DNA of 64,000 nucleotides. Origin: Dehalococcoidia bacterium (lineage in GTDB: Bacteria > Chloroflexota > Dehalococcoidia > Lucifugimonadales > UBA3495). The position numbers were made by a program, and so were the translations under genes. The notes below the pieces were generated by a model. It searched no databases, was not told where the DNA came from, and saw only the letters and a program-made list of their open reading frames with translations. Within the stretch, counting starts at the first letter, position 1, and the number at the start of each line of letters is the position of its first letter. The stretch is from NCBI GenBank assembly GCA_022450395.1, contig JAKUQE010000012.1, positions 2,810 to 66,809 of the forward strand. The letters run 5' to 3'. Below, piece after piece: positions 1 to 64,000 of this stretch.

Positions 1-230
1 CTTCCTATCCGGGTATGAAGGCAGGCGCAAGTTTCCGATTTTCGCGGGATATCAACACACCACCCAACCAAGCGGCGGCTTGGGAATTATTCATTGAACG
101 GTTAAAGGAACTGTCCGCCTACACCGGGTTTCTCCAAAGCAACGAGGTTGTGTCGACGGTGTTGGGACGGGTCAGAAGATCGTTGTCCCAATGTGCCGAT
201 CAGCTTGACAGTGTGAGACAGCAAAGTTAG
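1..230 (+). CDS. hypothetical protein, possibly 5'-truncated by the window edge
   Basis: ORF 15-230 stays open in frame back to nt 3. No recognisable motif. Confidence 0.3.
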   Translation, partial: SYPGMKAGASFRFSRDINTPPNQAAAWELFIERLKELSAYTGFLQSNEVVSTVLGRVRRSLSQCADQLDSVRQQS

Positions 231-318
231 CCTACGGCCATCCTCTGGCCAAGGTGCGGCCGTCTCGCGAACCGCATATAAAATTTTTTAGTATCCAGAC
301 GGCCTCTGAGGCAATCCG

Positions 319-3012
319 ATGATCTGCACAAGCTGTGGTTTTGACAATCCCGAAGGGATGAACTTCTGTGGCCGATGCTCCACGCCCCTCAGTTATCTGC
401 CCACCGGGGTAATTACCTACCTTTTTACCGACTTGGAAGGCAGCACCCAACTTTGGCAGGAGCACCCCGGCGAAATGAGCGGCGTGCTGGCCCGCCACGA
501 TGAATTGCTCACCTCCGTGATCGAAGAGCATGGGGGGATGGTTGTCAGGAGCCGCGGCGAAGGGGACAGTCTTTTCGCGGTGTTCGTTCGCGCCAGAGAC
601 GCGGCTGCCGCGGCCTGTGCCGTACAGCAAGCGATCCTCAAGGAACCCTGGCCGTTGGAGCTCTCCATCAAGGTCCGGATGGCTCTCCATACCGGAGAAT
701 CGGAGCTTAGGGAGCACGATTACTATGGTCCGGTGGTGAACCGATGCGCCCGCCTCAGGGGCATCGCCCATGGCGGCCAAGTCGTCCTGTCTCAGGCAAC
801 TTCGGAGTTGGTGCAGGATGCCTTGCCTGAAGGCGTGTCCCTGCGCGACATGGGTACGCATCGGCTCCGGGGGATGGAGCGGCCGGAGCAAGTGTTCCAG
901 CTTCTTCACCCAGACCTTCCCGCGGATTTCCCGGCCTTGGAATCGTTGGATGAGCACCGGCACAACCTGCCGGTCCAACTTACCAGTTTCATCGGACGGC
1001 AAGAAGAGATCGATGAAGTAACCAATATGCTTCCCACCGCTCGTCTTATCACTCTCGCGGGCGCGGGCGGTTCCGGTAAAACGAGGCTGGCTCAGGAGAT
1101 TGGCGCTGCGGTCATCGAAGTTTATCCCGGTGGCGTTTGGTTCATCGGGCTAGCCGCCCTGTCGGACCCCAATGTGTTGCAATCCCACGTAGCTGAAATC
1201 TTCGACGTCGGCCAAGACGCGCTTCACGGATATTTTCAAGGGAAAACAGTGCTCCTGATCCTGGACAACTGCGAGCACTTGATCGTCGGAGCAGCCTCAT
1301 TAGTCCAGTGGTTGCTTTCTTCCCCCGGTGTCTCCGTGCTCGCCACCAGCCGGGAGCCGCTGAACCTAACAGGAGAGCGGATGTACCAAGTGCCGCCGCT
1401 GCCCGTTCCCGTAGCCGCCGCCATCGATGACATATTGGTTGACTGCCCTTCGGTGCAACTCTTCCTAGAGCGGGCCCGGGCCGCGAGGCCCGATTTTGAG
1501 TTAACTTCTGGCAACGCGGGTTCCGTCAATCAGATCGTGCGAAGGCTCGACGGGATCCCCTTGGCGATTGAGCTGGCGGCGTCTCGGATGAAAATGATGC
1601 AACCGGCTCAGATCGCCAGCCGCCTGGATGATAGCTTTAAGATCCTGACCGGGGGGCCGGCCGATGCCTTGCCCCACCACCAGACCATCGAGCGGGCTAT
1701 CGACTGGAGCTACGACATGCTGGACCTGGAGCAACAGATGCTCTTCCGCCAGATCTCGGTGTTTCGCGGCGGCTTCAGCCTGGACGCCGGCAGCGCGGTC
1801 ATGGGAACCGAAGATGAGTTTGAGGCGCTGGATGCCATCGGCGAGTTGGTGGACAAATCCCTGGTGCGGACGATGCCCGCAGGCGAGGAAACACGGTACT
1901 ACATGCTGGAGCCGTTGCGGCAATACGCCGCTGTCCGGATCACCGCGGACGAGGCGGCAGAAGCGGGCGGCCGGCACGCCCGGTACTTCCAAGAATTCGC
2001 CGAGGGGGCCGCACCGGATCTTCACGGTCCCCGCCAGCTTGAATGGCTGGCGAGGCTGGAGACGGAACACGACAACCTCCGCGTAGCATTGGCGTGGGGA
2101 TTGGAGGCGGGAGACGCGGATCTAGGATTGCGCACCGTCACCGCATTGGCTTGGTTCTGGTTAGTGCGCCGCCACATGGCCGAGGCTATGGCTTGGTTCG
2201 ACCGGGTACTGGCTGCCCGCGGCGGCTCTTCAAGCGCGCGTGCATCAGCTCTGGTTCAATCCGGATTTACGGGCTCGGTGGAGCGTCATGATGACCTGGA
2301 GGGTTGTCTGGCGCAGATCCGTGAAGGACTGGCGCGGTTTGTTGATCTAGGAGACGAGCAAGGCGTAAAGACGGCCCAGACCTACGAAGCCGTGATTCTG
2401 TGGTTCCAGCGTGATTTGGAGGCCTCGAACCTTAAGCTCGTCGAGATCCAGGCGGCCCACCGTTCTTATGGGTTCGAGTGGGGAGATGCGTTTTGTGACT
2501 TCTTCTTGAGTTCATCTGCCTGGTTTGCGGGGAATCTCACCGAAGCGGGCGAGCATATCAATCGAGCATTGGAGATATTCCGGCGCATCGGTGACATAGG
2601 CATGATAGCCTGGGCGGGCGTTCGTCTGGGAAATACTTTACTAGAATCCGGCAGACTGGAAGAGGCCACCGCGCTTTATGAAGAGAGCCTTCCCATGATG
2701 GCCGATGTAGGCGACCGTTTAGGTGTGGGGACGGCTCAATTGGGGATCGGCCTCACCAAGCATTTCCAGGGCGAAACCGAATCGGCCAAACAGATGCTTG
2801 GCGAGGCGCAGATCAATCTCCGGGAGGGTGGAGGAGGTCAAGAGCTATCTTGGGCCATCTCCAACGCTCTGATCGATACATCTACCCAAGACCTACTGAT
2901 CGAGGCAACGGACCGGTACAAGAAGGGTCTGAACCTGCCACTTGACGAGTGGGTGGAGATGGTTTGTTCCGATGGGGAGGCGTGGCGGGGCCGGACTAGG
3001 TCCGGAGATTAG
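319..3012 (+). CDS. signalling protein: zinc ribbon + class III adenylate/guanylate cyclase domain + STAND P-loop NTPase + TPR-like repeats
   Basis: N-terminal CxxC...CxxC (MICTSCGF..FCGRC). Cyclase-type YLFTDLEGSTQLW..GDSLFAVF. Walker A GAGGSGKTRLA and Walker B LLILDNCEH. Helical repeats run to the C-terminus. No LuxR HTH. Confidence 0.85.
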   Translation: MICTSCGFDNPEGMNFCGRCSTPLSYLPTGVITYLFTDLEGSTQLWQEHPGEMSGVLARHDELLTSVIEEHGGMVVRSRGEGDSLFAVFVRARDAAAAACAVQQAILKEPWPLELSIKVRMALHTGESELREHDYYGPVVNRCARLRGIAHGGQVVLSQATSELVQDALPEGVSLRDMGTHRLRGMERPEQVFQLLHPDLPADFPALESLDEHRHNLPVQLTSFIGRQEEIDEVTNMLPTARLITLAGAGGSGKTRLAQEIGAAVIEVYPGGVWFIGLAALSDPNVLQSHVAEIFDVGQDALHGYFQGKTVLLILDNCEHLIVGAASLVQWLLSSPGVSVLATSREPLNLTGERMYQVPPLPVPVAAAIDDILVDCPSVQLFLERARAARPDFELTSGNAGSVNQIVRRLDGIPLAIELAASRMKMMQPAQIASRLDDSFKILTGGPADALPHHQTIERAIDWSYDMLDLEQQMLFRQISVFRGGFSLDAGSAVMGTEDEFEALDAIGELVDKSLVRTMPAGEETRYYMLEPLRQYAAVRITADEAAEAGGRHARYFQEFAEGAAPDLHGPRQLEWLARLETEHDNLRVALAWGLEAGDADLGLRTVTALAWFWLVRRHMAEAMAWFDRVLAARGGSSSARASALVQSGFTGSVERHDDLEGCLAQIREGLARFVDLGDEQGVKTAQTYEAVILWFQRDLEASNLKLVEIQAAHRSYGFEWGDAFCDFFLSSSAWFAGNLTEAGEHINRALEIFRRIGDIGMIAWAGVRLGNTLLESGRLEEATALYEESLPMMADVGDRLGVGTAQLGIGLTKHFQGETESAKQMLGEAQINLREGGGGQELSWAISNALIDTSTQDLLIEATDRYKKGLNLPLDEWVEMVCSDGEAWRGRTRSGD

Positions 3013-3055
3013 AGTGTAGGCCAGCTACGCCCAAACCGGCGAGCCGAAATCCCCC

Positions 3056-3084
3056 AAAGTCCCCCTTTACGAAAGGGGGACTTT
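3056..3084 (+). terminator. 13-bp stem hairpin AAAGTCCCCCTTT-acg-AAAGGGGGACTTT followed by gttgttctt; member of a short G/C hairpin repeat family
   Basis: Perfect inverted repeat read directly, 44 nt after the stop of the cyclase-STAND gene. Confidence 0.6.
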
Positions 3085-3091
3085 GTTGTTC

Positions 3092-3286
3092 TTAGGAGAC
3101 AGCTAGTTGAGATCGCTGGATCGGGGCCGGTTCGCCTTGAACCATATGGTGGTCCACCCATTGCATGGCTTCCCGGGTCGTGGCACAGGCAGCCAACTCG
3201 ACACGCTTTGGCCGGCGGCCGAAAACGGTGTAGCAGATAGACCGGAATTCCCGGTGAATGACGTAGCCTCGATAGAATAAGTTCAT
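3092..3286 (-). CDS. small hypothetical protein (64 aa)
   Basis: Strong SD GGAAGGAGAGG 8 nt upstream of the ATG. No family recognised. Confidence 0.5.
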   Translation of the reverse strand: MNLFYRGYVIHREFRSICYTVFGRRPKRVELAACATTREAMQWVDHHMVQGEPAPIQRSQLAVS

Positions 3287-3615
3287 AAATATTGCCTCTC
3301 CTTCCTCCGCCCTTCCGCATAAAAAACAACTTGTGGCGGTCTGGGAAACACATGTTCTAATAAACCGGGCGGCTAGTCAATGAGGAAGTGTCAGGCGGGG
3401 AGGTGGGGTGTTGGTATCGAGGAAAGTAGTAGGTGGGGTCGCCGGCCATCCCAGCTAGAAAACCTTGAAGCTAATCGGCTTCCTGAGTGGAAAGCTTGCG
3501 GATAGGCAAAAACAGCGTCCTCAAAACAGCATTGCGTCCTGTCAAAGTGAGGCTTGCCCCCGGAGGATCGTTGCCTTAAGAAGCAACCGACAGTAGGAAT
3601 CAGATTAGCCTTGGG

Positions 3616-5751
3616 CTAGCCTACCCCAGCCACCTTATAGATTACGTCGCTGTTTAGGTTGGCGATAAACAAGTTGCCGGAAGCATCGAATACGATACCT
3701 TGGGGTCCGCCGAATCCGGTGCCAAAGGAAGACACACTGCCTCCCGGAGTGATCTTGGTTATGGTGCCTTGAGTGGGGTCGGCATTGGTGGCATAGACAT
3801 TTCCGGCGCCATCGGTTACCAGGTCCATGATGGCCCCGGTGAGGGTCGCGAAATTCGTAGCCGCCCCTCCGCCGATAGGCGCCACCATTACTTGGCCGGT
3901 CCTGCTGCCCGCATACAACCGTCCAGCCGGGTCAAAAGCTATTCCATCCGGATTATTCAACCCCGTAGCGTATGTCGTCACATCACCGCTCGGGGTGATC
4001 TTAGACACGATACCCGCATTGACCTGGGCCGCGTATATGTTCCCCGACGTATCGCCTGTGATTCCCGAGATTCCGGCAAGGGTGGCGATTAAAGTTTTAC
4101 TGCCTCCCCCGTTAATATCAAACCTATATATGTGACCGACAGATTGACTGACCCAACCACCCACGAAAAGCTCCCCGGTCATCGGGTCGAAGTATATGTC
4201 TATTAAATCAACGCCCCCCAGCGCCACGGATTTAATCACATTGCCCGCTGGGCCGAACATGGTTGCGATGCCGCCGACCCTGTTGATGGTGTATATGTTT
4301 CCATTTGGATCAACGGTGATTCCAGTCGGGTCCGTGATTTCAGGCGCGAAAACAGTGACCGTGAATCCCGGGACCAGTGGCCCGGATTCCGGCGTGGGGG
4401 TCGGCGTGGGTGGTAACGGCGTGGGTGTGGGAGGTACGGGAGTGGGCGTCGGAGGGACCGGCGCAGGTGTGGGAGGCACGGGGGTAGGCGGCACCGGCGT
4501 GGGAGTAGCGGTTGGCGTCGGGACTTGGGTGGGCACCGGCCTCGGGGTTGGGGTAGCCGTAGCGGCAGGTGCGAGAGTGGGAGTGGGAGTGGGAGTGGGA
4601 GTGGTGGTAGGAGTGGAAGTGGCAAAATGAACCAGAGTCGGCATTGGAACTCGCGTGGCCGAAGGCGTTCGGGTAGGGGTGGGTGTGGCGAGAGGGGTGC
4701 GAGGAGGATTGTCATCGATCCGTTGGATGATTCGTTGATCGATGAGCCGGGCGATTCTGGCTACGTCGTCCAAGTGGATCTGGCCGCGCAGGCCTCCGGC
4801 GATCAGTTGGGCGGCTATCCGGCCCTGGGCAAACCACAGCATATAGACGTCTAGATTGATCGCGGCCGATTGAACCCTCATCAAGAAACCCGCTGTAGCA
4901 TCGCCGATGGCCGGAAGGTCTATGGCCTCGACCACAACATTCTCTGAACTAAATCCGGCCCCTTCCGCGAATGCCGGACCTGCCAGTTGGGCGAACAGCT
5001 GAGGGTCCATGGCTCTCATCACCAGAACCGGCGCACTGGCATCGGAGGAGGTGGCGTACATCTCGACGGTGCTGCTGAGATTGCTCAACTGAGATAACCC
5101 TAGAGTGAAGAACAACCCCTCTGCCTCAAATTCCCGCTCGTACGTAAGGAGGGCGTCGGTATCTTCGACGTAGCCTTCTCCTCCGATGATGGCCCCGGGA
5201 GCTATGTCCGCCAAAGTAGGCAATAGGGCGGGCAGGTTGTTGGTGTCGGTGGAGGCCGTTGGCACGGGGGTCAGGGTGCGGACCGGGGTAGGCGTGGTTT
5301 CGGGGGGCCGCGTCGGTGGTACGGAGGCCGGTGGCATGGCGGTGGCTCGTACGGCGGCGGAAGGTGCGAGGGTGGATGGTGCGGCGGCGGGAGGCACGGC
5401 GATGACCCGCACCAACCTCACTATCACAGTGTGGCTGGAGTTCATGTCTATCTTGGCGGACACTCCAACTTCGTCGTAAACCGGTCCAGCCCATTAATCA
5501 ACTTGCCAGCCCTTCTTGGGCAATATATCGATCGTCACCGTGCGGCCACGCACATATCGTCCACCGTCGATGGGCGTGGGATTGAGGAGAACATCCGCTG
5601 CTTCGGGAGGGTCCGCTCTGATTTCCAATTCGTGGGTGATTGTTATTGGTGTCGGCGTAGGTGCAGGCGGTGGGACGGGCGTCGGTACGACGGCGCATGC
5701 CACCCCGGCCAGAGACGCAATAATCACCAACGAGACAATCAGACGTTGCAT
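3616..5751 (-). pseudogene. secreted Pro/Thr-linker + NHL-repeat beta-propeller protein, interrupted by in-frame TAA (5494-5496)
   Basis: ORF 5494-5751 (signal peptide MQRLIVSLVIIASLAGVAC) and ORF 3616-5463 share one frame and are separated by a single TAA. The text runs on across the stop (..ILPKKGWQVD*WAGPVYDEV..). The C-terminus has NHL-like repeats (GIAFDPAGRLYA, GIVFDASGNLFIAN). Two PTPTP linkers. Confidence 0.7.
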
Positions 5752-5842
5752 TAAGGCCCCTTGTACAGAGTAGGCGGGTTGGGGTTGGGGCAGAATCGTC
5801 TAAGCCCGGACACAGCCGCCGAAAGTATTATGGCAGAACCAT

Positions 5843-7093
5843 CTAGGCGCCGGCGCTATCTAGGAACTCCTGCATGGGTTTGGTTTCCTGGGTGGATGCC
5901 TGCATGTCGCGAATCATGACTACGCCCTGCTCGATCTCGTCGTCCCCCAAGATCGCGGTGTAGGGGATTCCGAGAGCGTTGGCTTGGCGCATCTGCCCCC
6001 GTAGCCCACGGGAGCCGCTGCTCAGGATGGCTCCCACCCCGTTGGCCCGTAGCCGGGCGGCCAGCTCCAATGCGGCCGGGCGGGCGGCATCGCCCACGTT
6101 GGCCACCAGGTACTTGGGAGAAGGTTCATCGGGCACTTCCACTCCGCCGCGCTCCAGGTTCAAGGCCAGGCGCTCCATACCGGTGGCGAAGCCGATTCCC
6201 GGAGTGGAACGGCCACCCAGACTCTCGATCAGTCCGTCGTAACGGCCGCCGCCGCAGATGGTGGACTGAGCGCCCCCTTCCAGGGGCTGAATCTCGAAGA
6301 CGGTGCGGCTGTAGTAATCCAGACCACGCACCAGCCGGTGGTCGATCTCGTAGGGTATAGCCACGGCGTTAAGGTATCCCCTAAGGCTGGACCAGTGGTC
6401 CTGGCAGGCTTGGCACAGATTGTCCGAAGACCGGGGCGCTTCATCTCCCAGAGCCCGGCAGGTTTCAACCTTGCAATCCAAGAGACGAAGGGGGTTGCGG
6501 TCCAGACGCTGCCGGCATTCGGCGCAGAGCTTGCTCTCGTGACCCTGGTAATAGTTCTTCAGTTCGCCAACGTATGCCGGGCGGCATTCAGTGTCGCCGA
6601 TGCTGTTGACCAGCAAACTGGTGTCTTTCAGCCCCAGGGAGAGCATTAAACGCCAAGCCAGTTCGATGACCTCGGCGTCCACCGAAGGGTCGGCGTCTCC
6701 CAGCACTTCCACGCCGAACTGATGGTGCTCGCGAAATCGCCCAGCTTGAGGCCGTTCGTAGCGAAACACCGGGCAGAAGTAGTACATCCGCACCGGCTGG
6801 GGCAGGTTGTGCATGCCGTGTTCTAAATAGGCCCGGCAGACTGGGGCGGTGCCCTCGGGTCGCAGTGTCACTTGGTCGCCACCCCGGTCCTCGAAGGTGT
6901 ACATCTCCTTTTCCACGATGTCCGTGCCTTCCCCCACTGATCGGACGAACAGGTTCGCGTCCTCGAACACCGGAGTGTCGATCCGGCCAAAGCCATATTG
7001 CCTAGCCAGGTCTACGGCTTTGGATTCGATGTATCTCCAATACTTTTGGTCCTGGGGGAGCAGGTCGTTGGTGCCTCTGGGCGCTTGGAACAA
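5843..7093 (-). CDS. hisS: histidine--tRNA ligase
   Basis: MFQAPRGTNDLLP N-terminus, class II motifs, 416 aa. Confidence 0.95.
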   Translation of the reverse strand: MFQAPRGTNDLLPQDQKYWRYIESKAVDLARQYGFGRIDTPVFEDANLFVRSVGEGTDIVEKEMYTFEDRGGDQVTLRPEGTAPVCRAYLEHGMHNLPQPVRMYYFCPVFRYERPQAGRFREHHQFGVEVLGDADPSVDAEVIELAWRLMLSLGLKDTSLLVNSIGDTECRPAYVGELKNYYQGHESKLCAECRQRLDRNPLRLLDCKVETCRALGDEAPRSSDNLCQACQDHWSSLRGYLNAVAIPYEIDHRLVRGLDYYSRTVFEIQPLEGGAQSTICGGGRYDGLIESLGGRSTPGIGFATGMERLALNLERGGVEVPDEPSPKYLVANVGDAARPAALELAARLRANGVGAILSSGSRGLRGQMRQANALGIPYTAILGDDEIEQGVVMIRDMQASTQETKPMQEFLDSAGA

Positions 7094-7193
7094 GGTCTTT
7101 AGTCTCCTTGATTGATGGCGTTAAGACGGCCCATTATAGGCGGTCATGGTGGAGGTGGAATCCGTCGCGGATCCAGTGAAATGATGCTGGCGA

Positions 7194-8429
7194 TCAGACA
7201 ACCCGGTCCGTCTCCATGCCCAGGAGTTGATCCTCGGTTAGTCCACCGATGGAACACAGAATGTCACGGTTGTGTTCGCCCAACAAGGGCGGAGGACCGG
7301 TAGGGGTGTCGGGGCAGGCGGTAAGGTTGATGGGCGTGTTGGCGGTCCGGAATGAGCCCCCCATGGTGTCGCCGCAGTCGACGAACATCTTGCGAGCCTC
7401 CAGGTGGGGGCACTGGTCCAGGTCGGCGGTGTTCTGCACCATTCCCATTGAGTAACCGATCTCAATGAGCTGCTCGGCCACCTCCCTTTTCGACAAGTGT
7501 TGGGACCACTCCTCGATGGCGGGGACGATGTTCTCGAAGTAGAACTCGCCGCTGATACCCTTGCCCAGATACCGGGGGTCCTGGATCAGGTCTTCCCGGC
7601 CCAGGAACTGCCAAAGAGCGACCCACTTTTCCTCGTCGCCGGCCCCGGCCAGCACCGCGTACCCATCGTTGGTTTTCAGCGCCAGTTGGGCGCTGAACAT
7701 GTTCTCCCTGGCCCGGCTGCTGCTTTGGCCGGTTAATTGGTACAGGGGCATGCTGCTGGTGGTGTGGGCCACCATGCAGTCGTACATGGCCATGTCCACA
7801 TGCTGTCCCTTGCCCGTCTTGTGCCGGGCTTCCAAGGCCAACATGACGCCCAGGGCGGACCACACTCCGGGTACGGTGTCGCCGATGTTGTCGCCTACCA
7901 TCTGCGGCGCCCCGCCGTGGGCTCCGGTGATCTCCATCCAGCCGCCCATGCCCTGAACGCAAGGGTTGTTGGCCGGCCACTGGGAGTAGGGGCCTTGCAT
8001 ATCATCGGAGTCGCCGTAGCCGGTGATGCTGGCGTAGATCAGGCCGGGGTTCAATTCGGAGAGGACTTCATAGCCTAGGCCCAGCCGGCGAAGTGCGCCG
8101 GGACCCCAGTTGTCCAGAAGGATGTCAGACTCTTTGACCATCTTCTCGAACGCGGATCTGCATCGGGGGTCGCGTAGGTCTAGAGTCACGCTTTTCTTGT
8201 TGCGGTTGACGCCCAGGTATCTCACGGAGACTTTCTGCCCATTGGGTCCGTCCTTGAAGGGGGTATTGATCCGTGATCGATCACCGACTCCGGGCCGTTC
8301 CACTTTGATAACTTCGGCGCCCATGTCGGCAAATATCATCGAGCAGAAGGGACCAGCCACGATGTGGGTTAGGTCCAAGACCCGGATGCCTTCCAGGGGC
8401 AAGGGTAGCTTTTCGCCGTTAGCCGTCAT
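7194..8429 (-). CDS. family III CoA-transferase (CaiB/BaiF-like)
   Basis: LEGIRVLDLTHIVAGPFCSMIFADMGAEVIKVERP signature, 411 aa. Confidence 0.9.
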   Translation of the reverse strand: MTANGEKLPLPLEGIRVLDLTHIVAGPFCSMIFADMGAEVIKVERPGVGDRSRINTPFKDGPNGQKVSVRYLGVNRNKKSVTLDLRDPRCRSAFEKMVKESDILLDNWGPGALRRLGLGYEVLSELNPGLIYASITGYGDSDDMQGPYSQWPANNPCVQGMGGWMEITGAHGGAPQMVGDNIGDTVPGVWSALGVMLALEARHKTGKGQHVDMAMYDCMVAHTTSSMPLYQLTGQSSSRARENMFSAQLALKTNDGYAVLAGAGDEEKWVALWQFLGREDLIQDPRYLGKGISGEFYFENIVPAIEEWSQHLSKREVAEQLIEIGYSMGMVQNTADLDQCPHLEARKMFVDCGDTMGGSFRTANTPINLTACPDTPTGPPPLLGEHNRDILCSIGGLTEDQLLGMETDRVV

Positions 8430-8439
8430 AGTTAAACCT

Positions 8440-9024
8440 TTATTGATCGTAGGTAGGGATCTGTAGTCCTAGACCGGCGGCTATGTACCGTTTCATGTTC
8501 TCCACGTAGATGCCGGTGGGGTCTTCCAACCGCTTCTGGTGTTCTTCGGTCAGCGGACGCACCTTGCCGGGCACGCCCAACACCAGTGAGTTGTCGGGGA
8601 TAACGCTGTCGGCCAGCACCAAGGCGGACGCGCCGATGAGCACGTAGTTACCGACTTTGGCGCTCTCCAGAATGGCGGCGTTCATGCCGATCAGCACGTT
8701 GTTTCCGACGATGCCGCCGTGGATAACCGCTCCGTGGGTCATCAGAACATTGTCGCCCAGCTCCAGATAGTCGTCGGTATGCAGGACGCAGTTATCCTGG
8801 ATGGAGCAGGCTTTTCCGATGATTATCTTACCGTAGTCGCCTCGAATCACGGCGCCCGGCCAGATGCTGGTGTCCTCGCCGATCTCAACGTCGCCGACGA
8901 TATAAGCAGTCTCACTGACGAAACAGGAGGGATGGATCTTTGGAGTTTTTCCATCGAGGCTGCGAATCACGGGGACCTCCGGTGTTGCTGATTGGGCCTT
9001 TGCCCTTCCGGTAAAAGGATACAC
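8440..9024 (-). CDS. gamma-carbonic-anhydrase-like hexapeptide-repeat protein (CaiE/PaaY-like)
   Basis: Left-handed beta-helix repeats: IVGDVEIGEDTSIWPGAVIRGD, HGAVIHGGIVGNNVLIG. Start codon uncertain. Confidence 0.85.
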   Translation of the reverse strand: MYPFTGRAKAQSATPEVPVIRSLDGKTPKIHPSCFVSETAYIVGDVEIGEDTSIWPGAVIRGDYGKIIIGKACSIQDNCVLHTDDYLELGDNVLMTHGAVIHGGIVGNNVLIGMNAAILESAKVGNYVLIGASALVLADSVIPDNSLVLGVPGKVRPLTEEHQKRLEDPTGIYVENMKRYIAAGLGLQIPTYDQ

Positions 9025-9078
9025 GGTGACTGGGACTATCGCCAGGGGAATTTTCGAGCAGTCAGCTATCAGCGGTCA

Positions 9079-9115
9079 GGGGAAAATCCCCCCAACCCCC
9101 CTTTATGAAAGGGGG
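9079..9115. repeat. G/C hairpin repeat (GGGGaaaatCCCC + CCCCCTTT-atg-AAAGGGGG), same family as 3041-3084
   Basis: Shares AAATCCCCC..CCCCCTTTAYGAAAGGGGG with the copy at 3048-3080. Lies just downstream of the VTT-domain gene on the minus strand. Confidence 0.55.
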
Positions 9116-9126
9116 CGAAACACGGT

Positions 9127-9714
9127 CTACAAGCCGAAGACTTGGGTGAGCCAGGCTAGGCTGTATTTGCAGGCGTAGGCGAAGGTGATGAACTTGATTG
9201 TCTTGCCCACCCAAACTACGCTCAGGAAGCCCCAAAGAGGGTACCGGAGGGCGCCGGCGGCGATGCCGACGATGTCGAAGATGGGGTTGGGCACCAGCGA
9301 AACCAAGAACAAGGGAAGCCAGCCCCGGCGGCGCACCAAGGACTCCAGCCGATTGTATAGGCGATACCTCCGGGCCATGTCTCGTCCGCTGTAACCCAGA
9401 AAGTACCCGGTTAGTTCGCCCACACTCTCGCTGGTCCCGGCGATGAGGCCCAAGAGCGCTGGGTTTAGGAAAATGGCCCCCGCGCATACCGCTCCCAAGG
9501 CGGGCACCGGAATTATCAGACCGGCGCTGGCGATCAGTGATGCCAGGGCCACTCCGCCGTAGCCTGCCTGAGCTGGGGTCAATTGATCCCGCAGTAAAAA
9601 GGCGGACGCCGAGGCGGCCAGGACCGCTAGGAGTATCCCGATCCGAATAAGGGTGCCGGGATTACGCCAATCCCACCGGGCGGGCGCGGAAAGCACCCGG
9701 ACCAAGCTGTTCAT
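9127..9714 (-). CDS. VTT/DedA-like (TVP38/TMEM64-type) membrane protein
   Basis: Multi-TM. GYFLGYSGRD..LVPNPIFDIVGIAAGALRYP resembles the VTT domain. 4-nt overlap with the upstream gene. Confidence 0.65.
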   Translation of the reverse strand: MNSLVRVLSAPARWDWRNPGTLIRIGILLAVLAASASAFLLRDQLTPAQAGYGGVALASLIASAGLIIPVPALGAVCAGAIFLNPALLGLIAGTSESVGELTGYFLGYSGRDMARRYRLYNRLESLVRRRGWLPLFLVSLVPNPIFDIVGIAAGALRYPLWGFLSVVWVGKTIKFITFAYACKYSLAWLTQVFGL

Positions 9715-10580
9715 AGAGAAACGGGCCCAGGGATGGACCCGCTTTGGTCATCCAGGCCGCCCTGAAGAAACAGGGTCAACAGGGCGTTGAACTCGTCGGC
9801 TTTCTCCATGTGGGGCCAATGCCCGCACTGAGGAAAGGTGCGTACCAAGCATTGGGGGATCGCCTCTTTTATCCTACCGGCGTGGCTTACCGGGATGATA
9901 ATGTCCTCTTCTCCCCAAAGGCACATCAGAGGAGAAGACACTTGAGGCAATCGATCAAGAACCCGCCATCGCCGGCGAAGCCCCAGGAGGTTAATGCTGG
10001 AGCGGATCGAGCGGAGGGTGGATCTGGTGGAGCCGGGCAAAAACTGGACACGGGCCATTTCGGTCAGCACCTCGTCGGGTATCGAAGACGGCTCATGAAA
10101 AACTCGCTTGTTCATACCCATCAGGCTGTATATCCAGCGCTGGAAGAGGAACTCCCCTAAACCGGGCACAGACATCAAACGTAACACCCAAGAAACCTGG
10201 CGGCCGATTCCTCCGGGAGCGACCAGCGCCAAGCGGCCGGTTTTCTCCGGATTCTCAAGAGCGAACAGCGCGGCCACCAGTCCCCCGGCTGAGTTACCCA
10301 CCAACGAAGCCCTCTCTACCCCCAAGGCGCGGAGAAACTGTCCGGTGAATTCGACGGCGTTGCGGGGGCCATAGTCCAGAGCATCTGGCTTTTCCGAGTC
10401 ACCGTGGCCGGGCAGGTCTGGGGCCAGAACCGTGAACCCCGCGTTGGCTAGGGGCTCAATATTTCGCCGCCAGGTGTCCAAGGACGAACCCAATCCGTGC
10501 AACAGCAACACCACCGGCCCTTGCCCGGCCTCCACGTAGTGGATATTGACCCCGTTAAGGGCGATTGTCTTGTGCTCCAA
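9711..10580 (-). CDS. alpha/beta hydrolase
   Basis: HGLGSS oxyanion region, nucleophile elbow GNSAGG, C-terminal CGHWPH. Confidence 0.85.
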   Translation of the reverse strand: MEHKTIALNGVNIHYVEAGQGPVVLLLHGLGSSLDTWRRNIEPLANAGFTVLAPDLPGHGDSEKPDALDYGPRNAVEFTGQFLRALGVERASLVGNSAGGLVAALFALENPEKTGRLALVAPGGIGRQVSWVLRLMSVPGLGEFLFQRWIYSLMGMNKRVFHEPSSIPDEVLTEMARVQFLPGSTRSTLRSIRSSINLLGLRRRWRVLDRLPQVSSPLMCLWGEEDIIIPVSHAGRIKEAIPQCLVRTFPQCGHWPHMEKADEFNALLTLFLQGGLDDQSGSIPGPVSL

Positions 10581-10929
10581 AGAGTTCCTCGGCCGGCGTA
10601 TGGCCTCACGAATTACTCTATATCGCCGAATATCTTCGACATTCCCTACTCACGATCGATTTTCTGGCCCGAACCCGGTTCTTGGACCCAGTTGCCTAGA
10701 TCCCCCTTCCACCGAAGGGCCGGGATGACGGACCGGTAATCCAGACATATAAGAGAAACTAGGCTAGAAACAGCCGCCGCAGGTCAGGGTGCAATTCCCC
10801 GACCGCGGCGCCCACACCCGTTCGTGGTGAGCCTGTCGAACCACCGCGTCTCGACCCTTCCACAGGGTCAGGGCGGACGCAAGGCGCGCCGGCAGCTATT
10901 TGGATATTAGCGCGGCCCGGAGCCGCTCC

Positions 10930-13380
<2,451 letters not shown>

Positions 13381-13391
13381 GGGATTGTCTC

Positions 13392-13751
13392 CTAGACTAC
13401 CTGATTGGGTCCGCGCCGACGGTTGGATGGGCCGTTTCGGTCCCGCAGGCGGGTGACTTCATTGGTTAGGGTTTGAACGTCGGATTCCAATTGTTCGATG
13501 CGGTTCATCAACTTTAGGGCAACTTCCGCCCCCGCCAAGTTGACGCCCATGTCCTCGGTGAGGGTTTTGATGCGATGTAGCCGTTCGATGTCGGCCATGG
13601 AGAAAAGTCTCTGCCTGCCTTCCGTTCTTGATGGCGAGATCAGGCTCACTTTCTCGTAGTAACGAAGAGTTTGGGCGTGAACTCCCACCATTCGGGCGGC
13701 TACGCTGATGACGAAACAAGGGTTCTCTCTGAATTGCTGCTCGGTGGCCAT
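13392..13751 (-). CDS. hspR: MerR-family heat-shock repressor (HspR-like)
   Basis: MerR HTH FVISVAARMVGVHAQTLRYYEKVSLISPSR. Immediately downstream of a J-domain gene, the cbpA/dnaJ-hspR arrangement known elsewhere. Confidence 0.8.
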   Translation of the reverse strand: MATEQQFRENPCFVISVAARMVGVHAQTLRYYEKVSLISPSRTEGRQRLFSMADIERLHRIKTLTEDMGVNLAGAEVALKLMNRIEQLESDVQTLTNEVTRLRDRNGPSNRRRGPNQVV

Positions 13752-13753
13752 TT

Positions 13754-14638
13754 TTAACTCCCCTTTCCGGCCCGCAATTCCTTAAAGCGGAGGAACAACT
13801 CTTGCTCCTCGGGGCTTAAGTCTGTGGGCAAGGTAACTTTGATCGTGGCGTACAGGTCTCCTTTGACATCGGGCTCGTTAAGGACCGGCATCCCCTGTCC
13901 TGCCAAGCGGAACCGGCGGCCGTTTTGAGTCTCCGGTGGAATGGTGAGCGCCAAGCGGCCGGTCAAGGTGGTGACGGCCAAGTCGCTGCCCAAGACGGCG
14001 TCTTCCAGCGGGGTCTCCACCTCGGTGTATAGGTCCCTGCCTTGCCGCCGGAATCGCGGGTGATCTTTGATGGACACAACCAGGAAGAACTCTCCTTCCG
14101 AACCACCGTCGGGGGCGAAGTGGATCTTGGAGCCGTTGTCGACGCCCGCCGGGATCTTCACTTCCAAACGGCGTCCGCCTGGCAACCCCACCAGCCGGAC
14201 GGCCCCCTTGTGGGCTTCTTCCAGAGAGATATCGACGGGATATTCGGTGGGCGGCGGTTTTGTTGGCCGTGGAGCAAAATCACGTTGCCCCATATCATTA
14301 AACAGACCTTCGAAGATGCTGCCGCCCATGCCGGAGAAGGAAACCGAGTCGTTGCCGCCCTGACCGGACCAGCGGAACCCGCCCCGGCGCCCCCGTGCCG
14401 CCTCCTCGATGCGTTCGGAGTTGGCCCAGTTGTCGCCGTGTCTATCGTACCGGCGGCGTTTGGCCTCGTCGGACAGAACGCTGTAAGCCTCGTTGATCTG
14501 CTTGAATTTTTCCTCCGACGTTTTCTCGCCACCGTTCACGTCGGGGTGGAATTGCCGGGCCATGCTGCGGTAAGCCTGCCGGATGTCTTTCTGGCTGGCA
14601 TTCCTGGGAACGCCCAATATGTCATAGAAATCGGCCAT
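13754..14638 (-). CDS. DnaJ-class co-chaperone without zinc-finger domain (CbpA-like)
   Basis: J-domain DFYDILGVPRNASQKDIRQAYRSMARQFHPD. No CxxCxGxG repeats. C-terminal substrate-binding domains. Confidence 0.9.
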   Translation of the reverse strand: MADFYDILGVPRNASQKDIRQAYRSMARQFHPDVNGGEKTSEEKFKQINEAYSVLSDEAKRRRYDRHGDNWANSERIEEAARGRRGGFRWSGQGGNDSVSFSGMGGSIFEGLFNDMGQRDFAPRPTKPPPTEYPVDISLEEAHKGAVRLVGLPGGRRLEVKIPAGVDNGSKIHFAPDGGSEGEFFLVVSIKDHPRFRRQGRDLYTEVETPLEDAVLGSDLAVTTLTGRLALTIPPETQNGRRFRLAGQGMPVLNEPDVKGDLYATIKVTLPTDLSPEEQELFLRFKELRAGKGS

Positions 14639-14665
14639 GGGAATGCTCCTGTGTTACTAGACAAC

Positions 14666-14694
14666 AGTATAGCTAAATTGATCGGTTCAGTCAA
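14666..14694 (-). promoter_or_regulatory. sigma70-type promoter TTGACT-N17-TATACT for the dnaJ-like/hspR/clpC operon
   Basis: Minus strand: -35 at 14694-14689 and -10 at 14671-14666. SD AGGAG follows, before the ATG at 14638. Confidence 0.6.
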
Positions 14695-14745
14695 TGTATC
14701 TTCTTTAATACCAGTACTTAAATTAGTTTTAATGTATAAAGATAC

Positions 14746-14774
14746 TTGACAAGAACCACTTAAGTTTATATACT
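14746..14774 (+). promoter_or_regulatory. sigma70-type promoter TTGACA-N17-TATACT for hsp20, with palindrome ACTTAAGT in the spacer
   Basis: -35 at 14746-14751 and -10 at 14769-14774, read directly. Mirror image of the minus-strand promoter. Confidence 0.65.
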
Positions 14775-14854
14775 ACGCTTTGCAAGGTAACGGAGGGTAT
14801 ACAGACCTAGCCGGAGCCGAGATTCACTTAACTTCCTTAGGAGGAATGCAGAAC

Positions 14855-15334
14855 ATGTTACTACAGCGTTGGGACCCATTATTCGACTTCAGGCGAAGGC
14901 ACTACACCACGGATCGTTTCGTGCGCGGATTTCCCCAGGCCGCGAATGGCGGGGGAATCAAGAAGTGGTCCATAGCCTTGGACGCCGTTGAGGAGGACGA
15001 CAAACTGGTCGTTCGCGCCTCTTTGCCCGGAATCGCTCCGGAGGAGATTAAAGTAACCATTGAAGACGGCGTGCTCACCATTGACGGTGAGACCAAGGTC
15101 GATGAGGAAGGAAAGGTAGGTAACTACCTGATCCGGGAGCGCCGCACCGGCTCGTTCCACCGCGCCATGCGTCTACCCGACACGGTGGACGTCGATCAGG
15201 CGGAGACGAACTACGATGAGGGCATCCTGACCGTCGCCTTTCCCAAGGTTGAGTCCAAGCGAGCCAGACAGCTCACCGTTACCAGCGGGAAGGCCGTAAC
15301 CTCCGGCCAGGAGCCGAAGAGCGACAAGAAGTAA
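14855..15334 (+). CDS. Hsp20/alpha-crystallin small heat-shock protein
   Basis: ACD-like core (LVVRASLPGIAPEEIKVTIEDGVLTIDGE...FHRAMRLP). SD AGGAGG at 14839-14844. ATG 14855 has better spacing than 14846. The track start 14780 would lie at the predicted TSS. Confidence 0.9.
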   Translation: MLLQRWDPLFDFRRRHYTTDRFVRGFPQAANGGGIKKWSIALDAVEEDDKLVVRASLPGIAPEEIKVTIEDGVLTIDGETKVDEEGKVGNYLIRERRTGSFHRAMRLPDTVDVDQAETNYDEGILTVAFPKVESKRARQLTVTSGKAVTSGQEPKSDKK

Positions 15335-15357
15335 TCCCCGCTCTTCCCCCTCCGGCG

Positions 15358-15402
15358 ATGGGGGAGCGCTCCGCACGTTGGGGCGTTCCCCCATTGTTTT
15401 TT
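15358..15402 (+). terminator. rho-independent terminator after hsp20 (ATGGGGGA...TCCCCCAT + T6)
   Basis: 8-bp outer stem 15358-15365 / 15387-15394, then TTGTTTTTT. Confidence 0.6.
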
Positions 15403-15438
15403 CGAAGGGGGAATCACTTAAATTCAGGAGGCAATCCA

Positions 15439-15657
15439 ATGGTAACTCTAGACGTTAGACCCAAAGACGAAGCAGAAATAAATTCAGAAGCAACCGAACC
15501 GGTGGACATTGCCATGGAAGAACCAAACGTGACGAATAAAGGTGGTGGCGAGAATTCCACCTGGTTTTATTCGATGCCGTTTCCAGGCGTGCGCTACTAC
15601 TCTTTCGGCCGGCCGGATCCAGTCAAAACTCCGGACAAGGCAGCCGCGGGGCACTGA
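15439..15657 (+). CDS. small hypothetical protein (72 aa)
   Basis: Consensus SD AGGAGG 7 nt upstream of ATG 15439. No family recognised. The longer track ORF (15358) starts inside the terminator. Confidence 0.45.
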   Translation: MVTLDVRPKDEAEINSEATEPVDIAMEEPNVTNKGGGENSTWFYSMPFPGVRYYSFGRPDPVKTPDKAAAGH

Positions 15658-15665
15658 TCTAAGAT

Positions 15666-15693
15666 GGGTTTGCGCTAAGAGTCGCGCAAACCC
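15666..15693. terminator. 10-bp hairpin GGGTTTGCGC-taagagtc-GCGCAAACCC
   Basis: Perfect inverted repeat 9 nt after the stop of the small ORF. Confidence 0.5.
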
Positions 15694-15740
15694 TTAATGA
15701 CACTGGGGCCGCCGGCTGACTGCTTGAGGGAAAGAATACT

Positions 15741-15805
15741 TGGGTGGCCGGACCACCCAAAAAAAATAGGAGGGGAGTGTTAACACTCCCCTCCCTTCGT
15801 TTTCC
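15741..15805. terminator. bidirectional terminator: hairpin TGGGTGG/CCACCCA, A8 run, 26-nt perfect palindrome GGAGGGGAGTGTTAACACTCCCCTCC, T-rich tail
   Basis: Palindrome at 15769-15794, flanked by A8 (15759-15766) and cttcgttttcc. On the minus strand it reads hairpin + TATTTTTTTT. Confidence 0.6.
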
Positions 15806-16137
15806 TGGGGAACTCCGAAAGAGATAAATAAACCGCGGAGTCCCCCGTGAGGGAGGCACCCTGGGGGTCGGGCGCCTACGCTTGGGGAGGCGGGGATACA
15901 TACTAAGATGCCAGCCGGAGCGAGTCCGCTGTTCCACTCCTCCGTCAAACTATACGGTTCCCAAAAGCATATGGATTTACCTACAGGGACCTAAATCGAT
16001 GAGTTTTGTCCCTATCTGCCCATGAAGTCGCGGCCCAGTTCCGGTCATGGAGGACCGATACGCGGTTGAGTGTTGATCCAGTAGGTGCTAAAATTCTATC
16101 AGCCACCTTAGGGTGCGCTTTGTACCTGGCCTCACGT

Positions 16138-16212
16138 TCCCGAGTAGCTCAGCGGTAGAGCGGGCGGCTGTTAACCGCTAGGTCCGAGGTTCGAATCCTC
16201 GCTCGGGAGCCA
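16138..16212 (+). tRNA. tRNA-Asn (anticodon GTT), CCA encoded
   Basis: Cloverleaf folded by hand: acceptor TCCCGAG/CTCGGGA, anticodon loop CTGTTAA, T-arm CGAGG-TTCGAAT-CCTCG. Confidence 0.95.
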
Positions 16213-16214
16213 AA
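16168..16214 (+). repeat. 47-nt direct repeat, copy 1 (3' half of tRNA-Asn from the anticodon loop); att-like
   Basis: 46/47 identical to 17734-17780. Confidence 0.9.
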
Positions 16215-16215
16215 A

Positions 16216-16470
16216 AACTCGTAAAATGATTTCCATCAACCGAAGGATAATCCCAAAGTCGATACTGTCTCCGAACAGGGTTCACGATGACACGGGTGTA
16301 TACGTTTTGGACATCCGCGGAAGTGAGCAAGGCACCGAACCGCCGGATTGGAACGTTAAAGTTGAGGGCGTGTCGGATGTGGTGCGGCCGGGGCCCGGGT
16401 ATACGCTTCAGTAATCCAGCAGCGACGACTACCCGGACTTGACGACAGCGGAGGTCGAGATTCAGGGCAG
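16216..16470 (-). pseudogene. tyrosine recombinase (integrase) C-terminal relic
   Basis: The ORF 16178-16525 translation ..RVVVAAGLLKRIPGPRPHHIRHALNFNVPIRRFGALLTSADVQNVYTRV.. resembles the integrase catalytic end (HxLRH...LLGH....YTHV), with H replaced. The N-terminal two thirds are missing. Confidence 0.5.
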
Positions 16471-16486
16471 GGCTGTTAGCCACCGG

Positions 16487-16515
16487 CCGAGAAGCCGGGT
16501 GATTTAGGGACAGCG
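16487..16515 (+). repeat. 29-nt direct repeat copy A (CCGAGAAGCCGGGTGATTTAGGGACAGCG) containing a hairpin
   Basis: 28/29 identical to 16558-16586, with a 42-nt spacer. Confidence 0.8.
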
Positions 16516-16557
16516 TCGAAACCAATCAGGTCGAAGTCCCGGGTGGTCAGGCATCAC

Positions 16558-16586
16558 CCGAGAAGCCGGGTGATTTAGGGATAGCG
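16558..16586 (+). repeat. 29-nt direct repeat copy B, with perfect hairpin CACCCG-agaagc-CGGGTG
   Basis: See copy A. Confidence 0.8.
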
Positions 16587-16603
16587 AGAAAGATGGACGG
16601 GGC

Positions 16604-16631
16604 TTGCCTTTCGGGTACAGGCGACTACAAT
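16604..16631 (+). promoter_or_regulatory. candidate promoter TTGCCT-N16-TACAAT for the 3-ORF cassette
   Basis: Hexamers read directly. SD TAGGAGGAG follows, before ATG 16659. Confidence 0.5.
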
Positions 16632-16658
16632 GACCGGGTTATCTAGGAGGAGCTGGCA

Positions 16659-16997
16659 ATGGCAGACGACGACCCAACAGTAACACAGCCAATTCAGAGA
16701 GGGGCTCTTATTAACGCTCGTGGTAGATGGACCGGCGGAGCAGAACTTCCCCTATTGTTCGCCAACCAACTATGGGCCGCAAACTTCGGCCCGCACTTTG
16801 AATTAACTTTCGGGCATAATGAATTGCCATACGAATTAATTACCCCTGAGTTGGTAACAAAACTGGAAGAAGAAGGGGTAGAAATCAAGGCGATTTCAAG
16901 GGTTGCAGTTGGTCCAGATGAACTTGAGGCCATGATCCAGATACTTGCCGGCGTCCTGCAACAGTGGAAGGATAGGAGACCGAACGATGCCAGATGA
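16659..16997 (+). CDS. hypothetical protein (112 aa), cassette ORF1
   Basis: Strong SD. ..LLFANQLWAANFGPHFELTFGH.. is reminiscent of DUF3467-type proteins (from memory, weak). Confidence 0.6.
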   Translation: MADDDPTVTQPIQRGALINARGRWTGGAELPLLFANQLWAANFGPHFELTFGHNELPYELITPELVTKLEEEGVEIKAISRVAVGPDELEAMIQILAGVLQQWKDRRPNDAR

Positions 16998-17481
16998 ACA
17001 ATTCGCGATTATGTCAGGCTCCACAGATCGACTTCCCAGACCTTATTGGCTCCCGGACGCAGGTCATTGGAACCTAGGCGACGTTGGCGATCGAGAGTTT
17101 CAATACAATGTGCTCGAACGTGGGGGCGTCGTGATTCTGGGTGGCGAAATATCTGGCACAGTAATAGCAGGCAGCGGCGAGATAAATATTCGCTATGCTC
17201 CTGTACCTCGTTACGCTTTGCAGAACGAAGTCGAAGCACTCTACGAGAGAATAGCAGCGCTTGAAGCGCAGGCGATCGCCGAACCAGAGCCTCTACGGGA
17301 GATCCCGAAAGACCAAGCGCGGGAAGAAATAAGAGCACTGTTTAGCGAAGGTGGGATTATATATATGTCCGATGTCGCTGATCGCTTAAACTTACCCGAT
17401 GAGCTGGTCGTAGAGATTTGTTTAGAGTTAGAAGGCGCAGGGGAGTTGAATCGTCGTGACAACGCAGTGGACGCTCGGTGA
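16987..17481 (+). CDS. hypothetical protein (164 aa), cassette ORF2; coiled-coil plus possible C-terminal winged helix
   Basis: SD AGGAGA before ATG 16987, overlapping the ORF1 stop by 11 nt. C-terminus IYMSDVADRLNLPDELVVEICLELEGAGEL looks wHTH-like. Confidence 0.6.
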   Translation: MPDEQFAIMSGSTDRLPRPYWLPDAGHWNLGDVGDREFQYNVLERGGVVILGGEISGTVIAGSGEINIRYAPVPRYALQNEVEALYERIAALEAQAIAEPEPLREIPKDQAREEIRALFSEGGIIYMSDVADRLNLPDELVVEICLELEGAGELNRRDNAVDAR

Positions 17482-17656
17482 CGGCATTAAGGGAAATCGG
17501 ATTATTGTTGTAGCTGAGAGTATCCGAAAAGATCCGGGGAAAAGGATCAAACTCACATCGGCGCATACTGGGGAGAGGGCTAGGGCACGCGGTGAGGCCT
17601 ACGCCTATATCGACAAAGCTTTCGAATCCGTGCCTCGCTCCGCGCGGCCTAGATAG
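17456..17656 (+). CDS. hypothetical protein (66 aa), cassette ORF3
   Basis: GTG start overlapping ORF2 by 26 nt. Basic protein. Weak support. Confidence 0.35.
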   Translation: MTTQWTLGDGIKGNRIIVVAESIRKDPGKRIKLTSAHTGERARARGEAYAYIDKAFESVPRSARPR

Positions 17657-17688
17657 CAACATTTATTAACTGATCGGGGTCGAAAACA

Positions 17689-17722
17689 GGAGGGCGCCAG
17701 GCCGTGCCTCCGTTCGGTTTTT
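17689..17722 (+). terminator. hairpin GGAGG...CCTCC followed by gttcggttttt
   Basis: Lies between cassette ORF3 and the right-hand tRNA repeat. Confidence 0.5.
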
Positions 17723-17733
17723 GACGCGGACAA

Positions 17734-17780
17734 CTGTTAACTGCTAGGTCCGAGGTTCGAATCCTCGCTCGGGAGCCAAA
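17734..17780 (+). repeat. 47-nt direct repeat, copy 2 (displaced 3' half of tRNA-Asn); att-like
   Basis: ctgttaactgctaggtccgaggttcgaatcctcgctcgggagccaaa. One mismatch to the intact tRNA. No 5' half present. Confidence 0.9.
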
Positions 17781-18052
17781 CCACCCAACCAATATCTCAT
17801 TAAATCCCGTGATGTTTTTCCTGGTTCTCTTAGCTTCGTACACCTTAGACTAGATACATCTCCAATTCATGTTCAGACCGCTGATGCTTCGCGCCTGACC
17901 AAATCGTTGTCCAAAGCGAATCCGGCGCTGAAGGAACATGGCCAGGCGGGTGAAGTCTGAACCGAATTGTAGATCACCACGTCGCCGCGATGCAGTCGTA
18001 AGAGCAGTCCATCGCGGTGCTCAATCTATGCTTGGGAGTAAACGGGAAAGAA

Positions 18053-18234
18053 TGGACTACAAGTTATTCGACGATCGCACTAAGGAATTTCTTGGCTGGC
18101 TGCGGAACCAAGGATTCCCGGCGGCAGGTAATATCATTTCCTGGAAAGGAAGAAATCGGAAGTTGACGGACGCGGAAGTACAGAAGACAACCCAAACTCT
18201 CAGTGCCGCGATCGTCTTCGCTCGGGAGATTTAG
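18053..18234 (+). CDS. hypothetical small protein (60 aa)
   Basis: ATG 18053 within track ORF 17938-18234. Low-GC region. Weak SD. Confidence 0.3.
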
Positions 18235-18423
18235 GGTCAATATAACGGCGGCGAACACGCCTTAATGGCTGGTATAGTCCAGGCACAAATATCGTAGAGC
18301 GTTCGATAGACAGTCGCGGGAATCATCTTTATTTCTCTAAAATTACCCTTGATGCCCAGACCCTTGCCATTCCCGCGCCCACTAGATAGACTCGGCTCAT
18401 AACAATTTAGGAGCCTTTATCGA

Positions 18424-19425
18424 ATGGCAGAGCAGATCCATCCCAATATTGTTGCCCGGACTGTTGGAAGAGAATCGGTGCTAACCGTAGTCGGCGCCGC
18501 ACCGGACGCTAGGGGGCCGTGGTCTTTCATAACTGGGATACCGAACCCCGGCTTCGATATGGTTGGGCCTCCTGCCCAATACCTGTCGGTGGCTGCTTGG
18601 GCCGCTTGAACCGTGGTCACGGTGGTAGGCGTGGCCTACCGTGGCAACATCGCCCTGGAAGACATCATGGTCGATTTTGAGGTGGAGGCGGTTGAGCTTC
18701 CCAATGCGATCGGGTTCGGTGTTAGGGAACTTGTCACCCTGAAAGGCCGGATATCGGAGCCGGAGCGGGTCCGGCTTGAGCGGGCTTCCCGGTATTGCCC
18801 AGTTGGACAGGCTCTGACCAAGGGTTCCATGGAGATCGAGGATGAGATTCGATGGAGCAATGGTGAGGTGGCCTCAGCCTCTCCATTGACGGAATCCCTT
18901 CCCCCTTCGGACTGGGCTCTACCCGCCATACCTACCGGATCCGTCCATGGCCGATACCTTCTGGACACAAAAGAGTACGACGATGAAGGGAAGATGGAGC
19001 ACGAAGGGGAGGCCAAGATTTCCATCCAATGCCAAAACCTGACTCGGACAAGCCGCTGGACCATACTCGGCGGACATAGCTCTGAAGGCTGGGTAACGCC
19101 ACCGTTTCCCTTGGGCCACGCTGGGTGGGCAGCATCGACCGTTTCTACATTGAGCCGTCTGTTGCCCCAAGGGACGGAAGACGCAGATGGCCTCAGTGTG
19201 GAGTTGTATATGGCGGCCGGTGGCGGCGGTAGGGGGCAGTCCCAGTCCAACGCCGCCGAGGGCGTGGTGGCTCGCCGCGGGGTAACGCGCCGGATAATGG
19301 TGCCCGGAACTCCCAGCACCACCCCGATCGAGGCGGTACAAGCGGCGCTTCAACGCGACCCGATAACACTGGCCTACCTGAACGGGGGCGTACTTTTACA
19401 TGACGAGGTGGTGGTAGAGTCGTAG
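18424..19425 (+). CDS. OsmC/Ohr-like hydroperoxidase-family protein with in-frame TGA (18607-18609) at the first catalytic Cys position; candidate selenoprotein with a second degenerate OsmC-like half
   Basis: Track ORFs 18424-18609 and 18613-19425 share one frame. SD AGGAG precedes ATG 18424 and none precedes GTG 18613. The joined text is ..PPAQYLSVAAWAA[TGA]TVVTVVGVAY..RASRYCPVGQAL... A hairpin lies downstream. Confidence 0.7.
18618..18643 (+). promoter_or_regulatory. SECIS-like hairpin CAC-ggt-GGTAGGC-gtg-GCCTACC-GTG
   Basis: 7-bp upper stem, GTG loop, 3-nt 5' bulge, 3-bp lower stem. The loop lies 21 nt after the TGA. Confidence 0.5.
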
Positions 19426-19454
19426 GCGCGGATCCGCGGGAATGGCCGCCCGGA

Positions 19455-20261
19455 CTACGCTTTCAAGAACTCAATGATGTTGTCGCATACCTCTTCGAAC
19501 CGCTCCATCATCACGAGATGCCTGGCGCCTTTGATGACCACCAACCGCCCGTTCTGAACCCCTTCGGCTATGCCCCGTCCACCTATGCCTTGGGGGCCGG
19601 TGTCGACGGGGGAGTTGGCCGAGAACTCGCCGTTGATGACCAGGGTTGGGGCGGTGATGTTAGGTAGGTCTGGCCCCAGGTCGACGTCGTCACAGGCTTC
19701 CGAGGTCGCGATATACGTCTCCGGGGATATCTCGCAAAACGTCGACCGCATCTGGTCCAGTAAAGGGCCGGCTTCGGGACTGTCCAGAAAGTTTGAGGTC
19801 AGCACCGCCTGGGCCGTCAGTTCGGCGACCGCGATCATGCCTACGTTGGCGGCCAGGGCTTTGGCGAGTTTGCGGTTAAGGCGAAGCGCCGTATCGTATT
19901 TGGCCACCACTCCCACCAGCGCCATCTTTTTCACCCGCTCCGGGTGTTGCGCCGCGAATTGTATGGCAACCAAGCCCCCGGTGGATGTTCCGTGCAGATG
20001 GGCTTGCGGGATATCCAGAATGTCCATCAGATCGCGCAGGTCGTTGGTCCAGTCCTGCACCTTGTATCCCGGCGGCGTTGGGGTGCTCTTTCCGGTGCCC
20101 ACCAGATCGTAATCGATCACCCGGAAGTGGCGGGACAGGACCGGCGTGACCTTGGAGAAATTCTTCAATCCCAAAGCGCCGCCGGGGATCTGCACCAATG
20201 GCTCGCCTTCGCCGTTGATCTCGTACCAGATACGTTTCTCGCCTAGATCGGCAAATGGCAT
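19455..20261 (-). CDS. alpha/beta hydrolase
   Basis: Nucleophile elbow HGTSTGG, C-terminal GARHLVMME. Confidence 0.85.
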   Translation of the reverse strand: MPFADLGEKRIWYEINGEGEPLVQIPGGALGLKNFSKVTPVLSRHFRVIDYDLVGTGKSTPTPPGYKVQDWTNDLRDLMDILDIPQAHLHGTSTGGLVAIQFAAQHPERVKKMALVGVVAKYDTALRLNRKLAKALAANVGMIAVAELTAQAVLTSNFLDSPEAGPLLDQMRSTFCEISPETYIATSEACDDVDLGPDLPNITAPTLVINGEFSANSPVDTGPQGIGGRGIAEGVQNGRLVVIKGARHLVMMERFEEVCDNIIEFLKA

Positions 20262-20291
20262 CTCCGCCCCCTTTGAAGTTGCTCTGGCAGG

Positions 20292-20834
20292 TTAACGCAA
20301 GAGTTCGGCAAATTCCCCTCGGACTTTTGCTACCTTCGGCCTGATCACGATCTGACAATACATCATGTCCGGATTGTTCAGATAGAACTGCTTGTGGTCT
20401 TCCTCGGCCTCGTAGAAGGCTTCCAGGGGCACGACCTCGGTGACGATGGGGCCGGGCAATGAGCCGGAGGAATCCAGTTCCTTGATGTATGCTTCCGCCT
20501 GCTCTTTCTGGGCGTCGCCGGCATACAGGACCATCGACCGATAGTGGGTACCACTGTCAGCTCCTTGCCGGTTCAACGTGGTGGGATCGTGGGTTTCGAA
20601 GAATACGTCCAGGAGACGTTGATAGGAAATTTGATCAGGGTCGAACTGGATCTTAACTGCTTCGGCGTGGCCGGTATTGTCGGCGCATACCTGGCGATAC
20701 GTGGGGTTTTCCGTATGTCCACCCGCATAGCCTGGAACCACCATCAGCACGCCTTTAAGTTGAGAAAAGACCGCTTCGGTGCACCAGAAGCATCCCCCCG
20801 CGAATACCGCGGCCTCATGATTGTTTTCAGCCAT
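20292..20834 (-). CDS. msrA: peptide-methionine (S)-S-oxide reductase
   Basis: AVFAGGCFWCTEAVF active-site motif, 180 aa. Confidence 0.95.
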   Translation of the reverse strand: MAENNHEAAVFAGGCFWCTEAVFSQLKGVLMVVPGYAGGHTENPTYRQVCADNTGHAEAVKIQFDPDQISYQRLLDVFFETHDPTTLNRQGADSGTHYRSMVLYAGDAQKEQAEAYIKELDSSGSLPGPIVTEVVPLEAFYEAEEDHKQFYLNNPDMMYCQIVIRPKVAKVRGEFAELLR

Positions 20835-21298
20835 ATTTTTCCACCCGCTTTCTGACTATAAGATTTCCTGAAACCGAGTCTACTATAGACCATGGTGGTA
20901 TGACCACTGGGCAAGGCCGATTTGGGTAATTTTAGCGGTTCAGAAGGATGACAATAGTTCTGCTCAGACAACGCCATAGATACAGGCCAGCGCCCCATTG
21001 TGAGGGTCCATTGTCACTGGGATGTGTACAGCAAATACCCCTCATCCACCAGACGTGCCATCCTCTCCGTCTCCTAAAACCTCCCGGACAACAGCCTGCC
21101 GCACGGCATCCGCATCTTCGGTCAGGTCGTGTTCCATCGTGGAATAGTCGGCGTCAGGGATCTGCTGTTTTAAGGCGGCCATGAGGTTTGAATAAGGCTC
21201 CTCCAAGTCTCCAGCCAGGTCGATCAACAGCCGCCGGCAGGCCAGGATACCAACGACGTTGTTGATATCCTGGAAAACCTGAAGTTGCCCCCTCAGGC

Positions 21299-23587
21299 TT
21301 AGATGATATCCGTAGGGACCTGCATCCCTGGGGAGGCCAGGCTGCTCTGATAAGCTGCAAGGGCCTCTTTGGGCCTTCCGTTGCGTAATTGATGCTGGCC
21401 CATGTAGCCCCATCCGGCGCGGACACCGAGCCAATTGGCAATATTACTGTGTATCACCAAAGCTGTCCGAAACTTCTGAACAGCGTCTTCGTCATTCCCC
21501 TCCAAGGAGGCCACCAACCCAAGCATCTGCAGAGTGTTGGCCTCCCCCAGCCGGGCCTGGATTTCCCGGAAAATGGGCAGGGCTTCATCGTAGTGAGCGC
21601 GGGCGTCGCCCAAGCGGTCTTCCCGCAGGTCCAGGTCTCCCAGGGCCTGTAACGTGTTGGCCTCCCCCAGCCGGGCCTGGATTTCCCGGAAAATGGGCAG
21701 GGCTTCATCGTAGTGAGCGCGGGCGTCGCCTAGGCGGGCCTCCCGCAGGTCTAGGTCACCCAGGACCTCTCGGGAACTGGCCTCGAGAAATCCCCATTCT
21801 TGTTCAGTGGCGTCCCGGACGGCGTGCTCCAAGAGTTGCCTGAGCAGGGCGGTCTCCCACCTATAAGCGGCGAACTGAGCAACGTGGACGATAAACTCGG
21901 CCCTGCTTCGGGGGAGCGAATACTCGACTCCAGCGGGGGCGCCCGCATCTTTCACCATCACGCGAGCCGTGCGTTCCAGGTTGGTTGCCTCTTGGTGGAA
22001 AGCAAGAATAGCGTCGGTGGACCGGTTGTCAGTCACCAATCGACTGAGGTTCCCTGGGAAGGCAGCCATCACGCTAAAGAACCTGGCCTCATGTTCTCCT
22101 AGTTCCTCTCCGGATTCTTGCCTCACCACCTCCCGCATCAGGCGGTGCATGGAGAAGCGCCGGCCGCCGGCCTCACCTTCAGAAGCTACGAGCACCGAGC
22201 GCTGGCGCAACCGGTTCAGTTCACGTACCGCAGTGCTCTTGTCCTCGGGGTCAAGTTCGGCGACTTGGAGGAGCAGTGACTGGGGACCACCGCTCGCGGG
22301 TTCGAAGCAGGCTACGGAATAAAGCAGCCCACGGGCTGCGTCACCCAGGCCTCGCAGACTGAGTCTGAGCACCGCGTGCACGATGCGGTGGCCACGGGCC
22401 TCTTCGGCGCTCAACTCACGGTCGCCGATGGATTCGGGGACCAGGGCTTCCAATTGGTGGCTCTCATCTGGGTACATTTCCAACCACGACGAGACGGACA
22501 AATCCTCGGCGGCGATACTAGCGGAGGCCACGTCCACCGCGATGGGCTGGAAGCCCAGCATCTCGCACAACTGGTCTATCTCATCTTCCTCGTCCCGCCA
22601 TCGCTCCGGTCCCAAGGGGGATCGGAAAACGCCCCGCGCCTGTTCTGGGGTAAACTCTTCCAATCTCACTGGGTCTGCCCCGGTGACTTCCCGCAGTAGC
22701 GCTTCGTCTCTGGAGGTGACGATGGTTCGGCATAAGCCCCCTGGGTTGGGCAACAGCATCCGGACATCCGCTGGGTCGTCGGCGTTGTCGAGGATGAGCA
22801 GTCCTTCGTAGCGGGAAAGGGCCTCCCTAAGCACTCTGCTGACCTGGGCATCGGTGTGGTCCGGGTCGACCTGGAAGCCGAGGGCCAGCGCTAGGTCGGT
22901 CATGGCGCCTCGCACCCGGCCTGCGTCTAAGGAAACGTAGAGGGTTTTTCCGGGGCGGGTCTGCCGGGCATACCGTACCGCTAGCAAGCTTTTGCCGCCG
23001 CCACCGCCGCCGCCGATACCCACCACTTCTTCTGAGGAGAGCCGCCGGTCCAGCTCCGCAAGCTCGGGCCGGTCCACCCGGTAATGTTCGTCGGAGGGTA
23101 GTGATAGGGCAGGCGAGGAGGCGGGTCCAGACTGAGCGGCGGAGTGTGCTCCGGTGCTCAATACGTCGAGGGTTTGGACGGCCAAGGTTTCTAAGCGGCC
23201 CAGCGTTTCACCCTGCTCCGCAGCGAGGGAATTTGCCGCCAAGGTTGCGTCATCGGCTTGCGCCATGCGGGCGGCATCCCTAGCATTGAAATACCGGACG
23301 AGGGCCTCGGAGTCGGCAGACAAAACTGACCGGCAAACAGGCGCTATGAGCCGCGACATCCGCATTATGATGTCAAGAAGGGGTGGATTTGACTGGGTGT
23401 AGCTTGCCTTTAAGTCGGCGATGGTACCGAATCCATTCAGGAAATCGGCGAAACCGGGATCCCGGAGCAGGTTGACTATGCGGTGCCATTCCTCACTGCC
23501 CGCGGAAGTCCCGGAGCTGCTTCCATAATGGTTGATGACTCTCAGGGCGGCATTAGGGTAGGCTGCATTGAGCTTGCGCCGCACCAA
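21299..23587 (-). CDS. STAND (NB-ARC-like) P-loop NTPase with unassigned ~190-aa N-terminal domain and C-terminal TPR array
   Basis: Walker A GIGGGGGGGKSLLA and Walker B LLILDNADD. TPR units LGDARAHYDEALPIFREIQARLGEANTLQ. TTG/GTG start with AAGGA SD. Confidence 0.8.
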   Translation of the reverse strand: MVRRKLNAAYPNAALRVINHYGSSSGTSAGSEEWHRIVNLLRDPGFADFLNGFGTIADLKASYTQSNPPLLDIIMRMSRLIAPVCRSVLSADSEALVRYFNARDAARMAQADDATLAANSLAAEQGETLGRLETLAVQTLDVLSTGAHSAAQSGPASSPALSLPSDEHYRVDRPELAELDRRLSSEEVVGIGGGGGGGKSLLAVRYARQTRPGKTLYVSLDAGRVRGAMTDLALALGFQVDPDHTDAQVSRVLREALSRYEGLLILDNADDPADVRMLLPNPGGLCRTIVTSRDEALLREVTGADPVRLEEFTPEQARGVFRSPLGPERWRDEEDEIDQLCEMLGFQPIAVDVASASIAAEDLSVSSWLEMYPDESHQLEALVPESIGDRELSAEEARGHRIVHAVLRLSLRGLGDAARGLLYSVACFEPASGGPQSLLLQVAELDPEDKSTAVRELNRLRQRSVLVASEGEAGGRRFSMHRLMREVVRQESGEELGEHEARFFSVMAAFPGNLSRLVTDNRSTDAILAFHQEATNLERTARVMVKDAGAPAGVEYSLPRSRAEFIVHVAQFAAYRWETALLRQLLEHAVRDATEQEWGFLEASSREVLGDLDLREARLGDARAHYDEALPIFREIQARLGEANTLQALGDLDLREDRLGDARAHYDEALPIFREIQARLGEANTLQMLGLVASLEGNDEDAVQKFRTALVIHSNIANWLGVRAGWGYMGQHQLRNGRPKEALAAYQSSLASPGMQVPTDII
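21534..21730. repeat. 120-bp tandem duplication inside the TPR region (77 nt identical: 21534-21610 = 21654-21730)
   Basis: Lines 21541-21600 and 21661-21720 are identical. Flanks are similar with mismatches. Confidence 0.9.
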
Positions 23588-23976
23588 CCAGTCCTTGATG
23601 CGGCGGGCCGCGAGTCCACTCGCGAACTTGGCCGCTGCTGACGCAAATGCTTATGGGGCTAACATATATCCGCCACCCTGCCCCCGGCTCCCAAGCTTGG
23701 AGGGCTAAACAAAGATAGATGGTCATCGACACCGAGGCGAAGAATCGAGTATAACTGCCGTTCATCTACCTCAGCAAACCGGACATCTAATGAACTCAGC
23801 TGTTGTGTTCTGGGGCCGGAACCTAAATATTATTGATGAAGCGCGTGGGCGGCAAAATCAATAGCCGTCAATCTGACAGAAAGAGCTTCGGACCGTAGCG
23901 GTGGACAAGCCGCCCACCCCGACGTAACATGCGCCATGTTGGCAGCGGGGCGATTGCCGCCAGGCGAGGTGAATTC

Positions 23977-24972
23977 ATGGAACGGATCGGGCTTTCTTTC
24001 TCTGGGGGTCTCAATCCGCCGGATATAGTGGACTGTATCCAGCTTGCCGATGAGTTGGGGTATGAATCGGCGTGGATGGCCGAGGGGCATGGGGGTGATC
24101 AGTTCTCAATCCTGACCGCCTGCGCTCTCAGGACCAAGAATATCCTGCTGGGCACCAGCATCACCAGCGTTTTCGTCCGTAGCGCCCCTACCATCGCCAT
24201 GGCCGCCGCATCGGTGGACCACTTTTCTCAGGGGAGGTTCGTGCTGGGTTTGGGAACCAGCCACAAGGTCCAGGTGGAGCCGGAGCATGGGTTGGTGTTC
24301 GAAAAGGCGGTGCCTCGCCTGCGGGAGTGCGTTGAGATCGTTCGGGAGTTGTTGCAAAAGGGCGAGGTGTCCTATCAGGGTAGCGTGTACGACATAGAAA
24401 ACTTCGACTTTTGGTTCGAGCCTTTGCGAAGGGAGATACCAATATATGTGGCCGCCGTTTTCCCTAAGATGCTCGAGGTCTGCGGAGAGATCGCCCAAGG
24501 CGCCCTGATGACTTGGTGCACCCTGGAGCATGCTGAGACCGCGGCGGCCCACGTGGCAGAGGGGGCGAAACGGGCCGGGCGCGACCCCAGCGAGGTAGAC
24601 GTGGCTACGCTGATGCCTTGCGCGGTGGGTAGCTCGGGCGAAGGGGCCATTGCGGGACTGAAGACCAACATCGCCAGGTACGCCGCCAAGTTCCCCCGGT
24701 ACCGCAAGTTGATGGAGGACGCCGGCTTCGCCGAGGAACTCCAAGCGGTGCGCCGTGCCTGGAATGACGGCAATGAAGCGGAAGCCATCTCATTGGTCCC
24801 CGACGAACTCGTCGACTCCATCGCGCTGGTGGGTAGCGCCGAAAAAGCCAGGAGCCGGCTGGATGAGTATCGCCGCGCGGGCATCACCCAGCCGATCATT
24901 TCTCCCCGGGTTTCCGGCGAAAACTCCAAAGAAGAAGCGATGCAGATCATCCGGGCGTGCGCGCCTAGATAG
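23977..24972 (+). CDS. LLM-class (luciferase-like) flavin/F420-dependent oxidoreductase
   Basis: MERIGLSFSG..ADELGYESAWMAEGH. SD GAGGTG before ATG 23977. Confidence 0.85.
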   Translation: MERIGLSFSGGLNPPDIVDCIQLADELGYESAWMAEGHGGDQFSILTACALRTKNILLGTSITSVFVRSAPTIAMAAASVDHFSQGRFVLGLGTSHKVQVEPEHGLVFEKAVPRLRECVEIVRELLQKGEVSYQGSVYDIENFDFWFEPLRREIPIYVAAVFPKMLEVCGEIAQGALMTWCTLEHAETAAAHVAEGAKRAGRDPSEVDVATLMPCAVGSSGEGAIAGLKTNIARYAAKFPRYRKLMEDAGFAEELQAVRRAWNDGNEAEAISLVPDELVDSIALVGSAEKARSRLDEYRRAGITQPIISPRVSGENSKEEAMQIIRACAPR

Positions 24973-25125
24973 AGGTTTGGCGATGTTGCGGTCTCAGAAA
25001 GCGTCGATCATAGCCAGAGCGTTGTCATCGTCGCCAGAGGGATATTCTTTCGATCGATCAGTAGATCGACGGGCAGTGCCTGCGGGCGTCTGGCGGGCTG
25101 ACGGCATTGAACAGGCCGGTGATGA

Positions 25126-25482
25126 ATGGCGGTTGTAATATTTGATTCCGATTGCGCGGTGTGACAGGCGTTTAGGCGCTGGGTAGCGCTTCGCGACAAT
25201 CGCTCACGGATCCGGTTCGTTGGTAATGAATGCGACGAGTCGGCCGAACTACTTCCTCACCTGTCAAAATTCGAGCGCACGCGCACGATCCACTGGGTAG
25301 ACGACGAAGGTGGTCACCGGCAGGGAGCGCGCGCCATCTTCACGATCGTCGGCGCAACGGCGAGCCGCCTCGGCCCGATCGCAAGACTCTTTGCCCGTTG
25401 GCCCCTATACGTCCTCGCGGAACCTTGGTACCGAATCTTCGCTCATCACAGAGGAAGATTCGCTCGATTCGCCGGGAAGTGA
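25126..25482 (+). CDS. DCC-family (DUF393-type) thiol-disulfide oxidoreductase with in-frame TGA (25162-25164) at the second Cys of DxxCxxC; candidate selenoprotein
   Basis: Not in the ORF track. Translation: MAVVIFDSDCAV[TGA]QAFRRWVALRDNRSRIRFV...ARAIFTIVGATASRLGPIARLFARWPLYVLAEPWYRIFAHHRGRFARFAGK*. The family-like text continues for 105 codons after the TGA. Confidence 0.7.
25168..25194 (+). promoter_or_regulatory. SECIS-like hairpin GCG-ttt-AGGCGC-tgggta-GCGCTT-CGC
   Basis: 6-bp upper stem (one G-U pair), 6-nt loop containing GGU, 3-nt U bulge, 3-bp lower stem. The upper stem begins 9 nt after the TGA. Confidence 0.5.
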
Positions 25483-25583
25483 AGGCGCTGGCCGAAGAGA
25501 GTAAATTGCGGGGCGAACACAACTCCGAAGAATCTGGGCTTGGGATCGAAGCATGTCGAACAATCTGGAACGTAGAAGGCGCT

Positions 25584-26333
25584 ATGGGATTTAGAGTCAC
25601 GACACTGAATCTGGAACAGGACCATAAACGGTGGGACGAGCGGCGGGAGTTGATCGTTGAGGAATTGGGCGGCTTGAAGCCCGATGTGTTCGCCATCAAC
25701 GAGATCTGCCTTCCCCGGCAAACCGGCCGCTACCTTCAACGTGCCGCCAACGAACGCTGCGGTATCGAATATAACCTGATCCAGCAGTCCAAAGTTAACG
25801 GCCTCTCTGTCGTCGACGGCGAAGGTCTCTTGACCAGGTTCCCGATCAGGGAGACGGCCAACCTGGACTATCGAGCCCGCGACGCCGTTGCCCTGGTCGC
25901 CCGGGTTGAGATAGAAGACCGCCTAGTAGACCTGTACGTGACTCATCTCTACCGGTCTGAAGGGGAGGACTCCCTACGCCTGTATCAGGTGGAACAACTT
26001 CTTGATTGGGTAAGCTCTAGGAACGATGTCGACGCCCGTGTGGTCTGCGGTGATTTTAACGCAACCCTGGACATGGCCTCGGCTGCCTTGATGGCGGCCC
26101 ATTTCAAGCCCACCCAGACCGAGCCCACCGCCTTCACCCCATTACAGGAAAAGAACGGTACGCCCTCCCATCCGAACTGGGAGCGGTTCGACCGGTGCAT
26201 CGACTACATCTGGGTTGCCGGTGCCCTTCGCGTGAAGGACAGCGGCGTGTGCTTCAACAAACCCAGTCCCGAGGACTATTCTCTATGGCCGTCTGACCAC
26301 ATGGGCGTTTGGGCGGATCTAGAGTTCGAGTAG
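25584..26333 (+). CDS. endonuclease/exonuclease/phosphatase (EEP) family protein
   Basis: VFAINEI, VVCGDFNATLD and WPSDHMGVWADLEF motifs. The Arg-rich N-terminal extension of track ORF 25230 is an out-of-frame shadow of the DCC gene. Confidence 0.85.
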   Translation: MGFRVTTLNLEQDHKRWDERRELIVEELGGLKPDVFAINEICLPRQTGRYLQRAANERCGIEYNLIQQSKVNGLSVVDGEGLLTRFPIRETANLDYRARDAVALVARVEIEDRLVDLYVTHLYRSEGEDSLRLYQVEQLLDWVSSRNDVDARVVCGDFNATLDMASAALMAAHFKPTQTEPTAFTPLQEKNGTPSHPNWERFDRCIDYIWVAGALRVKDSGVCFNKPSPEDYSLWPSDHMGVWADLEFE

Positions 26334-26381
26334 AATCCGGCGGGAGCATCCTTCGGTTCGACAGCCTCACAGGGGTGAACG

Positions 26382-27383
26382 ATGCCTAAGAGAGCAGCGC
26401 TGTTTTATGACTATCCGGTCAAGGACGGTGAGGTCTTTGGCCAGGGTCGAAGGCAGACGATCGAGAAGCTTACCGACCTCTATCCTGAGGTCATCAACGC
26501 AAAAAACTTTGACGAGCAAGCCTCCAACCTGGCCGACGTAGAGGTTATCTTCGCTACCTGGGGAATGCCCCACTTGTCGGACGAGCAGCTTGGGAAGATG
26601 CCCAAGCTTGAAGCGGTCTTCTACGCCGCCGGCAACGTGAGGGCCTTCGCTCAATCCATAGTCGACAACGGCATCATGCTTGTCGGTGCTTGGGACATGA
26701 ACGCCATGCCGGTGGCGGAGATGGCATTGGCGCAGGTCCTTCTTTCTTGCCGAGGCTACTTCCGTACGATGCGGGATTATTACGAAACTCATGACCACGG
26801 CAAGGCCAAAGCGTTCCACCGGCCGGGCGTCAACGGCGAAACGATAGGCCTTATCGGGATGGGCATGATCGGGAAACGGTTGAGCGCTTTGCTCCAAGGC
26901 TTTAGCTTTCGCGTCATCGCGAACGACCCGTCCCTTAGTAAGGAGCAAGCGGCGGAGCTTGGTGTGGAGATTGTTTCATTGGAAGAACTCTTTCGGCGCT
27001 CCTATATCGTGAGCAACCACATACCGGACCTAACGTCCACCAAAGAGGTCCTCACCGGGTCTTTATTCGACAGCATGAGAGAGGGCGCCACCTTCATCAA
27101 CACCGGCAGGGGCGCTCAAGTGTCGGAAGCCGGCTTGATAGAAACCCTCAAGAATCGCCCGGACCTCACCGCCCTCCTCGACGTGACCTACCCGGAACCC
27201 CCCGACGCCGACTCCGAACTGTGGAAGCTGCCCAACGTTTGGATAAGCCCCCACATCGGTGGGTCCGTTGGGGACGAAGTGGTTAGGATGGCCGATTGTA
27301 TGATCGAGGAATTTCAGGCTTGGGAGACGGGTAAGCCCTTAAGGTACAGGATAACGAAAGAAGTGCTTTCGACGATGGGGTAA
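26382..27383 (+). CDS. D-isomer-specific 2-hydroxyacid dehydrogenase family, NAD-binding
   Basis: GLIGMGMIGKRL Rossmann motif, ISPHIGG catalytic His region. Confidence 0.9.
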   Translation: MPKRAALFYDYPVKDGEVFGQGRRQTIEKLTDLYPEVINAKNFDEQASNLADVEVIFATWGMPHLSDEQLGKMPKLEAVFYAAGNVRAFAQSIVDNGIMLVGAWDMNAMPVAEMALAQVLLSCRGYFRTMRDYYETHDHGKAKAFHRPGVNGETIGLIGMGMIGKRLSALLQGFSFRVIANDPSLSKEQAAELGVEIVSLEELFRRSYIVSNHIPDLTSTKEVLTGSLFDSMREGATFINTGRGAQVSEAGLIETLKNRPDLTALLDVTYPEPPDADSELWKLPNVWISPHIGGSVGDEVVRMADCMIEEFQAWETGKPLRYRITKEVLSTMG

Positions 27384-27430
27384 GAGACTGGTTGGCGCGA
27401 GGGCTATCCCAGCGACTGAGACCTGCTGAC

Positions 27431-28273
27431 TTAGATCAGCTTGGCGCACTCGTCGATGATGGGTACGACGGTGTCTCGCTCGGCCGAGGGCAACCCGAAG
27501 ATGGCCCGGTCCACCCCCGCAGCCTCCAACCTGGCTATGGCATCTGGTTCCGGACGGGCCCCGAAGATGGTGATGTTGATCGAGGCCGGGTCCCGCCCCG
27601 CCTCCTCGGCCTGCCTTCGCAGCAAGACTATCTTCTCTTGCAGGCTTGTTCCTTCGCTGGACCGGCCGCTGATCGGCATCCAGCCGTCACAGAACTCGAC
27701 AACCCGGTCGAAGGTGGTCGGCCCGTCGCCTCCCATCAATATAGGTGGATGAGGGCGTTGCACGGGTTTGGGGTAAGCCCACATCTTGTCGAAGTCTACA
27801 AACTCCCCATGGAATTCCGCCTCTTCCTGAGTCCAGATCTCCTTCATCGCCAGGATCCGTTCCCGGAGCAACCGCCAGCGGCTGCGGAACCTGGTGCCAT
27901 GATTCGCCATCTCCTCCCGGTTCCAGCCGCCTCCGATACCGAAGATGAAACGCCCGCCGGACAACCGGTCCACGCTGGCGACTTCTTTCGCCAACATGAT
28001 CGGGTCCCGCTCGATCACCAGGCAGATTCCGGTCCCCAGCTTCAGATCGGTGGTAACCGCGGCGGCGGCAGTCAGGGCCACGAAAGGATCATAGGTGTGC
28101 CAGTAGTCTTGAGGCAGGTCGTCTCCTCCCGGCCAAGGGCTGCTCCTCTCGGCCGGGATATGGGAGTGTTCCGGGACCCACATGGACTCGAACCCGCGGT
28201 CCTCCAACAAACGGGCCAGGTCGTCGGGCCGGATCGAGTAGTCGGTGGAGAACATCATCGCGCCAAAATCCAT
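27431..28273 (-). CDS. LLM-class F420-dependent oxidoreductase
   Basis: MDFGAMMFSTDYSIRPDDLARLLEDRGFESMWVPEHSHIP. SD GGAGGT before ATG 28273. Confidence 0.85.
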   Translation of the reverse strand: MDFGAMMFSTDYSIRPDDLARLLEDRGFESMWVPEHSHIPAERSSPWPGGDDLPQDYWHTYDPFVALTAAAAVTTDLKLGTGICLVIERDPIMLAKEVASVDRLSGGRFIFGIGGGWNREEMANHGTRFRSRWRLLRERILAMKEIWTQEEAEFHGEFVDFDKMWAYPKPVQRPHPPILMGGDGPTTFDRVVEFCDGWMPISGRSSEGTSLQEKIVLLRRQAEEAGRDPASINITIFGARPEPDAIARLEAAGVDRAIFGLPSAERDTVVPIIDECAKLI

Positions 28274-28643
28274 GGAAACCTCCGAAGAGTGTGAGTTGTC
28301 AGTCGTTCGGCCATTGTAGCATCGCAGACCGCCGCTTATGTACGCCGGCTTCACTTAGGAGCCAGCCGTCTACGGGTCACTTCGCGCGGCTACGGACCCG
28401 CTCGTGAGGCAAATGGCGAGAGTTGGGCGAGGTCCATTCGGGCATTCGCTTAGGCTGATCGTAGCCAAAAACTGGATGAACCCGGCTTAAAGATTCCGTT
28501 GGTGAGATTCCCCAAAACAGATGAACATCGGATAGTTTTCGTCTTTAGAGCGGTTGAATTCGAGTTGACATCGCAAGTTGTCTTTATATATCGTTATAGA
28601 ACGTTAGGCGTGAACTTGAAGGCGCGGAGAGAACCTTTGTTAT

Positions 28644-30050
28644 ATGGCTGACTACGACTATGACATGCTCGTTATCGGCTCCGGCCCGGCGGGCCAGCGG
28701 GCGGCTATTCAGGCGGCCAAGTTGGACAAGCGGGTGGCTATCGTCGAGCGAAATGAGACGGTCGGCGGGGCGGCCGTGAACGTGGGCACCATCCCCAGCA
28801 AGACGCTCCGGGAGGCGGTGCTGTACCTTTCAGGGTACCGGGAGCGGGGGTTGTATGGTGATGCCTACGTGGTTAAAAGAGATGTGCGGCTTGCGGACCT
28901 GCTCGTACGGACCGATTACGTCACCCGTCACGAGGTCGACGTTACCCTGAATCAGATATTGCGAAACCGGATAGAGCTGCTGACTGCGGAAGCCTCGTTT
29001 ATCGACCCTCATTCACTCCATCTTATCTACACCGACGGCAGAGGCCATCGTGACGTGACGGCCGACAAGATCATAATCGCCGCCGGTACGTCAGCCACCA
29101 AACCGGACAATGTTCCCATCGACGGAATACAGATTTTTACCAGCGACGACATCTTGGGTCTGGACCGTCTCCCTCGTACGCTCACCGTCGTTGGAGCTGG
29201 GGTCATCGGGTGCGAATTCGCCAGTATCTTCGCCACCCTGGGAGTCCGGGTCACGTTGATAGATAAATACCCCCGATTGTTGACCTTCGTCGACTCGGAG
29301 ATCGTGGAATCGTTGGTGTACCACATGCGGCAGAACCGCGTTATCCTCCGCCTAGGTGAGGAGGTCGAACGCATCGAGGCGGTAGACGACGGGAAAGGGG
29401 ATAGGGTACGGATCCACCTGGCCAGCGGTAAGCGGATAGTTAGCGAGAAAGCCCTCTACAGTATCGGCCGTACCGGGTCGACGAACGGCCTTAACTTGAG
29501 TGCCGCGGGACTTGAACCGGATGACCGGGGCCGCATCAGCGTCAACGACTTCTTTCAAACCGATACACCGAACATCTACGGCGCCGGTGACGTAGTTGGC
29601 TTTCCCAGTCTGGCTTCTACTTCCATGGAACAGGGCCGGATCGCGGCTTGTCATGCCTTCAGCGTTGAGACCAATCTAATGCCGGAACTCTTCCCCTACG
29701 GTATCTATACCATACCGGAAATATCCACCGTAGGATTGAACGAAGAAGAGCTGACGAAGCAGGGCGTGCCTTACGAGGTTGGCAAAGCCCAGTATCGGGA
29801 GATCGCACGCGGTCAGATCATCGGCGACCGCACTGGATTGCTCAAATTGATTTTTCATCTTGAAACACACGCGCTCCTGGGCGTGCACATCATCGGCGAA
29901 GGCGCCAGCGAGCTGGTCCACATAGGTCAAGCCGTCCTGGCCTACGGTGGCAAGGTGGACTACTTTTTAGACACAATCTTTAACTATCCTACCCTGGCTG
30001 AATGTTACAAAACAGCGGCCTTCGACGGAATCAATCGGCTTTCCGTCTGA
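28644..30050 (+). CDS. sthA: soluble pyridine nucleotide transhydrogenase-like flavoprotein
   Basis: FAD motif VIGSGPAGQRAA. GGAAVNVGTIPSKTLREA lacks the CxxxxC disulfide of lipoamide dehydrogenase, as in SthA. 468 aa. Confidence 0.8.
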   Translation: MADYDYDMLVIGSGPAGQRAAIQAAKLDKRVAIVERNETVGGAAVNVGTIPSKTLREAVLYLSGYRERGLYGDAYVVKRDVRLADLLVRTDYVTRHEVDVTLNQILRNRIELLTAEASFIDPHSLHLIYTDGRGHRDVTADKIIIAAGTSATKPDNVPIDGIQIFTSDDILGLDRLPRTLTVVGAGVIGCEFASIFATLGVRVTLIDKYPRLLTFVDSEIVESLVYHMRQNRVILRLGEEVERIEAVDDGKGDRVRIHLASGKRIVSEKALYSIGRTGSTNGLNLSAAGLEPDDRGRISVNDFFQTDTPNIYGAGDVVGFPSLASTSMEQGRIAACHAFSVETNLMPELFPYGIYTIPEISTVGLNEEELTKQGVPYEVGKAQYREIARGQIIGDRTGLLKLIFHLETHALLGVHIIGEGASELVHIGQAVLAYGGKVDYFLDTIFNYPTLAECYKTAAFDGINRLSV

Positions 30051-30234
30051 GGGTTGCCCGAGCGCCCTGATTCGGTGGCGCACTGGACCGCTAAGACACT
30101 TCCTCCAGATCGGCTTTATCCTATCTAGCATATTCCGGTCGAACCTCTCACCCACCGTTGCTGACAACCCCGTTTTGCTATTCGAACTTCTATCGGCCGC
30201 GAAGTAGGGAAATGTTGAGGTTCTGATCGGCCGG

Positions 30235-30263
30235 TTGACAACTCGTCGATCAGTCTTTATATT
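30235..30263 (+). promoter_or_regulatory. promoter TTGACA-N17-TATATT placing the TSS at or next to the arsR ATG (leaderless candidate)
   Basis: -35 at 30235-30240, -10 at 30258-30263, ATG at 30271. Confidence 0.55.
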
Positions 30264-30282
30264 TAACCAAATGGTTAAGTAT
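30259..30282. promoter_or_regulatory. inverted repeat ATATTTAACCA-aa-TGGTTAAGTAT; candidate ArsR/SmtB operator
   Basis: Core TTAACCA/TGGTTAA is perfect and the arms match 10 of 11. Overlaps the -10 and the start codon. Confidence 0.5.
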
Positions 30283-30654
30283 TTAAGCAATACCCTTGAC
30301 GCGACATTCGGCGCGCTTGCCGACCCGACCCGGCGGTCGATCCTAGAGCGCTTGATCGCTGGTGAGGCCTCGGTGACTTCCCTAGCCGAGCCCTTCGACA
30401 TGTCTCTCCCCGCCGTGTCGAAACATCTCCGGGTGCTGGAAAAGGCGGGCCTTTTGACTCAAGAGAAGGATGGCCGGGTACGCCGTTGCCGGATGGACGC
30501 CGGCCCCATGAAGGAGGCCTCCGATTGGGTTGGCCGGTATCGGATATTTTGGGAAGAGCAACTCGATTCACTGGCCGATTATATCGAGCAGATGCAAAGC
30601 GAAGAAAGGGAAAAGGAGGACAACCCAGATGACGCAGCGGGAAACGGTATCTGA
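30271..30654 (+). CDS. ArsR/SmtB-family transcriptional regulator
   Basis: wHTH LADPTRRSILERLIAGEASVTSLAEPFDMSLPAVSKHLRVLEKAGLL. Confidence 0.85.
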   Translation: MVKYLSNTLDATFGALADPTRRSILERLIAGEASVTSLAEPFDMSLPAVSKHLRVLEKAGLLTQEKDGRVRRCRMDAGPMKEASDWVGRYRIFWEEQLDSLADYIEQMQSEEREKEDNPDDAAGNGI

Positions 30655-31126
30655 GACGATTCTACAGATCAGCAGGACCTTTAACGCTCCAAGAGAGCTG
30701 GTATTTCAAGCCTGGACCCAACCGGAAAGTTTGTCCCGTTGGTGGGCCGCCGGACCCGGCTTCACCACGCCGATCGCGGAAGTTGACCTTAGGGTGGGAG
30801 GCAAATACCGGTTGGGGATGTTAGCTCCCGATCAAGACCATCCATACGTCGTTGGCGGCGTGTACAAGGAAGTGGTGCATCCCGAGAAGTTGGTCTACAC
30901 CTGGAACTGGGAGTCCCACGGACAAGGAGACGACTCTGGGTCCGAGCCGGGACCTGAATCGGCTATGGGCGGTGGGGAAACCCTGGTCACGGTGCTTTTT
31001 AAAGAAGCTGGCGATAAAACTGAGGTCGTGCTAACCCACGAATTCTTCTCCGACGCCAACATGCGCGACGAGCACAACAAAGGCTGGAACGGTTGCCTGG
31101 ATAATCTGGCCAAACTGGTGGAGTAA
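30629..31126 (+). CDS. SRPBCC (AHSA1/START-like) domain protein
   Basis: ISRTFNAPRELVFQAWTQPESLSRWW. SD AAGGAGGA before ATG 30629. The ArsR+SRPBCC pairing is common. Confidence 0.85.
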   Translation: MTQRETVSETILQISRTFNAPRELVFQAWTQPESLSRWWAAGPGFTTPIAEVDLRVGGKYRLGMLAPDQDHPYVVGGVYKEVVHPEKLVYTWNWESHGQGDDSGSEPGPESAMGGGETLVTVLFKEAGDKTEVVLTHEFFSDANMRDEHNKGWNGCLDNLAKLVE

Positions 31127-31194
31127 GCGACCAACTCTGACGGGACCCCGGCCCCCTAGACCGCGACGGGGCCGGGCCCATTTGGAGATGACCA

Positions 31195-31596
31195 ATGGTA
31201 AATACCAAGACTATTGAACAGACGGTAACCATCAAAGCCAGCCCTCACGATATATACGAGGCCCTGATGGACTCGGAAAAGCATTCCCGATTCACCGGGG
31301 CTCCGGCGAATATCAGCCGTGAGATCGGTGGCTCATTCACCGCGTATGACGGCGCTCTCTCCGGTACGACTCTGGAGTTGGTACCGGATGCCAAGATCGT
31401 CCAGTCCTGGCGCGGGTCGGATGAGGGTTGGACGCCCGGCCATTACTCAGAGGTGACCTTCACGTTTGAAGAATCCCACGGAGAAACAAAATTGAACTTT
31501 GTCCAAACCGGTGTTCCGGAGGCCAGTTACGAGGACATCTCTCAAGGTTGGCAGACCTACTACTGGCCGAAACTGAAGGCCTTTCTGGAGTTCTGA
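31195..31596 (+). CDS. SRPBCC (AHSA1-like) domain protein
   Basis: TVTIKASPHDIYEALMDSEKHSRFTG..IVQSWR. Confidence 0.8.
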   Translation: MVNTKTIEQTVTIKASPHDIYEALMDSEKHSRFTGAPANISREIGGSFTAYDGALSGTTLELVPDAKIVQSWRGSDEGWTPGHYSEVTFTFEESHGETKLNFVQTGVPEASYEDISQGWQTYYWPKLKAFLEF

Positions 31597-31640
31597 CTCC
31601 GGAAACTCGCACGCCATCCAACGCTCTGTAACGGATCAAA

Positions 31641-31676
31641 CCTCCTGCCGCCGGCATCCAAGCCGACGGCAGGAGG
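31641..31676. terminator. 10-bp hairpin CCTCCTGCCG...CGGCAGGAGG between convergent genes
   Basis: Perfect inverted repeat read directly. No strong T tract. Confidence 0.45.
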
Positions 31677-31695
31677 TCATGATTTAATCCCTCGT

Positions 31696-32697
31696 TTAAC
31701 TGGGCTTTCGGGCGGTTACTATGCTGCTTCCACTGGAAGTCACCACCCGCCCAACATCCACATATCCTGCCTCGGTTAGCCATTCCCGGTATTCTCCCTC
31801 GGTATAGGACTGCCCACCGTCGTAGACATTTAGAAAATTCAGGCTGGATGCCACGGCCTCTGGGGGTGAAAGCCGCGATTCGTCTAGAACCGCGCCCAGG
31901 ATGTAAACCGTGCCGCCCGGTTCGGTAACTCGATGGATATTCGCCAACGCCCGGCGAGCCTGGTCAGGGTTAAGGACTTGAATGAAGCTCTTCATGATGA
32001 CGGCGTCATAAGAGCCGTCCAAGGTCCCCTCTACGAGATCGGCGGTCACCACTTGGACCCGCTCTGAGAAACCGGCCTCCCTGACGGAGCGTTGTGTGAT
32101 CGGCGTCATCGCCGGAAGGTCCGCTATCGTCGCGCAGATATGGGGGTGAGCTTCCACCGCGGCGAAGGACATGGCGCCGGTGCCGCCGCCAACGTCCACC
32201 AAGTTGCGATGCTTAGAGAAGTCGTACCTGGCCACCAAGTCCCGCCCCGCGTTAAGCGTTTCTTGATGCATGCCCCTGGCAAATACTTCAAGTTCATCTT
32301 CGCCGATGTCGGAGAAGTCGAGCTTGGCTTGAGCCTTGCCCTCCAGTATCGACTCGGACGTGTGGAGGACTGACTTCCACCGGCGGGCCATGTTGGCGTG
32401 GCGATGACCGATGTATTCAGGCCTTCCTGACACCAGGAAATGGGCCGATTCCGGCGTGTTGGCGAACCAGTCTCCATCCACGGTCAGCAGATCAGCCGCC
32501 ACCAACGCATAGAGCAGCGGCTTCAGTTTGGCGGAGCCAACGCCGATGGCCTGGGCGATCTCTTCAGCGGTCATTGGTCCGTGTTCCAGGGGGGTGAACA
32601 GGTCCAGTTGCATCCCCGCCAGCATCGCCAGGGCGGGATAAGCGCCGTCGGCGATGCGGTTAATCGTCTCGGGGCCGGCATTCATGGTGGTGGACAT
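31696..32697 (-). CDS. class I SAM-dependent O-methyltransferase (Methyltransf_2-type with N-terminal dimerisation/wHTH domain)
   Basis: LVDVGGGTGAMSFA SAM motif. N-terminal LDLFTPL..MTAEEIAQAIG. SD AAGGAG before ATG 32697. Confidence 0.85.
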   Translation of the reverse strand: MSTTMNAGPETINRIADGAYPALAMLAGMQLDLFTPLEHGPMTAEEIAQAIGVGSAKLKPLLYALVAADLLTVDGDWFANTPESAHFLVSGRPEYIGHRHANMARRWKSVLHTSESILEGKAQAKLDFSDIGEDELEVFARGMHQETLNAGRDLVARYDFSKHRNLVDVGGGTGAMSFAAVEAHPHICATIADLPAMTPITQRSVREAGFSERVQVVTADLVEGTLDGSYDAVIMKSFIQVLNPDQARRALANIHRVTEPGGTVYILGAVLDESRLSPPEAVASSLNFLNVYDGGQSYTEGEYREWLTEAGYVDVGRVVTSSGSSIVTARKPS

Positions 32698-32756
32698 AGT
32701 TATCTCCTTAAGTTCTCTTTTATCGCGAATAGACCTGTTGGCGCCGAGCCCGGGTT

Positions 32757-33011
32757 CTAGCCGCAGCAACTAGGGGGGAAGTAGTAGTCCGGGACGTCTT
32801 CTAAGTTCGTATAGCTATCTGCTGGCCCGAAGACCCGGTCGACGAAACGCGAGATGAGCGTTGCCACCGCAAACAACAGCCCGTCGGCCAATATGGGAAT
32901 CTCGATGGTGTCGACGGCTGCTACTACTTCGTCAGCGTCTGGTTGTCCGGTGATCTGCTGGTTCGCGATTGCCGGGATTCCGTTGAAGGTGTTGACGGTT
33001 AATGTTGTCAT
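32757..33011 (-). CDS. small hypothetical protein (84 aa) ending ..DYYFPPSCCG
   Basis: SD GAGGAG 7 nt before the ATG. One hydrophobic helix. C-terminal Cys-Cys-Gly. 59 nt upstream of the methyltransferase on the same strand. Confidence 0.55.
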   Translation of the reverse strand: MTTLTVNTFNGIPAIANQQITGQPDADEVVAAVDTIEIPILADGLLFAVATLISRFVDRVFGPADSYTNLEDVPDYYFPPSCCG

Positions 33012-33260
33012 TTTCTCGTCTCCTCGATTTGGTTAACTTGCTTGTTCAGCATGTTAGATGGTGAGGCGAGGACCCACATCGTAAGGAGTTCCCAACTTAA
33101 AAATGTGGAAAAAGCGGGGATTGAGGAGTCGCATGGGAACAACTAACGAGGCGTCAAGAAAAACCGGAGTGGGGGCATGGGAACAATGTCCCATTTCACT
33201 AGGGAGTGGGGAGGCTGGGACTGCTGAGATGATGGACGCTGATGGGACTGGGGCCGGTAT

Positions 33261-36227
33261 CTACCAGGACACCAGGCCTTGCCGGGCCGCATAGGCCGCC
33301 GCTTCCGTGCGGTTGGCGGCGCCGGTCTTGGTGAGGATGCTGGTGACGTGGTGGGCCACGGTGCGGAGGCTGATGACCAGTTCTTCGGCGACCTCCCGGT
33401 TGTTCCTACCCAGTGCCAGGAGCCGCAGGACCTCCACCTCCCGTTGGGTCAGCCCGTCGGGGTAGGTGGGCCGGTGCCGCCGGTTGTGTCTCCATTGCTT
33501 CCCGGTGAAGGGCCGCCCGCTCCATCAAAGGCCGCATACCCAGTTCGGCAGAGATAGCCAACGACTCGTCCAGCAGAGCGGACGCCCTCTCGCGGTCACC
33601 GGGACCGGCTCGTTGACATAAGGCGTCGGCATAGTCGCAGCAGGTCCAGGCCAGTTCGGCGCGGTAGTCTGTTTTGCGGCAGCGGGCCAGAGCTTCCTCA
33701 AAATGCCCGGCGGCCAGGTCCAGCTTGCCCATGGTTTGGGCCATGAGTCCCAACCGGCGTTGCACGCTGGAAATGTCCAATGGCAGCAAAAATGTGTCTC
33801 TCACCGGTTCGAGGGCCGCGTATTGTTCCGCCGCGGCGTCAACATCCCCTCGCTGCACGGCCATCATCCCTAAGCCTACCCTGGCGGCTAAGGTGAAACG
33901 GGGGATGTCGAAAGAGGACGAAAGAATAATACCGGCGGCGGCTTCAGCGGCCTCGAAGCGGTCCGTGACGCCGGTGATCCGGGACACTGACGAGATTACC
34001 AACGCTGCAACGGCGAATGGCTGAGGAGTCTCGATGGCGCTTTGTTTCATTGCCTGAATCAGTGTGTCCAGGTAAGTTGATCCCTGCTCGAAGTTGCCAG
34101 TCTCAAATTCCAACTGGGCCCGGCACGCCAGGAGCTGCGGGAACGCTTGACCAACTTCCAAGCCGCGATCACTAAGCGCGCGAGCGGCAGTCCAATCGCC
34201 TCGGCGGTAGGCGGATATTACATTGGCATAGAAAGCCCTTGCCCGCTGCCTCCGAGGAACACGCTCAACTGAGACCAACATGGCCTCTGCATGCCGCCTT
34301 GCGCCATCAAAGTCACCCATGGCCCTAAGAGATTCAAAGGCGGAAAGCCTCGCCCAGTTATCGGCTTCAGGATTTTCTCCTTGGGTTAACAGAGAGATGG
34401 CTTGCAGGCTTTTCTCCAGGCTCTCCTCCCAGTGAATTACGTCCGACTCCACATGGGAAGCCATACTCAAAGTTTGCGCTTCCAGAGCCGTGTCACCCTC
34501 AAGCCGGGCGATGGCAATGGCCCGGTCGAAGGATTCAACAGCGCCGGTGTAGTCGGCCGTTTCGTGATATATATCAAAGGCGTAATAGCACAGAAGCTGT
34601 CCTGCCGATATGGAGTCCTCAGGCACAAGACTTAAGGCACGGGCGCGGACTTGGTGTTGCAATCCTCCGCTAAGTGCCAAGCCGGAAAAGTGTTGGTGCG
34701 TGGCGATGGCCACCGCCTGCTCCACATTCCCCACATCAATATAAAAATCGAAGGCGCTCTTCATGCTGGAATACGCCTCGTTTCTGGTCTGGTTGTCTAG
34801 CATCACCGTCTGGGAGCGGCCTAGCCCGAACAGGAGCGCCGCTGATTCGTGATCCATCGCCTGGCCCTGCTTAGCGTCCAAAGCCCGCTGGAATAAAGAC
34901 GAAGCTTCCTCCCAGGCGTAGGCGGCCAGAGCCTGCTCGCCGGCGGCAAGGGAATAGCGCACCAGTTTTTCGGCCCCGAGCACCGGCTCGGCCTCAGCGA
35001 AGTGGTAGGCCAGCTCGGCGGCGTGGGTTTCAACTTCGGCCGTATAAAGCTGTTCCAAGGCTTCGCCGATCCTGGCGTGCAGCCGCACCTGACGGGCGGC
35101 GGATAACTCGCTGACCAATGTTTCTTGGATCAGGGCATGTTGAAATTGGAATCGCCCCGCGCCCATGCGGACCTCTTCAAGAACCCCCGCATTCAGAGCT
35201 TCATCCAGCATCTCCAACAGTTGCTCTTCGCTGAAGTCGCTGCTCAATACCTCAAGGAGAGCGAGATCGAACTGTCTGCCAACCACCGCGGCAGTCGTAA
35301 GTACACGGTTGCACTCGCTGGACAACCGGTTCAGCCGCCTGCCTATCGCATCCCGGATGCCCTCGGGAACCGTTGCGGCCCAGCCCCGGTCCGTGGTGAC
35401 GTCTCCCTGGCTGAGTAACCGTACAATTTCGTTAACGAACAGCGGGTTTCCCTCGGTGCGCCGGTGCACCAAGTCCAAAGCGTTATCGGGTAGAGCAACT
35501 CCGGCGCTGAGCTCGGCAAATTCGCTCACCTCCTGCTGCGTCAAGCCGCCAAGCTGGATCCGGCGGAACAGTTGCTCGCGCATGAGGCTGCCCAACGTCT
35601 GCGACAATGGGTGCTGCCGCGACACCTCTACGTCACGGTAAGTACCCACCAGCAGCAGGTTGCTAGCCGCCATGCCCCGAGCCAGGAATTCCAGTAAAAG
35701 CAGAGAGGCGTGGTCGCCCCAATGCAAGTCGTCCAGGACGAGTACCAGCGGTTGGGTCTGCGATGCATTTTTCAAGAAGTTGGTGACCGAGTCGAAGAGA
35801 CGGAATCGGGCCGGCTCCGGCTCCAACTGAGTCGAGTCTGTAAGATCGGGCAGCTTTTCCCGCAAGCTGGGAAGCATTTCAGCGATGTGGGACGCGCCGG
35901 GTTCCATCGCCGAACTTAGCTGGTCAGGGTCTTGTTCGTTGATGAAAGAGCCGATGGACTGGATCCAGGGCCAGTAGGGGGGCGCTCCCTCTTCTTCGTA
36001 GCACCGGCCCCAAAGGACTCGGGCGCCTTGGGACTCGGCGTAGGAAGTCAACTCCTGGGCTGTCCGGGTTTTGCCGATGCCCGGCTCGCCCACCAGCATC
36101 ACCATTGCCCGCGCCCGGCCAGGGATTCTTCCAGCGCCGACCTGAGCTCGGCCAACTCTTTCTGGCGGCCAACGAAGACGCCGCCGGAAGATGCCTGGTG
36201 GCTCGATTGAGACGAAGGTTGTGACAT
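33261..36227 (-). pseudogene. LuxR-family large ATP-binding (LAL/MalT-like) regulator carrying two frameshifts
   Basis: N-terminal MSQPSS..FVGRQKELAELRSALEESLAGRGQ (36227-36102) is one frame off from the body (MVMLVGEPGIGKTR.., 36105-33406). The C-terminal Lux[70 protein letters not shown] (to 33261) is in a third frame. Confidence 0.8.
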
Positions 36228-36332
36228 GGGGCCAGTATAGTTGGAATGGCTAGAGGGTTCCAGTGCCGGTGTATACCGGACCTCGTACCAACGGCCGTGT
36301 CTGCTTAGATCTGATTCGGAATATAATTTGTC

Positions 36333-36830
36333 TTGGAAATTAAGAGTGAGTTAAGAAGGAATAGAGTGGATTGGGAAGAATTCAGACGCGCCGATCCAGA
36401 ATTAGCGGCCTTGGGCGAAGATCGCATGGGGGCAACCGGGTTGGTGCTATTGGGTACCCTGAGAAAAAACGGTTTCCCGCGCATCTCGCCGGTGGAACCG
36501 ATCTTGACTATGGGGCGCCTCTACCTGGGGATGATGTGGCAGTCGCGCAAGGCGCTGGACCTGCGGCGCAACCCCCGGTGCACCGTGCACAGCACGGTTT
36601 CGGACCGGCACGGCAGCGAGGGAGAGTTCAAGCTGTATGGACGTGGTCTGGAGATCGGGGATCTGGAGGAGCGGCGGCTCTACGGTGAGGCGCTTCATGA
36701 GAAGATCGGATTCAAGCCGGAAGAGCCGGAGTTCCACCTGTTCGCAGTGGACATCGAGAGCGCGGCTTACGCCGTGATCAGAGACGGGGAGTGGTTTCGT
36801 AGGATCTGGAATGCCGCCGGCCGCGGCTGA
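36333..36830 (+). CDS. pyridoxamine 5'-phosphate oxidase-like split-barrel flavoprotein
   Basis: ..LLGTLRKNGFPRISPVEPIL..GRLYLGMMWQSRKALDLRRNPRCTVHS... Non-ATG start, uncertain. Confidence 0.6.
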   Translation: MEIKSELRRNRVDWEEFRRADPELAALGEDRMGATGLVLLGTLRKNGFPRISPVEPILTMGRLYLGMMWQSRKALDLRRNPRCTVHSTVSDRHGSEGEFKLYGRGLEIGDLEERRLYGEALHEKIGFKPEEPEFHLFAVDIESAAYAVIRDGEWFRRIWNAAGRG

Positions 36831-36890
36831 AGAAGTGGGCAGATCGGCGAGTGATGTTAGGTTGAAGGAGCAGCCGGACCGGTAAATGGA

Positions 36891-36924
36891 CCGTGCCGGG
36901 GGAAGGGGAATTACCCCGGCACGG
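36891..36924. terminator. 11-bp hairpin CCGTGCCGGGG...CCCCGGCACGG between convergent genes
   Basis: Perfect inverted repeat. The loop contains GGGGAATTAC, which recurs at 37301-37310. Confidence 0.5.
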
Positions 36925-36962
36925 GAGAATGTAGTCTTCGTTCGGACCTACGCAAAGATTTC

Positions 36963-37226
36963 TTATACCGTTCCATTGACATGGCCGTTGGTAGCCTCGG
37001 CCAACACGGGTTGGTTTTCCTTGCTCTTTCTCCGGGAGCGCATGGCGTCTACGTAGTCGACGGCTTTGCCGCGAAGACCGTCGGCCTTGTCGCGAAGCTC
37101 GTCGGCTCGGGCCGCCACGATCTGCCGCGACTCTTTACCGGGTTTGGGCGCGAATAATAGACCGGCAACCGCGCCCAAAGCGGCGCCAGCGATAAGACCT
37201 GTGACCAACTTGTTTGTGTTAACCAT
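36963..37226 (-). CDS. YtxH-domain protein
   Basis: N-terminal TM GLIAGAALGAVAGLLFAPKPGKESR followed by a charged helix. Confidence 0.8.
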   Translation of the reverse strand: MVNTNKLVTGLIAGAALGAVAGLLFAPKPGKESRQIVAARADELRDKADGLRGKAVDYVDAMRSRRKSKENQPVLAEATNGHVNGTV

Positions 37227-37295
37227 TGTCGTTCCTCCTGTATCTTGTCCGGTTCGGCTGCTCCAACCTGTAAACCTATTAAATAATACCCAGCG

Positions 37296-37338
37296 TTACC
37301 GGGGAATTACTGTTGAATTACCGGCTTATTACCGGGGA
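37296..37338. promoter_or_regulatory. three phased TTACCGG(GGA) repeats upstream of ytxH
   Basis: TTACCGG starts at 37296, 37318 and 37329 (spacing 22 and 11 nt), 70-110 nt upstream of the ytxH start. Confidence 0.4.
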
Positions 37339-37626
37339 GTGATTCCGGGCGCGGACGTACGAGCCCAGTAATACCATGCGAGATCGATCACCAAAGGAAA
37401 CCAGGGCACTTAAATTCTGGAAAGACGTGGGTATTGTGGGAGTGGAGTCTGGGATTTGAGGAATGCCTCAATAGGCGGCGTTTTAAGACGCACCTCCGGA
37501 CCAACCTGATTTGCCGAAAGGATGGCCTGGATGGCGTGGGACTGGGATGAATCGTCTGAGCGAAAATACACGGATGGCTACATCAGGCTATGTGGCATGA
37601 TCAAGGAACCGGAAAAGATGCTCGCT

Positions 37627-38394
37627 CTACTTGTCCCGGTATCCCCTGGGGGTTGCCATGTGCCCCTGCAGCACGTAGGTCGTGGAGTTTCCGATGACCA
37701 CGGTAGTGACCATGTTGATGTCCTCGGCGATCTCTTCAAGCCCTTCCAGGTCGGTGATAGTTACCTGTTGCCCGGGCCGAAAGGCGTCCTTGACGACACC
37801 GACTGGGGTTTTACCGGAGCGATGCTCCAGAAGTATGCGCCGGGCCTCCATCAGTTGCCATTGGCGGGTCCGGCTGCGGGGGTTGTATAGGGCGACGACG
37901 AAATCTCCCTGGGCTGCCGCCTTCAGCCGCTGTTCGATGGCCGTCCATGGCGTCAGCAGGTCGCTGAGGCTGATGGCGCAGAAGTCCTGCATCAAGGGCG
38001 CGCCCAGCAAGGCGGCGGCAGCCTGCATGGCGGAGATGCCGGGCACCGTTTCCACTTGAGGGTTGATCCCGTCCCAATCCAAACCATTTAGTACCTGGAA
38101 CACCGGGCCGGACATGCCGTAGATGCCGGCGTCACCCGAAGACACCACCGACACCACCCGCCCCGCGTATGCCAACTCGACGGCTTTGGACGCCCGCTCA
38201 ATCTCCTGGCCCAGCTCCATGGAGACGAGTTCCTTGCCAGCTAGCAAGTCTCCGGCCTGTTCGATATACGCACGGAATCCGACAACCACGTCCGATTCTT
38301 GCAGGGCCGACATGGCCGCACCCGTCAAGTATTCAGCCTCGCCGGGTCCTAGCCCAACAAGATACAGCTTGCCTTGTTTGTTGTCGTTAGCCAC
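37627..38394 (-). CDS. cbiH: cobalt-factor III / precorrin-3B C17-methyltransferase
   Basis: KLYLVGLGPGEAEYLTGAAMSALQESDVVVGF. GTG start. Confidence 0.9.
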   Translation of the reverse strand: MANDNKQGKLYLVGLGPGEAEYLTGAAMSALQESDVVVGFRAYIEQAGDLLAGKELVSMELGQEIERASKAVELAYAGRVVSVVSSGDAGIYGMSGPVFQVLNGLDWDGINPQVETVPGISAMQAAAALLGAPLMQDFCAISLSDLLTPWTAIEQRLKAAAQGDFVVALYNPRSRTRQWQLMEARRILLEHRSGKTPVGVVKDAFRPGQQVTITDLEGLEEIAEDINMVTTVVIGNSTTYVLQGHMATPRGYRDK

Positions 38395-38396
38395 AG

Positions 38397-38807
38397 AGCC
38401 ACAGAGACACGGAGGGTTTATAGAATGAGACGTTTGAAGCCATTTGTTAGCAACCTTGAGTTAAAGTTCATTAACAGACCAACTTTCTTGCCGGTGATCC
38501 TTAGGTAGGTTAACACTTGGGCCTCGAAGAGGGGATCCCGACGCTCAACATTTTTAATTTCCACCACCACCGCATCTTCCACGACGAGGTCAATCCGGTA
38601 ATCACCAATCTGTTCCCCTTTCTAGGTGAGTGGTATCGGCACCTGTCGTTGATAATGTAGCCCTTGGAGACCCAACTCGACACATAGGGCTGCCTCGTAG
38701 GCGCTCTCGAGAAGACCTGGCCCCAAATGCCGATGTACTTCTATCCCGCACCCTATGATCTTTTCCGTGATTTTATTTAACTCTGTGATCTCTGCGTCTC
38801 TGTGGCT
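38397..38807. repeat. 12-nt perfect inverted repeats AGCCACAGAGAC (38397-38408) / GTCTCTGTGGCT (38796-38807) bracketing the GxxExxY relic
   Basis: Read directly on both flanks. The right copy encodes the last residues of CbiG. Confidence 0.7.
38418..38795 (-). pseudogene. GxxExxY-family (PD-(D/E)XK-like) protein relic with in-frame TAG (38632-38634) and no evident start codon
   Basis: Minus-strand text HRDAEITELNKITEKIIGCGIEVHRHLGPGLLESAYEAALCVELGLQGLHYQRQVPIPLT*KGEQIGDYRIDLVVEDAVVVEIKNVE..LLMNFN. The TAG sits where the family has Tyr (YKG). Confidence 0.75.
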
Positions 38808-39943
38808 AATTCGGTTTGATCGCCCCGAAACACCATGCGGGCCACGGCGACGGTTGCGCGGTCGGTTTTGGTTTTGGTGACTAATAGTTCAGTCGCGGCG
38901 GAAGCTAACAGGGCGGCGGGTTCGCATACGCCCCAGATTCCCAACAATCTATGGGGTTCTGGAGAGGGTGTTAGACCCATTTCAGAGCCTTCAGGAGGGA
39001 ACATGGAGTTCAGATCTGATTCGCCGTAGCAGTGGACCGGCACTTGGAGCTTGTCCGCCATCTGTCCGATTCCCTCTTCGTCGCGCTTTAACTCGGCGGT
39101 GGCGATGCAGTTGATGCTGGCCTTAGCCAGGTTGTTATCGCGGAATGTAGTGTCGATCAGGTGCTCTAGATGTTCCATGGGGACGCCACGGCGGCACCCC
39201 AAGCCGACTGCCAGGCTACGAGGCCGATATAACACGACGAATTTGCCGGGCAAGGCATCCGAATAGGTCTTTTCGCTTGGAGCATCCTGGGCAGTCCGAT
39301 CGGTGATTATCAACGCGGCGGCACATGCGGAATCAGCCAGGGCTTTAAAGGATGGGTAGACCTTGACGTTGTCCGGTAGCGGCTGGCCGGAAGGCCACCA
39401 GCCGGTCTCCCCGGCCTCCTGGTATATGCCCACCGGCTCTCCGTTTATGGAGGCGGCGCTGGCTCGTGTGACGGTCTGGGGGTCCGCTTCTACCTGCCAA
39501 CCGAATTCCTGACCAAGTAAGTCCACGGCCAGGCGTCCGGTCACGTGGGATGCCGAGGTCACGACAGGAGAAGCGTCCAGGATGGAGGCCACTTCTGTAG
39601 CCAGCCTGTCAGCCCCGCCCAGGTGTCCCGAAAGCAGGCTGACGGCGAACCGTCCGGCGTCGTCGACGCAAACAACGGCAGGGTCACGGTGCTTGTGCTC
39701 CAGGCATGGAGCCAGCAGCCTGACCGCTGCCCCCACGGGCATGAAGAGCACCAATCGCTGGCACTCTTGGAAAACACTTTGAACCAGAGGGCGGGCCGGC
39801 AGGTCGAAAGCTACTGCGTTATCTTCCCCAACCAAAAAGCGCCGGTCCAGATAAAGGGTTGAGCCGCCGTCTAATTCGGTGGCAAGCTTACGGGCCAGCA
39901 CTGCGCCGTTACGGGAAATAGCGACGATGGCGGTATCGGTCAT
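38777..39943 (-). CDS. cbiG: cobalt-precorrin-5A hydrolase
   Basis: MTDTAIVAISRNGAVLARKLA.. start at 39943. Position between cbiF and cbiH. The track ORF start 40117 overlaps cbiF. Confidence 0.85.
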   Translation of the reverse strand: MTDTAIVAISRNGAVLARKLATELDGGSTLYLDRRFLVGEDNAVAFDLPARPLVQSVFQECQRLVLFMPVGAAVRLLAPCLEHKHRDPAVVCVDDAGRFAVSLLSGHLGGADRLATEVASILDASPVVTSASHVTGRLAVDLLGQEFGWQVEADPQTVTRASAASINGEPVGIYQEAGETGWWPSGQPLPDNVKVYPSFKALADSACAAALIITDRTAQDAPSEKTYSDALPGKFVVLYRPRSLAVGLGCRRGVPMEHLEHLIDTTFRDNNLAKASINCIATAELKRDEEGIGQMADKLQVPVHCYGESDLNSMFPPEGSEMGLTPSPEPHRLLGIWGVCEPAALLASAATELLVTKTKTDRATVAVARMVFRGDQTELATETQRSQS

Positions 39944-39953
39944 GGCCTGGTGT

Positions 39954-40805
39954 TCACTGCCCGCCGTCGACGCTGGAGCCCTCCTCCACATCGGAAGACT
40001 CCCCCTCGGCCCGGCGGTAGAGGTGGGTGTAGTCGCTGGCATAGAGGTGGGACGACGACACGCCGTTGGCCGTGGTGGGCACGTGATGAAGCAGGGCCGG
40101 GTCCATCGCCTCGCCAACCATGATTAGAGCCTGCAAGGTGATCTTGGCATCCCTGACTTTGGCGGCAATGTCGCTCAGGGTGCCTCGAATAATCTTTTCG
40201 TCCGGCCAGCCCACCCGGTAGACAACTGCTACCGGAGTGGATTCGGTGTAACCCGCTTCTAACAATTGGCGCACCACGGTGAACATCCGCGTGATACTTA
40301 AAAATATGACCAGCGTGGAACCGTGAGCTGCCAGGTCTTTCAGTTGTTCTCCGGGTGGCATGGAGACACGGCCTTGTGCCCGGGTCATGATCACTGTCTG
40401 GGACCCGCCGGGGATGGTCAATTCAACTTTCAGCCGGGCGGCCGCCGCGAAGGCCGCGCTTACCCCCGGTATGATTTCGTAATCTACCTGGGCCTCTTCC
40501 AAGATGCGCATCTGTTCCAGGACGGCCCCGTAGATAGAAGGGTCGCCGCTCTGGATGCGAGCCACCGTCTTCCCTTGGCGAACTGACTCCAATGTCAGCT
40601 CCATGATTTCGCTCAGGTTCAGAGTCTTGCTGCCATGGACCTCGGCGCCGGGCTTGGCGAAATCCACGATGGAAGGATGGACCAGGGAGTCGGCGTATAT
40701 GATTACATCGGCGGACTCGATCACAGATTTGGCTTTCAACGTCAACAACTCCGGGTCGCCGGGGCCGCCGCCAACTATATATACCTTGCCTTGGCTTTGA
40801 GCCAT
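39954..40805 (-). CDS. cbiF: cobalt-precorrin-4 C11-methyltransferase
   Basis: KVYIVGGGPGDPELLTLKAKSVIESADVIIYADSLV. Confidence 0.9.
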   Translation of the reverse strand: MAQSQGKVYIVGGGPGDPELLTLKAKSVIESADVIIYADSLVHPSIVDFAKPGAEVHGSKTLNLSEIMELTLESVRQGKTVARIQSGDPSIYGAVLEQMRILEEAQVDYEIIPGVSAAFAAAARLKVELTIPGGSQTVIMTRAQGRVSMPPGEQLKDLAAHGSTLVIFLSITRMFTVVRQLLEAGYTESTPVAVVYRVGWPDEKIIRGTLSDIAAKVRDAKITLQALIMVGEAMDPALLHHVPTTANGVSSSHLYASDYTHLYRRAEGESSDVEEGSSVDGGQ

Positions 40806-40809
40806 TCTT

Positions 40810-41535
40810 TTACCTCTTGATTATCAGAAGGGAGAAATAGTCCAGGTCTTCCTCGGAGAGCGTGCTAAGGTCCCTGACCACCTCTTCCCGGGCGGTGCTG
40901 GCACGGCGTACGTATATGCCCTTTCCGGCCAAGCCCAGTTGCTCCAGATTGGCCAGCGCTTGTAGCAGGGTGCGATTCACCTTCATGAGGACGATGGTGT
41001 CGTAGTTGGCGATGGCTTCGGATAGGTCGTCGATGCCATAGACCGCCGGCAGGATCACCAATCTCTGGCCGTGGGTGACCAGGGGAACTCCGGCGCTGGC
41101 TGCCGCCGCCATGACGGAGGACACGCCGGGAATGATCTCCACGGTAACCTCAGGGTATCCCGACGTGATGCTGTCTAACACGTAAGAAAAGGTGCTGTAC
41201 AGCATGGGGTCGCCTTCGGTGATAAACGCAACGTCCTTTCCCTGTGTGAGGTGGCCACCGATGGTGTCGGCGGCGTTCCGCCAGACCGCCGCGGCTCCCG
41301 CTTCGTCGTCGATGGGGAACGGAATCCGGATGATTTCCTGTTTTTGCTCGTCCAGGTATTCCCGCACGATGTCCAAAGCATAGCTTTCCTGGCTGGTCTC
41401 CGAGCGAGGTGTACATATTACCGGCACGTCTTGGAGAATCCGTAGGGCTTTCAACGTGAGCAACTCCGGGTCGCCGGGACCCACTCCCACTCCGTAGAAG
41501 CACCCTAAGTTGGTGCTATTTCCCGTGGTGCTCAT
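40810..41535 (-). CDS. cbiL: cobalt-factor II / precorrin-2 C20-methyltransferase
   Basis: FYGVGVGPGDPELLTLKALRILQDVPVICTP. Confidence 0.9.
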   Translation of the reverse strand: MSTTGNSTNLGCFYGVGVGPGDPELLTLKALRILQDVPVICTPRSETSQESYALDIVREYLDEQKQEIIRIPFPIDDEAGAAAVWRNAADTIGGHLTQGKDVAFITEGDPMLYSTFSYVLDSITSGYPEVTVEIIPGVSSVMAAAASAGVPLVTHGQRLVILPAVYGIDDLSEAIANYDTIVLMKVNRTLLQALANLEQLGLAGKGIYVRRASTAREEVVRDLSTLSEEDLDYFSLLIIKR

Positions 41536-41539
41536 CGGG

Positions 41540-42172
41540 CTATCCTTCTCGCAGGGCGGTCACCACGAAGACCGGGTTAAGGGCCTCCAAACGGACCGTC
41601 CCGTCGGGCATATCTTTTCCTCTGGACGAGTTCACCATAACCATGTCGGCAACAAAACCCGACGACTTGAAGCGATGGTACACTTCATTGGTGCGCTCCA
41701 AAGCAGCCAGGTTAACTACGATGCGGCCGCCTGCTCGCAGCCGCTTTATTGCCACGTCTAATATCTCCGCCAGGCGTCCGCCGCTGCCTCCCACGAACAC
41801 CGCGTCTGGGTCAGGTAATTCCACCAATGCGTCCGGCGCTGCTCCGGAGACAATATGAACGTTCTTTGAACCCCACCGCTCCACGTTACGCCGGAGCAGC
41901 GGCAAGCTCTCTTCGTCACGCTCCACGGCGTAGACAGTGCCTTCCCGGGCGATTATAGACGCTTCGACAGAGATGGACCCGGTGCCTGCTCCGATGTCCC
42001 AAACCACGCTGCCGGGCCGGAGACCCAGGGAATAGAGGCTGACCGCGCGCACTTCCCGCTTGGTGATCTGCCCCTGCAGCGGGCGCCGTTGCTCGAAAGC
42101 ATCGTCGGGGAGGCCCAAGGCCCGTTGCGAGGCCGCCTGCAATTTCTCAACCATTGGTTTAACTTCCCGCAA
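41540..42172 (-). CDS. cbiT: cobalt-precorrin-6B C15-methyltransferase (decarboxylating)
   Basis: ITKREVRAVSLYSLGLRPGSVVWDIGAGTGSISVEA. Confidence 0.85.
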   Translation of the reverse strand: MREVKPMVEKLQAASQRALGLPDDAFEQRRPLQGQITKREVRAVSLYSLGLRPGSVVWDIGAGTGSISVEASIIAREGTVYAVERDEESLPLLRRNVERWGSKNVHIVSGAAPDALVELPDPDAVFVGGSGGRLAEILDVAIKRLRAGGRIVVNLAALERTNEVYHRFKSSGFVADMVMVNSSRGKDMPDGTVRLEALNPVFVVTALREG

Positions 42173-43358
42173 CGGCGGTCAGTGGGATGCCCCCGGGCGA
42201 CGTGGAGGCCTGGCCCAAGAGGGCGCCGTCAAAATCGAAGCACAGGCTATCGACGATCAGCTTGCCGGCGTCGTCGCCAAGTAGCTTATGGCTTTCTTCG
42301 CAGACCATCTCGCACATCAATGTAAACACCGATCCCAGACCGTTGGCCAGCGCCACTTCCTGAAAGTGGCGGGCGCTGGCGGCCTGGCGTATTTCCTCTT
42401 GCACCGCATCGGTCGCGCCGCATTGGGCGGCTAGGGAAGCCAAGAAGGTAGTGTCGACCCGGTTCCCGGCCACGTGGGTCACGAAATATCCCATGGCCAT
42501 TTTAGAAAGCTTGCCGACCATGCCGGCGTGGGTAGCCCGTTGGACATTGCGCATCACACATCTTTTCAATGACGGTCCGCTGAAGATGCCCGCCTCGATG
42601 TAGGCCATGTCCGGCAGGTCCAAAACCTTTTTGGTGAAGATCTCGCTCTGGGTGCCGGTGGAAAGCACCAAGTGGGACAAGTCGTTGGTTGCCGCTACGT
42701 CTATGGCCATGTTTGCGCTGGCCCGCCATGCCGCAGTGGAAAAGGGCTGGACCACGCCGGTGCTGCCCAGAATGGATATCCCTCCCAGGATACCCAGGCG
42801 CGAGTTGGTGGTCTTTTCCGCGATCGCTTCGCCGTTGGGAACGGAGATCTCCACGACTAATCCGGTTTCAGATGGAAGGCCGTGAGCAGTGGCCGCTTCG
42901 TTCACAGAGTCGATTATCATGCGCCGGGGTACCCGGGTGACGGCCGGTTCGCCTACCTCGATCCCGACACCGGGGCGGGTCACTGTTCCCACGCCGATAC
43001 CCCCGGTGATCCGTACTTTATCGGCGAAGTTTGGGTCCCGGTAGACCGTGGCGCATATCTCCGCTCCGTGGGTGACATCCGGATCGTCGCCGCCGTCCTT
43101 GATGACCGAGCAGGTCACTCTGCTTCCATCATCCGAGGTCTGGCATCGGTGGATCTCGAAGGTGACCGCTCTTCCTACCGGCAACTGAATCGTTGATTGG
43201 CCAACCGATTCCCCCGTGAGCAAGGATCGGGTGGCGGCCTTGGCCGCGGCTGCCGCGCATGACCCGGTGGTATACCCGGTGCGCAGGCCCCCTCGCTTAA
43301 CCGTTTGCCTGCTGTAGTCGCTTTCCGGCCTTTGGTCCGGATTCGGTTTGTCAACCAT
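42159..43358 (-). CDS. cbiD: cobalt-precorrin-5B C1-methyltransferase
   Basis: GLRTGYTTGSCAAAAAKAA N-terminal signature. Confidence 0.9.
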   Translation of the reverse strand: MVDKPNPDQRPESDYSRQTVKRGGLRTGYTTGSCAAAAAKAATRSLLTGESVGQSTIQLPVGRAVTFEIHRCQTSDDGSRVTCSVIKDGGDDPDVTHGAEICATVYRDPNFADKVRITGGIGVGTVTRPGVGIEVGEPAVTRVPRRMIIDSVNEAATAHGLPSETGLVVEISVPNGEAIAEKTTNSRLGILGGISILGSTGVVQPFSTAAWRASANMAIDVAATNDLSHLVLSTGTQSEIFTKKVLDLPDMAYIEAGIFSGPSLKRCVMRNVQRATHAGMVGKLSKMAMGYFVTHVAGNRVDTTFLASLAAQCGATDAVQEEIRQAASARHFQEVALANGLGSVFTLMCEMVCEESHKLLGDDAGKLIVDSLCFDFDGALLGQASTSPGGIPLTAVAGS

Positions 43359-43391
43359 CGTGTCTTATCCGGTCACATGCTGGCGAGAGCA

Positions 43392-44315
43392 CTAGCTCTC
43401 CACTCGGTCCCATACTTGGCGTATCCGGTCAGCGGCCACCGCCACCATCCGGTCGTCAACGCCCAGGGGTGGCGTTACCGACAGAGATACGGTTGGGTGA
43501 CTTTGAGCTATCCGGTCCATGCCCCCCAGAATGTTTCTCTTGAGGATCAGTCCGGGGAAGAACAGATAGGGCACGACCACGATACGCGCGACTCCCCGCT
43601 CTTCCACCAATCTTGTGGCGGCATCGTCCACCGTTGGGTCACCGTAGTGGGACTGGGCCACCGCAACAGCATAGCCCAAACCAAGACGATTCTCTACCAT
43701 GCGCCCCAAATCCTGGAACCATAGGCAATCGTCGTACTGGTTCTTGGTGCCTGCCTTGACCACAAGCACCCCGGTAGGCCCTCGTTCCTCATTCGTAGGA
43801 GATTCTGTTTCGTTGGACAGGCCCAGACTTTGTACACGCTCCACTATGATCTCCGCCATACGGGGATCAGGGCCCAACGATTCGGCCAGGTATAATCCCA
43901 ACGAAGGCAGTTTCGCGCGTACCTCGTCCAGGATCTCGTCCATCTCCAAAGTGACGTGCTTTCCCTGACCCAGCAGGTACGGGATGACCACCACCCGTTC
44001 CAGTCCCTGGTCCGCCATATTGCGGATGGACTGGTCTGGATGGGGTTCAATGAACTCCAAACAAGAAAGCTCCACCTCGGCCCGTTGGCCGCCCAATGAG
44101 GATTGGAGGCGGTCTGCCGCATCCCTTAATCCCAATGGTGTGCTGGGACAATCCAGGCACCATGGGGGCCGTTCGTGTCCGGTCCCTTGCCAGGAACAGG
44201 AGCACTCATCGGGGCTAGCGCCGCGCTGGCTGCCGTGGGCCACGAATACAACACCCCACCGGCCGCCGCCGTTTCCATCATCGCTACCGGCAGACATCTC
44301 TGGCCGTCCGGTCAT
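43392..44315 (-). CDS. cbiX: sirohydrochlorin cobaltochelatase, two-domain CbiX type
   Basis: Two CbiX-like halves (VVFVAHGSQRG, VVIPYLLGQGKHV; VLVVKAGTK.., VVVPYLFFPG). Cys-rich insert CSCSWQG..WCLDC after the first HGS. Confidence 0.8.
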   Translation of the reverse strand: MTGRPEMSAGSDDGNGGGRWGVVFVAHGSQRGASPDECSCSWQGTGHERPPWCLDCPSTPLGLRDAADRLQSSLGGQRAEVELSCLEFIEPHPDQSIRNMADQGLERVVVIPYLLGQGKHVTLEMDEILDEVRAKLPSLGLYLAESLGPDPRMAEIIVERVQSLGLSNETESPTNEERGPTGVLVVKAGTKNQYDDCLWFQDLGRMVENRLGLGYAVAVAQSHYGDPTVDDAATRLVEERGVARIVVVPYLFFPGLILKRNILGGMDRIAQSHPTVSLSVTPPLGVDDRMVAVAADRIRQVWDRVES

Positions 44316-44962
44316 GTCGACGCCTTCTGATCTATCAGCGACAGCAGGGCGTTGACGGTGGCCGCGGCTGCCGAGCTGCCGCCGCGCCTTCCGTGCACGG
44401 TGATATAGGGGATGGGACCGGCGGCCAGTTCTTCTTTCGACTCGGCGCAGGCCACGAATCCCACAGGCATACCGATGATGAGTCTTGGCAAGGCTTTCCC
44501 TTCTTGAACCAAGTCCAGCAATGCTAGCAATGCGGTGGGGGCATTACCCACGGCCACAACTGATCCGTTCAGATACGGAGCTAATTCCCGAATGGCCGCC
44601 ACCGAACGGGTGGTTCCCTCGCTTTGGGCGCGGGCCGCGACTTCCGGGGTGTCTATGCGGCATTGGGTGGCGACTTGATGGCTCTTGAGCAAGGCTTTGG
44701 ATATTCCCATCTCCACCATCCGCACATCGGTAACGACCACTGCCCCGTCCCGAAGAGCGCCGATACCCAGGTCCACCGCTCCTGGGCTGAAGGACACGTC
44801 CAATGCTATCTGAGGGTCCCCTTCGGCCCGGACGATTCGGCTAACCACGTAGCGCTCGTTGCCGCTTAACGAGAGAGAACCGGGCAGGGAAGCCTCCACC
44901 ATTTTCAGGCTTTCCCGGTCGATCTCGTCCGGCAGCAAAGCGTATTTTTCAACCAGTGACAT
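44312..44962 (-). CDS. cbiC: cobalt-precorrin-8 methylmutase
   Basis: VVAVGNAPTALLALLDL, HGRRGGSSAAAATVNALL. Confidence 0.9.
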   Translation of the reverse strand: MSLVEKYALLPDEIDRESLKMVEASLPGSLSLSGNERYVVSRIVRAEGDPQIALDVSFSPGAVDLGIGALRDGAVVVTDVRMVEMGISKALLKSHQVATQCRIDTPEVAARAQSEGTTRSVAAIRELAPYLNGSVVAVGNAPTALLALLDLVQEGKALPRLIIGMPVGFVACAESKEELAAGPIPYITVHGRRGGSSAAAATVNALLSLIDQKAST

Positions 44963-45044
44963 ATCGGCTACTTTTGGGCCAGCCGGAGACGGCTGTCACT
45001 TCTTCCGGATGAATTTGCCGCTGCGACCGGCACCCCCATCCTAA

Positions 45045-45098
45045 CCTCCCCCCGTCGAGGGGGAAGGGATTTGTCCTCTCCCCATTTACTGGGGAGAG
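45045..45098. repeat. two adjacent G/C hairpins (CCTCCCCCC-gtcga-GGGGGAAGG; CTCTCCCCA-tttac-TGGGGAGAG) after hemA
   Basis: Same style as the 3056 and 9097 hairpins, in opposite orientation (AAATCCCTTCCCCC..GGGGGG on the minus strand). Confidence 0.5.
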
Positions 45099-45176
45099 TT
45101 AGAGAGGGGGTGCGTTGATATCTACCAGTTTCAAATTGAAACAATACTCGTCCACTCCGGAGTTCCCCTGTAGACC

Positions 45177-46460
45177 TCAACACTCCTCGGACCCCAGCTC
45201 GAAGATCTCCCGGGCCATGCGGAGGTCGCTGGGGCTTCGATGCTGCTTGAGGTAAACGGTGGGGCCATGGAGAATCTTCTTGACGATAGCCTGGGTCATC
45301 GCCTCCAGGGTTGCCGTGTCATCCGGGGATAGATCCGGGTTCATCTTCCGCAGGGTTTTCTTGAGTTCCTGCGCTCTGATGGTTTCAGCCTTGTCCCGTA
45401 GCGCGATCACCGTGGGTAGGGCCTGTTGGGCAAGGCGCCACTGAAGGAAACCTTCCGTTTCCTTGATGATCAACTTCTCCGCCTGCCGGGCTTCGTTGGC
45501 GGCGGCGAACCGGCGGGTTTCAGATACCCTGTCCAGGTCGTCCATGTCGTGAAGAAAGACGTTATCGACCAAGCCCGCTGCCGGGTCTATGTCTCTGGGT
45601 ACAGCGATGTCTATCAGAAACATGGGCCGGTCAGGCCGGGAGGCCATGGCGTTACTGACTAAATCCGCGCCCAAGATGTATTCCGGCGAACCGGTACAGG
45701 CGACCACGAGATCGCTTTCCCGTAGGGCATCGGGCATTTCCGGAAGTGGCACGGCATGGCCTGACAGGGTTTTGGCCAGTTCCACCGCCCGATGATGGGT
45801 ACGGTTAACCACGGTGATGTCCGACACGCCGGAGGAGCGCAATCCCATCGCTGCCAGGCCTCCGGCTTCCCCCGTGCCCAACACCATGGCGCTCAAACCG
45901 GTTAGATCTCCCAAGTCGCCTACGGCCAATTCCACGCAGGCCTGGCTGACGGACATGGCATGCCGGCCGATGCCGGACTCCCGGCGTACCTTGCGTCCCA
46001 CCCGTAGGGCTTGTTGGAAGAGTTGATACAACGGCCCGGTCACGGTTTCGCCGCGTACGGCCGTGTCAAAAGCTTCCCGCACCTGCCCGATTATCTGGTC
46101 TTCGCCCAACATCATCGAATCCAGGCTGGAGGCCACTCGAAAAAGGTGGCTGACGCACTCCCGTCCGCGATGAAGATAGAGGTATCTTTCGACGTCCACC
46201 AGCCGGATGTGGAAATAGTCGACCAAAAACTCTTTAATATTTTTCTCGCCTTCGCCCCATCCGGCAGACGAGTCTGACCCTTCTTGGGGGTCCAAGGCGT
46301 AAAATTCGGAGCGGTTGCAGGTGGACAGGATGACGCCGGGCATTCCGTAAGCCGCCATGGTTGTCAAAGCGGAAGGAAGTTGCTCCGAATTCAGCGTTAT
46401 CTTTTCCCGCACCTCCAGGGGTGCGGTATGGTGGTTCAATCCTACGACCAGGAATTCCAA
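45177..46460 (-). CDS. hemA: glutamyl-tRNA reductase
   Basis: MEFLVVGLNHHTAPLEVREK, STCNRSEFY. Confidence 0.95.
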   Translation of the reverse strand: MEFLVVGLNHHTAPLEVREKITLNSEQLPSALTTMAAYGMPGVILSTCNRSEFYALDPQEGSDSSAGWGEGEKNIKEFLVDYFHIRLVDVERYLYLHRGRECVSHLFRVASSLDSMMLGEDQIIGQVREAFDTAVRGETVTGPLYQLFQQALRVGRKVRRESGIGRHAMSVSQACVELAVGDLGDLTGLSAMVLGTGEAGGLAAMGLRSSGVSDITVVNRTHHRAVELAKTLSGHAVPLPEMPDALRESDLVVACTGSPEYILGADLVSNAMASRPDRPMFLIDIAVPRDIDPAAGLVDNVFLHDMDDLDRVSETRRFAAANEARQAEKLIIKETEGFLQWRLAQQALPTVIALRDKAETIRAQELKKTLRKMNPDLSPDDTATLEAMTQAIVKKILHGPTVYLKQHRSPSDLRMAREIFELGSEEC

Positions 46461-46613
46461 ATAAAGCTCCCTAGCTTATCTCAACAAGGGTCCCTAGATG
46501 TGCCATTGTTCAGAGTTAAGGACCGTTTGGAGTGTATTCTCGCGGCTATGTACTGTCAACGCTGGACGCCTGGGCGGCAAGGTCGTCGAAACCGAATTAC
46601 ATAGGCATGTGTT

Positions 46614-47984
46614 CTAGTCATCCGCCGGTGCCGGCACTACCTCGGCTTCGGCGGATTCCAGCGGTTGCAGCTGGGACCCCAGATTGCGCACGCCGCGGTT
46701 TAGGAGAGCAGGCCCAATGGCGAAAGCCGACACCGCCAACCCCCCAACCGCGATCGCGAAGGGAGTCGTGATGATGCTGGCCAGCGCCCCGGCCTGCATT
46801 CCTCCCAGGGGCATTATGCTCCAGGTCATTCCGTAGAACCCCATGACCCGCCCTCGCATCCGGTCGGGTACCAGCATCTGAAGAGAACTTTGGATGGATA
46901 TCATATAGCCGGAGTTGCAGGCGCCCATGACGAACAGTATGGCCATCACCACGTAGAGCGACCCGATAAATTGTGCGGCCATCGCGAAAGCGGCCACCAG
47001 CAAGCCGAAGGCCACGGCGCCGCCGATGATAAATGCGCCCTTATTGACTACTTTGCCGCGGGCCCCGAACCAAATGGTGGTGAGCAGCGCGCCGATTCCA
47101 CCGACGCCCAACATCAGCCCTTGTCCCCGGGCGCCTACGTCCAGGATGTCCACCGCGAAGACAGGCATGAGCATGATATAGGCCATGCCGAAGAAGCTGT
47201 TGAAGAAGGTCATGCTGATGAGGAACGAGAATATGGAGTTGCGCTTTATGAAGCGGAGACCCTCCAGCATGTCCTGGGCGGCGTTGCCCCGGGAACCCCG
47301 AGGAATCGGCGGTACCCGGAGGAAGAACATAACCACCGACATGGTCAAGAACCCGGCCCCGGCTATAAAGAAGGCGGCTTCGGTGTTGATGAAGTCGATG
47401 ATGAATCCGGCTATGGCCGGGGCGATGATCCGGGTGCCCTGCCAGATGACGGAGTTCATGGCCACCGCGCTCATCATGACCTTGCGATCGATCAGGTGAG
47501 GGTAGATGGCCTGACGAGCCGGAGTATCGAAAGCCTCCACGGCGCCGGCCAGAAAAGCGATCGCCAGGATGTGCCACGGCTGCACGACATCTAATAGGGT
47601 GAGTATCGCCAGCAGAAAAATCAGGCCGGCGGTGGTGGCCTGAGTGCATATGATCAGCAGGCGTTTGTCCAGCTTGTCGGCGAATACGCCGCCAAATAGG
47701 TTGAAGAACATGCCGGGGAGGGCGTTGGCGACGCCCGCATACCCCAAGAACCAAGGCGAGTCGGTGATGAGGTAGATCAGCCAGAGTTGGCCGACACGGA
47801 ACATCTGGTAACCGCTAACCGCCGCCAACATCCCGAGCCAATAGGCCCGGTATTTGGGGTATTGCAGCGCCGGAGGTAGGAAGGATTTCGCAAACCCCCT
47901 TCTACGGCGGCGGAATGCGGGTCCGATGGCGACGGCCATGAAGACGACGCCAAAGGCCAGGATCACCAGGCCGATAAAGGTCAT
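46614..47984 (-). CDS. MFS transporter
   Basis: About 12 TM segments. DKLDKRLLI loop motif typical of MFS. Confidence 0.85.
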   Translation of the reverse strand: MTFIGLVILAFGVVFMAVAIGPAFRRRRRGFAKSFLPPALQYPKYRAYWLGMLAAVSGYQMFRVGQLWLIYLITDSPWFLGYAGVANALPGMFFNLFGGVFADKLDKRLLIICTQATTAGLIFLLAILTLLDVVQPWHILAIAFLAGAVEAFDTPARQAIYPHLIDRKVMMSAVAMNSVIWQGTRIIAPAIAGFIIDFINTEAAFFIAGAGFLTMSVVMFFLRVPPIPRGSRGNAAQDMLEGLRFIKRNSIFSFLISMTFFNSFFGMAYIMLMPVFAVDILDVGARGQGLMLGVGGIGALLTTIWFGARGKVVNKGAFIIGGAVAFGLLVAAFAMAAQFIGSLYVVMAILFVMGACNSGYMISIQSSLQMLVPDRMRGRVMGFYGMTWSIMPLGGMQAGALASIITTPFAIAVGGLAVSAFAIGPALLNRGVRNLGSQLQPLESAEAEVVPAPADD

Positions 47985-48146
47985 GATGCGGGCGCAGGGG
48001 TCAACAGACCCGGTAGTATCATCCCGCGCCGATAGACCTCTGGAGAGGGGACTATCTGTCGATCGGAGAGATGTCCCGGATCAGCGTTAACGCCATGATT
48101 AAATAGATACGTGCTTTTCCTCGATCGGCCAGGCCGTGGGTGAGTT

Positions 48147-48407
48147 TTAAACCTTGGTGGCAGGCTTTTCGCGCTGGACCAGCATACCTTCCAGGATTCG
48201 CTCAAGAGCCATGGTATGGCTGCACACGCCCCTGGTGTCGAAATAGTGGCACTGACAGTCCCAACCGGCTTCGTCGTAGGTGATCTGATAAGTATTGTGG
48301 TTACCATCGAAGCTCGCCTGCAGAGTAGTGATCGTTACCCGCTCTTTCTGCTCGGCGTAGGTCCTGGACTTCTCGATCTTGCTCACTATGCTGGAGTCCA
48401 TTGTCAC
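48147..48407 (-). CDS. small SWIM zinc-finger protein (86 aa)
   Basis: CxC-x10-CxH: WDCQCHYFDTRGVCSHTMAL. Confidence 0.6.
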   Translation of the reverse strand: MTMDSSIVSKIEKSRTYAEQKERVTITTLQASFDGNHNTYQITYDEAGWDCQCHYFDTRGVCSHTMALERILEGMLVQREKPATKV

Positions 48408-48557
48408 CTCCGAACCATTTATGATTATGGGCCGTGAGATGGGCCGCCGCCCTTAAACCCCGATTGTGCTATCCATCCCTATTGTAGTCGTAACGACCGG
48501 ATAAATTCAATCTTTGGCTCAGGCTGGGCGAGGGTGGAAAGTATCTAGAGAGATTAA

Positions 48558-48586
48558 TTGACGCTATTTGCCCCTTGGCATACAAT
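48558..48586 (+). promoter_or_regulatory. promoter TTGACG-N17-TACAAT upstream of alaS
   Basis: Hexamers read directly, 50 nt upstream of the ATG. Confidence 0.55.
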
Positions 48587-48636
48587 TTCAACCACTCCAA
48601 CGCATTCCGTAATCTTAGTAAAGCGAGTCTAGAAAC

Positions 48637-51582
48637 ATGACCGGCGACGAGATCAGGGACTTATTTACCCGCTTCTTTCAAGACCGAGGCCACCTGGCCA
48701 TGCCCAGCGCCTCGCTGATTCCCTCGGGAGACCCGACCCTGTTGTTTACCAGCGCAGGTATGGTCCCCTTCAAGCCCTATTTTACCGGGGAGCAGACGCC
48801 GCCCAGCATCAGGATGACCAGCAGCCAGAAGAGCTTCCGTACCACCGACATCGACGAGGTGGGCGACCACAAGCACCTGACCTTTTTCGAGATGCTGGGC
48901 AACTTCAGTATCGGCGACTACTTCAAAGAGGGCGCAATTGGCTTCGCCTGGGAGCTGGTTACCAAGGAGTTCGGCCTGGACCCGGAGCGGATCTTCGTTA
49001 CTATCCATCTGGATGACGACGATGCATTCCTGATCTGGCGGGACCAAGTGGGAGTCCCAGAGGAGCGCATCTACCGGTACGGCGACAGCGACAACTGGTG
49101 GGGTCCCGCGGGCAATGAAGGAGCTACGGGCCCCTGTTCTGAGATCCATTATGACGGTGGGAGGGACAAGGGCTGCCAGGATATGGTCGAACCGGACGTC
49201 TTGACGGCCATCCTGCGGGAAGACCGGGACGCCGGCGCAAAGTCTGGTTTTCCGGATGTCCCGGGTTGCCACCCTAACTGCAACTGCGAGCGTTTCGTGG
49301 AGCTGTGGAACCTGGTGTTCATGCAGTATTACCAGGACACCGAGGGCGTCCGCGAACCCCTACCCGCTCCCAGCGTCGACACCGGAATGGGTCTGGAACG
49401 GGCGGCGGTCATTCTCCAGGGCAAGTCCAACATCTACGAGACAGATCTTTTCGTGCCGATCATCGAGAAGGCCTGCGAGCTAACCGGCAAGACTTACGGG
49501 CAGGACCAGCAGACCGACTACGCCCTGCGGGTTGTGGCGGAGCATGCCAGGTCCGCCGCATTTCTGATCGGCGACGGTGTCTCTCCCGGAAATGAGGGGC
49601 GAGGCTACGTCCTGCGCCGGATCATCCGCCGGGCCATCCGCCACGGACGTCAGTTGGGCATGGCCGAGCCTTTCCTGGCCGAAGTCACCGAAGTAGTGCT
49701 AGGCCACTTCAGCCACGTTTACCATGAATTGGAAGAGAACCATGACTTCATTTTGCGGGTGATCCGCTCGGAGGAGGAGCGGTTCGGGCGTACCTTCGAG
49801 CAGGGCAACGGCATCCTCCGCGGCCTATTCAAGCTTAGGGAGGCCGCGATTCCTATTCTGATTCAAGCCAAGAGCGATGCGGCCCAAGCAAGTGTTTTGA
49901 TTACCACATTGACAGCGGCATCGTCGATTTCCGGCGATGCGGACGAATCCATTGGAGTAGACCTGGCGGTCAACTCTCTCGCTCAACGCCTGGCCGACAT
50001 TGATCGTGGCCAGATAAATGAGTCCTTGGATGATTGGTCCGGCCGCATCAGCGGCATTGAAACGTTCATCTTGTATGCCACCCATGGCTTTCCTCCGGAA
50101 CTCACCGCCGAGATCGCCCGGGAGCACGGGCTGGAAGTCGACATGGACGGCTTCCAGCGAGAGATGGAGGTCCACGAAGAGCAGTCCAAGTCCGACCGGG
50201 CCTTCACCGGCAGTATGGAAATGCTGTCGGCCTATGAAGACTTGGGCTTGGGGGCAACTCCCTTCGTCGGATACGACGGTATGAGCCAAGAATCGACTTT
50301 GGCCGCCATTTTGGTTGGACCATCGGCAGGCTCGGGACAAACGGAACCCGAGGGCTCAGGACAACTGGAACCGTCGAGCCATGCCACCCAAGGCCAAAGG
50401 GTTGAGGTGGTCCTAGCGGAGACGCCGTTTTACGCCGAGGGCGGCGGCCAGCTCGGCGACCAGGGAATGATCACCGGTCCCAACGGGGTGGTACGGGTTG
50501 AGGACACTCAGAGCCCGGTTGCCGGTCTCATCGTCCACCGGGGCGTGGTGGAGCAGGGAGACATTTCCGTGGGGGAGAAGGTAACCGCCCAAGTTGACAT
50601 AAACCGCCGATTGGATGCATCCCGAAACCATAGCGGCACCCATCTGCTGCATGCCAGCCTGCGGTCGGTGCTGGGCGCCCACGTGCACCAGGCCGGTTCG
50701 CTGGTTAATCCGGACCGGCTTCGCTTCGACTTTAGCCACGTCACCGCCCTGTCTCCCCAGGAGATATTGTCGGTCCAGGCCTTGTCCAACGAAAAAGTGC
50801 GGGAAAATCTGCTGGTATCAACCCAAGAGACCACCTACGCCGAGGCGGTGCGCCAGGGAGCCCTGGCCTTTTTTGGCGACAAGTATGGCGACGTGGTCCG
50901 CATGGTCAGCATGTCCAACGGCGAGGCATTCAGCGTGGAAGTTTGCGGCGGTACCCACGTTTCGGCCACCGGCCAGGTGGGTACCCTGTTTGTGCTGGGC
51001 GAGTCCTCTATAGGAGGCGGGATGCGCCGCATCGAGGCGGTCACCGGGCGGGCCGCCGAGGAGTTGTTTATCCAACAGGCCGCCAAGCTGGATGCTCTCT
51101 CCCAGAGATTGCAGACTCCCGTGGCCGACTTGGAAGCGCGGCTGGATAGTTTCATCAGCGATACCGAAGACCTAAGACGCCGGTTGGCGGCTCTGGAAAG
51201 GTCGACCCTGCGGTCCGAGGCCGAGGAGATCCTGGGCCGGGTGGTGGATGTAGACGGGGTAAAAGTCGTGGCGGCCCGGACATCGGCGCCCGATCCCGAA
51301 GCCATGCGTGAGATGGGCGACTTTTTGAAAGCCAAGCTATCCAGCGTCGTGGTAATGTTGGGATCGGTGGTGGATGGCAGCCCCATCTTGATCGCCATGG
51401 TTACCCCGGATTTGGTGGAGAAGGGGCTGCACGCCGGTAACTTGGCTCGGGACACCGCCAAGGTTGTGGGCGGAGGAGGCGGGGGCCGTCCGGACATGGC
51501 TCAGGCCGGCGGACGAGACGCGGGTAAGTTGGATGAAGCTCTCTCAGGGGTCCCCGAGTTGGTCAAGCAGAGCCTGTCCTGA
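48637..51582 (+). CDS. alaS: alanine--tRNA ligase (981 aa, about 100 aa longer than typical)
   Basis: SASLIPSGDPTLLFTSAGM, editing-domain HSGTHLLH, C-terminal GGGGGRPDMAQAGG. Confidence 0.95.
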   Translation: MTGDEIRDLFTRFFQDRGHLAMPSASLIPSGDPTLLFTSAGMVPFKPYFTGEQTPPSIRMTSSQKSFRTTDIDEVGDHKHLTFFEMLGNFSIGDYFKEGAIGFAWELVTKEFGLDPERIFVTIHLDDDDAFLIWRDQVGVPEERIYRYGDSDNWWGPAGNEGATGPCSEIHYDGGRDKGCQDMVEPDVLTAILREDRDAGAKSGFPDVPGCHPNCNCERFVELWNLVFMQYYQDTEGVREPLPAPSVDTGMGLERAAVILQGKSNIYETDLFVPIIEKACELTGKTYGQDQQTDYALRVVAEHARSAAFLIGDGVSPGNEGRGYVLRRIIRRAIRHGRQLGMAEPFLAEVTEVVLGHFSHVYHELEENHDFILRVIRSEEERFGRTFEQGNGILRGLFKLREAAIPILIQAKSDAAQASVLITTLTAASSISGDADESIGVDLAVNSLAQRLADIDRGQINESLDDWSGRISGIETFILYATHGFPPELTAEIAREHGLEVDMDGFQREMEVHEEQSKSDRAFTGSMEMLSAYEDLGLGATPFVGYDGMSQESTLAAILVGPSAGSGQTEPEGSGQLEPSSHATQGQRVEVVLAETPFYAEGGGQLGDQGMITGPNGVVRVEDTQSPVAGLIVHRGVVEQGDISVGEKVTAQVDINRRLDASRNHSGTHLLHASLRSVLGAHVHQAGSLVNPDRLRFDFSHVTALSPQEILSVQALSNEKVRENLLVSTQETTYAEAVRQGALAFFGDKYGDVVRMVSMSNGEAFSVEVCGGTHVSATGQVGTLFVLGESSIGGGMRRIEAVTGRAAEELFIQQAAKLDALSQRLQTPVADLEARLDSFISDTEDLRRRLAALERSTLRSEAEEILGRVVDVDGVKVVAARTSAPDPEAMREMGDFLKAKLSSVVVMLGSVVDGSPILIAMVTPDLVEKGLHAGNLARDTAKVVGGGGGGRPDMAQAGGRDAGKLDEALSGVPELVKQSLS

Positions 51583-51604
51583 GTTCGACAAAGGAGCTGA
51601 GACG

Positions 51605-52018
51605 CTGAGACTGCTGGCTTTGGACCTGGGGGAGAAACGTATCGGACTGGCGGTGAGCGGCCCTGAGGGGAGGCTGACCCTGCCGGCGGGACACGTTCAG
51701 CGCACCAAGCTGGTTGAGGATGTGCGCCGGGTGTTGGAAGCGGCCGGGGAGCGAAGGGTAGAGGGATTGGTGGTGGGTATTCCCTATAGTCTCAACGGTG
51801 AAACCGGCCCTCAGGCAAAACGGGCCCTGGTTTTCGTGAGAGCTCTCCGGAAACAAACCTCCCTGCCGGTGCACGAAACCGACGAGCGGTACACCTCGGT
51901 GGAAGCCGAGGCGCTGATGCGGGAGGCGGGCCGCCAGCCCTCCAGGGACCGCGCCGCCGTGGACGAAGCCGCGGCAGTTTTGATTCTACAGCGGTTTTTG
52001 GACGCACGGACCGCCTAA
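51605..52018 (+). CDS. ruvX: YqgF/RuvX-type pre-16S rRNA nuclease / Holliday-junction-resolvase-like protein
   Basis: LRLLALDLGEKRIGLAVS. SD AAGGAG at 51591-51596 favours a non-ATG start near 51605. The alternative ATG 51533 overlaps alaS. Confidence 0.8.
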   Translation: MRLLALDLGEKRIGLAVSGPEGRLTLPAGHVQRTKLVEDVRRVLEAAGERRVEGLVVGIPYSLNGETGPQAKRALVFVRALRKQTSLPVHETDERYTSVEAEALMREAGRQPSRDRAAVDEAAAVLILQRFLDARTA

Positions 52019-52085
52019 AGGTATCGCGTTGAGCAGCGGGTTTCACCTTCTACGGTGATCCGCAACCCGTGATCGACCCGAGATT

Positions 52086-52862
52086 CTAGTCCAGATAGGT
52101 TCGGTCGAAGTCTTCGGACAACAGATCCATCGCGTCCATGTCCCAGTCGAAGGAAAGCACCACCGAGCGGTCGGACGTTGCGGACAGCAGGCGCTTCCCA
52201 TTCTTGGCCACCACGCTCTCGGCCTCCCGGTAGTCCAACTCCTCCGGCTCTTCCCCGGTGCGGTTGCACACCATTATCGGCAAACCAGTGTCCAGGGAAC
52301 GCTGCTCCCACTCGCCGTCGGGTCCGCAACGGCCCGGACCCCACGACACCGGCGAAATCAACAACTCGGCGCCGTTGTCTTTCAACGCCTGAGCAACTTC
52401 GTTCTTATAGGCGTCGGCGCAGATCAGAATCCCGGCCTGCACCCCACCGCATTCCACGGGTACAATCTTCGTGCCGGCGGTGGACCAAGACTCGGCGCCG
52501 CCCAGGGCCTTGATCTTGCTGTGCTTGCCGACGATATGGCCTTGTTGGTTGATAACGAACACCGTGTTGTACAGCTTGTCGGTCGCGGGGTCGCGTTCGG
52601 GATGGGACAGGAAGACCGAAACGTTCCTTTTCTTGACCAACTTGCAGAATTCTTCCATCCAGGGACCCGGCTGGGGGGTGATCCAGTCGGTGCCGATCTG
52701 CTTCATGAACAGGTAACCGGGGATGCATAGCTCGGGGGTAATCACCCAGTCAGCCCCATCGTCGGCGGCCACGTTAACCGCGCGCTCTACCAGCCTACGG
52801 TTGTGTTCGATTTCGCATGTGACCGGGGCCAGGTGTAAAAATGAAACCCGCAGCTTTCGCAT
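52086..52862 (-). CDS. carbon-nitrogen hydrolase (nitrilase superfamily)
   Basis: MRKLRVSFLHLAP.., ITPELCIPGY (catalytic Glu region), ILICADAY (Cys). Confidence 0.85.
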   Translation of the reverse strand: MRKLRVSFLHLAPVTCEIEHNRRLVERAVNVAADDGADWVITPELCIPGYLFMKQIGTDWITPQPGPWMEEFCKLVKKRNVSVFLSHPERDPATDKLYNTVFVINQQGHIVGKHSKIKALGGAESWSTAGTKIVPVECGGVQAGILICADAYKNEVAQALKDNGAELLISPVSWGPGRCGPDGEWEQRSLDTGLPIMVCNRTGEEPEELDYREAESVVAKNGKRLLSATSDRSVVLSFDWDMDAMDLLSEDFDRTYLD

Positions 52863-53068
52863 ACTTTCCTTTTGTGTATCCGGCGGATGAAGAGTACCCG
52901 TTTGGGCGATCTCCCATCGCCGGGGTGCCCCTGCATCGTTGATGGCAATTATAGCACCAGCTAGTTTTAGCCTGGAAGCCGTGTTGGGTTTACTTGACGC
53001 ATGGAGGCGGGGGCGGGAGAATAGAAAAGCGCATCTCCTCACATCGCCGTCTCGGGCGAACAGCGCAT

Positions 53069-53142
53069 TGCCCGGTGGTGTAGTGGTAGCACATCAGCCT
53101 TTGGAGCTGATAGCCCTGGTTCGAGCCCAGGCCGGGTAGCCA
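53069..53142 (+). tRNA. tRNA-Gln (anticodon TTG), CCA encoded
   Basis: Acceptor TGCCCGG/CCGGGTA, anticodon stem TCAGC/GCTGA with loop CTTTGGA, T-arm CCTGG-TTCGAGC-CCAGG. Confidence 0.9.
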
Positions 53143-53196
53143 GCATTCCCCTTTATACAGTACACGGCGCTATGTGTCTGACCCCCTTCTTACTGA

Positions 53197-53658
53197 GTGC
53201 AGGAGACTTCATTGGCGAAATCCAAAGCCAAAACAGTTGACGAGTACTTGCTTGAACTTCCGGAAGACCGGCGTGCCGCAATCGCCGCCGTCCGGCAAGT
53301 GATCCTGACCAACTTACCCGAGGGCTATCACGAGATGATGCAGTTCGGGATGATCGGGTACGTCGTCCCTTTGGAGCATTATCCGGTGACCTATAACGGT
53401 CAGCCCCTGATGTTTGCCGCCCTAACTTCTCAGAAGAACTATATGTCGTTGTACCTCATGAACATCTACAGTGACGAAGCGGTAGAAAAGTGGTTCGTTG
53501 AGCGGTATAAGGCCAGCGGGAAAAGATTGGACATGGGTAAGGCTTGTGTCCGGTTTAAGAGTCTGCAAGACCTACCGATCGACCTGGTCGGAGAAGCCAT
53601 AGCCCTTACTCCCGTAGCCCATTTCATAGAACGGTACGAGGCGTCCCGGAAGAGATAA
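53197..53658 (+). CDS. DUF1801 (YdhG-like) domain protein
   Basis: KTVDEYLLELPEDRRAAIAAVRQVIL..KNYMSLYL pattern. Start uncertain. Confidence 0.6.
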   Translation: MQETSLAKSKAKTVDEYLLELPEDRRAAIAAVRQVILTNLPEGYHEMMQFGMIGYVVPLEHYPVTYNGQPLMFAALTSQKNYMSLYLMNIYSDEAVEKWFVERYKASGKRLDMGKACVRFKSLQDLPIDLVGEAIALTPVAHFIERYEASRKR

Positions 53659-53731
53659 GAGATAGGAAAAGCACGCCGCCTTCAAGATAGCAACCGATCA
53701 TGATGTTAGTCGATGGTGGTGAGGCAGAGTG

Positions 53732-54550
53732 ATGAGCGCCGACCAAAGCGATAATCCGCTTAACATGTACCAACTCGATCAGGATGGACCGTTCGTCCTT
53801 CCGAAGACGAACTGCTCAGTGCGGCGAGCAGATTTTCTCCGGCGGGGCAACGAATTTCTCGGTTTCTATACAGTCACCTAGATAACATCAAAGCAAGGCT
53901 TCGAGGCAATATTTCAAACTGGCCAACAGAGATTGTTCAGTGATGGCACTCCCCTAAGGTTTACCATGCCCGACGGCGAAACTATCTCCCAGCTTAATTA
54001 CGGCTTGTTTAAAAAGCTGTTCTCCCGCGCACCCTCTCATCTCACAAACCAAGTATTCTTGATGCTATACGGCAGCTTTGAAGCATATATCGCTGATCTA
54101 GTCTTGGATGGCTTAACACATCAAGACACCAAAGATCCTTATCAAGAGGCTTTGCACCTAATGGTTCTAGCGAAGTGGCGAGGGAAGATCGACCGAATCG
54201 GACAGAAACTCAATGTAGGCCTGGGCAAACGTCGGTTTGTTGCCAAATTTCGGGACATGGAATTGGAATTTTTGGGGGAGCAGTTCAAAGACCCGTTGGA
54301 ATTCTTGGAAAGGGCGGGGGGTCTACGTCATCTGCTCGTCCATTCAAGCGGGAGAGTGGATGAGGCGTTCGCCAGTCAATACCCGAAAGCCAATATGCGA
54401 GCCGGGGACACGATCTCTTTACCGACTGACCTCCCGATTGCATTGCATCTATTTCTGGTTCATTTAAGCGACCTGTTTGACGAGATCTTCGCCGCTAAGT
54501 TTGGCTGGGACCGTACAACTATCGGCCCTGAAACGCTTGCTGGTTATTAA
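53732..54550 (+). pseudogene. HEPN-like (Rx4H) protein interrupted by in-frame TAG (53879-53881)
   Basis: ORF MSADQSDNPL..GFYTVT* and track ORF 53933-54550 share one frame, and the frame is open from 53882. Motif GGLRHLLVHSSG fits Rx4H. Low-GC region. Confidence 0.5.
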
Positions 54551-54645
54551 CTCCAATCTTGGCATCTTTGATGCGAATCGTAGGTCAAGTTGAAAGGTAC
54601 TTGAATGGGTTCGGCAGCCATTCGGCATTGAAGCCCTCTGCCGGC

Positions 54646-55065
54646 TTAATCCCGCGCGTCGTGCCTGGCCAAGTTTCCCTGCCAGGCAAGGATGCGCTGG
54701 TCGGAGGTCAGTAGGGTTTGGCCTCTAAGCATGGCCGTTGCCGTAATGATACGGTCGGCTTGGTCTCCTGGGAGACCTTCGAGTTCCGCTGCTAGGATCC
54801 CAATCTCACCAGTTAGTGATATCTCCTCTATGCCTAATCCAAGAGCATTTTGGCGCCATTGGCTGTTGGAATAGGCCAATATGAGCCGTCCTTGTGTGGT
54901 GAGTAATGCGACTTCCCAGAAGGAGATTGCTGAAACGAAGAGCAGGTTGTCTCGTAGGGCTTGATCGGCGATGTCGCGGCTGGCCGGACCAAGACGTTGG
55001 TCGCCGTCCATGGCCCAAATAAGGGCGTTGGTATCCAGAAGAATGGGACTACTCAATCTCAGCAT
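54646..55065 (-). CDS. vapC: type II toxin, PIN-domain ribonuclease VapC
   Basis: ILLDTNALIWAMDG.., FWEVALL. Overlaps the antitoxin gene by 17 nt. Confidence 0.85.
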   Translation of the reverse strand: MLRLSSPILLDTNALIWAMDGDQRLGPASRDIADQALRDNLLFVSAISFWEVALLTTQGRLILAYSNSQWRQNALGLGIEEISLTGEIGILAAELEGLPGDQADRIITATAMLRGQTLLTSDQRILAWQGNLARHDARD

Positions 55066-55279
55066 TCCATTCTACGTCGATCGGAGAAGTTACGTCTCCC
55101 ATGTACAGGATCGAACCTTTAAGTGCTCCAAATAGTGTTTTAGGCTTTTGCACCGCCGGGACAAGCTGGGCGACGGGAACGCCGTATTTAGTGATGACCA
55201 CAGGCTCCCCTGTTGCCGCAACCTCATCCATAATCTTGAGGCATTTGGCTTTGAACTCCGATGCTTTAACGGTTCTCAT
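55049..55279 (-). CDS. type II antitoxin, Phd/YefM family
   Basis: MRTVKASEFKAKCLKIMDEVAATGEPVVITKYGVPVAQLVP. SD GGAGAC before ATG 55279. Confidence 0.8.
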   Translation of the reverse strand: MRTVKASEFKAKCLKIMDEVAATGEPVVITKYGVPVAQLVPAVQKPKTLFGALKGSILYMGDVTSPIDVEWNAEIE

Positions 55280-55523
55280 CGTGTCTCCAGTATTATGACT
55301 ATAGTCATAACCATAGTAACATATCGGCATCTACCGACTGACCCAGATCGATGACTTATTCAAGCCTGTCGAGGGTTTGCTTGCTTCTCTTGCGGCTCTT
55401 TTGATAGTTGGTATTTGACCGCCTGTCCCTTGGACGGGTATATTATCCTGCGACAACAATTCCGGCCCGGGAACGTGACATGATAACTAGCCGTGATAGT
55501 AATCTGATGACGAAAGGTCGGTT

Positions 55524-56225
55524 GTGTACGCGCTGATTCTAGCCGGTGGCAAAGGCGAAAGACTCAGACCTTTGACCGACACACTCCCCAAACCCATGGT
55601 GCCAGTGTGTGGAAAACCCATACTTTGGCATCAAGTTCAGTGGCTCAAAGAAGCCGGGGTGACCGACGTGGTCTTTCTGGCCGGTTACCGCTGGGAAGCG
55701 ATCCAGGATTATTTTGGAGACGGTCAAGCTTTTGGCATCAGAGCCCATTACAGCGTGGAAGACTCGCCGTTGGGCCGGGGAGGGGCCATCCGGAACGGAT
55801 TTCCTCTCGTACCCGAAGAGGAGGATATGGTAGTGGTCCTTAACGGCGACGTGATAACCCAGGAGCCTTTCGGTTCGCTATCGCGGCGCCATGAGGAAAG
55901 GAAATCGGCCAATCCGTCCCACTTGGCCACAATCATGGTGGTGCCCTTCGTCAGCCCCTACGGGCTGGTGGACATGAATCCTGATGACGACGTGATCGGG
56001 TTTCGAGAGAAAGTGCCGATGCCTTACTGGATCAACGCCGGCGTTTACATATTCGAACGGCGCATGGCTTTGGAGATGCCCGAGTTGGGAGACCATGAGA
56101 CGGAGACTTTCCCTAGGCTGGCCCAGGAGGGCAAACTTTCCGCAGTGAAGTCGCAGGTCTTCTGGCACAGCGTGGACTCATTCAAGGATCTGCGGGAAGT
56201 GGAAGAACACCTAGGGAGCCAATAA
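55524..56225 (+). CDS. sugar-phosphate nucleotidyltransferase
   Basis: LILAGGKGERLRPLTDTLPKPMVPVCGKPIL signature. GTG start. Confidence 0.85.
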   Translation: MYALILAGGKGERLRPLTDTLPKPMVPVCGKPILWHQVQWLKEAGVTDVVFLAGYRWEAIQDYFGDGQAFGIRAHYSVEDSPLGRGGAIRNGFPLVPEEEDMVVVLNGDVITQEPFGSLSRRHEERKSANPSHLATIMVVPFVSPYGLVDMNPDDDVIGFREKVPMPYWINAGVYIFERRMALEMPELGDHETETFPRLAQEGKLSAVKSQVFWHSVDSFKDLREVEEHLGSQ

Positions 56226-56279
56226 TCCGGATATCCGTGTGGAGCTCAATCTTCGACGAGGTGGCGAAAGCCGACGTCT

Positions 56280-57248
56280 ATGACTCAGAGAGAAACCGCA
56301 ACTCCTACAGCCGCCGGCGGCATCGCACAAGCGGTCGCCAGCGTTAAAGAAAATATCGAAAAAGTCTTGGTGGGGAAAGGCGGGGTCATAGAACTGACCC
56401 TGGCTGCCGTTCTCAGCGGTGGCCACATTCTGATTGAAGACGTGCCTGGCATCGGCAAGACTACACTGGCCCGCGCATTGGCCAGTTCTCTAGATTGCAC
56501 CTTCCATCGGATCCAGTTCACCCCCGATCTGATGCCGTCGGACATCACCGGCATCAACTTTTACAACCAGAAAAGCGGTGAATTCGAGTTTCGGCCCGGG
56601 CCCATTATCGCCCAAGTGGTGCTGGCGGACGAAATCAACCGTGCCACACCCCGCACCCAGTCGGCGCTTTTGGAGGCCATGGGCGAGCGTCAGTTGACGG
56701 TAGATGACGTTACCATAACCCTGCCCATTCCCTTCCTGGTGATCGCGACTCAAAATCCCATCGAGCTGGAAGGGACATTCCCTTTGCCTGAAGCCCAATT
56801 AGACCGGTTTTTGTTGCGCCTGAGATTGGGCTACCCCACAGAGGACGAAGAAGAGGCAATGTTGACTCGCTTCCAGACTGACGACCCGCTGAAGGACCTC
56901 GCAGCGGTGCTCGGGGCCTCAGACATTGCCTCACTGCAGGACGCCGTCCGGGAAGTCCATTTCGACCCCGTGCTGCGAAATTATTTGGTCCAATTGGTAC
57001 AGGCCACCCGGAGCCATGGGGACGTGGAATTGGGCGCCAGCCCTCGGGCCACGATGGGCCTCTTCCGGTGCAGCCAAGCCTTGGCGGCGATCCGGGGGAG
57101 GGATTACGTGACCCCCGACGATCTGAAAACCCTGGCACCCTTGGCTCTAGCCCACAGAATGATTCTTAAGTCCCAGGCCCGGCTGCGGGAGCGTACGCCG
57201 GAGAGCATCATCGACGAGATTCTGGCCCAGGTACAAGTGCCCGTATAG
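56280..57248 (+). CDS. MoxR-family AAA+ ATPase
   Basis: GHILIEDVPGIGKTTLARALA, VLADEINRATPRTQSALLEAM. Confidence 0.9.
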   Translation: MTQRETATPTAAGGIAQAVASVKENIEKVLVGKGGVIELTLAAVLSGGHILIEDVPGIGKTTLARALASSLDCTFHRIQFTPDLMPSDITGINFYNQKSGEFEFRPGPIIAQVVLADEINRATPRTQSALLEAMGERQLTVDDVTITLPIPFLVIATQNPIELEGTFPLPEAQLDRFLLRLRLGYPTEDEEEAMLTRFQTDDPLKDLAAVLGASDIASLQDAVREVHFDPVLRNYLVQLVQATRSHGDVELGASPRATMGLFRCSQALAAIRGRDYVTPDDLKTLAPLALAHRMILKSQARLRERTPESIIDEILAQVQVPV

Positions 57249-57266
57249 GGGCCTAAACGACCGATC

Positions 57267-58487
57267 ATGCTCAACGAAGTTTGGCTCCTAGTTAGCTTGG
57301 TCATCTTGTTTATCGGCTTGGTGGCCAGCCAAGGACTCCTATTGGTTCTTGGGGCTCTTAGCCTGATTGTCTCTTTAGTGGCCAAGTATTGGGACCGGTT
57401 TGCCTTCCAGAAAGTAACCCACTTTCGAACCCTCTCTAACACCCGGGCCTTTGTTGGTGATTCCGTGGAATACATGATCACCCTTTCCAATGAAAAAGTG
57501 CTTCCTTTGATCTGGTTAGATATTCAGGACGCATTTCCGGAAGGTTTGGAATTGCCCGGCGGCAATCTGCGTGGCAGTGGCGCCGAAGTGACGAGACAAC
57601 ACTGCATCACCACCTCCTTGCTCCCTTATCAAAAGGTGACTTGGAAGTATCAGATCAAATGCACCGCCCGTGGATACCACCGCATCGGACCGGTCCGATT
57701 GCGCAGTGGGGATATCTTTGGATTCAGCTCCGCGGAGATCCACTATCCGAAAGTGGAACACCTGCTGGTGTATCCCAGGATCGTCGACCTGGGCGAGTTG
57801 ATCTTACCGGAGCAGCATCCGCTGGGTGAAAGCAAGTCGTGGAAACCAGTGGCTCAAGACACCACGCGGTTCCTACGGCAGCGAGATTACAATCCCATCG
57901 ACCCAATGAAACATATCGACTGGAAGGCTTCAGCCCGGAGGCAGCGTCTACAGACCAAGGTCTTCGAACCGGTGGTTTCTTTGAACGTCCTGATCGCGCT
58001 GAACGCGGCCACCAGCGAATTCGCGTGGCAGGGTAGCAACCGGCGCTTTTTTGAGCGGGCGGTGACGGCGGCGGCGTCGGTGGCAAACGATGCGGCCCTA
58101 AGCGGCTACAGCTTTGGCCTGGTCAGCAATGCGGTGGCCAGCTACTCAGGTAAATGGCTTAGCGTTCCCATGGGGGCGTCTTCCACCCAGCTCTCCTTGG
58201 TTCTGGAATCCTTGGCGATGGCCGGGCCGTATGTGGTAACTCCTCTGACCGAAGTTTTGCGTGGCGAGCGAGCTTCGCTACCCGCCGGAACGACGGTGGT
58301 GGTGGTCACTTCAATATTGACTCAGGCCATGGCGACGGAAATAGCCTATATCAAGCAGAGCGGCTATCAGGTCCGGGTGCTTTACACCGGCGACCAAGCC
58401 CCGTCGGTAGAATTGCCCGGCGTACCGGTGGTACGTCTGGGGAGAGTTTTAGACCCTCAGGTGGAAGATGAACCAGCTATGGCGTAA
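57267..58487 (+). CDS. DUF58 (vWA-like) protein
   Basis: RQRDYNPIDPMKHIDWKASARRQRLQTKVFE. N-terminal TM pair. Follows moxR. Confidence 0.85.
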   Translation: MLNEVWLLVSLVILFIGLVASQGLLLVLGALSLIVSLVAKYWDRFAFQKVTHFRTLSNTRAFVGDSVEYMITLSNEKVLPLIWLDIQDAFPEGLELPGGNLRGSGAEVTRQHCITTSLLPYQKVTWKYQIKCTARGYHRIGPVRLRSGDIFGFSSAEIHYPKVEHLLVYPRIVDLGELILPEQHPLGESKSWKPVAQDTTRFLRQRDYNPIDPMKHIDWKASARRQRLQTKVFEPVVSLNVLIALNAATSEFAWQGSNRRFFERAVTAAASVANDAALSGYSFGLVSNAVASYSGKWLSVPMGASSTQLSLVLESLAMAGPYVVTPLTEVLRGERASLPAGTTVVVVTSILTQAMATEIAYIKQSGYQVRVLYTGDQAPSVELPGVPVVRLGRVLDPQVEDEPAMA

Positions 58488-59895
58488 CAGCGCCGTCACC
58501 GGCGTCGGACTGTTCCTAGAGTCTTGCGCTTTTTACCTGGTGATCAAATTGATCAGCGCCGCCCTGGGTCAATCGGCGGCGGCGCTGCCGATCTGGTTGG
58601 TCGTACTTGCCATCCTTTGGGCCTACGTGCTTTCTTCGTACATACAAACAATGAAGTTCACGTCCAACCTTCGTGGCCTGGTGGGATTGGGCATCTCGGG
58701 GCTGTCTATATTGGTATTGGCTCATCTACACACCGGCATGGGAGTATTGCCGGTGGGCGCGTTCATCGGTTCCGATTTCGATACCATCGCGCGACAGGTA
58801 TTAGTTTTCGCTTTCTTGGTCCTCTTGTGGTGGCGAGGCACCACCATCGCTCAAGATGAAGTAACGCTGGATACGGTTAGGGCCTCGTTCCAGTGGGGAT
58901 TGATGGTCCTCTTCGCGACCGTACTGATAGATACCGTGGCCGAGGCCGACTTGGTCAACGGCTTCCTGGTGATCGGATACTTTGGTGTTGGCCTGGTGGG
59001 CATGGCCCTGGCGCGGTTTTCCTCCGAGGCCGGTGATTCCCAGATCATGTCTTTCGAATGGTGGATGCCCATCACCGTCAGTGTTGGCGCGGTGCTCATA
59101 CTTGGGCTGGTCATTAGCGGGATCGGCTTGGGGGGTCTCGACGACGTGACCCGGGCGATCTTAAAATTAGTCGGCAACATCGGTTTTTGGGTGATAAAAC
59201 CGTTGCTTCTTGGATTGGGGTACATCGCCGGGATATTGGTGGCTCTGGGCAACTGGCTTTCCAGTATGTTCGGAGGAGGTGACCTCAGCGGACTTGCCAG
59301 AGCACAGGAACAGATCCGCCAATTCCACGAGACCATGCAACAAGAAGCCGGCGATGACGGACCACCTGGGGTGTTGATTTTTCTGATCAAAGCTCTGGGA
59401 TTTACCCTGGGGATCTCAGTGGCGGGCTGGATCATTTACCGGATATTTAGATTTCGCCGCCTGCACCAGGGCACCGCCGCCGTTGAGGAAACCCGTGAGT
59501 CTTTATTCAGCTGGAGCCAGGCTAACCAGGACCTTTCGTCGCTCATCAGCGACTGGTGGAACAAGTGGACGTCGGGAGGACCTGGCAAGAAGGTGATCGC
59601 CCAACCGCGCGACCCTCGCGAGGTTTATCACGCGCTGCTGGACCTGTCGGCTGAGTCCGGGCGGCCAAGGGAAGAGTGGCAAACTCCCAGGGAGCACGAA
59701 GGCACCTTGGATGGATTGTTCCCCTCAGAGCCGGTAGATCGAATCGTCGATGGATTTCAGCACGTTTATTATGGGGAGGCTGAAGCTACAACGCCGGAGA
59801 TCGAAGGACTGCAGGCCGATTGGTCCGCCATAAACGAACACATTGAGGAGCTTAATCGCCAGAAGGAAGGGAAAGGCGGCCACACGGCCGAGTAG
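58468..59895 (+). CDS. multi-pass membrane protein with DUF4129-like C-terminus (third gene of the MoxR operon)
   Basis: About 8 TM segments. C-terminal REVYHALLDLSAESGRPREEWQTPREH..GFQHVYYG. Confidence 0.55.
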   Translation: MNQLWRNSAVTGVGLFLESCAFYLVIKLISAALGQSAAALPIWLVVLAILWAYVLSSYIQTMKFTSNLRGLVGLGISGLSILVLAHLHTGMGVLPVGAFIGSDFDTIARQVLVFAFLVLLWWRGTTIAQDEVTLDTVRASFQWGLMVLFATVLIDTVAEADLVNGFLVIGYFGVGLVGMALARFSSEAGDSQIMSFEWWMPITVSVGAVLILGLVISGIGLGGLDDVTRAILKLVGNIGFWVIKPLLLGLGYIAGILVALGNWLSSMFGGGDLSGLARAQEQIRQFHETMQQEAGDDGPPGVLIFLIKALGFTLGISVAGWIIYRIFRFRRLHQGTAAVEETRESLFSWSQANQDLSSLISDWWNKWTSGGPGKKVIAQPRDPREVYHALLDLSAESGRPREEWQTPREHEGTLDGLFPSEPVDRIVDGFQHVYYGEAEATTPEIEGLQADWSAINEHIEELNRQKEGKGGHTAE

Positions 59896-59896
59896 G

Positions 59897-60799
59897 CTAT
59901 AGAAAGCGGGGAATCACCTCCCGGGCGATGGTCTCCATTAAACGGGTTATCGTGTCCACGTCCCCGGTGTTAAGCGCCAGGACGACGTGCTGGACGCCGG
60001 CAGTCTCATAGGCGGCTAGCGAGGCGGCCATCGCGTCGGGATCATCGCCGGATATGCGCGCCCGGCCTGCGGACCGGCTGCTGGACGGTCCGCCGTGAGC
60101 CTCCACCTCTATTCGCAAAGACATGGTCAGCGATTCCGGCGCTCTGCCGGCCGCGGTTGCCATCTCCTCAATTTCACGGCGCCCTATGCTGAATTCCTCC
60201 GGACTAAGGCCGGTAGGGTGCCAACCGTCTCCCTGAAGCGCGGCCCGCCGCATGGCCCCAGGGCTGGAGCCGCCGATCCACAAAGGGATATGAGGTTTCT
60301 GCACCGGTTTGGGCGAAAATAGTAGATCGGTAAACTTCCAACGTTGGCTCTGGTAGCTGGGGCTGGGGTTAGTCCATAGCTCCTTCATGATGGCGATGCA
60401 TTCGTTGGTCAGAGATGCCCGGTCGCGCATGGAGATGCCCAGGGCGTCGAACTCTTCGGTCATGGCCCCAACACCCACACCCAGGATGACTCTCCCGCCG
60501 GAGATTTGGTCCAAGCTGGCGGCGTATTTCGCTAACTCCACCGGGTTGTGGTAGGGCAATACCAGGACGGATGTGCCCAACATGACCCGTTTTGTGGTGG
60601 CGGCGAGATAGGAAAGGGTGGACATTGGATGGTAGTAGGGTTTGCCCTCCAGCCGCTCCCGGATGTACCCAGTATTGAAGAGGTGGTCCATGACCCAGAC
60701 AGAGTCATAGCCCAATTCCTCGGCCAACGGGCCAAAATCCAGTACCTGCTGGGGGTCCTCGATGCCCCAATTGTTGGGTATGGTGACGCCGAATTTCAT
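59897..60799 (-). CDS. LLM-class F420/flavin-dependent oxidoreductase
   Basis: MKFGVTIPN..AEELGYDSVWVMDHL. SD GGGAGG before ATG 60799. Confidence 0.85.
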   Translation of the reverse strand: MKFGVTIPNNWGIEDPQQVLDFGPLAEELGYDSVWVMDHLFNTGYIRERLEGKPYYHPMSTLSYLAATTKRVMLGTSVLVLPYHNPVELAKYAASLDQISGGRVILGVGVGAMTEEFDALGISMRDRASLTNECIAIMKELWTNPSPSYQSQRWKFTDLLFSPKPVQKPHIPLWIGGSSPGAMRRAALQGDGWHPTGLSPEEFSIGRREIEEMATAAGRAPESLTMSLRIEVEAHGGPSSSRSAGRARISGDDPDAMAASLAAYETAGVQHVVLALNTGDVDTITRLMETIAREVIPRFL

Positions 60800-60900
60800 G
60801 CCGCCTCCCGGCTCAGCTTCAATCAAACAATGAACCGCTATAGACGGTTAGCGCCCAAAAGGCGTAAAAGCTAAGGGCTGAAAGCTGAAGGCCGCCGGTC

Positions 60901-61350
60901 CTATCCGGTGTTTATCGCCTGGACCAGACGGGCTGTTTCAATAGCCGCGGCCGCGGCGTTGCTGCCCAGGTTACCCGACTTACCCCCGGCCCGGTTCAAG
61001 GCCTGTTCCATGTTTTCGGTGGTGAGTACGCCGAAAATCGTCGGCACCCCCGTGTCCACCCCGACCTGCCCGATACCACGGGCCGCATGACCGGCGACCA
61101 TGTCATAGTGGCCGGTTTCGCCTCGAATCACGGCTCCCAAACAGATTATCGAGTCGTACCTGCCAGTATCGGCCAGATTCTTCGCGGCCACCGGCAACTC
61201 GAACGCTCCCGGAACCCAAACGATGCTGATGTCGTTGTCGCTTACGCCGTAACGTGATAACGTCCCGACCGCTCCGTCCAGCAATGGCCGCGTCACCAAT
61301 TCGTTGAAGCGGGCTACAACCACCGCCACCCTTAATCCTTGGCCGTTCAT
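60901..61350 (-). CDS. ribH: 6,7-dimethyl-8-ribityllumazine synthase
   Basis: LRVAVVVARFNELVTRPLLDGA, VPGAFELP. SD GGAGAC before ATG 61350. Confidence 0.9.
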   Translation of the reverse strand: MNGQGLRVAVVVARFNELVTRPLLDGAVGTLSRYGVSDNDISIVWVPGAFELPVAAKNLADTGRYDSIICLGAVIRGETGHYDMVAGHAARGIGQVGVDTGVPTIFGVLTTENMEQALNRAGGKSGNLGSNAAAAAIETARLVQAINTG

Positions 61351-61405
61351 GTCTCCACTTAGCTCTTTGGGCAAGACACTCTCTCCTGGTCTGAATTGGC
61401 TATCG

Positions 61406-62116
61406 CTAGCCGGTGGTTCCATCGGCGGTCACGGGCTCCGGTCGCACCCCCGCCTCTAGCACCTTTTCCAACAGTTGTGGCTCGGATAGGGGTCCGGACA
61501 ACCGGATGTGCTCGTTGATCACGGTTACAGGCACTGAGCGCACCCCATAATTTCGGGCCAGCATCGGAAACTCTTGGATCTCCACCACGTCGGCGGCGAC
61601 CAACGGGTTCTCGATGGCCAGAGCGTGGGCCAAACAGGCCAAGCCCGGACAATCGGCGCTGGCGGGTGTTACGAACACTTGAATGTGGACCTTCTGGGTG
61701 AGCTTCCGAAGCTTTTTCCGGGTGTCCATGCTCAGAGGGCTGACACTTCGGGATATGGTCTTGATATCGGCTACCATGGCGGCCATCCCGTATCCCATGG
61801 GCGCGCCGTAAAACTTAACTCGGGACGACCCGTCCGCGCTGATGACAATGGCCGGAATACGGGTTACGCCTTGGTCCTGGGCAACTTGGGGGTCGTTGTA
61901 AAAATCGACCGTTTCCAGATCGATCTTGGGTGTCAGCGCGGCCAACTCCTCCAACAGTTGTTGGGTTTGTGGGCAGTGGGGACACTCCCGGCCCGGAATC
62001 GTTATCACGGACGGTTTCTGGGTAAACAGGCGAATCTGGACCTGCGCTTTCAGGTCTTTTCTAAAGGTCCGCTTTAACTGGGACCTATCTTGGTCGGAAA
62101 TCATCGGTTTTTGCAT
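61406..62116 (-). CDS. two-domain thioredoxin/glutaredoxin-like protein (PDO-like)
   Basis: First unit has CPHC. Second unit has CPGLAC where CxxC is expected. VRSVPV cis-Pro regions. Confidence 0.65.
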   Translation of the reverse strand: MQKPMISDQDRSQLKRTFRKDLKAQVQIRLFTQKPSVITIPGRECPHCPQTQQLLEELAALTPKIDLETVDFYNDPQVAQDQGVTRIPAIVISADGSSRVKFYGAPMGYGMAAMVADIKTISRSVSPLSMDTRKKLRKLTQKVHIQVFVTPASADCPGLACLAHALAIENPLVAADVVEIQEFPMLARNYGVRSVPVTVINEHIRLSGPLSEPQLLEKVLEAGVRPEPVTADGTTG

Positions 62117-62236
62117 GGTTTAATCGCTCTCCATGCTGGCGTGCTTGAGGCCTAAACCGGGAGTATCCGGTGCGGTTTGTAGCCGGGCTCAACGGCCAGT
62201 CTCGAACGATTACCAGTGTACACGCGAAGCTAGACG

Positions 62237-62848
62237 TTATCCACCCTGATCCAACTCGCGGCGGATGGTGAACATTCTTTGGAAAAGCGTGAAGCAGGAA
62301 ACCGCGGCAATGAGGAGGAGGACCCAAAAGATCTGTCCTATCAGCAAGCCGATGCCCAGAAGGATAACCCGTTCGGTACGGGTCATTAATCCGGCCCTGG
62401 AGAAAACGCCCAATCCCTCTCCCCGGGCCCGTAGATAACTGACACCTTGGGAGAAGATCAGCGCCAGAAATAACACGATAATGAATACTAGGAGGTATGA
62501 TTCGTCGAAGCCTGCCCCAAGGGCGTAGAACGCCAACCCCACGAACAGGGCGGCTTCTCCCAGACGGTCAAAGACGGAGTCAAGAAGGGCGCCGAATGGG
62601 CTGACCTTGCCGGTAAGGCGGGCTAATGCCCCGTCCATCAGGTCTAGACCGCTGCCCAGGAGAAAGACGATGCCTCCAGCCAGCAGCCAGCCAGAACCAA
62701 CGAGATATGCCGCCACGACGGTAAACCCAAAACCGATGAGCGTCACTGCGTTGGGGGTCAGCTTTAAGGCTCTGAGGAATCGGGCGCCGGGCAGCTCAAC
62801 GTATTGAAGTATGGCCTCTCTTATCTGCTCTCTTCCAGGTACGGCCAT
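62237..62848 (-). CDS. CDP-alcohol phosphatidyltransferase
   Basis: DLMDGALARLTGKVSPFGALLDSVFDRLGE matches D-x2-DG-x2-AR...G-x3-D-x3-D. Confidence 0.9.
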   Translation of the reverse strand: MAVPGREQIREAILQYVELPGARFLRALKLTPNAVTLIGFGFTVVAAYLVGSGWLLAGGIVFLLGSGLDLMDGALARLTGKVSPFGALLDSVFDRLGEAALFVGLAFYALGAGFDESYLLVFIIVLFLALIFSQGVSYLRARGEGLGVFSRAGLMTRTERVILLGIGLLIGQIFWVLLLIAAVSCFTLFQRMFTIRRELDQGG

Positions 62849-63962
62849 TGGCTAAACTCATACAGTCATGATAATAGTCTTCCACCTGGGCGGCGACCCG
62901 GTCCCACCGGTATTGCTTAACTGTTTGGCGGCCCTGAGACCCCAGTTTTTCACGCAATTGCGGGTCACGAATCAGCGTACCCAGCGCTTGGGCCAGGGCT
63001 TCTATGTCTTTGCGGGGAAATAACAGGCACTCCTGGCCGTGGGTAACGATACCGGCGTACCCTTCGATGTCGGAAGCGACCACCGGCTTTCCCGCGGCCA
63101 TGGCCTCCAGTAGCACAATGCCAAAGCTCTCCGCGCCGGTGGCCGGCGAACAGAATATGTCGGCGCTGGCGTAGTAACGAGGCAGGTCTTCATAGGGAAC
63201 CGAGCCGGTAAATACCACGTCGTTCAGGCCCCGGCCACCAAGTATGCTGTGGGATTCCTTATCCGGGGAGCCGGGACCAACAACCAATAGCCTAATATCC
63301 GGCAGGTCCCATTTCAGGCGGCTGAAGGCTTCCAGCAGGTACCTCAGCCCTTTGCGCTTCTCCAGACGTCCGACGAACAAGATGTTGATCTTGCCATCTT
63401 GGTATTCAGGCCAAGGCGCCGCCTTAGTGGTGAAGTGGTCTAGGTCTATCCCATTGGGGATGATTTTGTAATCGCCGGGAAACGCGCTGTTTACATAACG
63501 TAGCGCGGCGGGGGAGACGGCGATACCTCCGTCCAATCGTTGGTGCCATCGCTTAATGAGGGGATGGCTGAGGCGGTACAGGTGGTTGTGCTTATAGGAG
63601 GCGTGGAAGGTGCCTATGTTGACCGCGTCGGAAAATTCCAGAACGCAAAGGGGCAATATGGGCGCCATCGGCTCGTGGAGATGGACGATATCGAAGGCCT
63701 CCCGCTGCAAAAGGGCCCGGACCTTGGGGTACAACCACCAAGAAAGGGAAACCCGGGCGGTGGATCCGCCGCTGGGCAGCGGAACCGACCTGCCCAATGC
63801 GACAAACGGTTCGTCGTTCTCATTTTGACGGGATGGCGAGTGGGGTGCCAGGACCTGAACTTCATGGCCGTTCCGGCCCAACTCCCGGGCCAGTTGGGTG
63901 ACATGGGCAGTTACCCCACCGGGCCAGGTGAAATCGTAGGGTGAAACCATGGCGATTTTCAC
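62796..63962 (-). CDS. GT4 glycosyltransferase (PimA-like)
   Basis: MKIAMVSPYDFTWPGGVTAHV.., E-x7-E region FGIVLLEAMAAGKPVV. 53-nt overlap with the downstream gene. Confidence 0.85.
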   Translation of the reverse strand: MKIAMVSPYDFTWPGGVTAHVTQLARELGRNGHEVQVLAPHSPSRQNENDEPFVALGRSVPLPSGGSTARVSLSWWLYPKVRALLQREAFDIVHLHEPMAPILPLCVLEFSDAVNIGTFHASYKHNHLYRLSHPLIKRWHQRLDGGIAVSPAALRYVNSAFPGDYKIIPNGIDLDHFTTKAAPWPEYQDGKINILFVGRLEKRKGLRYLLEAFSRLKWDLPDIRLLVVGPGSPDKESHSILGGRGLNDVVFTGSVPYEDLPRYYASADIFCSPATGAESFGIVLLEAMAAGKPVVASDIEGYAGIVTHGQECLLFPRKDIEALAQALGTLIRDPQLREKLGSQGRQTVKQYRWDRVAAQVEDYYHDCMSLANGRTWKRADKRGHTSIR

Positions 63963-64000
63963 GCAGTCCCTCCAGATAGCGGCCGAGAGACAGCCCGTAC

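Follow-up and report, generated by a model that had tools for sequence, protein, structure and literature searches.

IMEX elements are integrative elements that encode no recombinase and exploit the host XerCD system at dif. CIMEs (cis-mobilizable elements) keep both attL and attR, lack genes for integration or transfer, and undergo accretion at a common att site (reviewed in Guedon et al. 2017, PMC5704250). In Dehalococcoides, the ssrA islands occur in tandem and use the serine recombinase DsiB, some of them lacking integration modules; they are bounded by 20-bp repeats, with a T-loop crossover by the serine recombinase at the tmRNA gene (McMurdie et al. 2011, PMC3146451).

Here we analysed a stretch of 64,000 nucleotides (hereafter, the window) from an uncultured Chloroflexota bacterium, with a tRNA-Asn gene that carries a 1,566-bp (1.57 kb) element at 16215-17780. 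Our preferred reading, with a probability of about 60%, is that this is an integrase-less, att-bounded, CIME-like non-autonomous element, served in trans by an integrase that is probably of the tyrosine type.

The tRNA-Asn gene and its displaced 3' half

The boundaries of the element are set by a direct repeat of the tRNA gene, with the following features.

Positions 16138-16212, plus strand: intact tRNA-Asn(GTT) (ARAGORN; Rfam RF00005, 69.8 bits), the 3' half of which is the attL copy of the repeat.
Positions 16160-16214, plus strand: left direct repeat, attL side (repeat search), with a 47-nt core at 16168-16214.
Positions 17726-17780, plus strand: right direct repeat, attR (repeat search), an orphan 3' part of tRNA-Asn.

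The repeat search gave 55 nt at 93% identity, a length that comprises the 47-nt core and weaker similarity. As the initial annotation had stated, the core copies (16168-16214 and 17734-17780) are identical at 46 of 47 positions, and they span from the first base of the anticodon loop (CTGTTAA) through CCA plus AA; the sole mismatch is at 16176/17742. A 32-nt core is found exactly twice in the 64-kb window, with 0.00 copies expected from 100 shuffles. ARAGORN called no tRNA in the orphan copy at 17726-17780, and the first 17 nt of attR (GCGGACAACTGTTAACT) represent the anticodon-stem region in an imperfect copy that belongs to the element.

Empty sites in close relatives

An empty site was looked for in related genomes and was found, precise and with one repeat copy, in two sets of same-species and sister-lineage contigs. 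The flanks are 99.4% (left) and 96.3% (right) identical to the window in L015 and L024, and ~93% (left) and ~91% (right) identical in L025-L031. In these contigs the left alignment stops at window position 16214 and the right one begins at 17734, the two sharing one 47-nt copy, and the tRNA (identical to that of the window in L024) continues directly into the sequence beginning at 17781. The reconstructed attB junction is the full tRNA followed by ...GGGAGCCAAACCACCCAACC. The precise single-copy site in close relatives shows a genuine site-specific insertion of 1,566 bp, in agreement with the att-bounded insertion at tRNA-Asn first proposed. Site-specific recombination thus brought the element into tRNA-Asn, where its own tRNA 3' half restored the gene (attL), the displaced copy and the element's conserved P arm making up attR. 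Contigs L017 and L022 both terminate exactly at 16214, a circumstantial sign of mixed alleles.

The sequence to the right of the element belongs to the chromosome.

Positions 17781-18423, plus strand: native chromosomal flank outside the element, directly after the tRNA in L024 and L025-L031, and also present in L036.
Positions 18052-18234, plus strand: 60-aa ORF in the native flank, conserved in relatives.

The suggestion that 17781-18420 is an older remnant is contradicted by the relatives, all of which have this flank with its conserved ORF (96%, 91% and ~76-79% identity), the carriers of the empty site among them. As a side observation farther to the right, a UGA at 18607 is followed by a hairpin that may be a SECIS element.

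Conserved ends and a small operon

The interior of the element comprises a non-coding left end, three overlapping ORFs, and a short right arm.

Positions 16215-16512, plus strand: non-coding left-end module, the presumed P' arm of attP, which ends with a hairpin and then GATTTAGGG.
Positions 16470-16515 and 16541-16586 (region 16470-16586), plus strand: two 46-nt units, each a hairpin with the motif CCGAGAAGCCGGGTGATTTAGGG (repeat search).
Positions 16604-16631, plus strand: promoter-like TTGCCT-N16-TACAAT upstream of ORF1 (consensus scan).
Within positions 16644-16652, plus strand: ribosome-binding site AGGAGG ahead of ORF1.
Positions 16659-16997, plus strand: ORF1, 112 aa, of a small family with a faint likeness to DUF3467.
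Positions 16987-17481, plus strand: ORF2, 164 aa, with a variable N-terminus and a conserved C-terminal half.
Positions 17456-17656, plus strand: ORF3, 66 aa, sharing its first 26 nt with the end of ORF2.
Positions 17689-17725, plus strand: terminator-like hairpin GGAGG...CCTCC followed by GTTCGGTTTTTG (read from the sequence).

Variants of the element occur at the same tRNA in L036 (2,363 bp) and L042 (1,479 bp). In L042 the right repeat leads into the left end of another element (84% identical), so that the two form a tandem array. In the right repeat copies of the window, L036 and L042 alike, GACAAC replaces GGCGGC. As judged from these alignments, the family is mosaic, with conserved ends and operon and varying cargo; the conserved parts are a non-coding left module of ~300 nt, a right arm of ~45 nt, and the ORF1-ORF2-ORF3 operon.

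The left module is ~95% identical to that of L042-A, whereas the downstream cargo is just 73% identical, and its final ~100 nt are 90.6% identical to L036, the host flanks of which are only ~78% identical. Comparison with the related elements showed no frame in the module that is conserved as a protein. The possibility that it is a structured RNA was rejected, as no Rfam family matched and the fold z-scores were -1.6 and -0.6. The two 46-nt units sit where the conserved left module meets the variable cargo; CCGAGAAGCCGGGTGATTTAGGG is found once each in L036 and L042-A and twice in the window type, and the overall RNA fold of 16470-16586 is not significant (z = -1.6). A third match to GATTTAGGG / TCTTCGCTCGGGAG, at 18215-18239, lies inside the conserved host ORF and was rejected as chance, since 32 of 100 shuffles reach three matches at up to three mismatches.

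At the right end, the terminator-like hairpin, which immediately precedes the right repeat, doubles as the conserved P arm; it was not called by the terminator scan because its loop is longer than 8 nt. The P arm, GCCAGGCCGTGC(C/T)TCCGTTCGGTTTTTGA, is near-identical between the window, L036 and L042, which elsewhere are 73-78% identical. Ends so much better conserved than cargo or flanks point to selection on the ends. Joining them gives a predicted attP circle junction of ...GGTTTTTGACGCGGACAACTGTTAAC(C/T)GCTAGG...GGGAGCCAAAAAACTCGTAAAATG; no excised circle or attP junction was seen.

The three ORFs have a G+C content of 0.515, compared with 0.531 for the interval and 0.583 for the whole window. 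ORF1 shares 80% and 69% amino acid identity with its counterparts in L036 and L042, and has homologues in 54 representative clusters; of 42 members of the family, 4 matched DUF3467, at best with E = 0.0019. Its AlphaFold2 model (pLDDT 88.9) has a beta-beta-alpha-beta-alpha fold, for which the PDB gave no fold match. ORF2 has homologues in just six clusters, and all those with context sit in the same kind of element. Its C-terminal half is predicted to be a long helix with a winged-helix DNA-binding domain; the best Foldseek matches, at rmsd 1.1-1.6 A across ~45 aa, were to winged-helix domains (FapR, DeoR and Z-alpha), and their E-values were not significant. ORF3 is 65% (L036) and 64% (L042) identical to its counterparts at the amino acid level, and has a weak match to phrog_9909 (E = 0.0019). 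L042-A keeps both promoter hexamers, with a 15-nt spacer, amid otherwise diverged sequence. This promoter and the conservation of the ORFs as proteins show that all three are genuine genes, served by a promoter and a terminator-like hairpin of their own, so that the lower-GC cassette of three coupled small ORFs described initially stands.

The same comparisons bear on a non-mobile origin, in which an old tandem duplication of tRNA-Asn left a 5'-truncated second copy with ordinary host genes between the two. Although such a duplication would also give two tRNA-like copies in direct orientation, we consider it very improbable. Exactly one unit is missing in the relatives, the second copy is sharply cut at the anticodon-stem region and joined to an arm that is conserved in all variants, and the second tandem unit in L042 bears the same arm. 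The lower G+C content of the cargo, and the near absence of its genes from databases beyond this tRNA-Asn site, are likewise at odds with ordinary host genes.

No integrase detected in the element

The initial annotation had placed the C-terminal relic of an integrase next to the tRNA.

Positions 16178-16525, minus strand: open frame, not a gene, carrying ..HHIRHA..LLTSADVQNVYTRV.. in translation.

This identification was not supported by profile searches. The frame matched zero Pfam families at E<=10, and its identity as Phage_integrase (PF00589) was rejected given no match to the catalytic-domain profile; in PHROGs there was only a match at E=0.076 to a PHROG of unknown function. In a tblastn comparison with the serine recombinase that adjoins this site in another contig, only 13 residues matched, all encoded by the tRNA. 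As read from the sequence, the HxxRH-to-'LLxx' spacing is ~10 residues too short for a tyrosine recombinase. The frame is broken by a frameshift in L042-A, with 71% amino acid identity where the DNA is ~95% identical, and in L036 it aligns over just ~100 nt.

No recombinase was detected in 16215-17733 by Pfam (E<=10) and PHROGs searches of all ORFs or by PADLOC, which was negative for all three cargo ORFs; the PHROGs matches of the interval ORFs were weak and to families of unknown function. In the L036 and L042 variants, too, no recombinase was found. A cognate integrase or parent ICE or IME was not found in viral contigs, phage and plasmid records, or GTDB representatives. The element DNA had no match in phage or plasmid records, the element proteins had none in phage records, and the P-arm and hairpin-motif patterns had none in the contigs of GTDB representative genomes or in viral contigs.

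These results could also be explained by a single ancestral entry followed by loss of the integrase, which left an immobile relic. The empty sites would then be RecA-type or slippage deletions between the 47-55-nt repeats, and the differences in cargo would be due to homologous exchange of the ordinary kind, with the conserved ends and flanks as the regions of recombination. We regard this as possible but unlikely. The element in L036 is ~78-82% identical to that in the window, about as diverged as the flanks, which fits long vertical residence, and neither an integrase nor a parent element turned up in the collections searched. A perfect 38-nt repeat at a spacing of 1.5 kb is enough for spontaneous deletion, so the empty sites could stem from homologous recombination between the repeats instead of excision. 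An immobile relic, however, accounts poorly for the L042 tandem, where each of two 84%-identical elements has its own tRNA half and the same GACAAC arm, and for non-coding ends that are better conserved than cargo and flanks (90.6% vs 78% in L036, and a near-identical P arm). The compact recombinase-less architecture is, moreover, preserved across three lineages. Its recurrence, both diverged and in tandem, suggests that it is a small element of a stable kind and not the product of random decay. The label 'miniature degraded integrative element' given at first is therefore right as to a small integrated element and questionable as to 'degraded'.

Serine-recombinase elements at the same tRNA

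Elements of a different kind also use this tRNA gene. The metagenome variant L004 shows no difference from the window as far as 17778, beyond which it carries a large-serine-recombinase gene, the last 13 codons of which are encoded by the orphan tRNA half. This copy is truncated and lacks the catalytic N-terminus. Genes of the same recombinase clade abut tRNA-Asn in ~20 of 39 scanned genome loci from several phyla, and additionally in L011-L014; a metagenome scan with the recombinase gave only three loci, short or distant.

These observations raise the possibility that the mini element is a satellite mobilised by a large serine recombinase that targets tRNA-Asn. The truncated gene directly adjoins the mini element in L004, the clade recurs at this tRNA, and Chloroflexota offer a precedent in DsiB at ssrA with its tandem islands (PMC3146451). 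We nonetheless consider this improbable. The clade has a conserved P' arm, GGTTCGTATGnnACCAGnn|TGGCTCCCC (GGTTCGTATGnnACCAG), and its attP-like copies turn palindromic immediately past TGGCTCCCC, locating the crossover within the final ~10 nt of tRNA-Asn. The left end of the mini element (16215-16240) lacks this arm motif, so the serine recombinase is probably not its helper. The clade's elements have no long tRNA-half repeat within 10 kb, compared with 47-55 nt in the window, and no ORF1-3 homologues. The L004 copy is itself without its catalytic part, and the window has no serine-recombinase remnant beyond the tRNA-encoded residues. With arm motif, crossover position and repeat length all different and no cargo in common, we rejected the serine recombinase as an unlikely helper. 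Mobilisation in cis by the L004 neighbour is also unlikely, as that neighbour uses a different recombinase type and crossover point.

Proposed mode of movement

On our preferred reading of a CIME-like element served in trans, both integration and excision would be carried out by an integrase from another element. This helper would most likely be a tyrosine integrase with a crossover in or near the anticodon loop, because the block of identity starts there; the exact crossover position is not mappable, as the repeat copies are nearly identical. The tyrosine integrases of L013/L014-type elements are candidates for this role. The element may also be lost by recombination between the 47-nt repeats, and cargo may be swapped between the conserved ends. 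In one population variant, the orphan repeat and the native flank probably served as a working landing site for the different, large-serine-recombinase element.

A more speculative reading, which we hold to be doubtful, is that the mini elements are 'att cassettes' without an integrase of their own and constitute an active family, comparable to integron cassettes or IMEX but directed at a tRNA. Each unit may combine attP DNA (the left module with its hairpin and GATTTAGGG, and the P arm) with a small operon of regulatory or cargo genes. Such cassettes may spread, stack in tandem and swap cargo through a hijacked integrase encoded elsewhere, and their orphan tRNA halves may offer extra landing pads to unrelated serine-recombinase elements.

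Comparison with known systems

The analysis corrects the annotation of this locus, as the integration event is real and neither an integrase remnant nor an older remnant lies beside the site. It documents a compact element of the poorly studied Chloroflexota that has no recombinase, combines conserved ends with cargo that can be exchanged, and is polymorphic between close strains. The tRNA-Asn gene of this lineage is used by two kinds of integrating element that differ in mechanism, one with a repeat starting at the anticodon loop and one with a serine-recombinase crossover close to the acceptor end. Should a helper integrase come to light, the element, with its ~400 nt of att DNA, would be a minimal integration cassette from nature, maybe useful for engineering these uncultured lineages. 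It is otherwise a small, fairly ordinary 'hitch-hiking' integrated element and a modest addition to known biology.

Like IMEX, the mini element lacks a recombinase and would depend on one in trans; IMEX use host XerCD at dif, whereas its site is a tRNA gene.

The locus resembles tyrosine-integrase tRNA islands with an anticodon-loop crossover (Williams 2002; Islander, PMC4383910) in its intact tRNA and displaced 3' fragment of the same orientation (both on the plus strand, the tDNA part of the Islander signature), in the identity block from the anticodon loop to the 3' end, and in the precise empty site of relatives. It differs from Islander islands in having no integrase gene in the interval, which Islander requires, and in its 1.57-kb length, far under the typical island size.

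With the ssrA islands of Dehalococcoides it shares the phylum, tandem arrays 3' of a small RNA gene, direct repeats of the 3' end of that gene, and the existence of some units without an integration module; the neighbouring elements here also have a recombinase gene that overlaps the repeat. The mini-element repeat is, however, 47-55 nt long and starts in the tRNA-Asn anticodon loop, and the features of the DsiB-like class (an abutting recombinase gene, the P' arm GGTTCGTATGnnACCAG and ~10-nt repeats) are missing from the mini element, including the serine-recombinase arm motif.

The mini element also resembles the CIMEs of Streptococcus ICE/IME systems (PMC5704250). As in those, attL and attR form its boundaries, genes for integration or transfer are missing, and it lies in tandem with other elements at the end of its target gene, its right repeat being followed by a serine-recombinase gene in L004 and by a second mini element in L042. 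Unlike those CIMEs, it has no known parent ICE or IME, its host is a member of the Chloroflexota and its target is tRNA-Asn, and it is a compact family with strongly conserved ends, seemingly not a one-off product of decay.

Precise insertion of a mini element into tRNA-Asn

Relatives of the window were retrieved via exact copies of proteins encoded on either side of the site, Hsp20 (14855-15334) and a 61-aa protein (18424-18609), and in these the tRNA-Asn runs straight into the sequence starting at window position 17781. Identity to the window in the left and right flanks is 99.4% and 96.3% in the empty-site relatives L015/L024, and ~93% and ~91% in L025-L031. In both sets the left alignment stops at 16214 and the right one starts at 17734, with an overlap of one 47-nt repeat copy, so exactly one 1,566-bp unit (16215-17780, hereafter the mini element) is missing there. 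This precise empty site bears out the proposed site-specific insertion at tRNA-Asn, in which the tRNA was restored by element DNA. Two contigs (L017 and L022) end precisely at 16214, circumstantially as expected from filled and empty alleles mixed in one sample.

The repeat has the extent claimed for it in the initial annotation, from the first base of the anticodon loop to two bases past the CCA. Its core (16168-16214 vs 17734-17780) is identical at 46 of 47 positions, and the window contains exactly two copies of a 32-nt core, against none in 100 shuffles. The lower G+C of the interval (0.531) and its ORFs (0.515) also holds against the whole-window average (0.583).

Features of the tRNA-Asn site and the mini element (window positions)
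16138-16212, plus strand: tRNA-Asn(GTT) (ARAGORN; Rfam, 69.8 bits)
16160-16214 and 17726-17780: direct repeat, 55 nt, 93% identical (repeat search of the window)
16215-16512: non-coding left module, ending in the hairpin CACCGGC-CGAGAA-GCCGGGTG, then GATTTAGGG
16470-16515 and 16541-16586: duplicated hairpin/GATTTAGGG unit, the duplication being of the window type
16604-16631: promoter-like site (TTGCCT-N16-TACAAT), with a good ribosome-binding site downstream of it
16659-16997: ORF1
16987-17481: ORF2
17456-17656: ORF3
17689-17723: terminator-like hairpin and T-run
17726-17780: right repeat (orphan tRNA half)

Gene content and non-coding ends

The mini element carries no recombinase. The minus-strand ORF at 16178-16525, initially read as an integrase C-terminal relic, was rejected as such: no Pfam family matched it up to E=10, its sole PHROGs match (E=0.076) was to a family of unknown function, and its likeness to a recombinase beside the site in another contig is confined to tRNA-encoded residues. 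In L042-A, the first element of a relative with a diverged variant, the DNA of this region is ~95% identical, yet a 5-nt indel breaks the frame (71% aa identity), and in a second such relative, L036, the region is alignable over just ~100 nt. Given the missing recombinase similarity and poor frame conservation, this is a chance open frame spanning a conserved non-coding module. Nor did the suggestion of an older remnant to the right of the repeat survive: these 640 nt are native flank, found in all relatives whether the element is present or absent, and hold a conserved 60-aa ORF (18052-18234; 95%, ~90% and 77% aa identity in relatives).

The three small coupled ORFs are real, each being kept as a protein in both diverged variants (L036 and L042), with aa identities of 80% and 69% for ORF1, 57% for ORF2, and 65% and 64% for ORF3. 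They overlap mutually and form an expressed-looking operon; both promoter hexamers are retained in L042-A with a 15-nt spacer. ORF1 belongs to a small family (54 representative clusters) with only a faint DUF3467 signal; its confident beta-beta-alpha-beta-alpha model (pLDDT 88.9) gave no counterpart in a PDB fold search. ORF2 has just 6 homologue clusters, and by alignment and structure model a long helix and a winged-helix domain of three helices make up its C-terminal half, the closest structural neighbours being the DNA-binding domains of FapR, DeoR, MarR and Z-alpha (rmsd 1.1-1.6 A over ~45 residues; E-values not significant). A role for ORF2 at the hairpin/GATTTAGGG units, as repressor of the element or as a directionality factor, is speculative. 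No mini-element protein matched a recombinase, relaxase or known defence family.

Conserved ends and exchangeable cargo

Every ORF2 homologue whose context was usable is located at the Hsp20-linked tRNA-Asn. The L036 variant (2,363 bp, with additional small ORFs) has flanks ~78% identical to the window, and its left and right repeats share 84% identity. In L042 (Chloroflexi MAG GCA_022574525.1; flanks 95.8% identical to the window), a 1,479-bp variant is followed directly past its right repeat by a second element's left end, 84% identical over 185 nt, making this a tandem array of two mini elements. The left module of L042-A is ~95% identical to the window, the cargo just 73%. The element in L036 has diverged as far as its flanks, which makes long vertical residence possible; the final ~100 nt of its left module are 90.6% identical, compared with ~78-82% in flanks and genes. 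Almost invariant across variants are the ~45 nt preceding the right repeat and the GACAAC that replaces anticodon-stem bases. This mosaic of conserved ends, exchangeable cargo and tandem stacking is expected of an element maintained via its attachment-site DNA.

Two contigs join the mini element to other upstream sequences. At L002:8733-8807 (window 16134-16214), the sequence preceding the element and its normal right flank is a different one (YajQ, MFS transporter), and the tRNA 5' acceptor strand, TCCCCGA, has lost pairing with the 3' strand CTCGGGA, suggesting an assembly chimera or that two tRNA-Asn loci have recombined. A third sequence directly precedes the tRNA and element at L010:1-33 (just before window 16138); it could reflect another tRNA-Asn context or a contig-end artefact.

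Serine-recombinase elements at the same tRNA

The metagenome contig L004 matches the window identically to 17778 and continues into a large-serine-recombinase gene (L004:10327-11970, minus strand), whose final 13 codons (WLPSEDSNLGPSS, then stop) lie in the orphan tRNA half (window 17734-17780); this copy lacks the catalytic N-terminus. Homologues with 74-77% identity directly adjoin intact tRNA-Asn at the same Hsp20 locus (L011/L012), and another species has one at a YajQ-linked tRNA-Asn (L014). A scan of representative genomes gave 47 loci, and ~20 of the 39 closest, which were checked (L043-L081), abut tRNA-Asn, the gene 3' end abutting or overlapping the tRNA 3' end, as is also the case in L011-L014. 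These occur in Chloroflexota, Omnitrophota, Elusimicrobia, Latescibacterota, Hydrogenedentota and others; among more divergent members the adjoining gene is tRNA-Met, -Gln, -Glu or -Val. The breadth of this tRNA-Asn-specific clade may merit more attention than the mini element. Islander (online November 2014) described serine integrases as not known to target tRNA genes (PMC4383910).

Junction alignment of the clade revealed a conserved arm, GGTTCGTATGnnACCAGnn then TGGCTCCCC. Copies away from tRNA (attP-like) continue as a palindrome, TGGCTCCCC-GGG-AGGGGAGC, which puts the crossover within the final ~10 nt of the tRNA and accords with there being no long tRNA-half repeat within 10 kb of these elements. 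The left end of the mini element lacks the arm motif, its repeat is 47-55 nt, and no ORF1-3 homologues were found in the serine-recombinase elements. Because arm motif, crossover, repeat length and genes all differ, a serine recombinase is unlikely to be its helper. We read L004 as an accreted serine-recombinase element that took the orphan tRNA half and native flank as attB, not as evidence that the adjacent recombinase moved the mini element.

A true recombinase relic at this site can be seen in a more distant Dehalococcoidia MAG that shares the DnaJ-Hsp20-tRNA-Asn locus: its serine recombinase gene is broken into fragments ~7 kb apart (L074:2846-3146 and 10001-10321). Relatives of the serine recombinase with ~40% identity sit at the extreme ends of 20-23-kb predicted viral contigs (L094 and L096, IMG/VR), suggesting that at least some elements of the clade are proviruses.

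Other features near the element

At 18424-19425, two ORFs (61 and 270 aa) make up a single OsmC-like frame with an in-frame TGA at 18607-18609 (…SVAAWAA-TGA-TVVTVVG…), at about what we take to be the Cys position of OsmC proteins. L024, L025 and L036 (~78% identical) all keep the TGA, the frame on either side and the hairpin just downstream (GGTAGGC-GTG-GCCTACC). This candidate selenocysteine codon, a conserved in-frame UGA beside the mini element, may merit more attention than the element.

A few kb away lies a second strain-variable region (21299-23587, minus strand), encoding a 762-aa TPR protein with a faint NB-ARC match and an adjoining 46-aa ORF. Both are missing from L025-L031 (~91-93% identical), where MsrA leads directly to the luciferase-like gene; the TPR protein of L015/L024 is shorter (625 aa). 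At 15739-15803, a 22-nt palindrome carrying A and T runs gives strong terminator-like hairpins back to back, downstream of a 72-aa ORF (15439-15657) and upstream of the tRNA promoter-like site (16066-16094).

Probable helper and comparison with known systems

The mini element would require an integrase supplied in trans. This helper would most likely be a tyrosine integrase, because the identity block begins at the anticodon loop and the partial similarity that extends further 5' is compatible with an attP core; no such helper was found. An identity block from the anticodon loop is cited in Islander as the classical tyrosine integrase signature (Williams 2002, in PMC4383910). Compared with the Islander definition, the mini element falls short solely by its absent integrase gene. 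The idea of cis-mobilizable elements, bounded by attL/attR without integration and transfer genes, and of their accretion at a shared att site (PMC5704250) has been extended to Dehalococcoides, where DsiB, a serine recombinase, drives tandem islands at ssrA (PMC3146451).

Follow-up and report, generated by a model that had tools for sequence, protein, structure and literature searches.

A conserved three-gene operon in a decayed tRNA-Asn islet of a marine Chloroflexi genome, possibly a toxin-antitoxin-like module

In a marine Chloroflexi genome, what do three small overlapping genes do that sit intact behind tRNA-Asn, in an insertion of only 1.57 kb that has no integrase? The first-pass annotation of the stretch of DNA analysed here (64,000 nucleotides, hereafter the window) described them as a self-contained cassette, selectively maintained on an integrase-less tRNA-Asn element. 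This description is supported by dN/dS and by conserved synteny, and the questions it raises are what the surrounding element once was, whether the genes belong to any family and which kind of function could have kept them.

The tRNA-Asn islet and its remains

The features of the islet, with the evidence for each in brackets, are as follows.

16138-16212, + strand: tRNA-Asn (GTT), intact (ARAGORN; Rfam tRNA, 69.8 bits)
16168-16214, + strand: attL core, the 3' half of tRNA-Asn (direct repeat)
16226-16507, + strand: C-terminal remnant of an S24 (LexA/CI/UmuD-type) peptidase, a pseudogene truncated at the att core (frame comparison with the related islet L001)
16470-16515, + strand: 46-nt direct repeat, copy 1, the 3'-terminal part of the S24 frame, ending in GRAVSHRPRSRVI and stop (repeat and frame comparison)
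16541-16586, + strand: 46-nt direct repeat, copy 2, the surviving tail of a short DnaJ-type zinc-finger ORF (repeat; related elements)
16604-16631, + strand: promoter-like TTGCCT-N16-TACAAT (-10 ACTACAAT kept in L007, L001 and L025)
16659-16997, + strand: ORF1, 112 aa, acidic (pI 4.7), divergent member of the DUF3467 superfamily (dN/dS 0.26-0.37)
16987-17481, + strand: ORF2, 164 aa, pI 4.3 (dN/dS about 0.25 overall)
17456-17656, + strand: ORF3, 66 aa, GTG start, basic (pI 10.6), motif LTSxHTGE...GEAYAYID (dN/dS 0.18-0.25)
17689-17722, + strand: hairpin followed by GG-TTTTT, beside attR (fold -24.5 kcal/mol, z = -0.9)
17734-17780, + strand: attR core, a displaced 3' fragment of tRNA-Asn that starts in the anticodon loop (direct repeat)

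The three ORFs thus lie where they had been placed, on a tRNA-Asn element between the tRNA gene and 47 nt that repeat its 3' half. The attL and attR cores differ by one mismatch over a strict 47 nt, and a longer direct repeat of the tRNA-Asn 3' half spans 55 nt (17726-17780) at 93%. An intact tRNA gene and a displaced 3' fragment bounding foreign DNA are the marks of a tRNA island, and here the drop in identity begins exactly at the tRNA end: compared with L007, the flanks are 94-100% identical (about 97%) up to that point, followed by 86-89% and then 47-83%. In the same lineage comparison dS is 0.065-0.074 for the flanking DnaJ and Hsp20 genes and 0.47-1.36 for ORF1-3. Since identity falls exactly at the tRNA end and cassette dS far exceeds flank dS, the element turns over as a unit, a pattern that selfish or defence cargo typically shows. 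The cassette has a GC content of 50-55% and the flanks one of 57-58%. In L007 a second copy of the element begins in tandem after attR (185 nt are visible before the contig ends), which indicates that the att sites have been used.

No integrase gene is present inside the islet, where 16213-17780 leaves no coding space unassigned and the S24 fragment is the sole remnant, and none of the ten candidate ORFs tested elsewhere in the window, including those around tRNA-Gln, is a recombinase (all are metabolic or unknown). The loss of an integrase from a larger element, as proposed in the first-pass annotation, is backed by the truncated LexA/CI-type S24 remnant that abuts attL. Its same-frame homologue at L001:4461-4745 matches PF00717 (E = 2.6e-12, 46.9 bits) over profile positions 47-116 of 116 and lacks a start codon, and the window copy carries an in-frame TAA at 16412-16414 and no longer matches Pfam. 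Hence the left-arm S24 sequence is a pseudogene remnant, and the region upstream of the promoter is pseudogene debris rather than plain spacer.

Over 16413-16508 the window and L001 differ at nine positions, eight of which are synonymous in a codon-by-codon reading by eye rather than a tool count. Copy 1 of the 46-nt repeat is 90.6% identical to L001, compared with only 79.5% for its flanks. This left-arm conservation is due to the protein-coding frame and not to a structured RNA, which we rejected given that Rfam returns the tRNA only and folding z-scores are ordinary. Copy 2 belongs to a zinc-finger ORF that is intact in the related elements L025 and L001. Inside it, some 30 bp ahead of the -35 hexamer, lies a perfect 8-bp palindrome, ATCACCCG-N6-CGGGTGAT (16553-16574), which forms a hairpin in the fold and is a candidate operator.

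Because the left arm, non-coding in appearance, is a truncated LexA/CI-type S24 peptidase pseudogene, we regard 16213-17780 with high confidence as a decayed integrative element without integrase, inserted at the anticodon-loop-to-3'-end site of tRNA-Asn. Besides the truncated S24 repressor pseudogene and the debris of a small zinc-finger gene, a single operon is left of it, ORF1-ORF2-ORF3, and this operon is intact.

The operon has expression signals of unequal standing. The strong Shine-Dalgarno sequence that had been reported is found as AGGAGGAG at 16645-16652, 8 nt ahead of the ORF1 ATG. The proposed promoter hexamers are also present, and ACTACAAT occupies the same place in three diverged element versions, but the hexamer match alone is no better than chance, occurring once per 1.8 kb (1 found versus 1.5 expected). 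Likewise, the hairpin and T-tract described before the right att repeat do exist, but the terminator scan does not call them and their folding energy is ordinary. The approximately 50 nt ahead of the right repeat are near-invariant across three lineages, and the hairpin with its T-tract is probably a terminator and/or a recombinase-binding sequence.

The three genes and their relatives

ORF1, ORF2 and ORF3 are real genes under purifying selection, far beyond chance. Their coordinates and stop/start junctions are exactly those first annotated, with overlaps of 11 nt (ORF1/ORF2) and 26 nt (ORF2/ORF3), and dN/dS values of 0.18-0.37 over the three decide the coding-versus-non-coding check that accompanied that annotation in favour of coding. 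The second check, conserved synteny of ORF1-ORF2 homologues, also comes out positive, as the trio recurs in three unrelated genomic contexts. Gene order and overlapping junctions are kept in the tRNA-Asn islets of the window, L001, L007 and L025. In L008, a Dehalococcoidia genome, the same trio stands beside a transposase fragment, without tRNA, att repeat or any other element gene. In L015 these are likewise absent, as is any other sign of a mobile element, and the trio lies among housekeeping genes, with ORF1 and ORF2 fused into one 277-aa protein followed by an overlapping ORF3. The occurrence of the trio away from the tRNA element argues that the operon is an independent functional module, and the fusion speaks for ORF1 and ORF2 acting together.

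At least four independent assemblies show the same arrangement, and the module is very rare, with one locus among 185,579 species genomes. It is missing from the viral, phage and plasmid collections: tblastn gave no matches in the phage collection with ORF1 or ORF2, nor in the plasmid collection with ORF1, ORF3 or the L010 ORF1 homologue, and viral contigs searched with ORF2, the att core, the right-end motif and the S24 fragment returned nothing. On these empty searches a phage or plasmid origin was rejected.

A vague likeness of ORF1 to DUF3467 (PF11950), a family whose uncharacterised members are approximately 90-110 aa long, had been noticed earlier. The window ORF1 has no PF11950 match at E ≤ 1, and its homologues P0008 and that of L008 score 15.4 and 14.2 bits, below the gathering score of 25 bits. 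A search with the ORF1-family profile (74 representatives at E ≤ 1e-3) shows that 12 of 65 relatives match PF11950 (best E = 2.7e-8), and many close ORF1 matches bear a precomputed PF11950 assignment. The likeness is thereby borne out: although the window ORF1 itself stays below any threshold, the profiles of its family connect to DUF3467, and we assign ORF1 by transitive homology as a divergent member. Membership explains nothing yet, since PDB searches found no solved structure for DUF3467, no function is on record and almost no literature was found. Structure prediction adds nothing, the AF2 model of ORF1 from a 4-sequence alignment being unusable (pLDDT 40), and the resemblance of the ORF1 family to GatC (E = 0.034) is confined to a short helical segment. 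ORF1 as a SecB-like chaperone was rejected at the sequence level (hhalign probability 0.15% for the family profile against E. coli SecB); ORF1 has no SecB match in Pfam and no SecB structure among its PDB matches.

ORF1 homologues (30% identity, BLAST E = 2e-9; PF11950) also head recurrent sister cassettes, in which a DUF3467-like protein is followed by an unknown protein of approximately 130 aa and a PIN domain that scores above the Pfam cut-off (33-40 bits). Such cassettes occur in four different neighbourhoods. One sister cassette adjoins a large DNA methyltransferase, and another ORF1-homologue cassette adjoins a DDE transposase. We rejected ORF2 as a homologue of the middle protein in the PIN cassettes (hhalign probability 1.3%), so it is through ORF1 only that the analogy to them runs.

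In ORF2 a hypervariable N-terminal half (aa 1-70) is followed by a coiled-coil helix (aa 75-98), after which comes a winged-helix-like domain that is acidic (aa ~105-158). Of the features first reported for it, the coiled coil and the probable C-terminal winged helix are conserved and appear in the AF2 model (pLDDT 70-85 over aa 72-157), the latter as a winged-helix-like fold; the Gly-rich, beta-like stretch falls in the hypervariable region and is not conserved. The N-terminal half varies through insertions and deletions as well and has a dN/dS of 0.33-0.64, compared with 0.09-0.15 for the C-terminal half, whose end is nearly invariant. A transmembrane segment in the N-terminus was rejected as unconvincing (maximal 19-residue hydropathy of 0.8-1.5).

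Among the top PDB matches listed by Foldseek, nearly all are winged-helix domains, mostly of transcription regulators (rmsd 1-3 Å over 44-59 columns), and these matches are weak (E 0.16-1, none ≤ 0.001). In all seven homologues the domain is strongly acidic (net charge -8 to -10, pI 4.1-4.4), and the ORF2 C-terminus of these homologues lacks the basic DNA-contacting surface or recognition helix of MarR/FapR/DeoR-like regulators. A role as DNA-binding regulator is doubtful given this acidity in every homologue, and ORF2 probably does not bind DNA in the classical way.

Independent assemblies annotate ORF3 as a gene. It is 47-67% identical in L001, L007, L008, L015 and L025, and has a pI of 9.3-10.6 among its homologues. 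Searches of Pfam, NCBIfam, PHROGs, PADLOC and the PDB found no toxin fold or family for it, nor does it belong to any other known family. A match to phrog_9909 (E = 0.0019) was set aside as chance because four ORF3 homologues do not share it, and a likeness to the ClpP handle region (PDB, E = 0.93) was rejected at an hhalign probability of 0.87%.

Candidate functions of the operon

The first-pass annotation recognised no known toxin-antitoxin or defence family in the cassette, and this stands after searches of Pfam, NCBIfam, PHROGs, PADLOC and the PDB. PADLOC-DB gives no match for ORF1-3 or for the sister-cassette proteins, apart from weak coiled-coil noise for the L015 fusion, and a recognised toxin domain (Pfam, NCBIfam, PADLOC, PDB) is absent from ORF2 and ORF3 and present only as PIN in the sister cassettes. 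The organisation is that of type II toxin-antitoxin loci, where small overlapping genes share an operon on mobile or variable DNA, here an att-bounded islet subject to turnover. Together with the PIN-ending sister cassettes, the acidic/basic protein pair and the element turnover, the context leans towards a toxin-antitoxin-like module, and the charges of ORF2 and ORF3 fit an antitoxin and its toxin, which is only suggestive. We tentatively read the operon as a tripartite toxin-antitoxin-like addiction or defence module, a reading that may well prove wrong.

In such a module the small basic ORF3 protein would be the effector, and ORF2 would neutralise it through the conserved, strongly acidic winged-helix domain and dimerise through the coiled coil. 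The DUF3467-like ORF1 protein would bind ORF2 and stabilise or control it through the variable N-terminal half of ORF2, a role resembling that of the dedicated chaperone of toxin-antitoxin-chaperone systems but without homology to SecB. As autoregulatory operator, the palindrome ahead of the promoter would complete the module. We infer these assignments of toxin, neutraliser and helper, like the operator role, from gene arrangement and protein properties. If the reading holds, it would explain why this cargo alone has survived while the element decayed. Points against it are the lack of a toxin family for ORF3 and of SecB similarity for ORF1, the rarity of the module and the L015 copy among housekeeping genes.

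An unlikely alternative is that the operon is the mobile element's own regulatory module, for immunity, a lysogeny switch or excision. ORF3 would then be a small basic DNA-binding protein (an excisionase/recombination directionality factor or Cro-like), ORF2 with ORF1 its acidic antagonist or co-factor, and the targets would be the palindrome and the att-adjacent conserved sequences. Excisionases are typically small and basic, comparable to ORF3 in size and charge. The operon follows just downstream of the CI/LexA-type repressor remnant in the same orientation, the attR-adjacent sequence and the promoter-adjacent palindrome are conserved, and the tandem copy in L007 speaks for past use of the att sites. 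However, ORF3 matches no HTH or excisionase model, an integrase is absent from the element and from the ten window ORFs tested, and a service role for an integrase only is hard to reconcile with a trio that is intact in L008 and L015.

Anti-phage defence other than a classical toxin-antitoxin pair, with the hypervariable half of ORF2 sensing a phage product and ORF1 and ORF3 as signalling or effector partners, is in our view improbable. It would suit the contrast, indels included, between this half and the nearly invariant C-terminus, as well as the turnover of the element between near-identical genomes and the methyltransferase beside one sister cassette. Yet the dN/dS of the variable region points to relaxed rather than positive selection, PADLOC finds no matches, the window cassette has no enzymatic effector domain, and neither the window nor L008 or L015 offers a defence-island neighbourhood.

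We give little credence to a host proteostasis or stress accessory, with the DUF3467-like protein as a general chaperone-like factor, that merely adjoins a heat-shock cluster. In the window, L001 and L007 the islet does come immediately after HspR-DnaJ-ClpB and Hsp20, and in L015 the copy and a MoxR AAA+/DUF58 pair are divergently oriented, but the tRNA-Asn target accounts for the position of the islet, the cassette lies inside the att repeats with a history different from that of the heat-shock genes, and L008 has no chaperone neighbours. Finally, the decaying remainder of the element and its nearly intact att repeats might suggest non-functional relics or a novel recombinase among the ORFs that moves the element by itself, which we consider scarcely credible in view of purifying selection on all three ORFs, synteny kept in three contexts, proteins of 66-164 aa with no recombinase-like domain or catalytic motif detected, and the presence of the trio where repeats are absent.

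Relation to known systems

Beyond this locus, and as a doubtful generalisation, DUF3467-like proteins may define an unrecognised class of three-component conflict modules, in which a DUF3467 helper is combined with a modular, sometimes fused neutraliser and interchangeable effectors (a PIN nuclease, or the new basic protein of approximately 65 aa here), and which in marine Chloroflexi ride miniature integrase-less tRNA-Asn islets swapped between near-identical genomes. If true, DUF3467 would gain a first lead to its function, the known multi-component toxin-antitoxin and defence systems would be joined by an architecture with a non-SecB helper, and a new small basic effector protein would be defined. 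If the module is instead an ordinary regulator of a dead prophage, the result is a routine refinement of annotation. The locus also documents the turnover of very small att-flanked islets among uncultured marine Chloroflexi, for which little is known about mobile elements.

As a genomic object, the islet resembles Islander-type tRNA islands and cis-mobilisable elements (CIMEs), the att-flanked remnants that have no integrase but can be mobilised when a related element integrates in tandem with them. It shares with them the intact tRNA gene with a displaced 3' fragment as direct repeat from the anticodon loop, the retention of both att sites without recombination or transfer genes, the tandem second copy in L007 and the element-level replacement between genomes with flanks of approximately 97% identity. 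Usual tRNA islands are far larger, no partner element or integrase was found for the islet in any collection searched, and its mobilisation is putative.

Toxin-antitoxin-chaperone systems (HigB/HigA/SecB-like chaperone and relatives) differ from the cassette in that their helper is SecB-like and its gene last rather than first, and the window cassette, known here from sequence alone, has no recognised toxin or antitoxin domain. In common with them it has co-transcription of three small genes, a component whose proposed target is a variable and poorly structured segment of the neutraliser, and a helper family, here DUF3467-like, that is combined with varied downstream pairs, including a PIN toxin pair. 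Compared with omega-epsilon-zeta, PaaR-PaaA-ParE and VapBC/PIN systems, ORF3 is not a PIN, zeta or ParE protein, ORF1 is not a ribbon-helix-helix or HTH repressor, and the winged helix of ORF2 is acidic and probably not DNA-binding. With this group the cassette shares the order accessory, neutraliser, effector with overlapping junctions and the combination of an acidic neutraliser and a basic last gene, and its sister cassettes close with a PIN domain, like that of VapC.

Structure and decay of the tRNA-Asn islet

Between a tRNA-Asn gene and a displaced copy of its 3' half lies a span of 1,566 bp that contains three overlapping genes, ORF1, ORF2 and ORF3; the first-pass annotation had placed the ORFs correctly.

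16138-16212, tRNA-Asn(GTT)
16168-16214 and 17734-17780, strict att core of 47 nt with 1 mismatch, beginning within the tRNA anticodon loop
16226-16507, truncated S24 peptidase pseudogene, interrupted in frame by a TAA (16412-16414)
16659-16997, ORF1, 112 aa
16987-17481, ORF2, 164 aa, overlapping ORF1 by 11 nt
17456-17656, ORF3, 66 aa, GTG start, overlapping ORF2 by 26 nt
17726-17780, copy of the tRNA-Asn 3' half, 55 nt, 93%

Tyrosine integrases that act on tRNA genes typically leave such a footprint, with the core beginning in the anticodon loop. The left arm, an apparent non-coding spacer, derives from the gene of an S24 (LexA/CI/UmuD-type) peptidase, of which it represents the C-terminal part. 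Its counterpart in L001, another tRNA-Asn islet with the trio, matches PF00717 (46.9 bits) at profile positions 47-116 only, starting at the att core, and in the window frame PF00717 no longer scores. The last ~32 S24 codons are 90.6% identical to those of L001 (chromosomal flanks, 79.5%), and 8 of their 9 differences are synonymous (codons read by hand), unlike the decayed upstream part; a source element that is still active may have kept this end under selection.

The 3' end of the S24 frame is also the first copy of a 46-nt repeat. The second copy (16541-16586) is what remains of the end of a small ORF for a DnaJ-type zinc finger (60-66 aa, with four CxxC knuckles). This ORF, placed between S24 remnant and ORF1 promoter, is intact in L001 (4763-4945) and in the tRNA-Asn islet L025 (about 82-280). 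It matches GRXCR1-2_C at 27-30 bits, with DnaJ_CXXCXGXG and Anti-TRAP sub-threshold. In L025 it shares a terminal GRAVSHRPRSRVI tail with the S24 frame, and the window retains this tail only. The second copy also contains an 8-bp palindrome (16553-16574), a candidate operator. Given the S24 and zinc-finger remnants, the islet is what is left of a larger element of temperate type. The L001 version (2.36 kb) has three extra small ORFs at 4961-5635 (63, 38 and 110 aa), none of which matches a family; the longest terminates in a degenerate version of the repeat motif. It is firmly supported that this is a decayed tRNA-Asn integrative element in which a conserved module of three genes is all the cargo left intact.

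AGGAGGAG lies 8 nt upstream of the ORF1 ATG. The promoter-like hexamers TTGCCT-N16-TACAAT are present, but at one match per 1.8 kb they equal chance expectation; the promoter reading is favoured because ACTACAAT keeps its position in diverged element copies. The hairpin and T-run upstream of the right repeat exist, and ~50 nt there are near-invariant in three lineages, but the terminator scan did not pick them up and fold stability is not unusual.

Recurrence, coding status and turnover of the trio

The synteny of the cassette is conserved, with gene order and overlapping junctions kept in three kinds of place. The tRNA-Asn islets occupy the same chromosomal position in at least four diverged lineages (the window, L001, L007 and L025). 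In a Dehalococcoidia genome (L008) the trio adjoins a DDE transposase fragment, with no tRNA within 8 kb; the adjoining region (8448-11209) holds this fragment (DDE_Tnp_1_6, 30 bits) and ORFs at 8708-9316 and 9350-11209 that, by eye, resemble a split mutS gene. At L015 (3382-4390) the trio lies between MoxR/DUF58 and UbiA/FtsJ genes, where ORF1 and ORF2 are naturally fused (277 aa; aa 20-124 ORF1-like, aa 185-275 48% identical to the ORF2 C-terminus) and followed by an overlapping GTG-started ORF3, a gene overlooked by the gene caller. This fusion argues strongly that the ORF1 and ORF2 proteins act together, and their functional coupling is firmly supported.

Searches of 5.8 billion proteins gave a handful of homologues each for ORF1 and ORF2, and every one of them came from a marine metagenome or a Chloroflexi bin. 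The ORFs might be relics, but pairwise dN/dS among the window, L001 and L007 is 0.26-0.37 for ORF1, about 0.25 for whole ORF2 (N-terminal half 0.33-0.64, C-terminal half 0.09-0.15) and 0.18-0.25 for ORF3, and the window's own arrangement recurs in no fewer than four independent assemblies, with all three ORFs called there by gene callers as well. They are genuine genes that form a module, and the cassette is both real and somewhat sharper than the first-pass annotation could see.

The islet turns over as one unit. L007 and the window share 94-100% identity in the flanks; at precisely the tRNA 3' end this falls to 86-89%, then to 47-83% over the ORFs. Between the two, dS is 0.065 for DnaJ and 0.074 for Hsp20, and 0.47, 1.03 and 1.36 for ORF1, ORF2 and ORF3. 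This 7- to 20-fold synonymous excess rules out faster protein evolution as the cause, and the elements, judged from these sequences, must have separate histories. Directly after attR, L007 has a second left-arm copy (6721-6962, equal to L022 8826-9056), 84% identical to the first and running to the contig end, which indicates tandem elements at tRNA-Asn in a genome with flanks about 97% identical to the window. Mismatches in attR number 1/47 in the window, 1/47 in L007, 0/40 in L025 and 7/47 in L001. The pattern fits att-site insertion or replacement, or recombination among tandem copies, for which integrase-less cis-mobilisable elements are known. No partner element with an integrase was found in the collections searched (10 window ORFs tested).

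Immediately upstream of the tRNA is a heat-shock cluster (10930-15334; ClpB, MerR-type HspR-like regulator and DnaJ on the minus strand, Hsp20 divergent), whose AT-rich DnaJ-Hsp20 intergenic region (about 14650-14800, GC 0.43) is the only flank segment down to 82% identity with L007. A 99-aa ORF between Hsp20 and the tRNA (15358-15657) is 79% identical to L007 as protein in DNA of 96-97%, which may mean that the frames differ or that the region is non-coding. In the right flank directly outside attR (17781-18612) lies a conserved small ORF at 17938-18234, which shares 77% identity with L001 over aa 37-98; a protein of 270 aa, encoded at 18613-19425, comes next. Neither matches Pfam.

Protein families and possible function

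ORF1 had been said to recall DUF3467 vaguely. Alone it has no Pfam match, and the DUF3467 matches of two homologues are sub-threshold. Searching 1.84 billion representatives with a profile gave 74 relatives; PF11950 is matched by 12 of 65 (best E = 2.7e-8), and further ORF1-family matches carry precomputed PF11950 assignments. Through these relatives ORF1 is, by sequence, placed as a divergent member of the DUF3467 superfamily, which in the searches made has no established function, solved structure or, effectively, literature.

Elsewhere too, an ORF1-family gene opens a set of three overlapping genes. Four distinct neighbourhoods have a DUF3467-like gene (110 aa) followed by an unknown protein of ~130 aa and a PIN domain above the Pfam threshold, all unannotated:

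L010, 4465-5586
L016, 2964-4112
L018, 1054-2178
L020, 151-1299

The PIN-ending cassette of L010-L012 adjoins a 771-aa DNA methyltransferase. At another locus unknowns of 160 and 169 aa follow, with a transposase adjacent. The middle proteins were rejected as ORF2 homologues, so the DUF3467-like component pairs with differing sets of two downstream genes, and in one such set the last gene encodes a nuclease of classic toxin type.

The Gly-rich stretch highlighted earlier in ORF2 is unconserved, lying in the N-terminal half, where sequence is hypervariable and insertions and deletions occur. Residues 75-98 form a long helix. A C-terminal winged helix had been suggested; a three-helix bundle is modelled (pLDDT 70-85), and winged-helix domains, for the most part from transcription regulators, make up nearly all of its best listed Foldseek matches, but at E 0.16-1 none is significant. 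All homologues have a strongly acidic bundle (net -8 to -10, pI about 4.2), which casts doubt on DNA binding, and a basic partner appears the more likely ligand. ORF3 is basic (pI 10.6), with a conserved LTSxHTGE...GEAYAYID motif and no family or structure match in the searches run.

The leading, though tentative, reading of the trio is a tripartite toxin-antitoxin-like addiction or defence module, as suggested by PIN-ending sister cassettes, charge pairing, fusion, gene overlaps and turnover. ORF3 would be the basic effector and ORF2 its acidic neutraliser, with ORF1 a helper acting on the variable half of ORF2. Family searches found no recognisable toxin domain in ORF1-ORF3. A rival has the trio controlling the element, with ORF3 excisionase-like. 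A defence system outside the toxin-antitoxin type is another rival, as is a stress accessory: ClpB-HspR-DnaJ and Hsp20 precede the tRNA-Asn islets carrying the trio. The main value of the cassette is a testable functional lead for DUF3467. Small att-flanked islets and multi-gene toxin-antitoxin-like cassettes are known and resemble this one, but here the cassette is made up of uncharacterised families.

Follow-up and report, generated by a model that had tools for sequence, protein, structure and literature searches.

OsmC-like selenoproteins have been reported from the Sargasso Sea as three sequences assigned to COG1765 and bearing a UxxT motif (Zhang, Fomenko & Gladyshev 2005), and from GOS as five sequences (Zhang & Gladyshev 2008). 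The published family, described as COG1765/YhfA and PF02566 with the representatives MBR72571.1, MCS5647933.1 and AACY01145085, has since been entered in reviews of 2022 and 2026. The bacterial SECIS (bSECIS) model (PMC13188914) specifies a stem of 4-16 bp, a loop of 3-9 nt with G at its first two positions (usually G[G/U]N), a distance of 16-37 nt between UGA and loop, and a minimum free energy (MFE) no higher than -7.5 kcal/mol. Selenoproteins and a distinctive tRNA-Sec are present in Chloroflexi, and two Dehalococcoidia MAGs with 49 and 46 selenoprotein genes, respectively, rank among the ten most selenoprotein-rich bacteria known. A search of a literature library found no paper linking SAR202 with selenoproteins.

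We analysed a 64,000-nt stretch of Dehalococcoidia DNA (the window), the closest named relative of which is an uncultured Dehalococcoidia MAG with 95% identity. Region 18424-19425 very probably encodes one 333-residue OsmC/Ohr-type selenoprotein, in which UGA-62 would be decoded as selenocysteine (Sec) by means of a SECIS hairpin, and which would fold into a single-chain pseudo-dimer. The features of this region are as follows:

18409-18413, plus strand: Shine-Dalgarno-like AGGAG, 10 nt 5' of the ATG at 18424, read from the sequence.
18424-19425, plus strand: complete coding sequence of 333 codons including UGA-62, plus the TAG stop; one frame with a sole internal TGA.
18424-18867, plus strand: repeat 1 (residues 1-148), OsmC/Ohr-fold domain with U62 and C125, from PF02566 and Foldseek matches.
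18607-18609, plus strand: in-frame UGA, predicted Sec codon 62 at the peroxidatic position.
18620-18644, plus strand: SECIS-like hairpin, with stem 18622-18630 paired to 18634-18642, loop GUG 18631-18633 and outer pair C18620-G18644, from covariation and the bSECIS model.
18796-18798, plus strand: TGC for Cys125 in the CPVGQ motif, predicted resolving Cys, invariant in the family.
18901-19422, plus strand: repeat 2 (residues 160-333), degenerate OsmC-like, with Ser238 (19135-19137) and Asp312 at the catalytic positions, from hhalign and the structural model.

Direct translation of 18424-19425 gave 334 codons, with a single internal stop at TGA 18607-18609 (codon 62) and the terminal TAG at 19423-19425. 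The two open reading frames that the first-pass annotation had described as one frame split only by this TGA are thus continuous, and the joined peptide reads, as proposed there, ...YLSVAAWAA-TGA-TVVTVVGVAYRG...RYCPVGQAL..., with both hallmark regions of the OsmC/Ohr proteins. The AGGAG motif precedes the ATG, compared to no Shine-Dalgarno-like motif upstream of the GTG at 18613, from which the ORF finder starts a 270-codon piece; this difference between the two starts had also been pointed out before. The same annotation had expected gene callers to report only a truncated product, and they indeed give a piece of ~262-272 aa and a separate ORF of 61-69 aa.

A search of 5.8 billion proteins yielded 264 clusters at 90% identity, the source names of which include SAR202 cluster bacterium and Dehalococcoidia bacterium. 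Almost all clusters are 262-272 aa long with a query coverage of ~80%, indicating that these proteins are cut at the same place. Among the 84 loci that were fetched, 73 span the TGA site, and all 73 carry TGA as the site codon, at tblastn protein identities down to about 49%. Neither the cysteine codons TGC and TGT, which the first-pass annotation had considered for this site, nor TAA or TAG occur in any of them. The flanks are conserved as well, reading ..YLSVAAWAA-TGA-TVVT[VL]VGVA... Since TGA terminates seven of the 42 confident genes in the window, it is an ordinary stop there, and its fixation at codon 62 would be unexpected for a real terminator; the possibility that TGA serves as a general sense codon in the window was rejected on the same count. 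The same TGA in 73 of 73 loci is far beyond chance. Moreover, the codon-position entropies of the 32 codons upstream of the TGA (0.51/0.36/1.35) match those of the 66 codons downstream (0.53/0.31/1.40), which indicates that purifying selection acts alike, and in one frame, on both pieces.

The lone full-length hit among the proteins, P0005 (332 aa, named 'OsmC-like protein'), has a Trp at position 62, encoded by TGA at 297-299 of locus L001. This Trp is an annotation artefact, as the JGI call on a short contig used an alternative genetic code that reads TGA as Trp. A crude scan for other TGA-split ORFs in the window found only antisense cases or ordinary stops, and a same-frame gene pair in locus L002 was rejected as a second split gene, the separator being TAA, not TGA. 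The third position of the Ala codon GCU (18604-18606) directly before the UGA is near-invariant, with an entropy (H) of 0.20, where other fourfold sites average 1.57; it may reflect a context requirement for Sec decoding or belong to a wider RNA structure.

For the Pfam profile search, Cys was put in at codon 62 of the joined translation. The OsmC profile PF02566 matched residues 51-138, across the TGA, with 30.5 bits against a gathering cut-off of 27.5, and an NCBIfam search of the joined protein gave no match. The phmmer matches among PDB sequences are Ohr and OsmC proteins. In these alignments, residue 62 shares a column with the first catalytic Cys of 4noz (..AGYSACFIGA..), 4mh4 (..AGWSACFIGA..) and 9wo1 (..AGLGACTAMT..), and Cys125 shares a column with the second catalytic Cys (..VCPYS.. 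/ ..KCPV..) of the same three proteins. The TGA therefore occupies the position of the first catalytic Cys, with the CPV motif following later, in line with what had been read from the sequence alone.

P0005 was run exhaustively by phmmer against 1.84 billion representatives, and the low number of hits, 109, indicates a small family. The most remote of its full-length members, namely P0122, P0127, P0129, P0139, P0130 and P0152 (297-361 aa, 33-45% identity), have a Cys at the TGA position in the context ..GWAACT.VT..GVA.RG.., and the DNA codon of this Cys in the distant homologues is TGT or TGC. Comparison at codon 62 thus pairs TGA in the close loci with Cys in the distant full-length homologues.

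Ohr proteins use a Cys-Arg-Glu triad, in which the peroxidatic Cys follows the catalytic Glu at a distance of ~10 residues. In 4noz (..NPEQLFAAGYSAC..), this Glu falls in the column of Gln52 of the window protein, a position that varies among Gln, Glu, Ala and Pro in the loci, which argues for an active-site chemistry that is not canonical for Ohr. Judged by these alignments, the window protein is a member of the OsmC/Ohr superfamily, not a canonical Ohr.

Alignment of the N-terminal half of the family against its C-terminal half by hhalign gave a probability of 96.3% and an E-value of 1.7e-9 over 128 columns. It pairs ..AAWAA-U-TVVT.. with ..AGWAA-S-TVST.., and ..YCPVGQAL.. with ..RDPITLAY.., from which the second half is seen to be an OsmC repeat with neither catalytic residue left, as the earlier suggestion of a second OsmC-like repeat devoid of Cys had implied. 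In the AlphaFold model of the homologue P0005, computed from a 48-sequence alignment (pLDDT 92.9, pTM 0.93), the order of strands and helices occurs twice, and the helix formed by residues 51-73 runs unbroken through residue 62. Structural similarity search against the PDB using Foldseek revealed that every meaningful match is an Ohr or OsmC protein, with a probability of ~1 and TM-scores, normalised to the target, of 0.45-0.63. OsmC and Ohr enzymes are homodimers. We therefore infer from the tandem repeat a single-chain pseudo-dimer with one active site, in which the second repeat probably takes the place that the partner subunit has in ordinary OsmC/Ohr homodimers.

The SECIS-like hairpin has a core of 7 bp, in which 18624-18630 pairs with 18634-18640 (GGUAGGC-GUG-GCCUACC), and its loop starts 21 nt after the UGA. 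The first-pass annotation had drawn a hairpin at 18618-18643 with a G-containing loop at this distance, which it took to suit a bacterial SECIS, and had added a lower CAC/GUG stem with a GGU bulge. The loop and the upper part (18624-18640) stand, whereas the bulged lower helix was rejected, as its A-U pair forms in only 20 of 54 sequences; the conserved stem runs through G18622-U18642 and U18623-G18641 instead.

In an ungapped alignment of 54 distinct 63-nt segments, the core stem is paired in 99.5% of cells. The middle core pair (27-37) is A-U in 31 segments, C-G in 10, G-U in eight, G-C in two and U-G in one, and it changes by a synonymous Val codon substitution coupled to a Tyr/Asp/His replacement on the opposite arm. 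One-sided changes in the other core pairs keep a G-U wobble every time. RNAalifold added the invariant pair U18623-G18641, together with G18622-U18642 and C18620-G18644. The pair G18622-U18642 (22-42) occurs as GU in 18, UA in 11 and UG in 10 segments, and is paired in 42 of the 54. The revised structure is 97.2% paired, compared to 91.0 +/- 0.9 in shuffles, none of 500 of which reached this value, and 19-67% with the partners slid. Its covariation score is 0.194 versus 0.084.

With a GUN loop, a stem of 7-9 bp, a spacing of 21 nt and an MFE of -11.7 kcal/mol, the window hairpin fits the bSECIS model, and 57 of 59 distinct sequences pass every published criterion of the model. Three Cys forms, which served as negative controls, are without the hairpin: 3-4 of nine stem positions are broken, and the MFE values are -5.1, -6.4 and -8.4, compared to a mean of -12.8 for the TGA forms. 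The MFE of a wider 66-nt segment is unexceptional against shuffles (z -0.72), which means that the hairpin draws its support from comparison rather than from thermodynamics. Rfam returned no match at gathering or permissive thresholds, a null result that is uninformative, since no bacterial SECIS family was matched or appears to be present in Rfam.

We propose that this hairpin would serve SelB loaded with Sec-tRNA(Sec) as a bacterial SECIS, by which UGA-62 would be decoded as Sec. Only the first repeat would keep the redox pair, with Sec62 as the peroxidatic residue on the long helix and Cys125 as the resolving residue, and the second repeat has Ser and Asp at the catalytic positions. Upon reduction of a hydroperoxide, Sec62 would be converted to a selenenic acid, which would in turn form a selenenylsulfide with Cys125. 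A thiol or lipoyl donor would then regenerate the enzyme.

An unlikely alternative to Sec insertion is that UGA-62 is recoded to another residue, either by a SelB-like factor that the hairpin recruits with a tRNA-Sec-like tRNA charged with Cys or another amino acid, or by near-cognate read-through with Trp, Cys or Arg that the hairpin simply promotes. It is consistent with the results of the machinery search, which combined ARAGORN on the window and 46 loci with SelD and SelA motif scans of 506 kb, and in which no selA, selB, selD or tRNA-Sec was found in the window and 506 kb of flanks. In addition, tRNA-Sec-like tRNAs of unusual structure are known in bacteria including Chloroflexi, some of them from tRNA-Sec searches. 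As these flanks are a small and redundant sample of the carrying genomes, the lack of sel genes there is uninformative rather than negative; ten further genomic places of P0252, which hold no sel genes, proved to be one species cluster. Support for the Sec machinery is thus indirect, at the level of Chloroflexi and the class Dehalococcoidia, for which reason a small probability is kept for recoding to a residue other than Sec. Against such recoding, the site is that of a catalytic Cys in a thiol peroxidase family, a typical place for Sec; the hairpin, with a loop that begins with G-U, fits the bSECIS model of the SelB type; the Dehalococcoidia are documented heavy users of Sec; and TGA is not a general sense codon in the window. 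The more specific proposal that the SAR202 hairpin recodes UGA to a non-Sec residue, for instance Cys via a tRNA-Sec-like tRNA and a SelB-like factor, is quite improbable. If true, the SECIS mechanism would here be put to a use that does not depend on selenium, and this use would be fixed throughout an ocean lineage of global abundance.

It is very unlikely that the hairpin is a by-product of the conserved peptide VVGVAYRG and has no RNA function. The stem does lie inside this peptide, with first or second codon positions making up most of its columns. However, the two non-covarying fourfold sites in the stem are near-frozen (H 0.12 in GGC and 0.20 in GCC, whereas 36 further fourfold sites of the segment average 1.57), the two variable stem positions change in a compensatory manner, and Cys forms with a like peptide (VTGVAHRG, SVGVAYRG) are without the stem.

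That TGA is a true stop, yielding a 61-aa peptide and a 270-aa protein from an internal GTG, or marking a decaying pseudogene or an assembly error, agrees with every standard gene caller and with the presence of GTG codons downstream, but appears extremely unlikely and effectively refuted by the comparative data, given that TGA is fixed in 73/73 loci from many independent assemblies and never replaced by TAA or TAG, that the GTG has no Shine-Dalgarno motif, that the upstream codons are under equal purifying selection in the same frame, that a stop would halve helix 51-73 and lose the catalytic residue, and that the Cys forms read as a single protein.

The gene for the predicted selenoprotein (the OsmC-Sec gene) appears to be monocistronic. 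Its neighbours in the window encode an alpha/beta hydrolase and an MsrA on the opposite strand, as well as an NB-ARC/TPR protein and a luciferase-like monooxygenase. In divergent genomes, an alpha/beta-hydrolase gene adjoins or lies near the OsmC-Sec gene (19455-20261, minus strand, in the window; 4213-4998, minus strand, in L003; 11098-11859, plus strand, in L092), and genes for luciferase-like monooxygenases recur nearby (23929-24972 in the window; 7360-9647 in L002; 1284-1673 and 2928-4154 in L003). The gene vicinity in L002, L003 and L092 thus holds luciferase-like monooxygenases and alpha/beta hydrolases, and these recurrent neighbours may be functionally associated with the OsmC-Sec gene. 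The 3.9-Mb genome of L002, which has the Sec form, also encodes an ordinary single-domain OsmC (177 aa) 5 kb downstream, with a rhodanese gene directly after it (15700-17006).

An insertion of ~1.57 kb (16138-17780) sits between the tRNA-Asn gene (16138-16212) and the OsmC-Sec gene of the window when this is compared with L004 and L007, two loci of 91% identity. On either side it is flanked by a copy of the tRNA 3' end (16168-16214 and 17734-17780), and this 47-bp direct repeat (97.9% identical) looks like an att duplication from an element integrated at the tRNA gene. The ORFs of the insertion (112, 178 and 66 aa) gave no Pfam hit, and no integrase was found within it. A relative with 77% identity, L014 (619-988), shows the tRNA-Asn 3' end duplicated at a shorter distance or length (650-696 and 930-988), which suggests repeated integration or excision at tRNA-Asn. 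Further upstream, a heat-shock block (10930-15334) contains ORFs on the minus strand for ClpB-like (816 aa), MerR/HspR-like (119 aa) and DnaJ-like (294 aa) proteins, assigned by their N-terminal sequences only, followed by an HSP20 gene on the plus strand (14780-15334, Pfam).

The dark ocean counts SAR202 among its most abundant bacteria. Practically all public annotations split or truncate the family described here, which is misannotated in hundreds of public genomes; owing to the truncation, the catalytic residue and the 61 N-terminal residues are absent from the databases, and the product is often called 'hypothetical'. As no Cys form occurs among the 73 marine loci, the predicted Sec peroxidase is apparently obligate across the lineage, and a correct annotation would imply a selenium requirement in the SAR202/Dehalococcoidia carriers. 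In addition, the protein would be a natural single-chain version of the OsmC/Ohr dimer with a single active site, possibly useful for mechanistic work. The finding is of practical value chiefly for annotation and for SAR202 selenium biology, and the knowledge of Sec decoding is left unchanged.

Compared to SECIS elements of the E. coli fdhF type and the bSECISearch model, the window hairpin likewise lies inside the coding region and has a small apical loop starting with G-U. They differ in that the window loop has 3 nt, the minimum of the model, and in that the family alignment revealed neither a conserved bulged U nor a lower helix.

The nearest solved relatives of the window protein by sequence are Ohr and OsmC proteins, and Ohr (4noz, 6ebg, 1zb8, 1n2f) provides the best matches in both sequence and structure, with the same fold. 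As in Ohr, the peroxidatic position sits on a long helix, and the resolving Cys lies in a C-P motif at a helix kink. Unlike Ohr, the window protein has a predicted Sec in place of the peroxidatic Cys, and the position of the catalytic Glu is taken by a variable Gln, Glu, Ala or Pro in its family. Moreover, Ohr is a homodimer with two active sites, compared to the single-chain tandem of the window protein.

As in the published OsmC-like selenoproteins, the OsmC-superfamily domain of the window family contains an in-frame UGA that a SECIS-like hairpin closely follows; Cys homologues and a marine origin are likewise shared. The UxxT motif of the published proteins is replaced in the window protein by U-T-V-V-T, which has Thr at +1 and +4 and Val at +3. 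With its 333 residues and degenerate second repeat, the window protein is set apart from the published OsmC-like selenoproteins as these are described, and its family comprises 264 clusters in SAR202/Dehalococcoidia, compared to the three and five published sequences. Altogether, the predicted replacement is a Sec-for-Cys swap at the catalytic site of a thiol peroxidase with a standard bSECIS, of a kind that has been known from OsmC-like selenoproteins since 2005.

Follow-up and report, generated by a model that had tools for sequence, protein, structure and literature searches.

Two probable selenoprotein genes, OsmC/Ohr-like and DCC1-like, in a SAR202-group bacterium

Bacterial SECIS elements obey published constraints, namely a loop of 3-9 nt, a stem of 4-16 bp, a G in the first two loop positions and a UGA-to-loop distance of 16-37 nt, and Sec/Cys exchange is the signature used to define selenoproteins (PMC13188914). 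Sec use is known in Chloroflexi, which have an 8/4-type tRNASec (PMC1794560, PMC5389517). OsmC-like selenoproteins (PF02566, motif UxxT) are an already known family, entered under Sargasso Sea 2005 and GOS 2008 in Table 1 of PMC13188914. Known Ohr/OsmC enzymes are homodimers of Cys-containing subunits, with a single domain of ~140 aa in the solved chains, whereas the OsmC/Ohr-like gene described here (gene 1) would use Sec and encodes ~333 aa, apparently as an active and a degenerate OsmC-like domain in tandem. A second gene (gene 2) resembles the DCC1-like/DUF393/YuxK oxidoreductases (PF04134) in its full-length Pfam match, its N-terminal D-x-x-C-x-x-C position and its length of ~120 aa, but differs from them in that the second Cys would be Sec (CxxU). 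SelW-like, AhpD-like and CMD-like selenoproteins also carry Sec as the C-terminal residue of a CxxC-type motif close to the N-terminus; gene 2 is like these in the redox motif alone and differs in fold family.

A first-pass annotation of the window (the whole 64 kb stretch of DNA that was analysed) had pointed to in-frame TGAs in two thiol-redox genes and had read both as Sec recoding at a catalytic Cys, followed by a SECIS-like hairpin, with the decoding machinery encoded outside the window. Both TGAs were found, each inside one frame (18607-18609 and 25162-25164), and the comparison of orthologues supports that core reading. No third TGA-split ORF was found in the window. Judged from the comparative data, which strongly support reading both in-frame UGAs as Sec, the two genes most likely encode genuine selenoproteins in a SAR202-group bacterium (Dehalococcoidia, Chloroflexota), and our confidence in this is high. 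The features of gene 1, with their basis, are as follows.

18424-19425, + strand: gene 1, putative tandem OsmC/Ohr-like selenoprotein gene (translation; Pfam OsmC match across the TGA; orthologues spanning the TGA)
18607-18609, + strand: in-frame UGA, codon 62, read as Sec in the place of the peroxidatic Cys (orthologue TGA; structure alignment)
18618-18643, + strand: extended hairpin 1, with lower stem CAC/GUG and GGU bulge (present in the window; not conserved)
18623-18641, + strand: conserved candidate SECIS core (fold; orthologue pairing; RNAalifold; synonymous sites)
18796-18798, + strand: Cys125 codon TGC, in the invariant motif C-P-V-G-Q (invariant columns; alignment to the Ohr CP motif)
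18916-19422, + strand: C-terminal half, predicted degenerate second OsmC-like domain (hhalign; model)

The frame of gene 1 has 334 codons, counting the UGA and the final stop, with a single internal TGA, and AGGAG lies ~9 nt 5′ of the ATG. The Pfam OsmC match (residues 51-138; 30.5 bits versus a cut-off of 27.5) crosses the UGA. As had been proposed, the stop falls at a catalytic Cys: residue 62 aligns with the peroxidatic Cys of the Ohr/OsmC-like structures 4noz and 4mh4, and the invariant C125 aligns with the resolving Cys. Gene 1 is like the two-cysteine hydroperoxide reductases (4noz, 4mh4, 6mjn, 1qwi), which it matches at both fold and sequence level, in having both the Cp and the Cr position filled, by Sec62 and Cys125. 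The top Foldseek matches of the predicted structure, a model of moderate confidence (mean pLDDT 59.5), were all Ohr/OsmC. In the C-terminal half, Ser occupies the peroxidatic and Asp the resolving position. Comparison of the two half profiles by hhalign gave a probability of 85% (E 6.6e-6, 110 columns), and both halves of the model have their secondary-structure elements in the same order. On the profile match and the model, gene 1 would be a single chain with two OsmC/Ohr-like domains in tandem, and its product seems to be a pseudo-dimer made by fusion, with a single active site.

Relatives of gene 1 were collected by tblastn, taking one genome per species, which gave 59 Dehalococcoidia/SAR202 loci. 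The TGA stands at the identical codon in 58 of them, over protein identities from 95% down to 49%, and the peptide around it is conserved (AAWAA-U-TVVT); no Cys form was seen among the orthologues found. Gene 1 shares with the OsmC-like selenoprotein family the Pfam domain, Sec at the peroxidatic Cys and a marine metagenomic origin. By description it is set apart from that family in its motif (U-T-V-V-T versus UxxT) and, unlike the published family, in a Sec form that is near-universal in the SAR202 genomes found. Public gene callers give gene 1 as two ORFs of 61 and 264 aa and do not call gene 2 (L001-L006), and NCBI names the truncated gene 1 pieces "hypothetical" or "OsmC family". Such calls would fit true stops, with pseudogenes or with two cistrons per locus (a peptide of 61 or 12 aa and a second protein downstream) and hairpins that are incidental or regulatory. 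We consider this highly improbable, because pseudogenes would not retain one stop at one position over 49-95% protein identity, with conserved amino acids on either side, and because the OsmC domain crosses the TGA.

Among the 120 best database homologues of gene 1, 119 end directly past the TGA and one, P0005, continues through it with W, which is probably a table-4 gene call. P0154 also has W at the UGA position, so some pipeline used table 4. The two W residues are what one would expect if UGA were reassigned throughout the genome (translation table 4 or 25); however, TGA serves as an ordinary stop in the window, closing about one quarter of the long ORFs. One of these is AlaRS (48637-51582), in which Pfam matches extend to residue 977 of 981. 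Housekeeping genes in the window did not show frequent in-frame TGAs at conserved Trp or Gly positions. A sequencing or assembly error at both codons is contradicted by the same TGA in many independent assemblies and samples. Reassignment or error is scarcely conceivable on these grounds, and Sec remains the preferred reading. The features of gene 2 are as follows.

25126-25482, + strand: gene 2, putative DCC1-like (DUF393) thiol-disulfide oxidoreductase selenoprotein gene (translation; Pfam PF04134)
25153-25155, + strand: first Cys of the C-A-V-U redox motif (translation; invariant C10 in the family alignment)
25162-25164, + strand: in-frame UGA, codon 13, read as Sec in the place of the second Cys of CxxC (orthologue TGA; Cys homologues)
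25168-25194, + strand: extended hairpin 2, with lower stem GCG/CGC and UUU bulge (fold; close relatives)
25174-25191, + strand: candidate SECIS core (fold; window-clade and distant orthologues)

The frame of gene 2 encodes 118 aa with the TGA at codon 13, and matches PF04134 (DCC1-like) with 58.3 bits versus a cut-off of 27.8 (E 2e-15). In the alignment with the nearest full-length homologues the TGA falls on the second CxxC cysteine, and Cys (CxxC) forms at ~50% identity (P0126, P0151, P0152) place this stop, too, at a catalytic Cys, as had been claimed. The TGA is kept in four close orthologues (81-91% identity) and stands at the same Cys in nine distant lineages of ~25-45% identity (L071-L075, L076, L077, L078, L079), among them an Acidobacteria MAG (L076) and a Dehalococcoidia MAG (L077). 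Its retention in these 13 other lineages argues against a true stop in gene 2 as well, and so does the family D-x-x-C motif in the N-terminal 12 residues.

Folding reproduced both hairpins as they had first been drawn: CAC-GGU-GGUAGGC-GUG-GCCUACC-GUG, with the upper stem (GGUAGGC) 14 nt past the UGA, and GCG-UUU-AGGCGCU-GGGU-AGCGCUU-CGC, with the upper stem 9 nt past the UGA and the end at 25194. The layout said to be shared, with a 3-bp lower stem and a 3-nt 5′ bulge, did not hold up. In gene 1, the lower stem (helix 12-14/35-37) is 74% paired, 33 of 58 sequences lack its middle pair (13-36), and RNAalifold drops the lower stem. Extended hairpin 2 is unchanged in close relatives, all of which are too similar for a test. 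Because lower stem and bulge are not conserved, the proposed analogy to the bulged U of the E. coli fdhF SECIS is without support. A hairpin by itself is weak evidence, so the comparative evidence is decisive. A SECIS-like hairpin comes after 2.9% of the 1711 TGA triplets in the window if at least 7 bp are required and after 6.4% if 6 bp suffice, and the fold z-scores of the two 60-nt stretches (-0.6 and +1.0) are no better than shuffles.

The conserved core of hairpin 1 is an 8-bp stem (U GGUAGGC / GCCUACC G) with loop GUG, GUN across orthologues, and begins 13 nt past the UGA. Across orthologues, pairing in the upper stem reaches 99.8%, and pairs 21-31 (AU/GU/GC/CG) and 19-33 (GC/AU/GU) show compensatory changes, some of them coupled to Tyr-to-Asp or Tyr-to-His replacements. 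None of 500 shuffles reached the observed covariation score. RNAalifold predicted the same upper stem and loop and retained nothing else. The hairpin covers codons +5 to +11, and synonymous entropy is 0 bits at codons +5, +7, +9 and +10, compared with 1.3-1.9 bits at neighbouring fourfold codons.

For gene 2, the core is a 7-bp stem (AGGCGCU / AGCGCUU) with loop GGGU, starting 9 nt past the UGA. Window-clade orthologues keep the inner 5 bp and a GGGY loop, which is conservation without compensatory change; L066 and L067 have lost the two outer pairs. In TGA-carrying lineages the R-W-V codons are covered by a 6-8 bp hairpin whose tetraloop starts with G; in the distant ones it lies on the same codons with the register shifted by 1-2 nt, and covariation is present. 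Pairing in the hairpin is 95%, 3 of its 7 pairs show compensatory changes, and 1 of 500 shuffles reached the observed score. Conservation of the hairpins in TGA-carrying orthologues had been set beforehand as a check, and it was found in both genes. Such conservation and covariation already contradict incidental hairpins behind true stops.

Both hairpins lie within the published bacterial SECIS constraints (PMC13188914). Like the Zhang and Gladyshev consensus (per PMC13188914), the two stem-loops are within the coding sequence directly past the Sec-UGA, with a 7-8 bp upper stem, a 3-4 nt apical loop starting with G then U or G, and UGA-to-loop distances of 21 and 16 nt. Unlike the E. coli fdhF/fdnG SECIS, to which they have no sequence similarity, they have no conserved bulged U, and no Rfam family matched them even at E up to 10. 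Nor do they form one shared SECIS: each gene family has its own hairpin sequence inside conserved codons (V-V-G-V-A-Y-R in gene 1; R-W-V-Q-R or R-W-V-A-L in gene 2), and only the generic bacterial form (stem, small G-first loop, right UGA distance) is common to both.

Stop-codon read-through can be stimulated by downstream structures in other systems. In the present genes, a near-cognate or suppressor tRNA (Trp, Cys or Arg) might decode UGA independently of a SECIS, with the hairpin merely slowing the ribosome or hindering RF2, and the products would lack selenium. In keeping with this, and as the first-pass annotation had stated, no Sec machinery was found in the window, neither tRNA-Sec by ARAGORN or Rfam nor SelA, SelB or SelD by a Pfam scan of ~60 ORFs, and selA, selB, selC and selD were not seen in ~1.2 Mb of related loci. 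However, one gene 1 TGA orthologue lies on contig MPMM01000004.1 (L036) of the SAR202 "bin22", for which two SelA (COG1921) genes and one SelB (COG3276) gene are reported as COG annotations, COG1921 being able to include SelA-like paralogues (PMC5649159 Table 2, Table S4). The same study lists SelA and SelB for each of its five SAR202 bins, again as COG annotations. Moreover, the UGA sits exactly at the catalytic Cys in both families, the loops keep the first-position G with spacing inside the SECIS window, and an OsmC/Ohr enzyme would lose its activity with Trp or Arg in the peroxidatic position. SECIS-independent read-through is therefore improbable.

No NCBIfam model matched gene 1 or gene 2. 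The putative DCC1-like selenoprotein (gene 2) is not in the current published inventory, being absent from the 2026 list of 119 families, and full-text searches found no literature joining selenoprotein or selenocysteine with the DCC family, PF04134 or DUF393.

In both genes the TGA, the protein on either side of it, its equivalence to a Cys and a covarying hairpin are conserved. We infer that Sec rather than another amino acid would be inserted at the UGA during translation, that the stem-loop just 3′ would act as a bacterial SECIS, binding SelB and so bringing SelB-GTP-Sec-tRNASec to the ribosome, and that selA, selB, selC and selD would be located elsewhere in the genome. In gene 1, the redox pair would be Sec62 (peroxidatic) and Cys125 (resolving), in the N-terminal domain only. 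The selenolate would reduce the hydroperoxide, the selenenic acid would then condense with Cys125, and the selenenylsulfide would be recycled by a thiol donor. In gene 2, the change from CxxC to CxxU would give a selenol/thiol exchange enzyme. Given that Cys-form DCC genes lie directly upstream of the gene 1 orthologue in seven SAR202 genomes, gene 2 may be a redox partner of gene 1.

Two genes of the window, each containing an in-frame TGA, were examined together with their downstream hairpins.

18424 (ATG) to 19423-19425 (TAG), + strand: gene 1, OsmC/Ohr-like tandem protein, 334 codons, with AGGAG about 9 nt upstream
18607-18609, + strand: the sole in-frame TGA of gene 1, codon 62
25126 (ATG) to 25482, + strand: gene 2, DCC1-like protein, 118 codons
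25162-25164, + strand: internal TGA of gene 2, codon 13, aligned to the second Cys of CxxC

Through an identical MsrA neighbour, the window was matched to the MAG GCA_054821085.1 (contig JAKJII010000224.1) and to several marine metagenome assemblies, in which gene 1 was called as separate ORFs of 61 aa and 264 aa, and gene 2 was uncalled, as it mostly is in public annotation. With Cys substituted for the stop, the Pfam OsmC domain (PF02566) spanned the TGA of gene 1 (residues 51-138, 30.5 bits against a cut-off of 27.5). Residue 62 was aligned to the peroxidatic Cys of solved Ohr and OsmC-like proteins (A-C-F/T context) and the invariant Cys125 (C-P-V-G-Q) to the resolving Cys of Ohr/OsmC, both positions being occupied. 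Among the best 120 protein matches to gene 1, 119 started just past the TGA and were 242-272 aa long; the single full-length match, the database protein P0005, carries W at the TGA position.

The conservation of the gene-1 TGA was measured at the DNA level with one genome per species, which gave 59 loci, many of them from closed chromosomes. A TGA was found at the identical codon in 58 of the 59, at protein identities from 95% down to 49%, and the peptide around it, (A/G)WAA-U-T(V/I/A)VT(V/L)(V/M/A)GVA(Y/H/D)R, was conserved. All relatives found for gene 1 were Dehalococcoidia or SAR202-cluster MAGs, and no Cys orthologue was seen among these homologues. In the 59th locus, L064 (OZ244795.1, match from 10001), the first ~100 residues including the Sec site are absent; either pseudogene formation or a rearrangement may account for this. 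A pseudogene reading of the TGA-containing genes was rejected because one TGA position is kept across 49-95% protein identity, and assembly error was rejected because the identical TGA occurs in many independent assemblies. Genome-wide reassignment of UGA was rejected as well: roughly one in four long ORFs of the window stops at TGA, including that of AlaRS, with domains running to the protein end, and UGA acts as a regular stop codon in this genome. P0005 for gene 1 and P0154, a homologue of gene 2, are both predicted at full length with Trp in place of Sec; they probably reflect a gene caller that switched to translation table 4, an artefact that can be used for finding selenoprotein genes.

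Hairpin 1, as folded, reads CAC-GGU-GGUAGGC-GUG-GCCUACC-GUG. Its stem begins 13-14 nt past the UGA, with an upper stem of 7-8 bp, a loop of 3 nt and a UGA-to-loop distance of 21 nt. When 60 nt from the UGA were aligned for 59 sequences, the upper stem (columns 18-24 with 28-34) was 99.8% paired. Pair 21-31 occurred as AU (35), GU (16), GC (4) and CG (3), and pair 19-33 as GC (54), AU (2) and GU (2); the covariation score was matched by none of 500 shuffles. The GC and CG states of pair 21-31 were coupled to Tyr-to-His and Tyr-to-Asp replacements, so the protein differs while the RNA pairing stays. RNAalifold independently returned a stem of 8 bp (17-24 with 28-35) capped by a GUN loop of 3 nt, and the loop was GUN in all 59 sequences. 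Moreover, synonymous sites within the hairpin were invariant (GTG 44/44, GGC 59/59, GCC 59/59, TAC 52/52), while third positions of neighbouring fourfold codons had an entropy of 1.3-1.9 bits. Separately, the Ala codon preceding the UGA (window 18604-18606; the same codon in loci L007-L065) was GCU in 57/59 sequences, with an entropy of 0.25 bits, whereas the third position of other Ala codons nearby varied freely. The U directly 5′ of the UGA seems from this alignment to be under selection, perhaps through a context effect on recoding.

Gene 2 matched Pfam DCC1-like (PF04134) with an E value of 2e-15 (58.3 bits against a cut-off of 27.8) over essentially the full length of the domain, residues 4-113 falling on profile positions 1-111 of 113. 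Its N-terminal motif, F-D-S-D-C-A-V-U, fits D-x-x-C-x-x-C with Sec as the last motif residue. A word-indexed protein search with gene 2 returned only 5 truncated matches, and more were found by exhaustive HMMER and profile searches. These included full-length Cys-form homologues at about 50% identity, P0126 (CAAC), P0151 (CDVC) and P0152 (CAVC); the TGA was aligned to the second CxxC Cys in these three and in P0132, P0134 and P0136. Many other homologues were N-terminally truncated and started just past the motif. When the DNA of nine such lineages was inspected, an in-frame TGA was present at the second Cys in 9/9, as follows (* marks the TGA).

L071: CVV*NVF
L072, L073 and L078: CPV*
L074: CAV*
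L075: CGV*
L076: CGV*, Acidobacteria MAG
L077: CAI*, Dehalococcoidia MAG
L079/L080: CKV*

Beyond the window, TGA-carrying relatives of gene 2 amounted to 13 further lineages, with the protein conserved on both sides of the stop. In one further database protein, P0125 (108 aa), the gene-2 protein makes up the first half, and the second half resembles the sequence upstream of gene 2 read from the opposite strand; such a junction probably comes from an inverted chimera in the assembly, and locus L070 has a similar one.

Hairpin 2, as folded, reads GCG-UUU-AGGCGCU-GGGU-AGCGCUU-CGC, with a stem of 7 bp that begins 9 nt past the UGA, a 4-nt loop and a UGA-to-loop distance of 16 nt (17 nt in distant DCC lineages). 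The close orthologues (L007/L066, L067, L068 and L069; 81-91% identity) kept the TGA, the five inner base pairs of the stem and a loop reading GGGU or GGGC; a Leu-to-His replacement in L066 and L067 breaks the two outer pairs. Within this clade the hairpin showed conservation only. In the distant lineages (9/9) the hairpin took the form (N)CGCUG-GGUN-CAGCG(N) over R-W-V-Q-R codons (R-W-L-Q-R in L077) and was 95% paired, in agreement with RNAalifold. Compensatory changes were observed at three of its seven pairs, 14-31 (UA/GC), 15-30 (CG/UA/UG) and 18-27 (CG/UA), and its covariation score was matched by 1 of 500 shuffles. The loops were GGUG, GGUU, GGUA, GGUC and one GCUU. Compared with L071-L079, the window clade (25174-25191) has a stem register shifted by 1-2 nt and a GGGU loop, a shift accompanied by V-A-L in place of V-Q-R; a stem of 7 bp and a tetraloop starting with GG are common to both groups. 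The expected conservation of the hairpins in TGA-carrying orthologues was therefore borne out, with compensatory changes in gene 1 and in the distant relatives of gene 2.

Bacterial SECIS elements are constrained to a loop of 3-9 nt, a stem of 4-16 bp and a UGA-to-loop distance of 16-37 nt, with G in one of the first two loop positions (PMC13188914), usually followed by G or U. Both hairpins fell within all these published constraints and lie in coding sequence immediately downstream of the in-frame UGA. A lone hairpin is weak evidence for recoding: a SECIS-like hairpin with 7 bp or more followed 2.9% of the 1711 TGA triplets in the window, and the folding energies of both hairpins were no better than those of shuffles (z-scores -0.6 and +1.0), so they do not discriminate. 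No SECIS family of Rfam matched, either at the gathering threshold or at E up to 10, and a codon-usage scan for coding signal on both sides of the TGA was weak, with 0.02-0.23 bits per codon at both sites and no useful null. A scan of unoccupied space in the window for further TGA-split ORFs returned only genes 1 and 2.

The first-pass annotation had proposed Sec recoding at both sites with one bulged hairpin layout in common. Folding of both sites reproduced the hairpins as drawn, and the conserved TGA, the alignment to Cys and the conservation of the hairpins make the Sec reading of both TGAs highly probable. The shared bulged layout did not survive the alignment. The lower stem of gene 1 was 74% paired, its middle pair was broken in 33/58, and RNAalifold dropped it. 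Because the 3-nt bulge of hairpin 1 exists only if this poorly paired lower stem forms, the bulge is not a conserved feature. Gene 1 differs in this respect from the E. coli fdhF-type SECIS, in which a bulged U below the apical helix is a SelB determinant. The common ground of both hairpins, each of them short and specific to its gene family, is no more than the generic SECIS form. Both are predicted to bind SelB and to direct UGA-to-Sec recoding. The proposed recoding mechanism of both genes is the ordinary bacterial one.

In agreement with the first-pass annotation, the window contained no Sec machinery: no tRNA-Sec was found with ARAGORN or Rfam (including E up to 10), and no SelA, SelB or SelD was present among its ~60 ORFs. 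ARAGORN also found no tRNA-Sec in the 59 related loci, although it might miss a tRNASec of the 8/4 type, the unusual type of Chloroflexi (PMC5389517). A tblastn search of the related loci (<1% of each genome) with approximate E. coli SelA, SelB and SelD probes gave no match, a weak negative. One of these loci, L036 (MPMM01000004.1), carries a gene-1 TGA orthologue and is a contig of SAR202 'bin22' (Slaby et al., 2017, Table 2; PMC5649159). Table S4 of that paper lists two COG1921 (SelA) genes and one COG3276 (SelB) gene for bin22, and both COGs for all five SAR202 bins (PMC5649159). Chloroflexi are also recorded as Sec users (PMC1794560). We infer that Sec machinery is present in this genome.

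The architecture of the gene-1 protein was also analyzed. BLASTP found no similarity between the N- and C-terminal halves, and the internal duplication was detected by profile-profile comparison only: hhalign of the N-terminal 150 against the C-terminal 183 residues gave a probability of 85% and an E value of 6.6e-6 over 110 columns. In this alignment, AAWAA-U-T lies opposite AAWAA-S-T, and R-Y-C-P-V opposite Q-R-D-P-I. An AlphaFold2 model of P0005 had moderate confidence (pLDDT 59.5, pTM 0.64); strands and helices follow each other in the same order in its two halves, and every match of this model to the PDB by Foldseek was Ohr/OsmC. These results provide moderate evidence that the protein is a pseudo-dimer formed by fusion and has only one Sec/Cys active site.

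In 7/59 SAR202 genomes, a Cys-form DCC gene (~136 aa, F-Y-D-S-L-C-P-V-C or, more generally, F-Y-D-S/G-x-C-P-V-C) immediately precedes the Sec-OsmC gene on the same strand.

~9340-9900: Cys-form DCC gene in L025, L026, L028, L053, L054 and L057
8538-8903: Cys-form DCC gene in L044

The adjacency of both genes in seven genomes hints that DCC and OsmC-like proteins work together. In the window, genes 1 and 2 are separated by 6.5 kb, with two more redox genes, for MsrA and a pyridine-nucleotide disulfide oxidoreductase, in or close to that interval. These and further genes of the window are listed here.

20292-20834, - strand: MsrA, Cys form (G-C-F-W-C)
21299-23587, - strand: STAND NTPase/TPR gene, 762 aa, holding a 120-bp repeat
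28644-30050: pyridine-nucleotide disulfide oxidoreductase
37627-46460, - strand: cobalamin biosynthesis cluster (corrin methylases, CbiG, CbiD, CbiX, CbiC), then glutamyl-tRNA reductase
61406-62116, - strand: glutaredoxin-like gene resembling the AhpF N-terminus, Cys form (C-P-H-C)

The MsrA and AhpF-N-terminus-like families have Sec forms in other bacteria and Cys forms here. The 120-bp unit of the STAND NTPase/TPR gene occurs twice (21534-21768, 93% identity) and duplicates a TPR pair.

OsmC-like selenoproteins (PF02566, 'UxxT') were already recognized in the Sargasso Sea and GOS analyses, and the family is included in a 2026 inventory of 119 selenoprotein families. The SAR202 protein differs from published members by its tandem architecture and its near-universal Sec form. 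It also departs from the motif label of the published subfamily: nearly all gene-1 orthologues have U-T-V-V-T, with Thr at +1 and +4 but not at +3. DCC1-like proteins (DUF393, PF04134) are absent from the 119-family inventory, no DCC1-like selenoprotein was found in full-text literature searches, and no NCBIfam model matched the gene-1 or gene-2 protein. The DCC1-like CxxU form occurs in SAR202/Dehalococcoidia, Acidobacteria and unbinned metagenome contigs (several marine lineages), and has its own conserved SECIS-like hairpin over F-x-R-W-V-Q-R codons; such genes are systematically truncated or left uncalled by gene callers. What may be new is one family (DCC1-like), one variant of the architecture and the connection with SAR202. 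Taking these points together, we lean slightly towards a reading in which DCC1-like CxxU proteins are an unlisted selenoprotein family and SAR202 is Sec-dependent for a lineage-wide tandem OsmC-like peroxidase, with DCC maybe as its dedicated redox partner.

With a DCC1-like family, the known selenoproteins would gain a thiol-disulfide oxidoreductase fold, and the neighbouring position of DCC and OsmC-like genes in seven genomes points to a physiological partner for a DUF-type family of poorly known function. Public annotation is systematically wrong for these genes, gene 1 being split or truncated and gene 2 mostly missed. Both hairpin alignments illustrate cleanly how a SECIS evolves within coding sequence: the RNA pairing is kept through residue replacements, which turn Tyr into Asp or His in gene 1 and Gln-Arg into Ala-Leu in gene 2. 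Few bacterial groups of the dark ocean are as abundant as SAR202, and no discussion of its selenium use was found in the literature searched. The occurrence of a putative Sec-dependent peroxide-detoxifying enzyme in 58/59 species-level genomes implies a standing selenium requirement of the clade.
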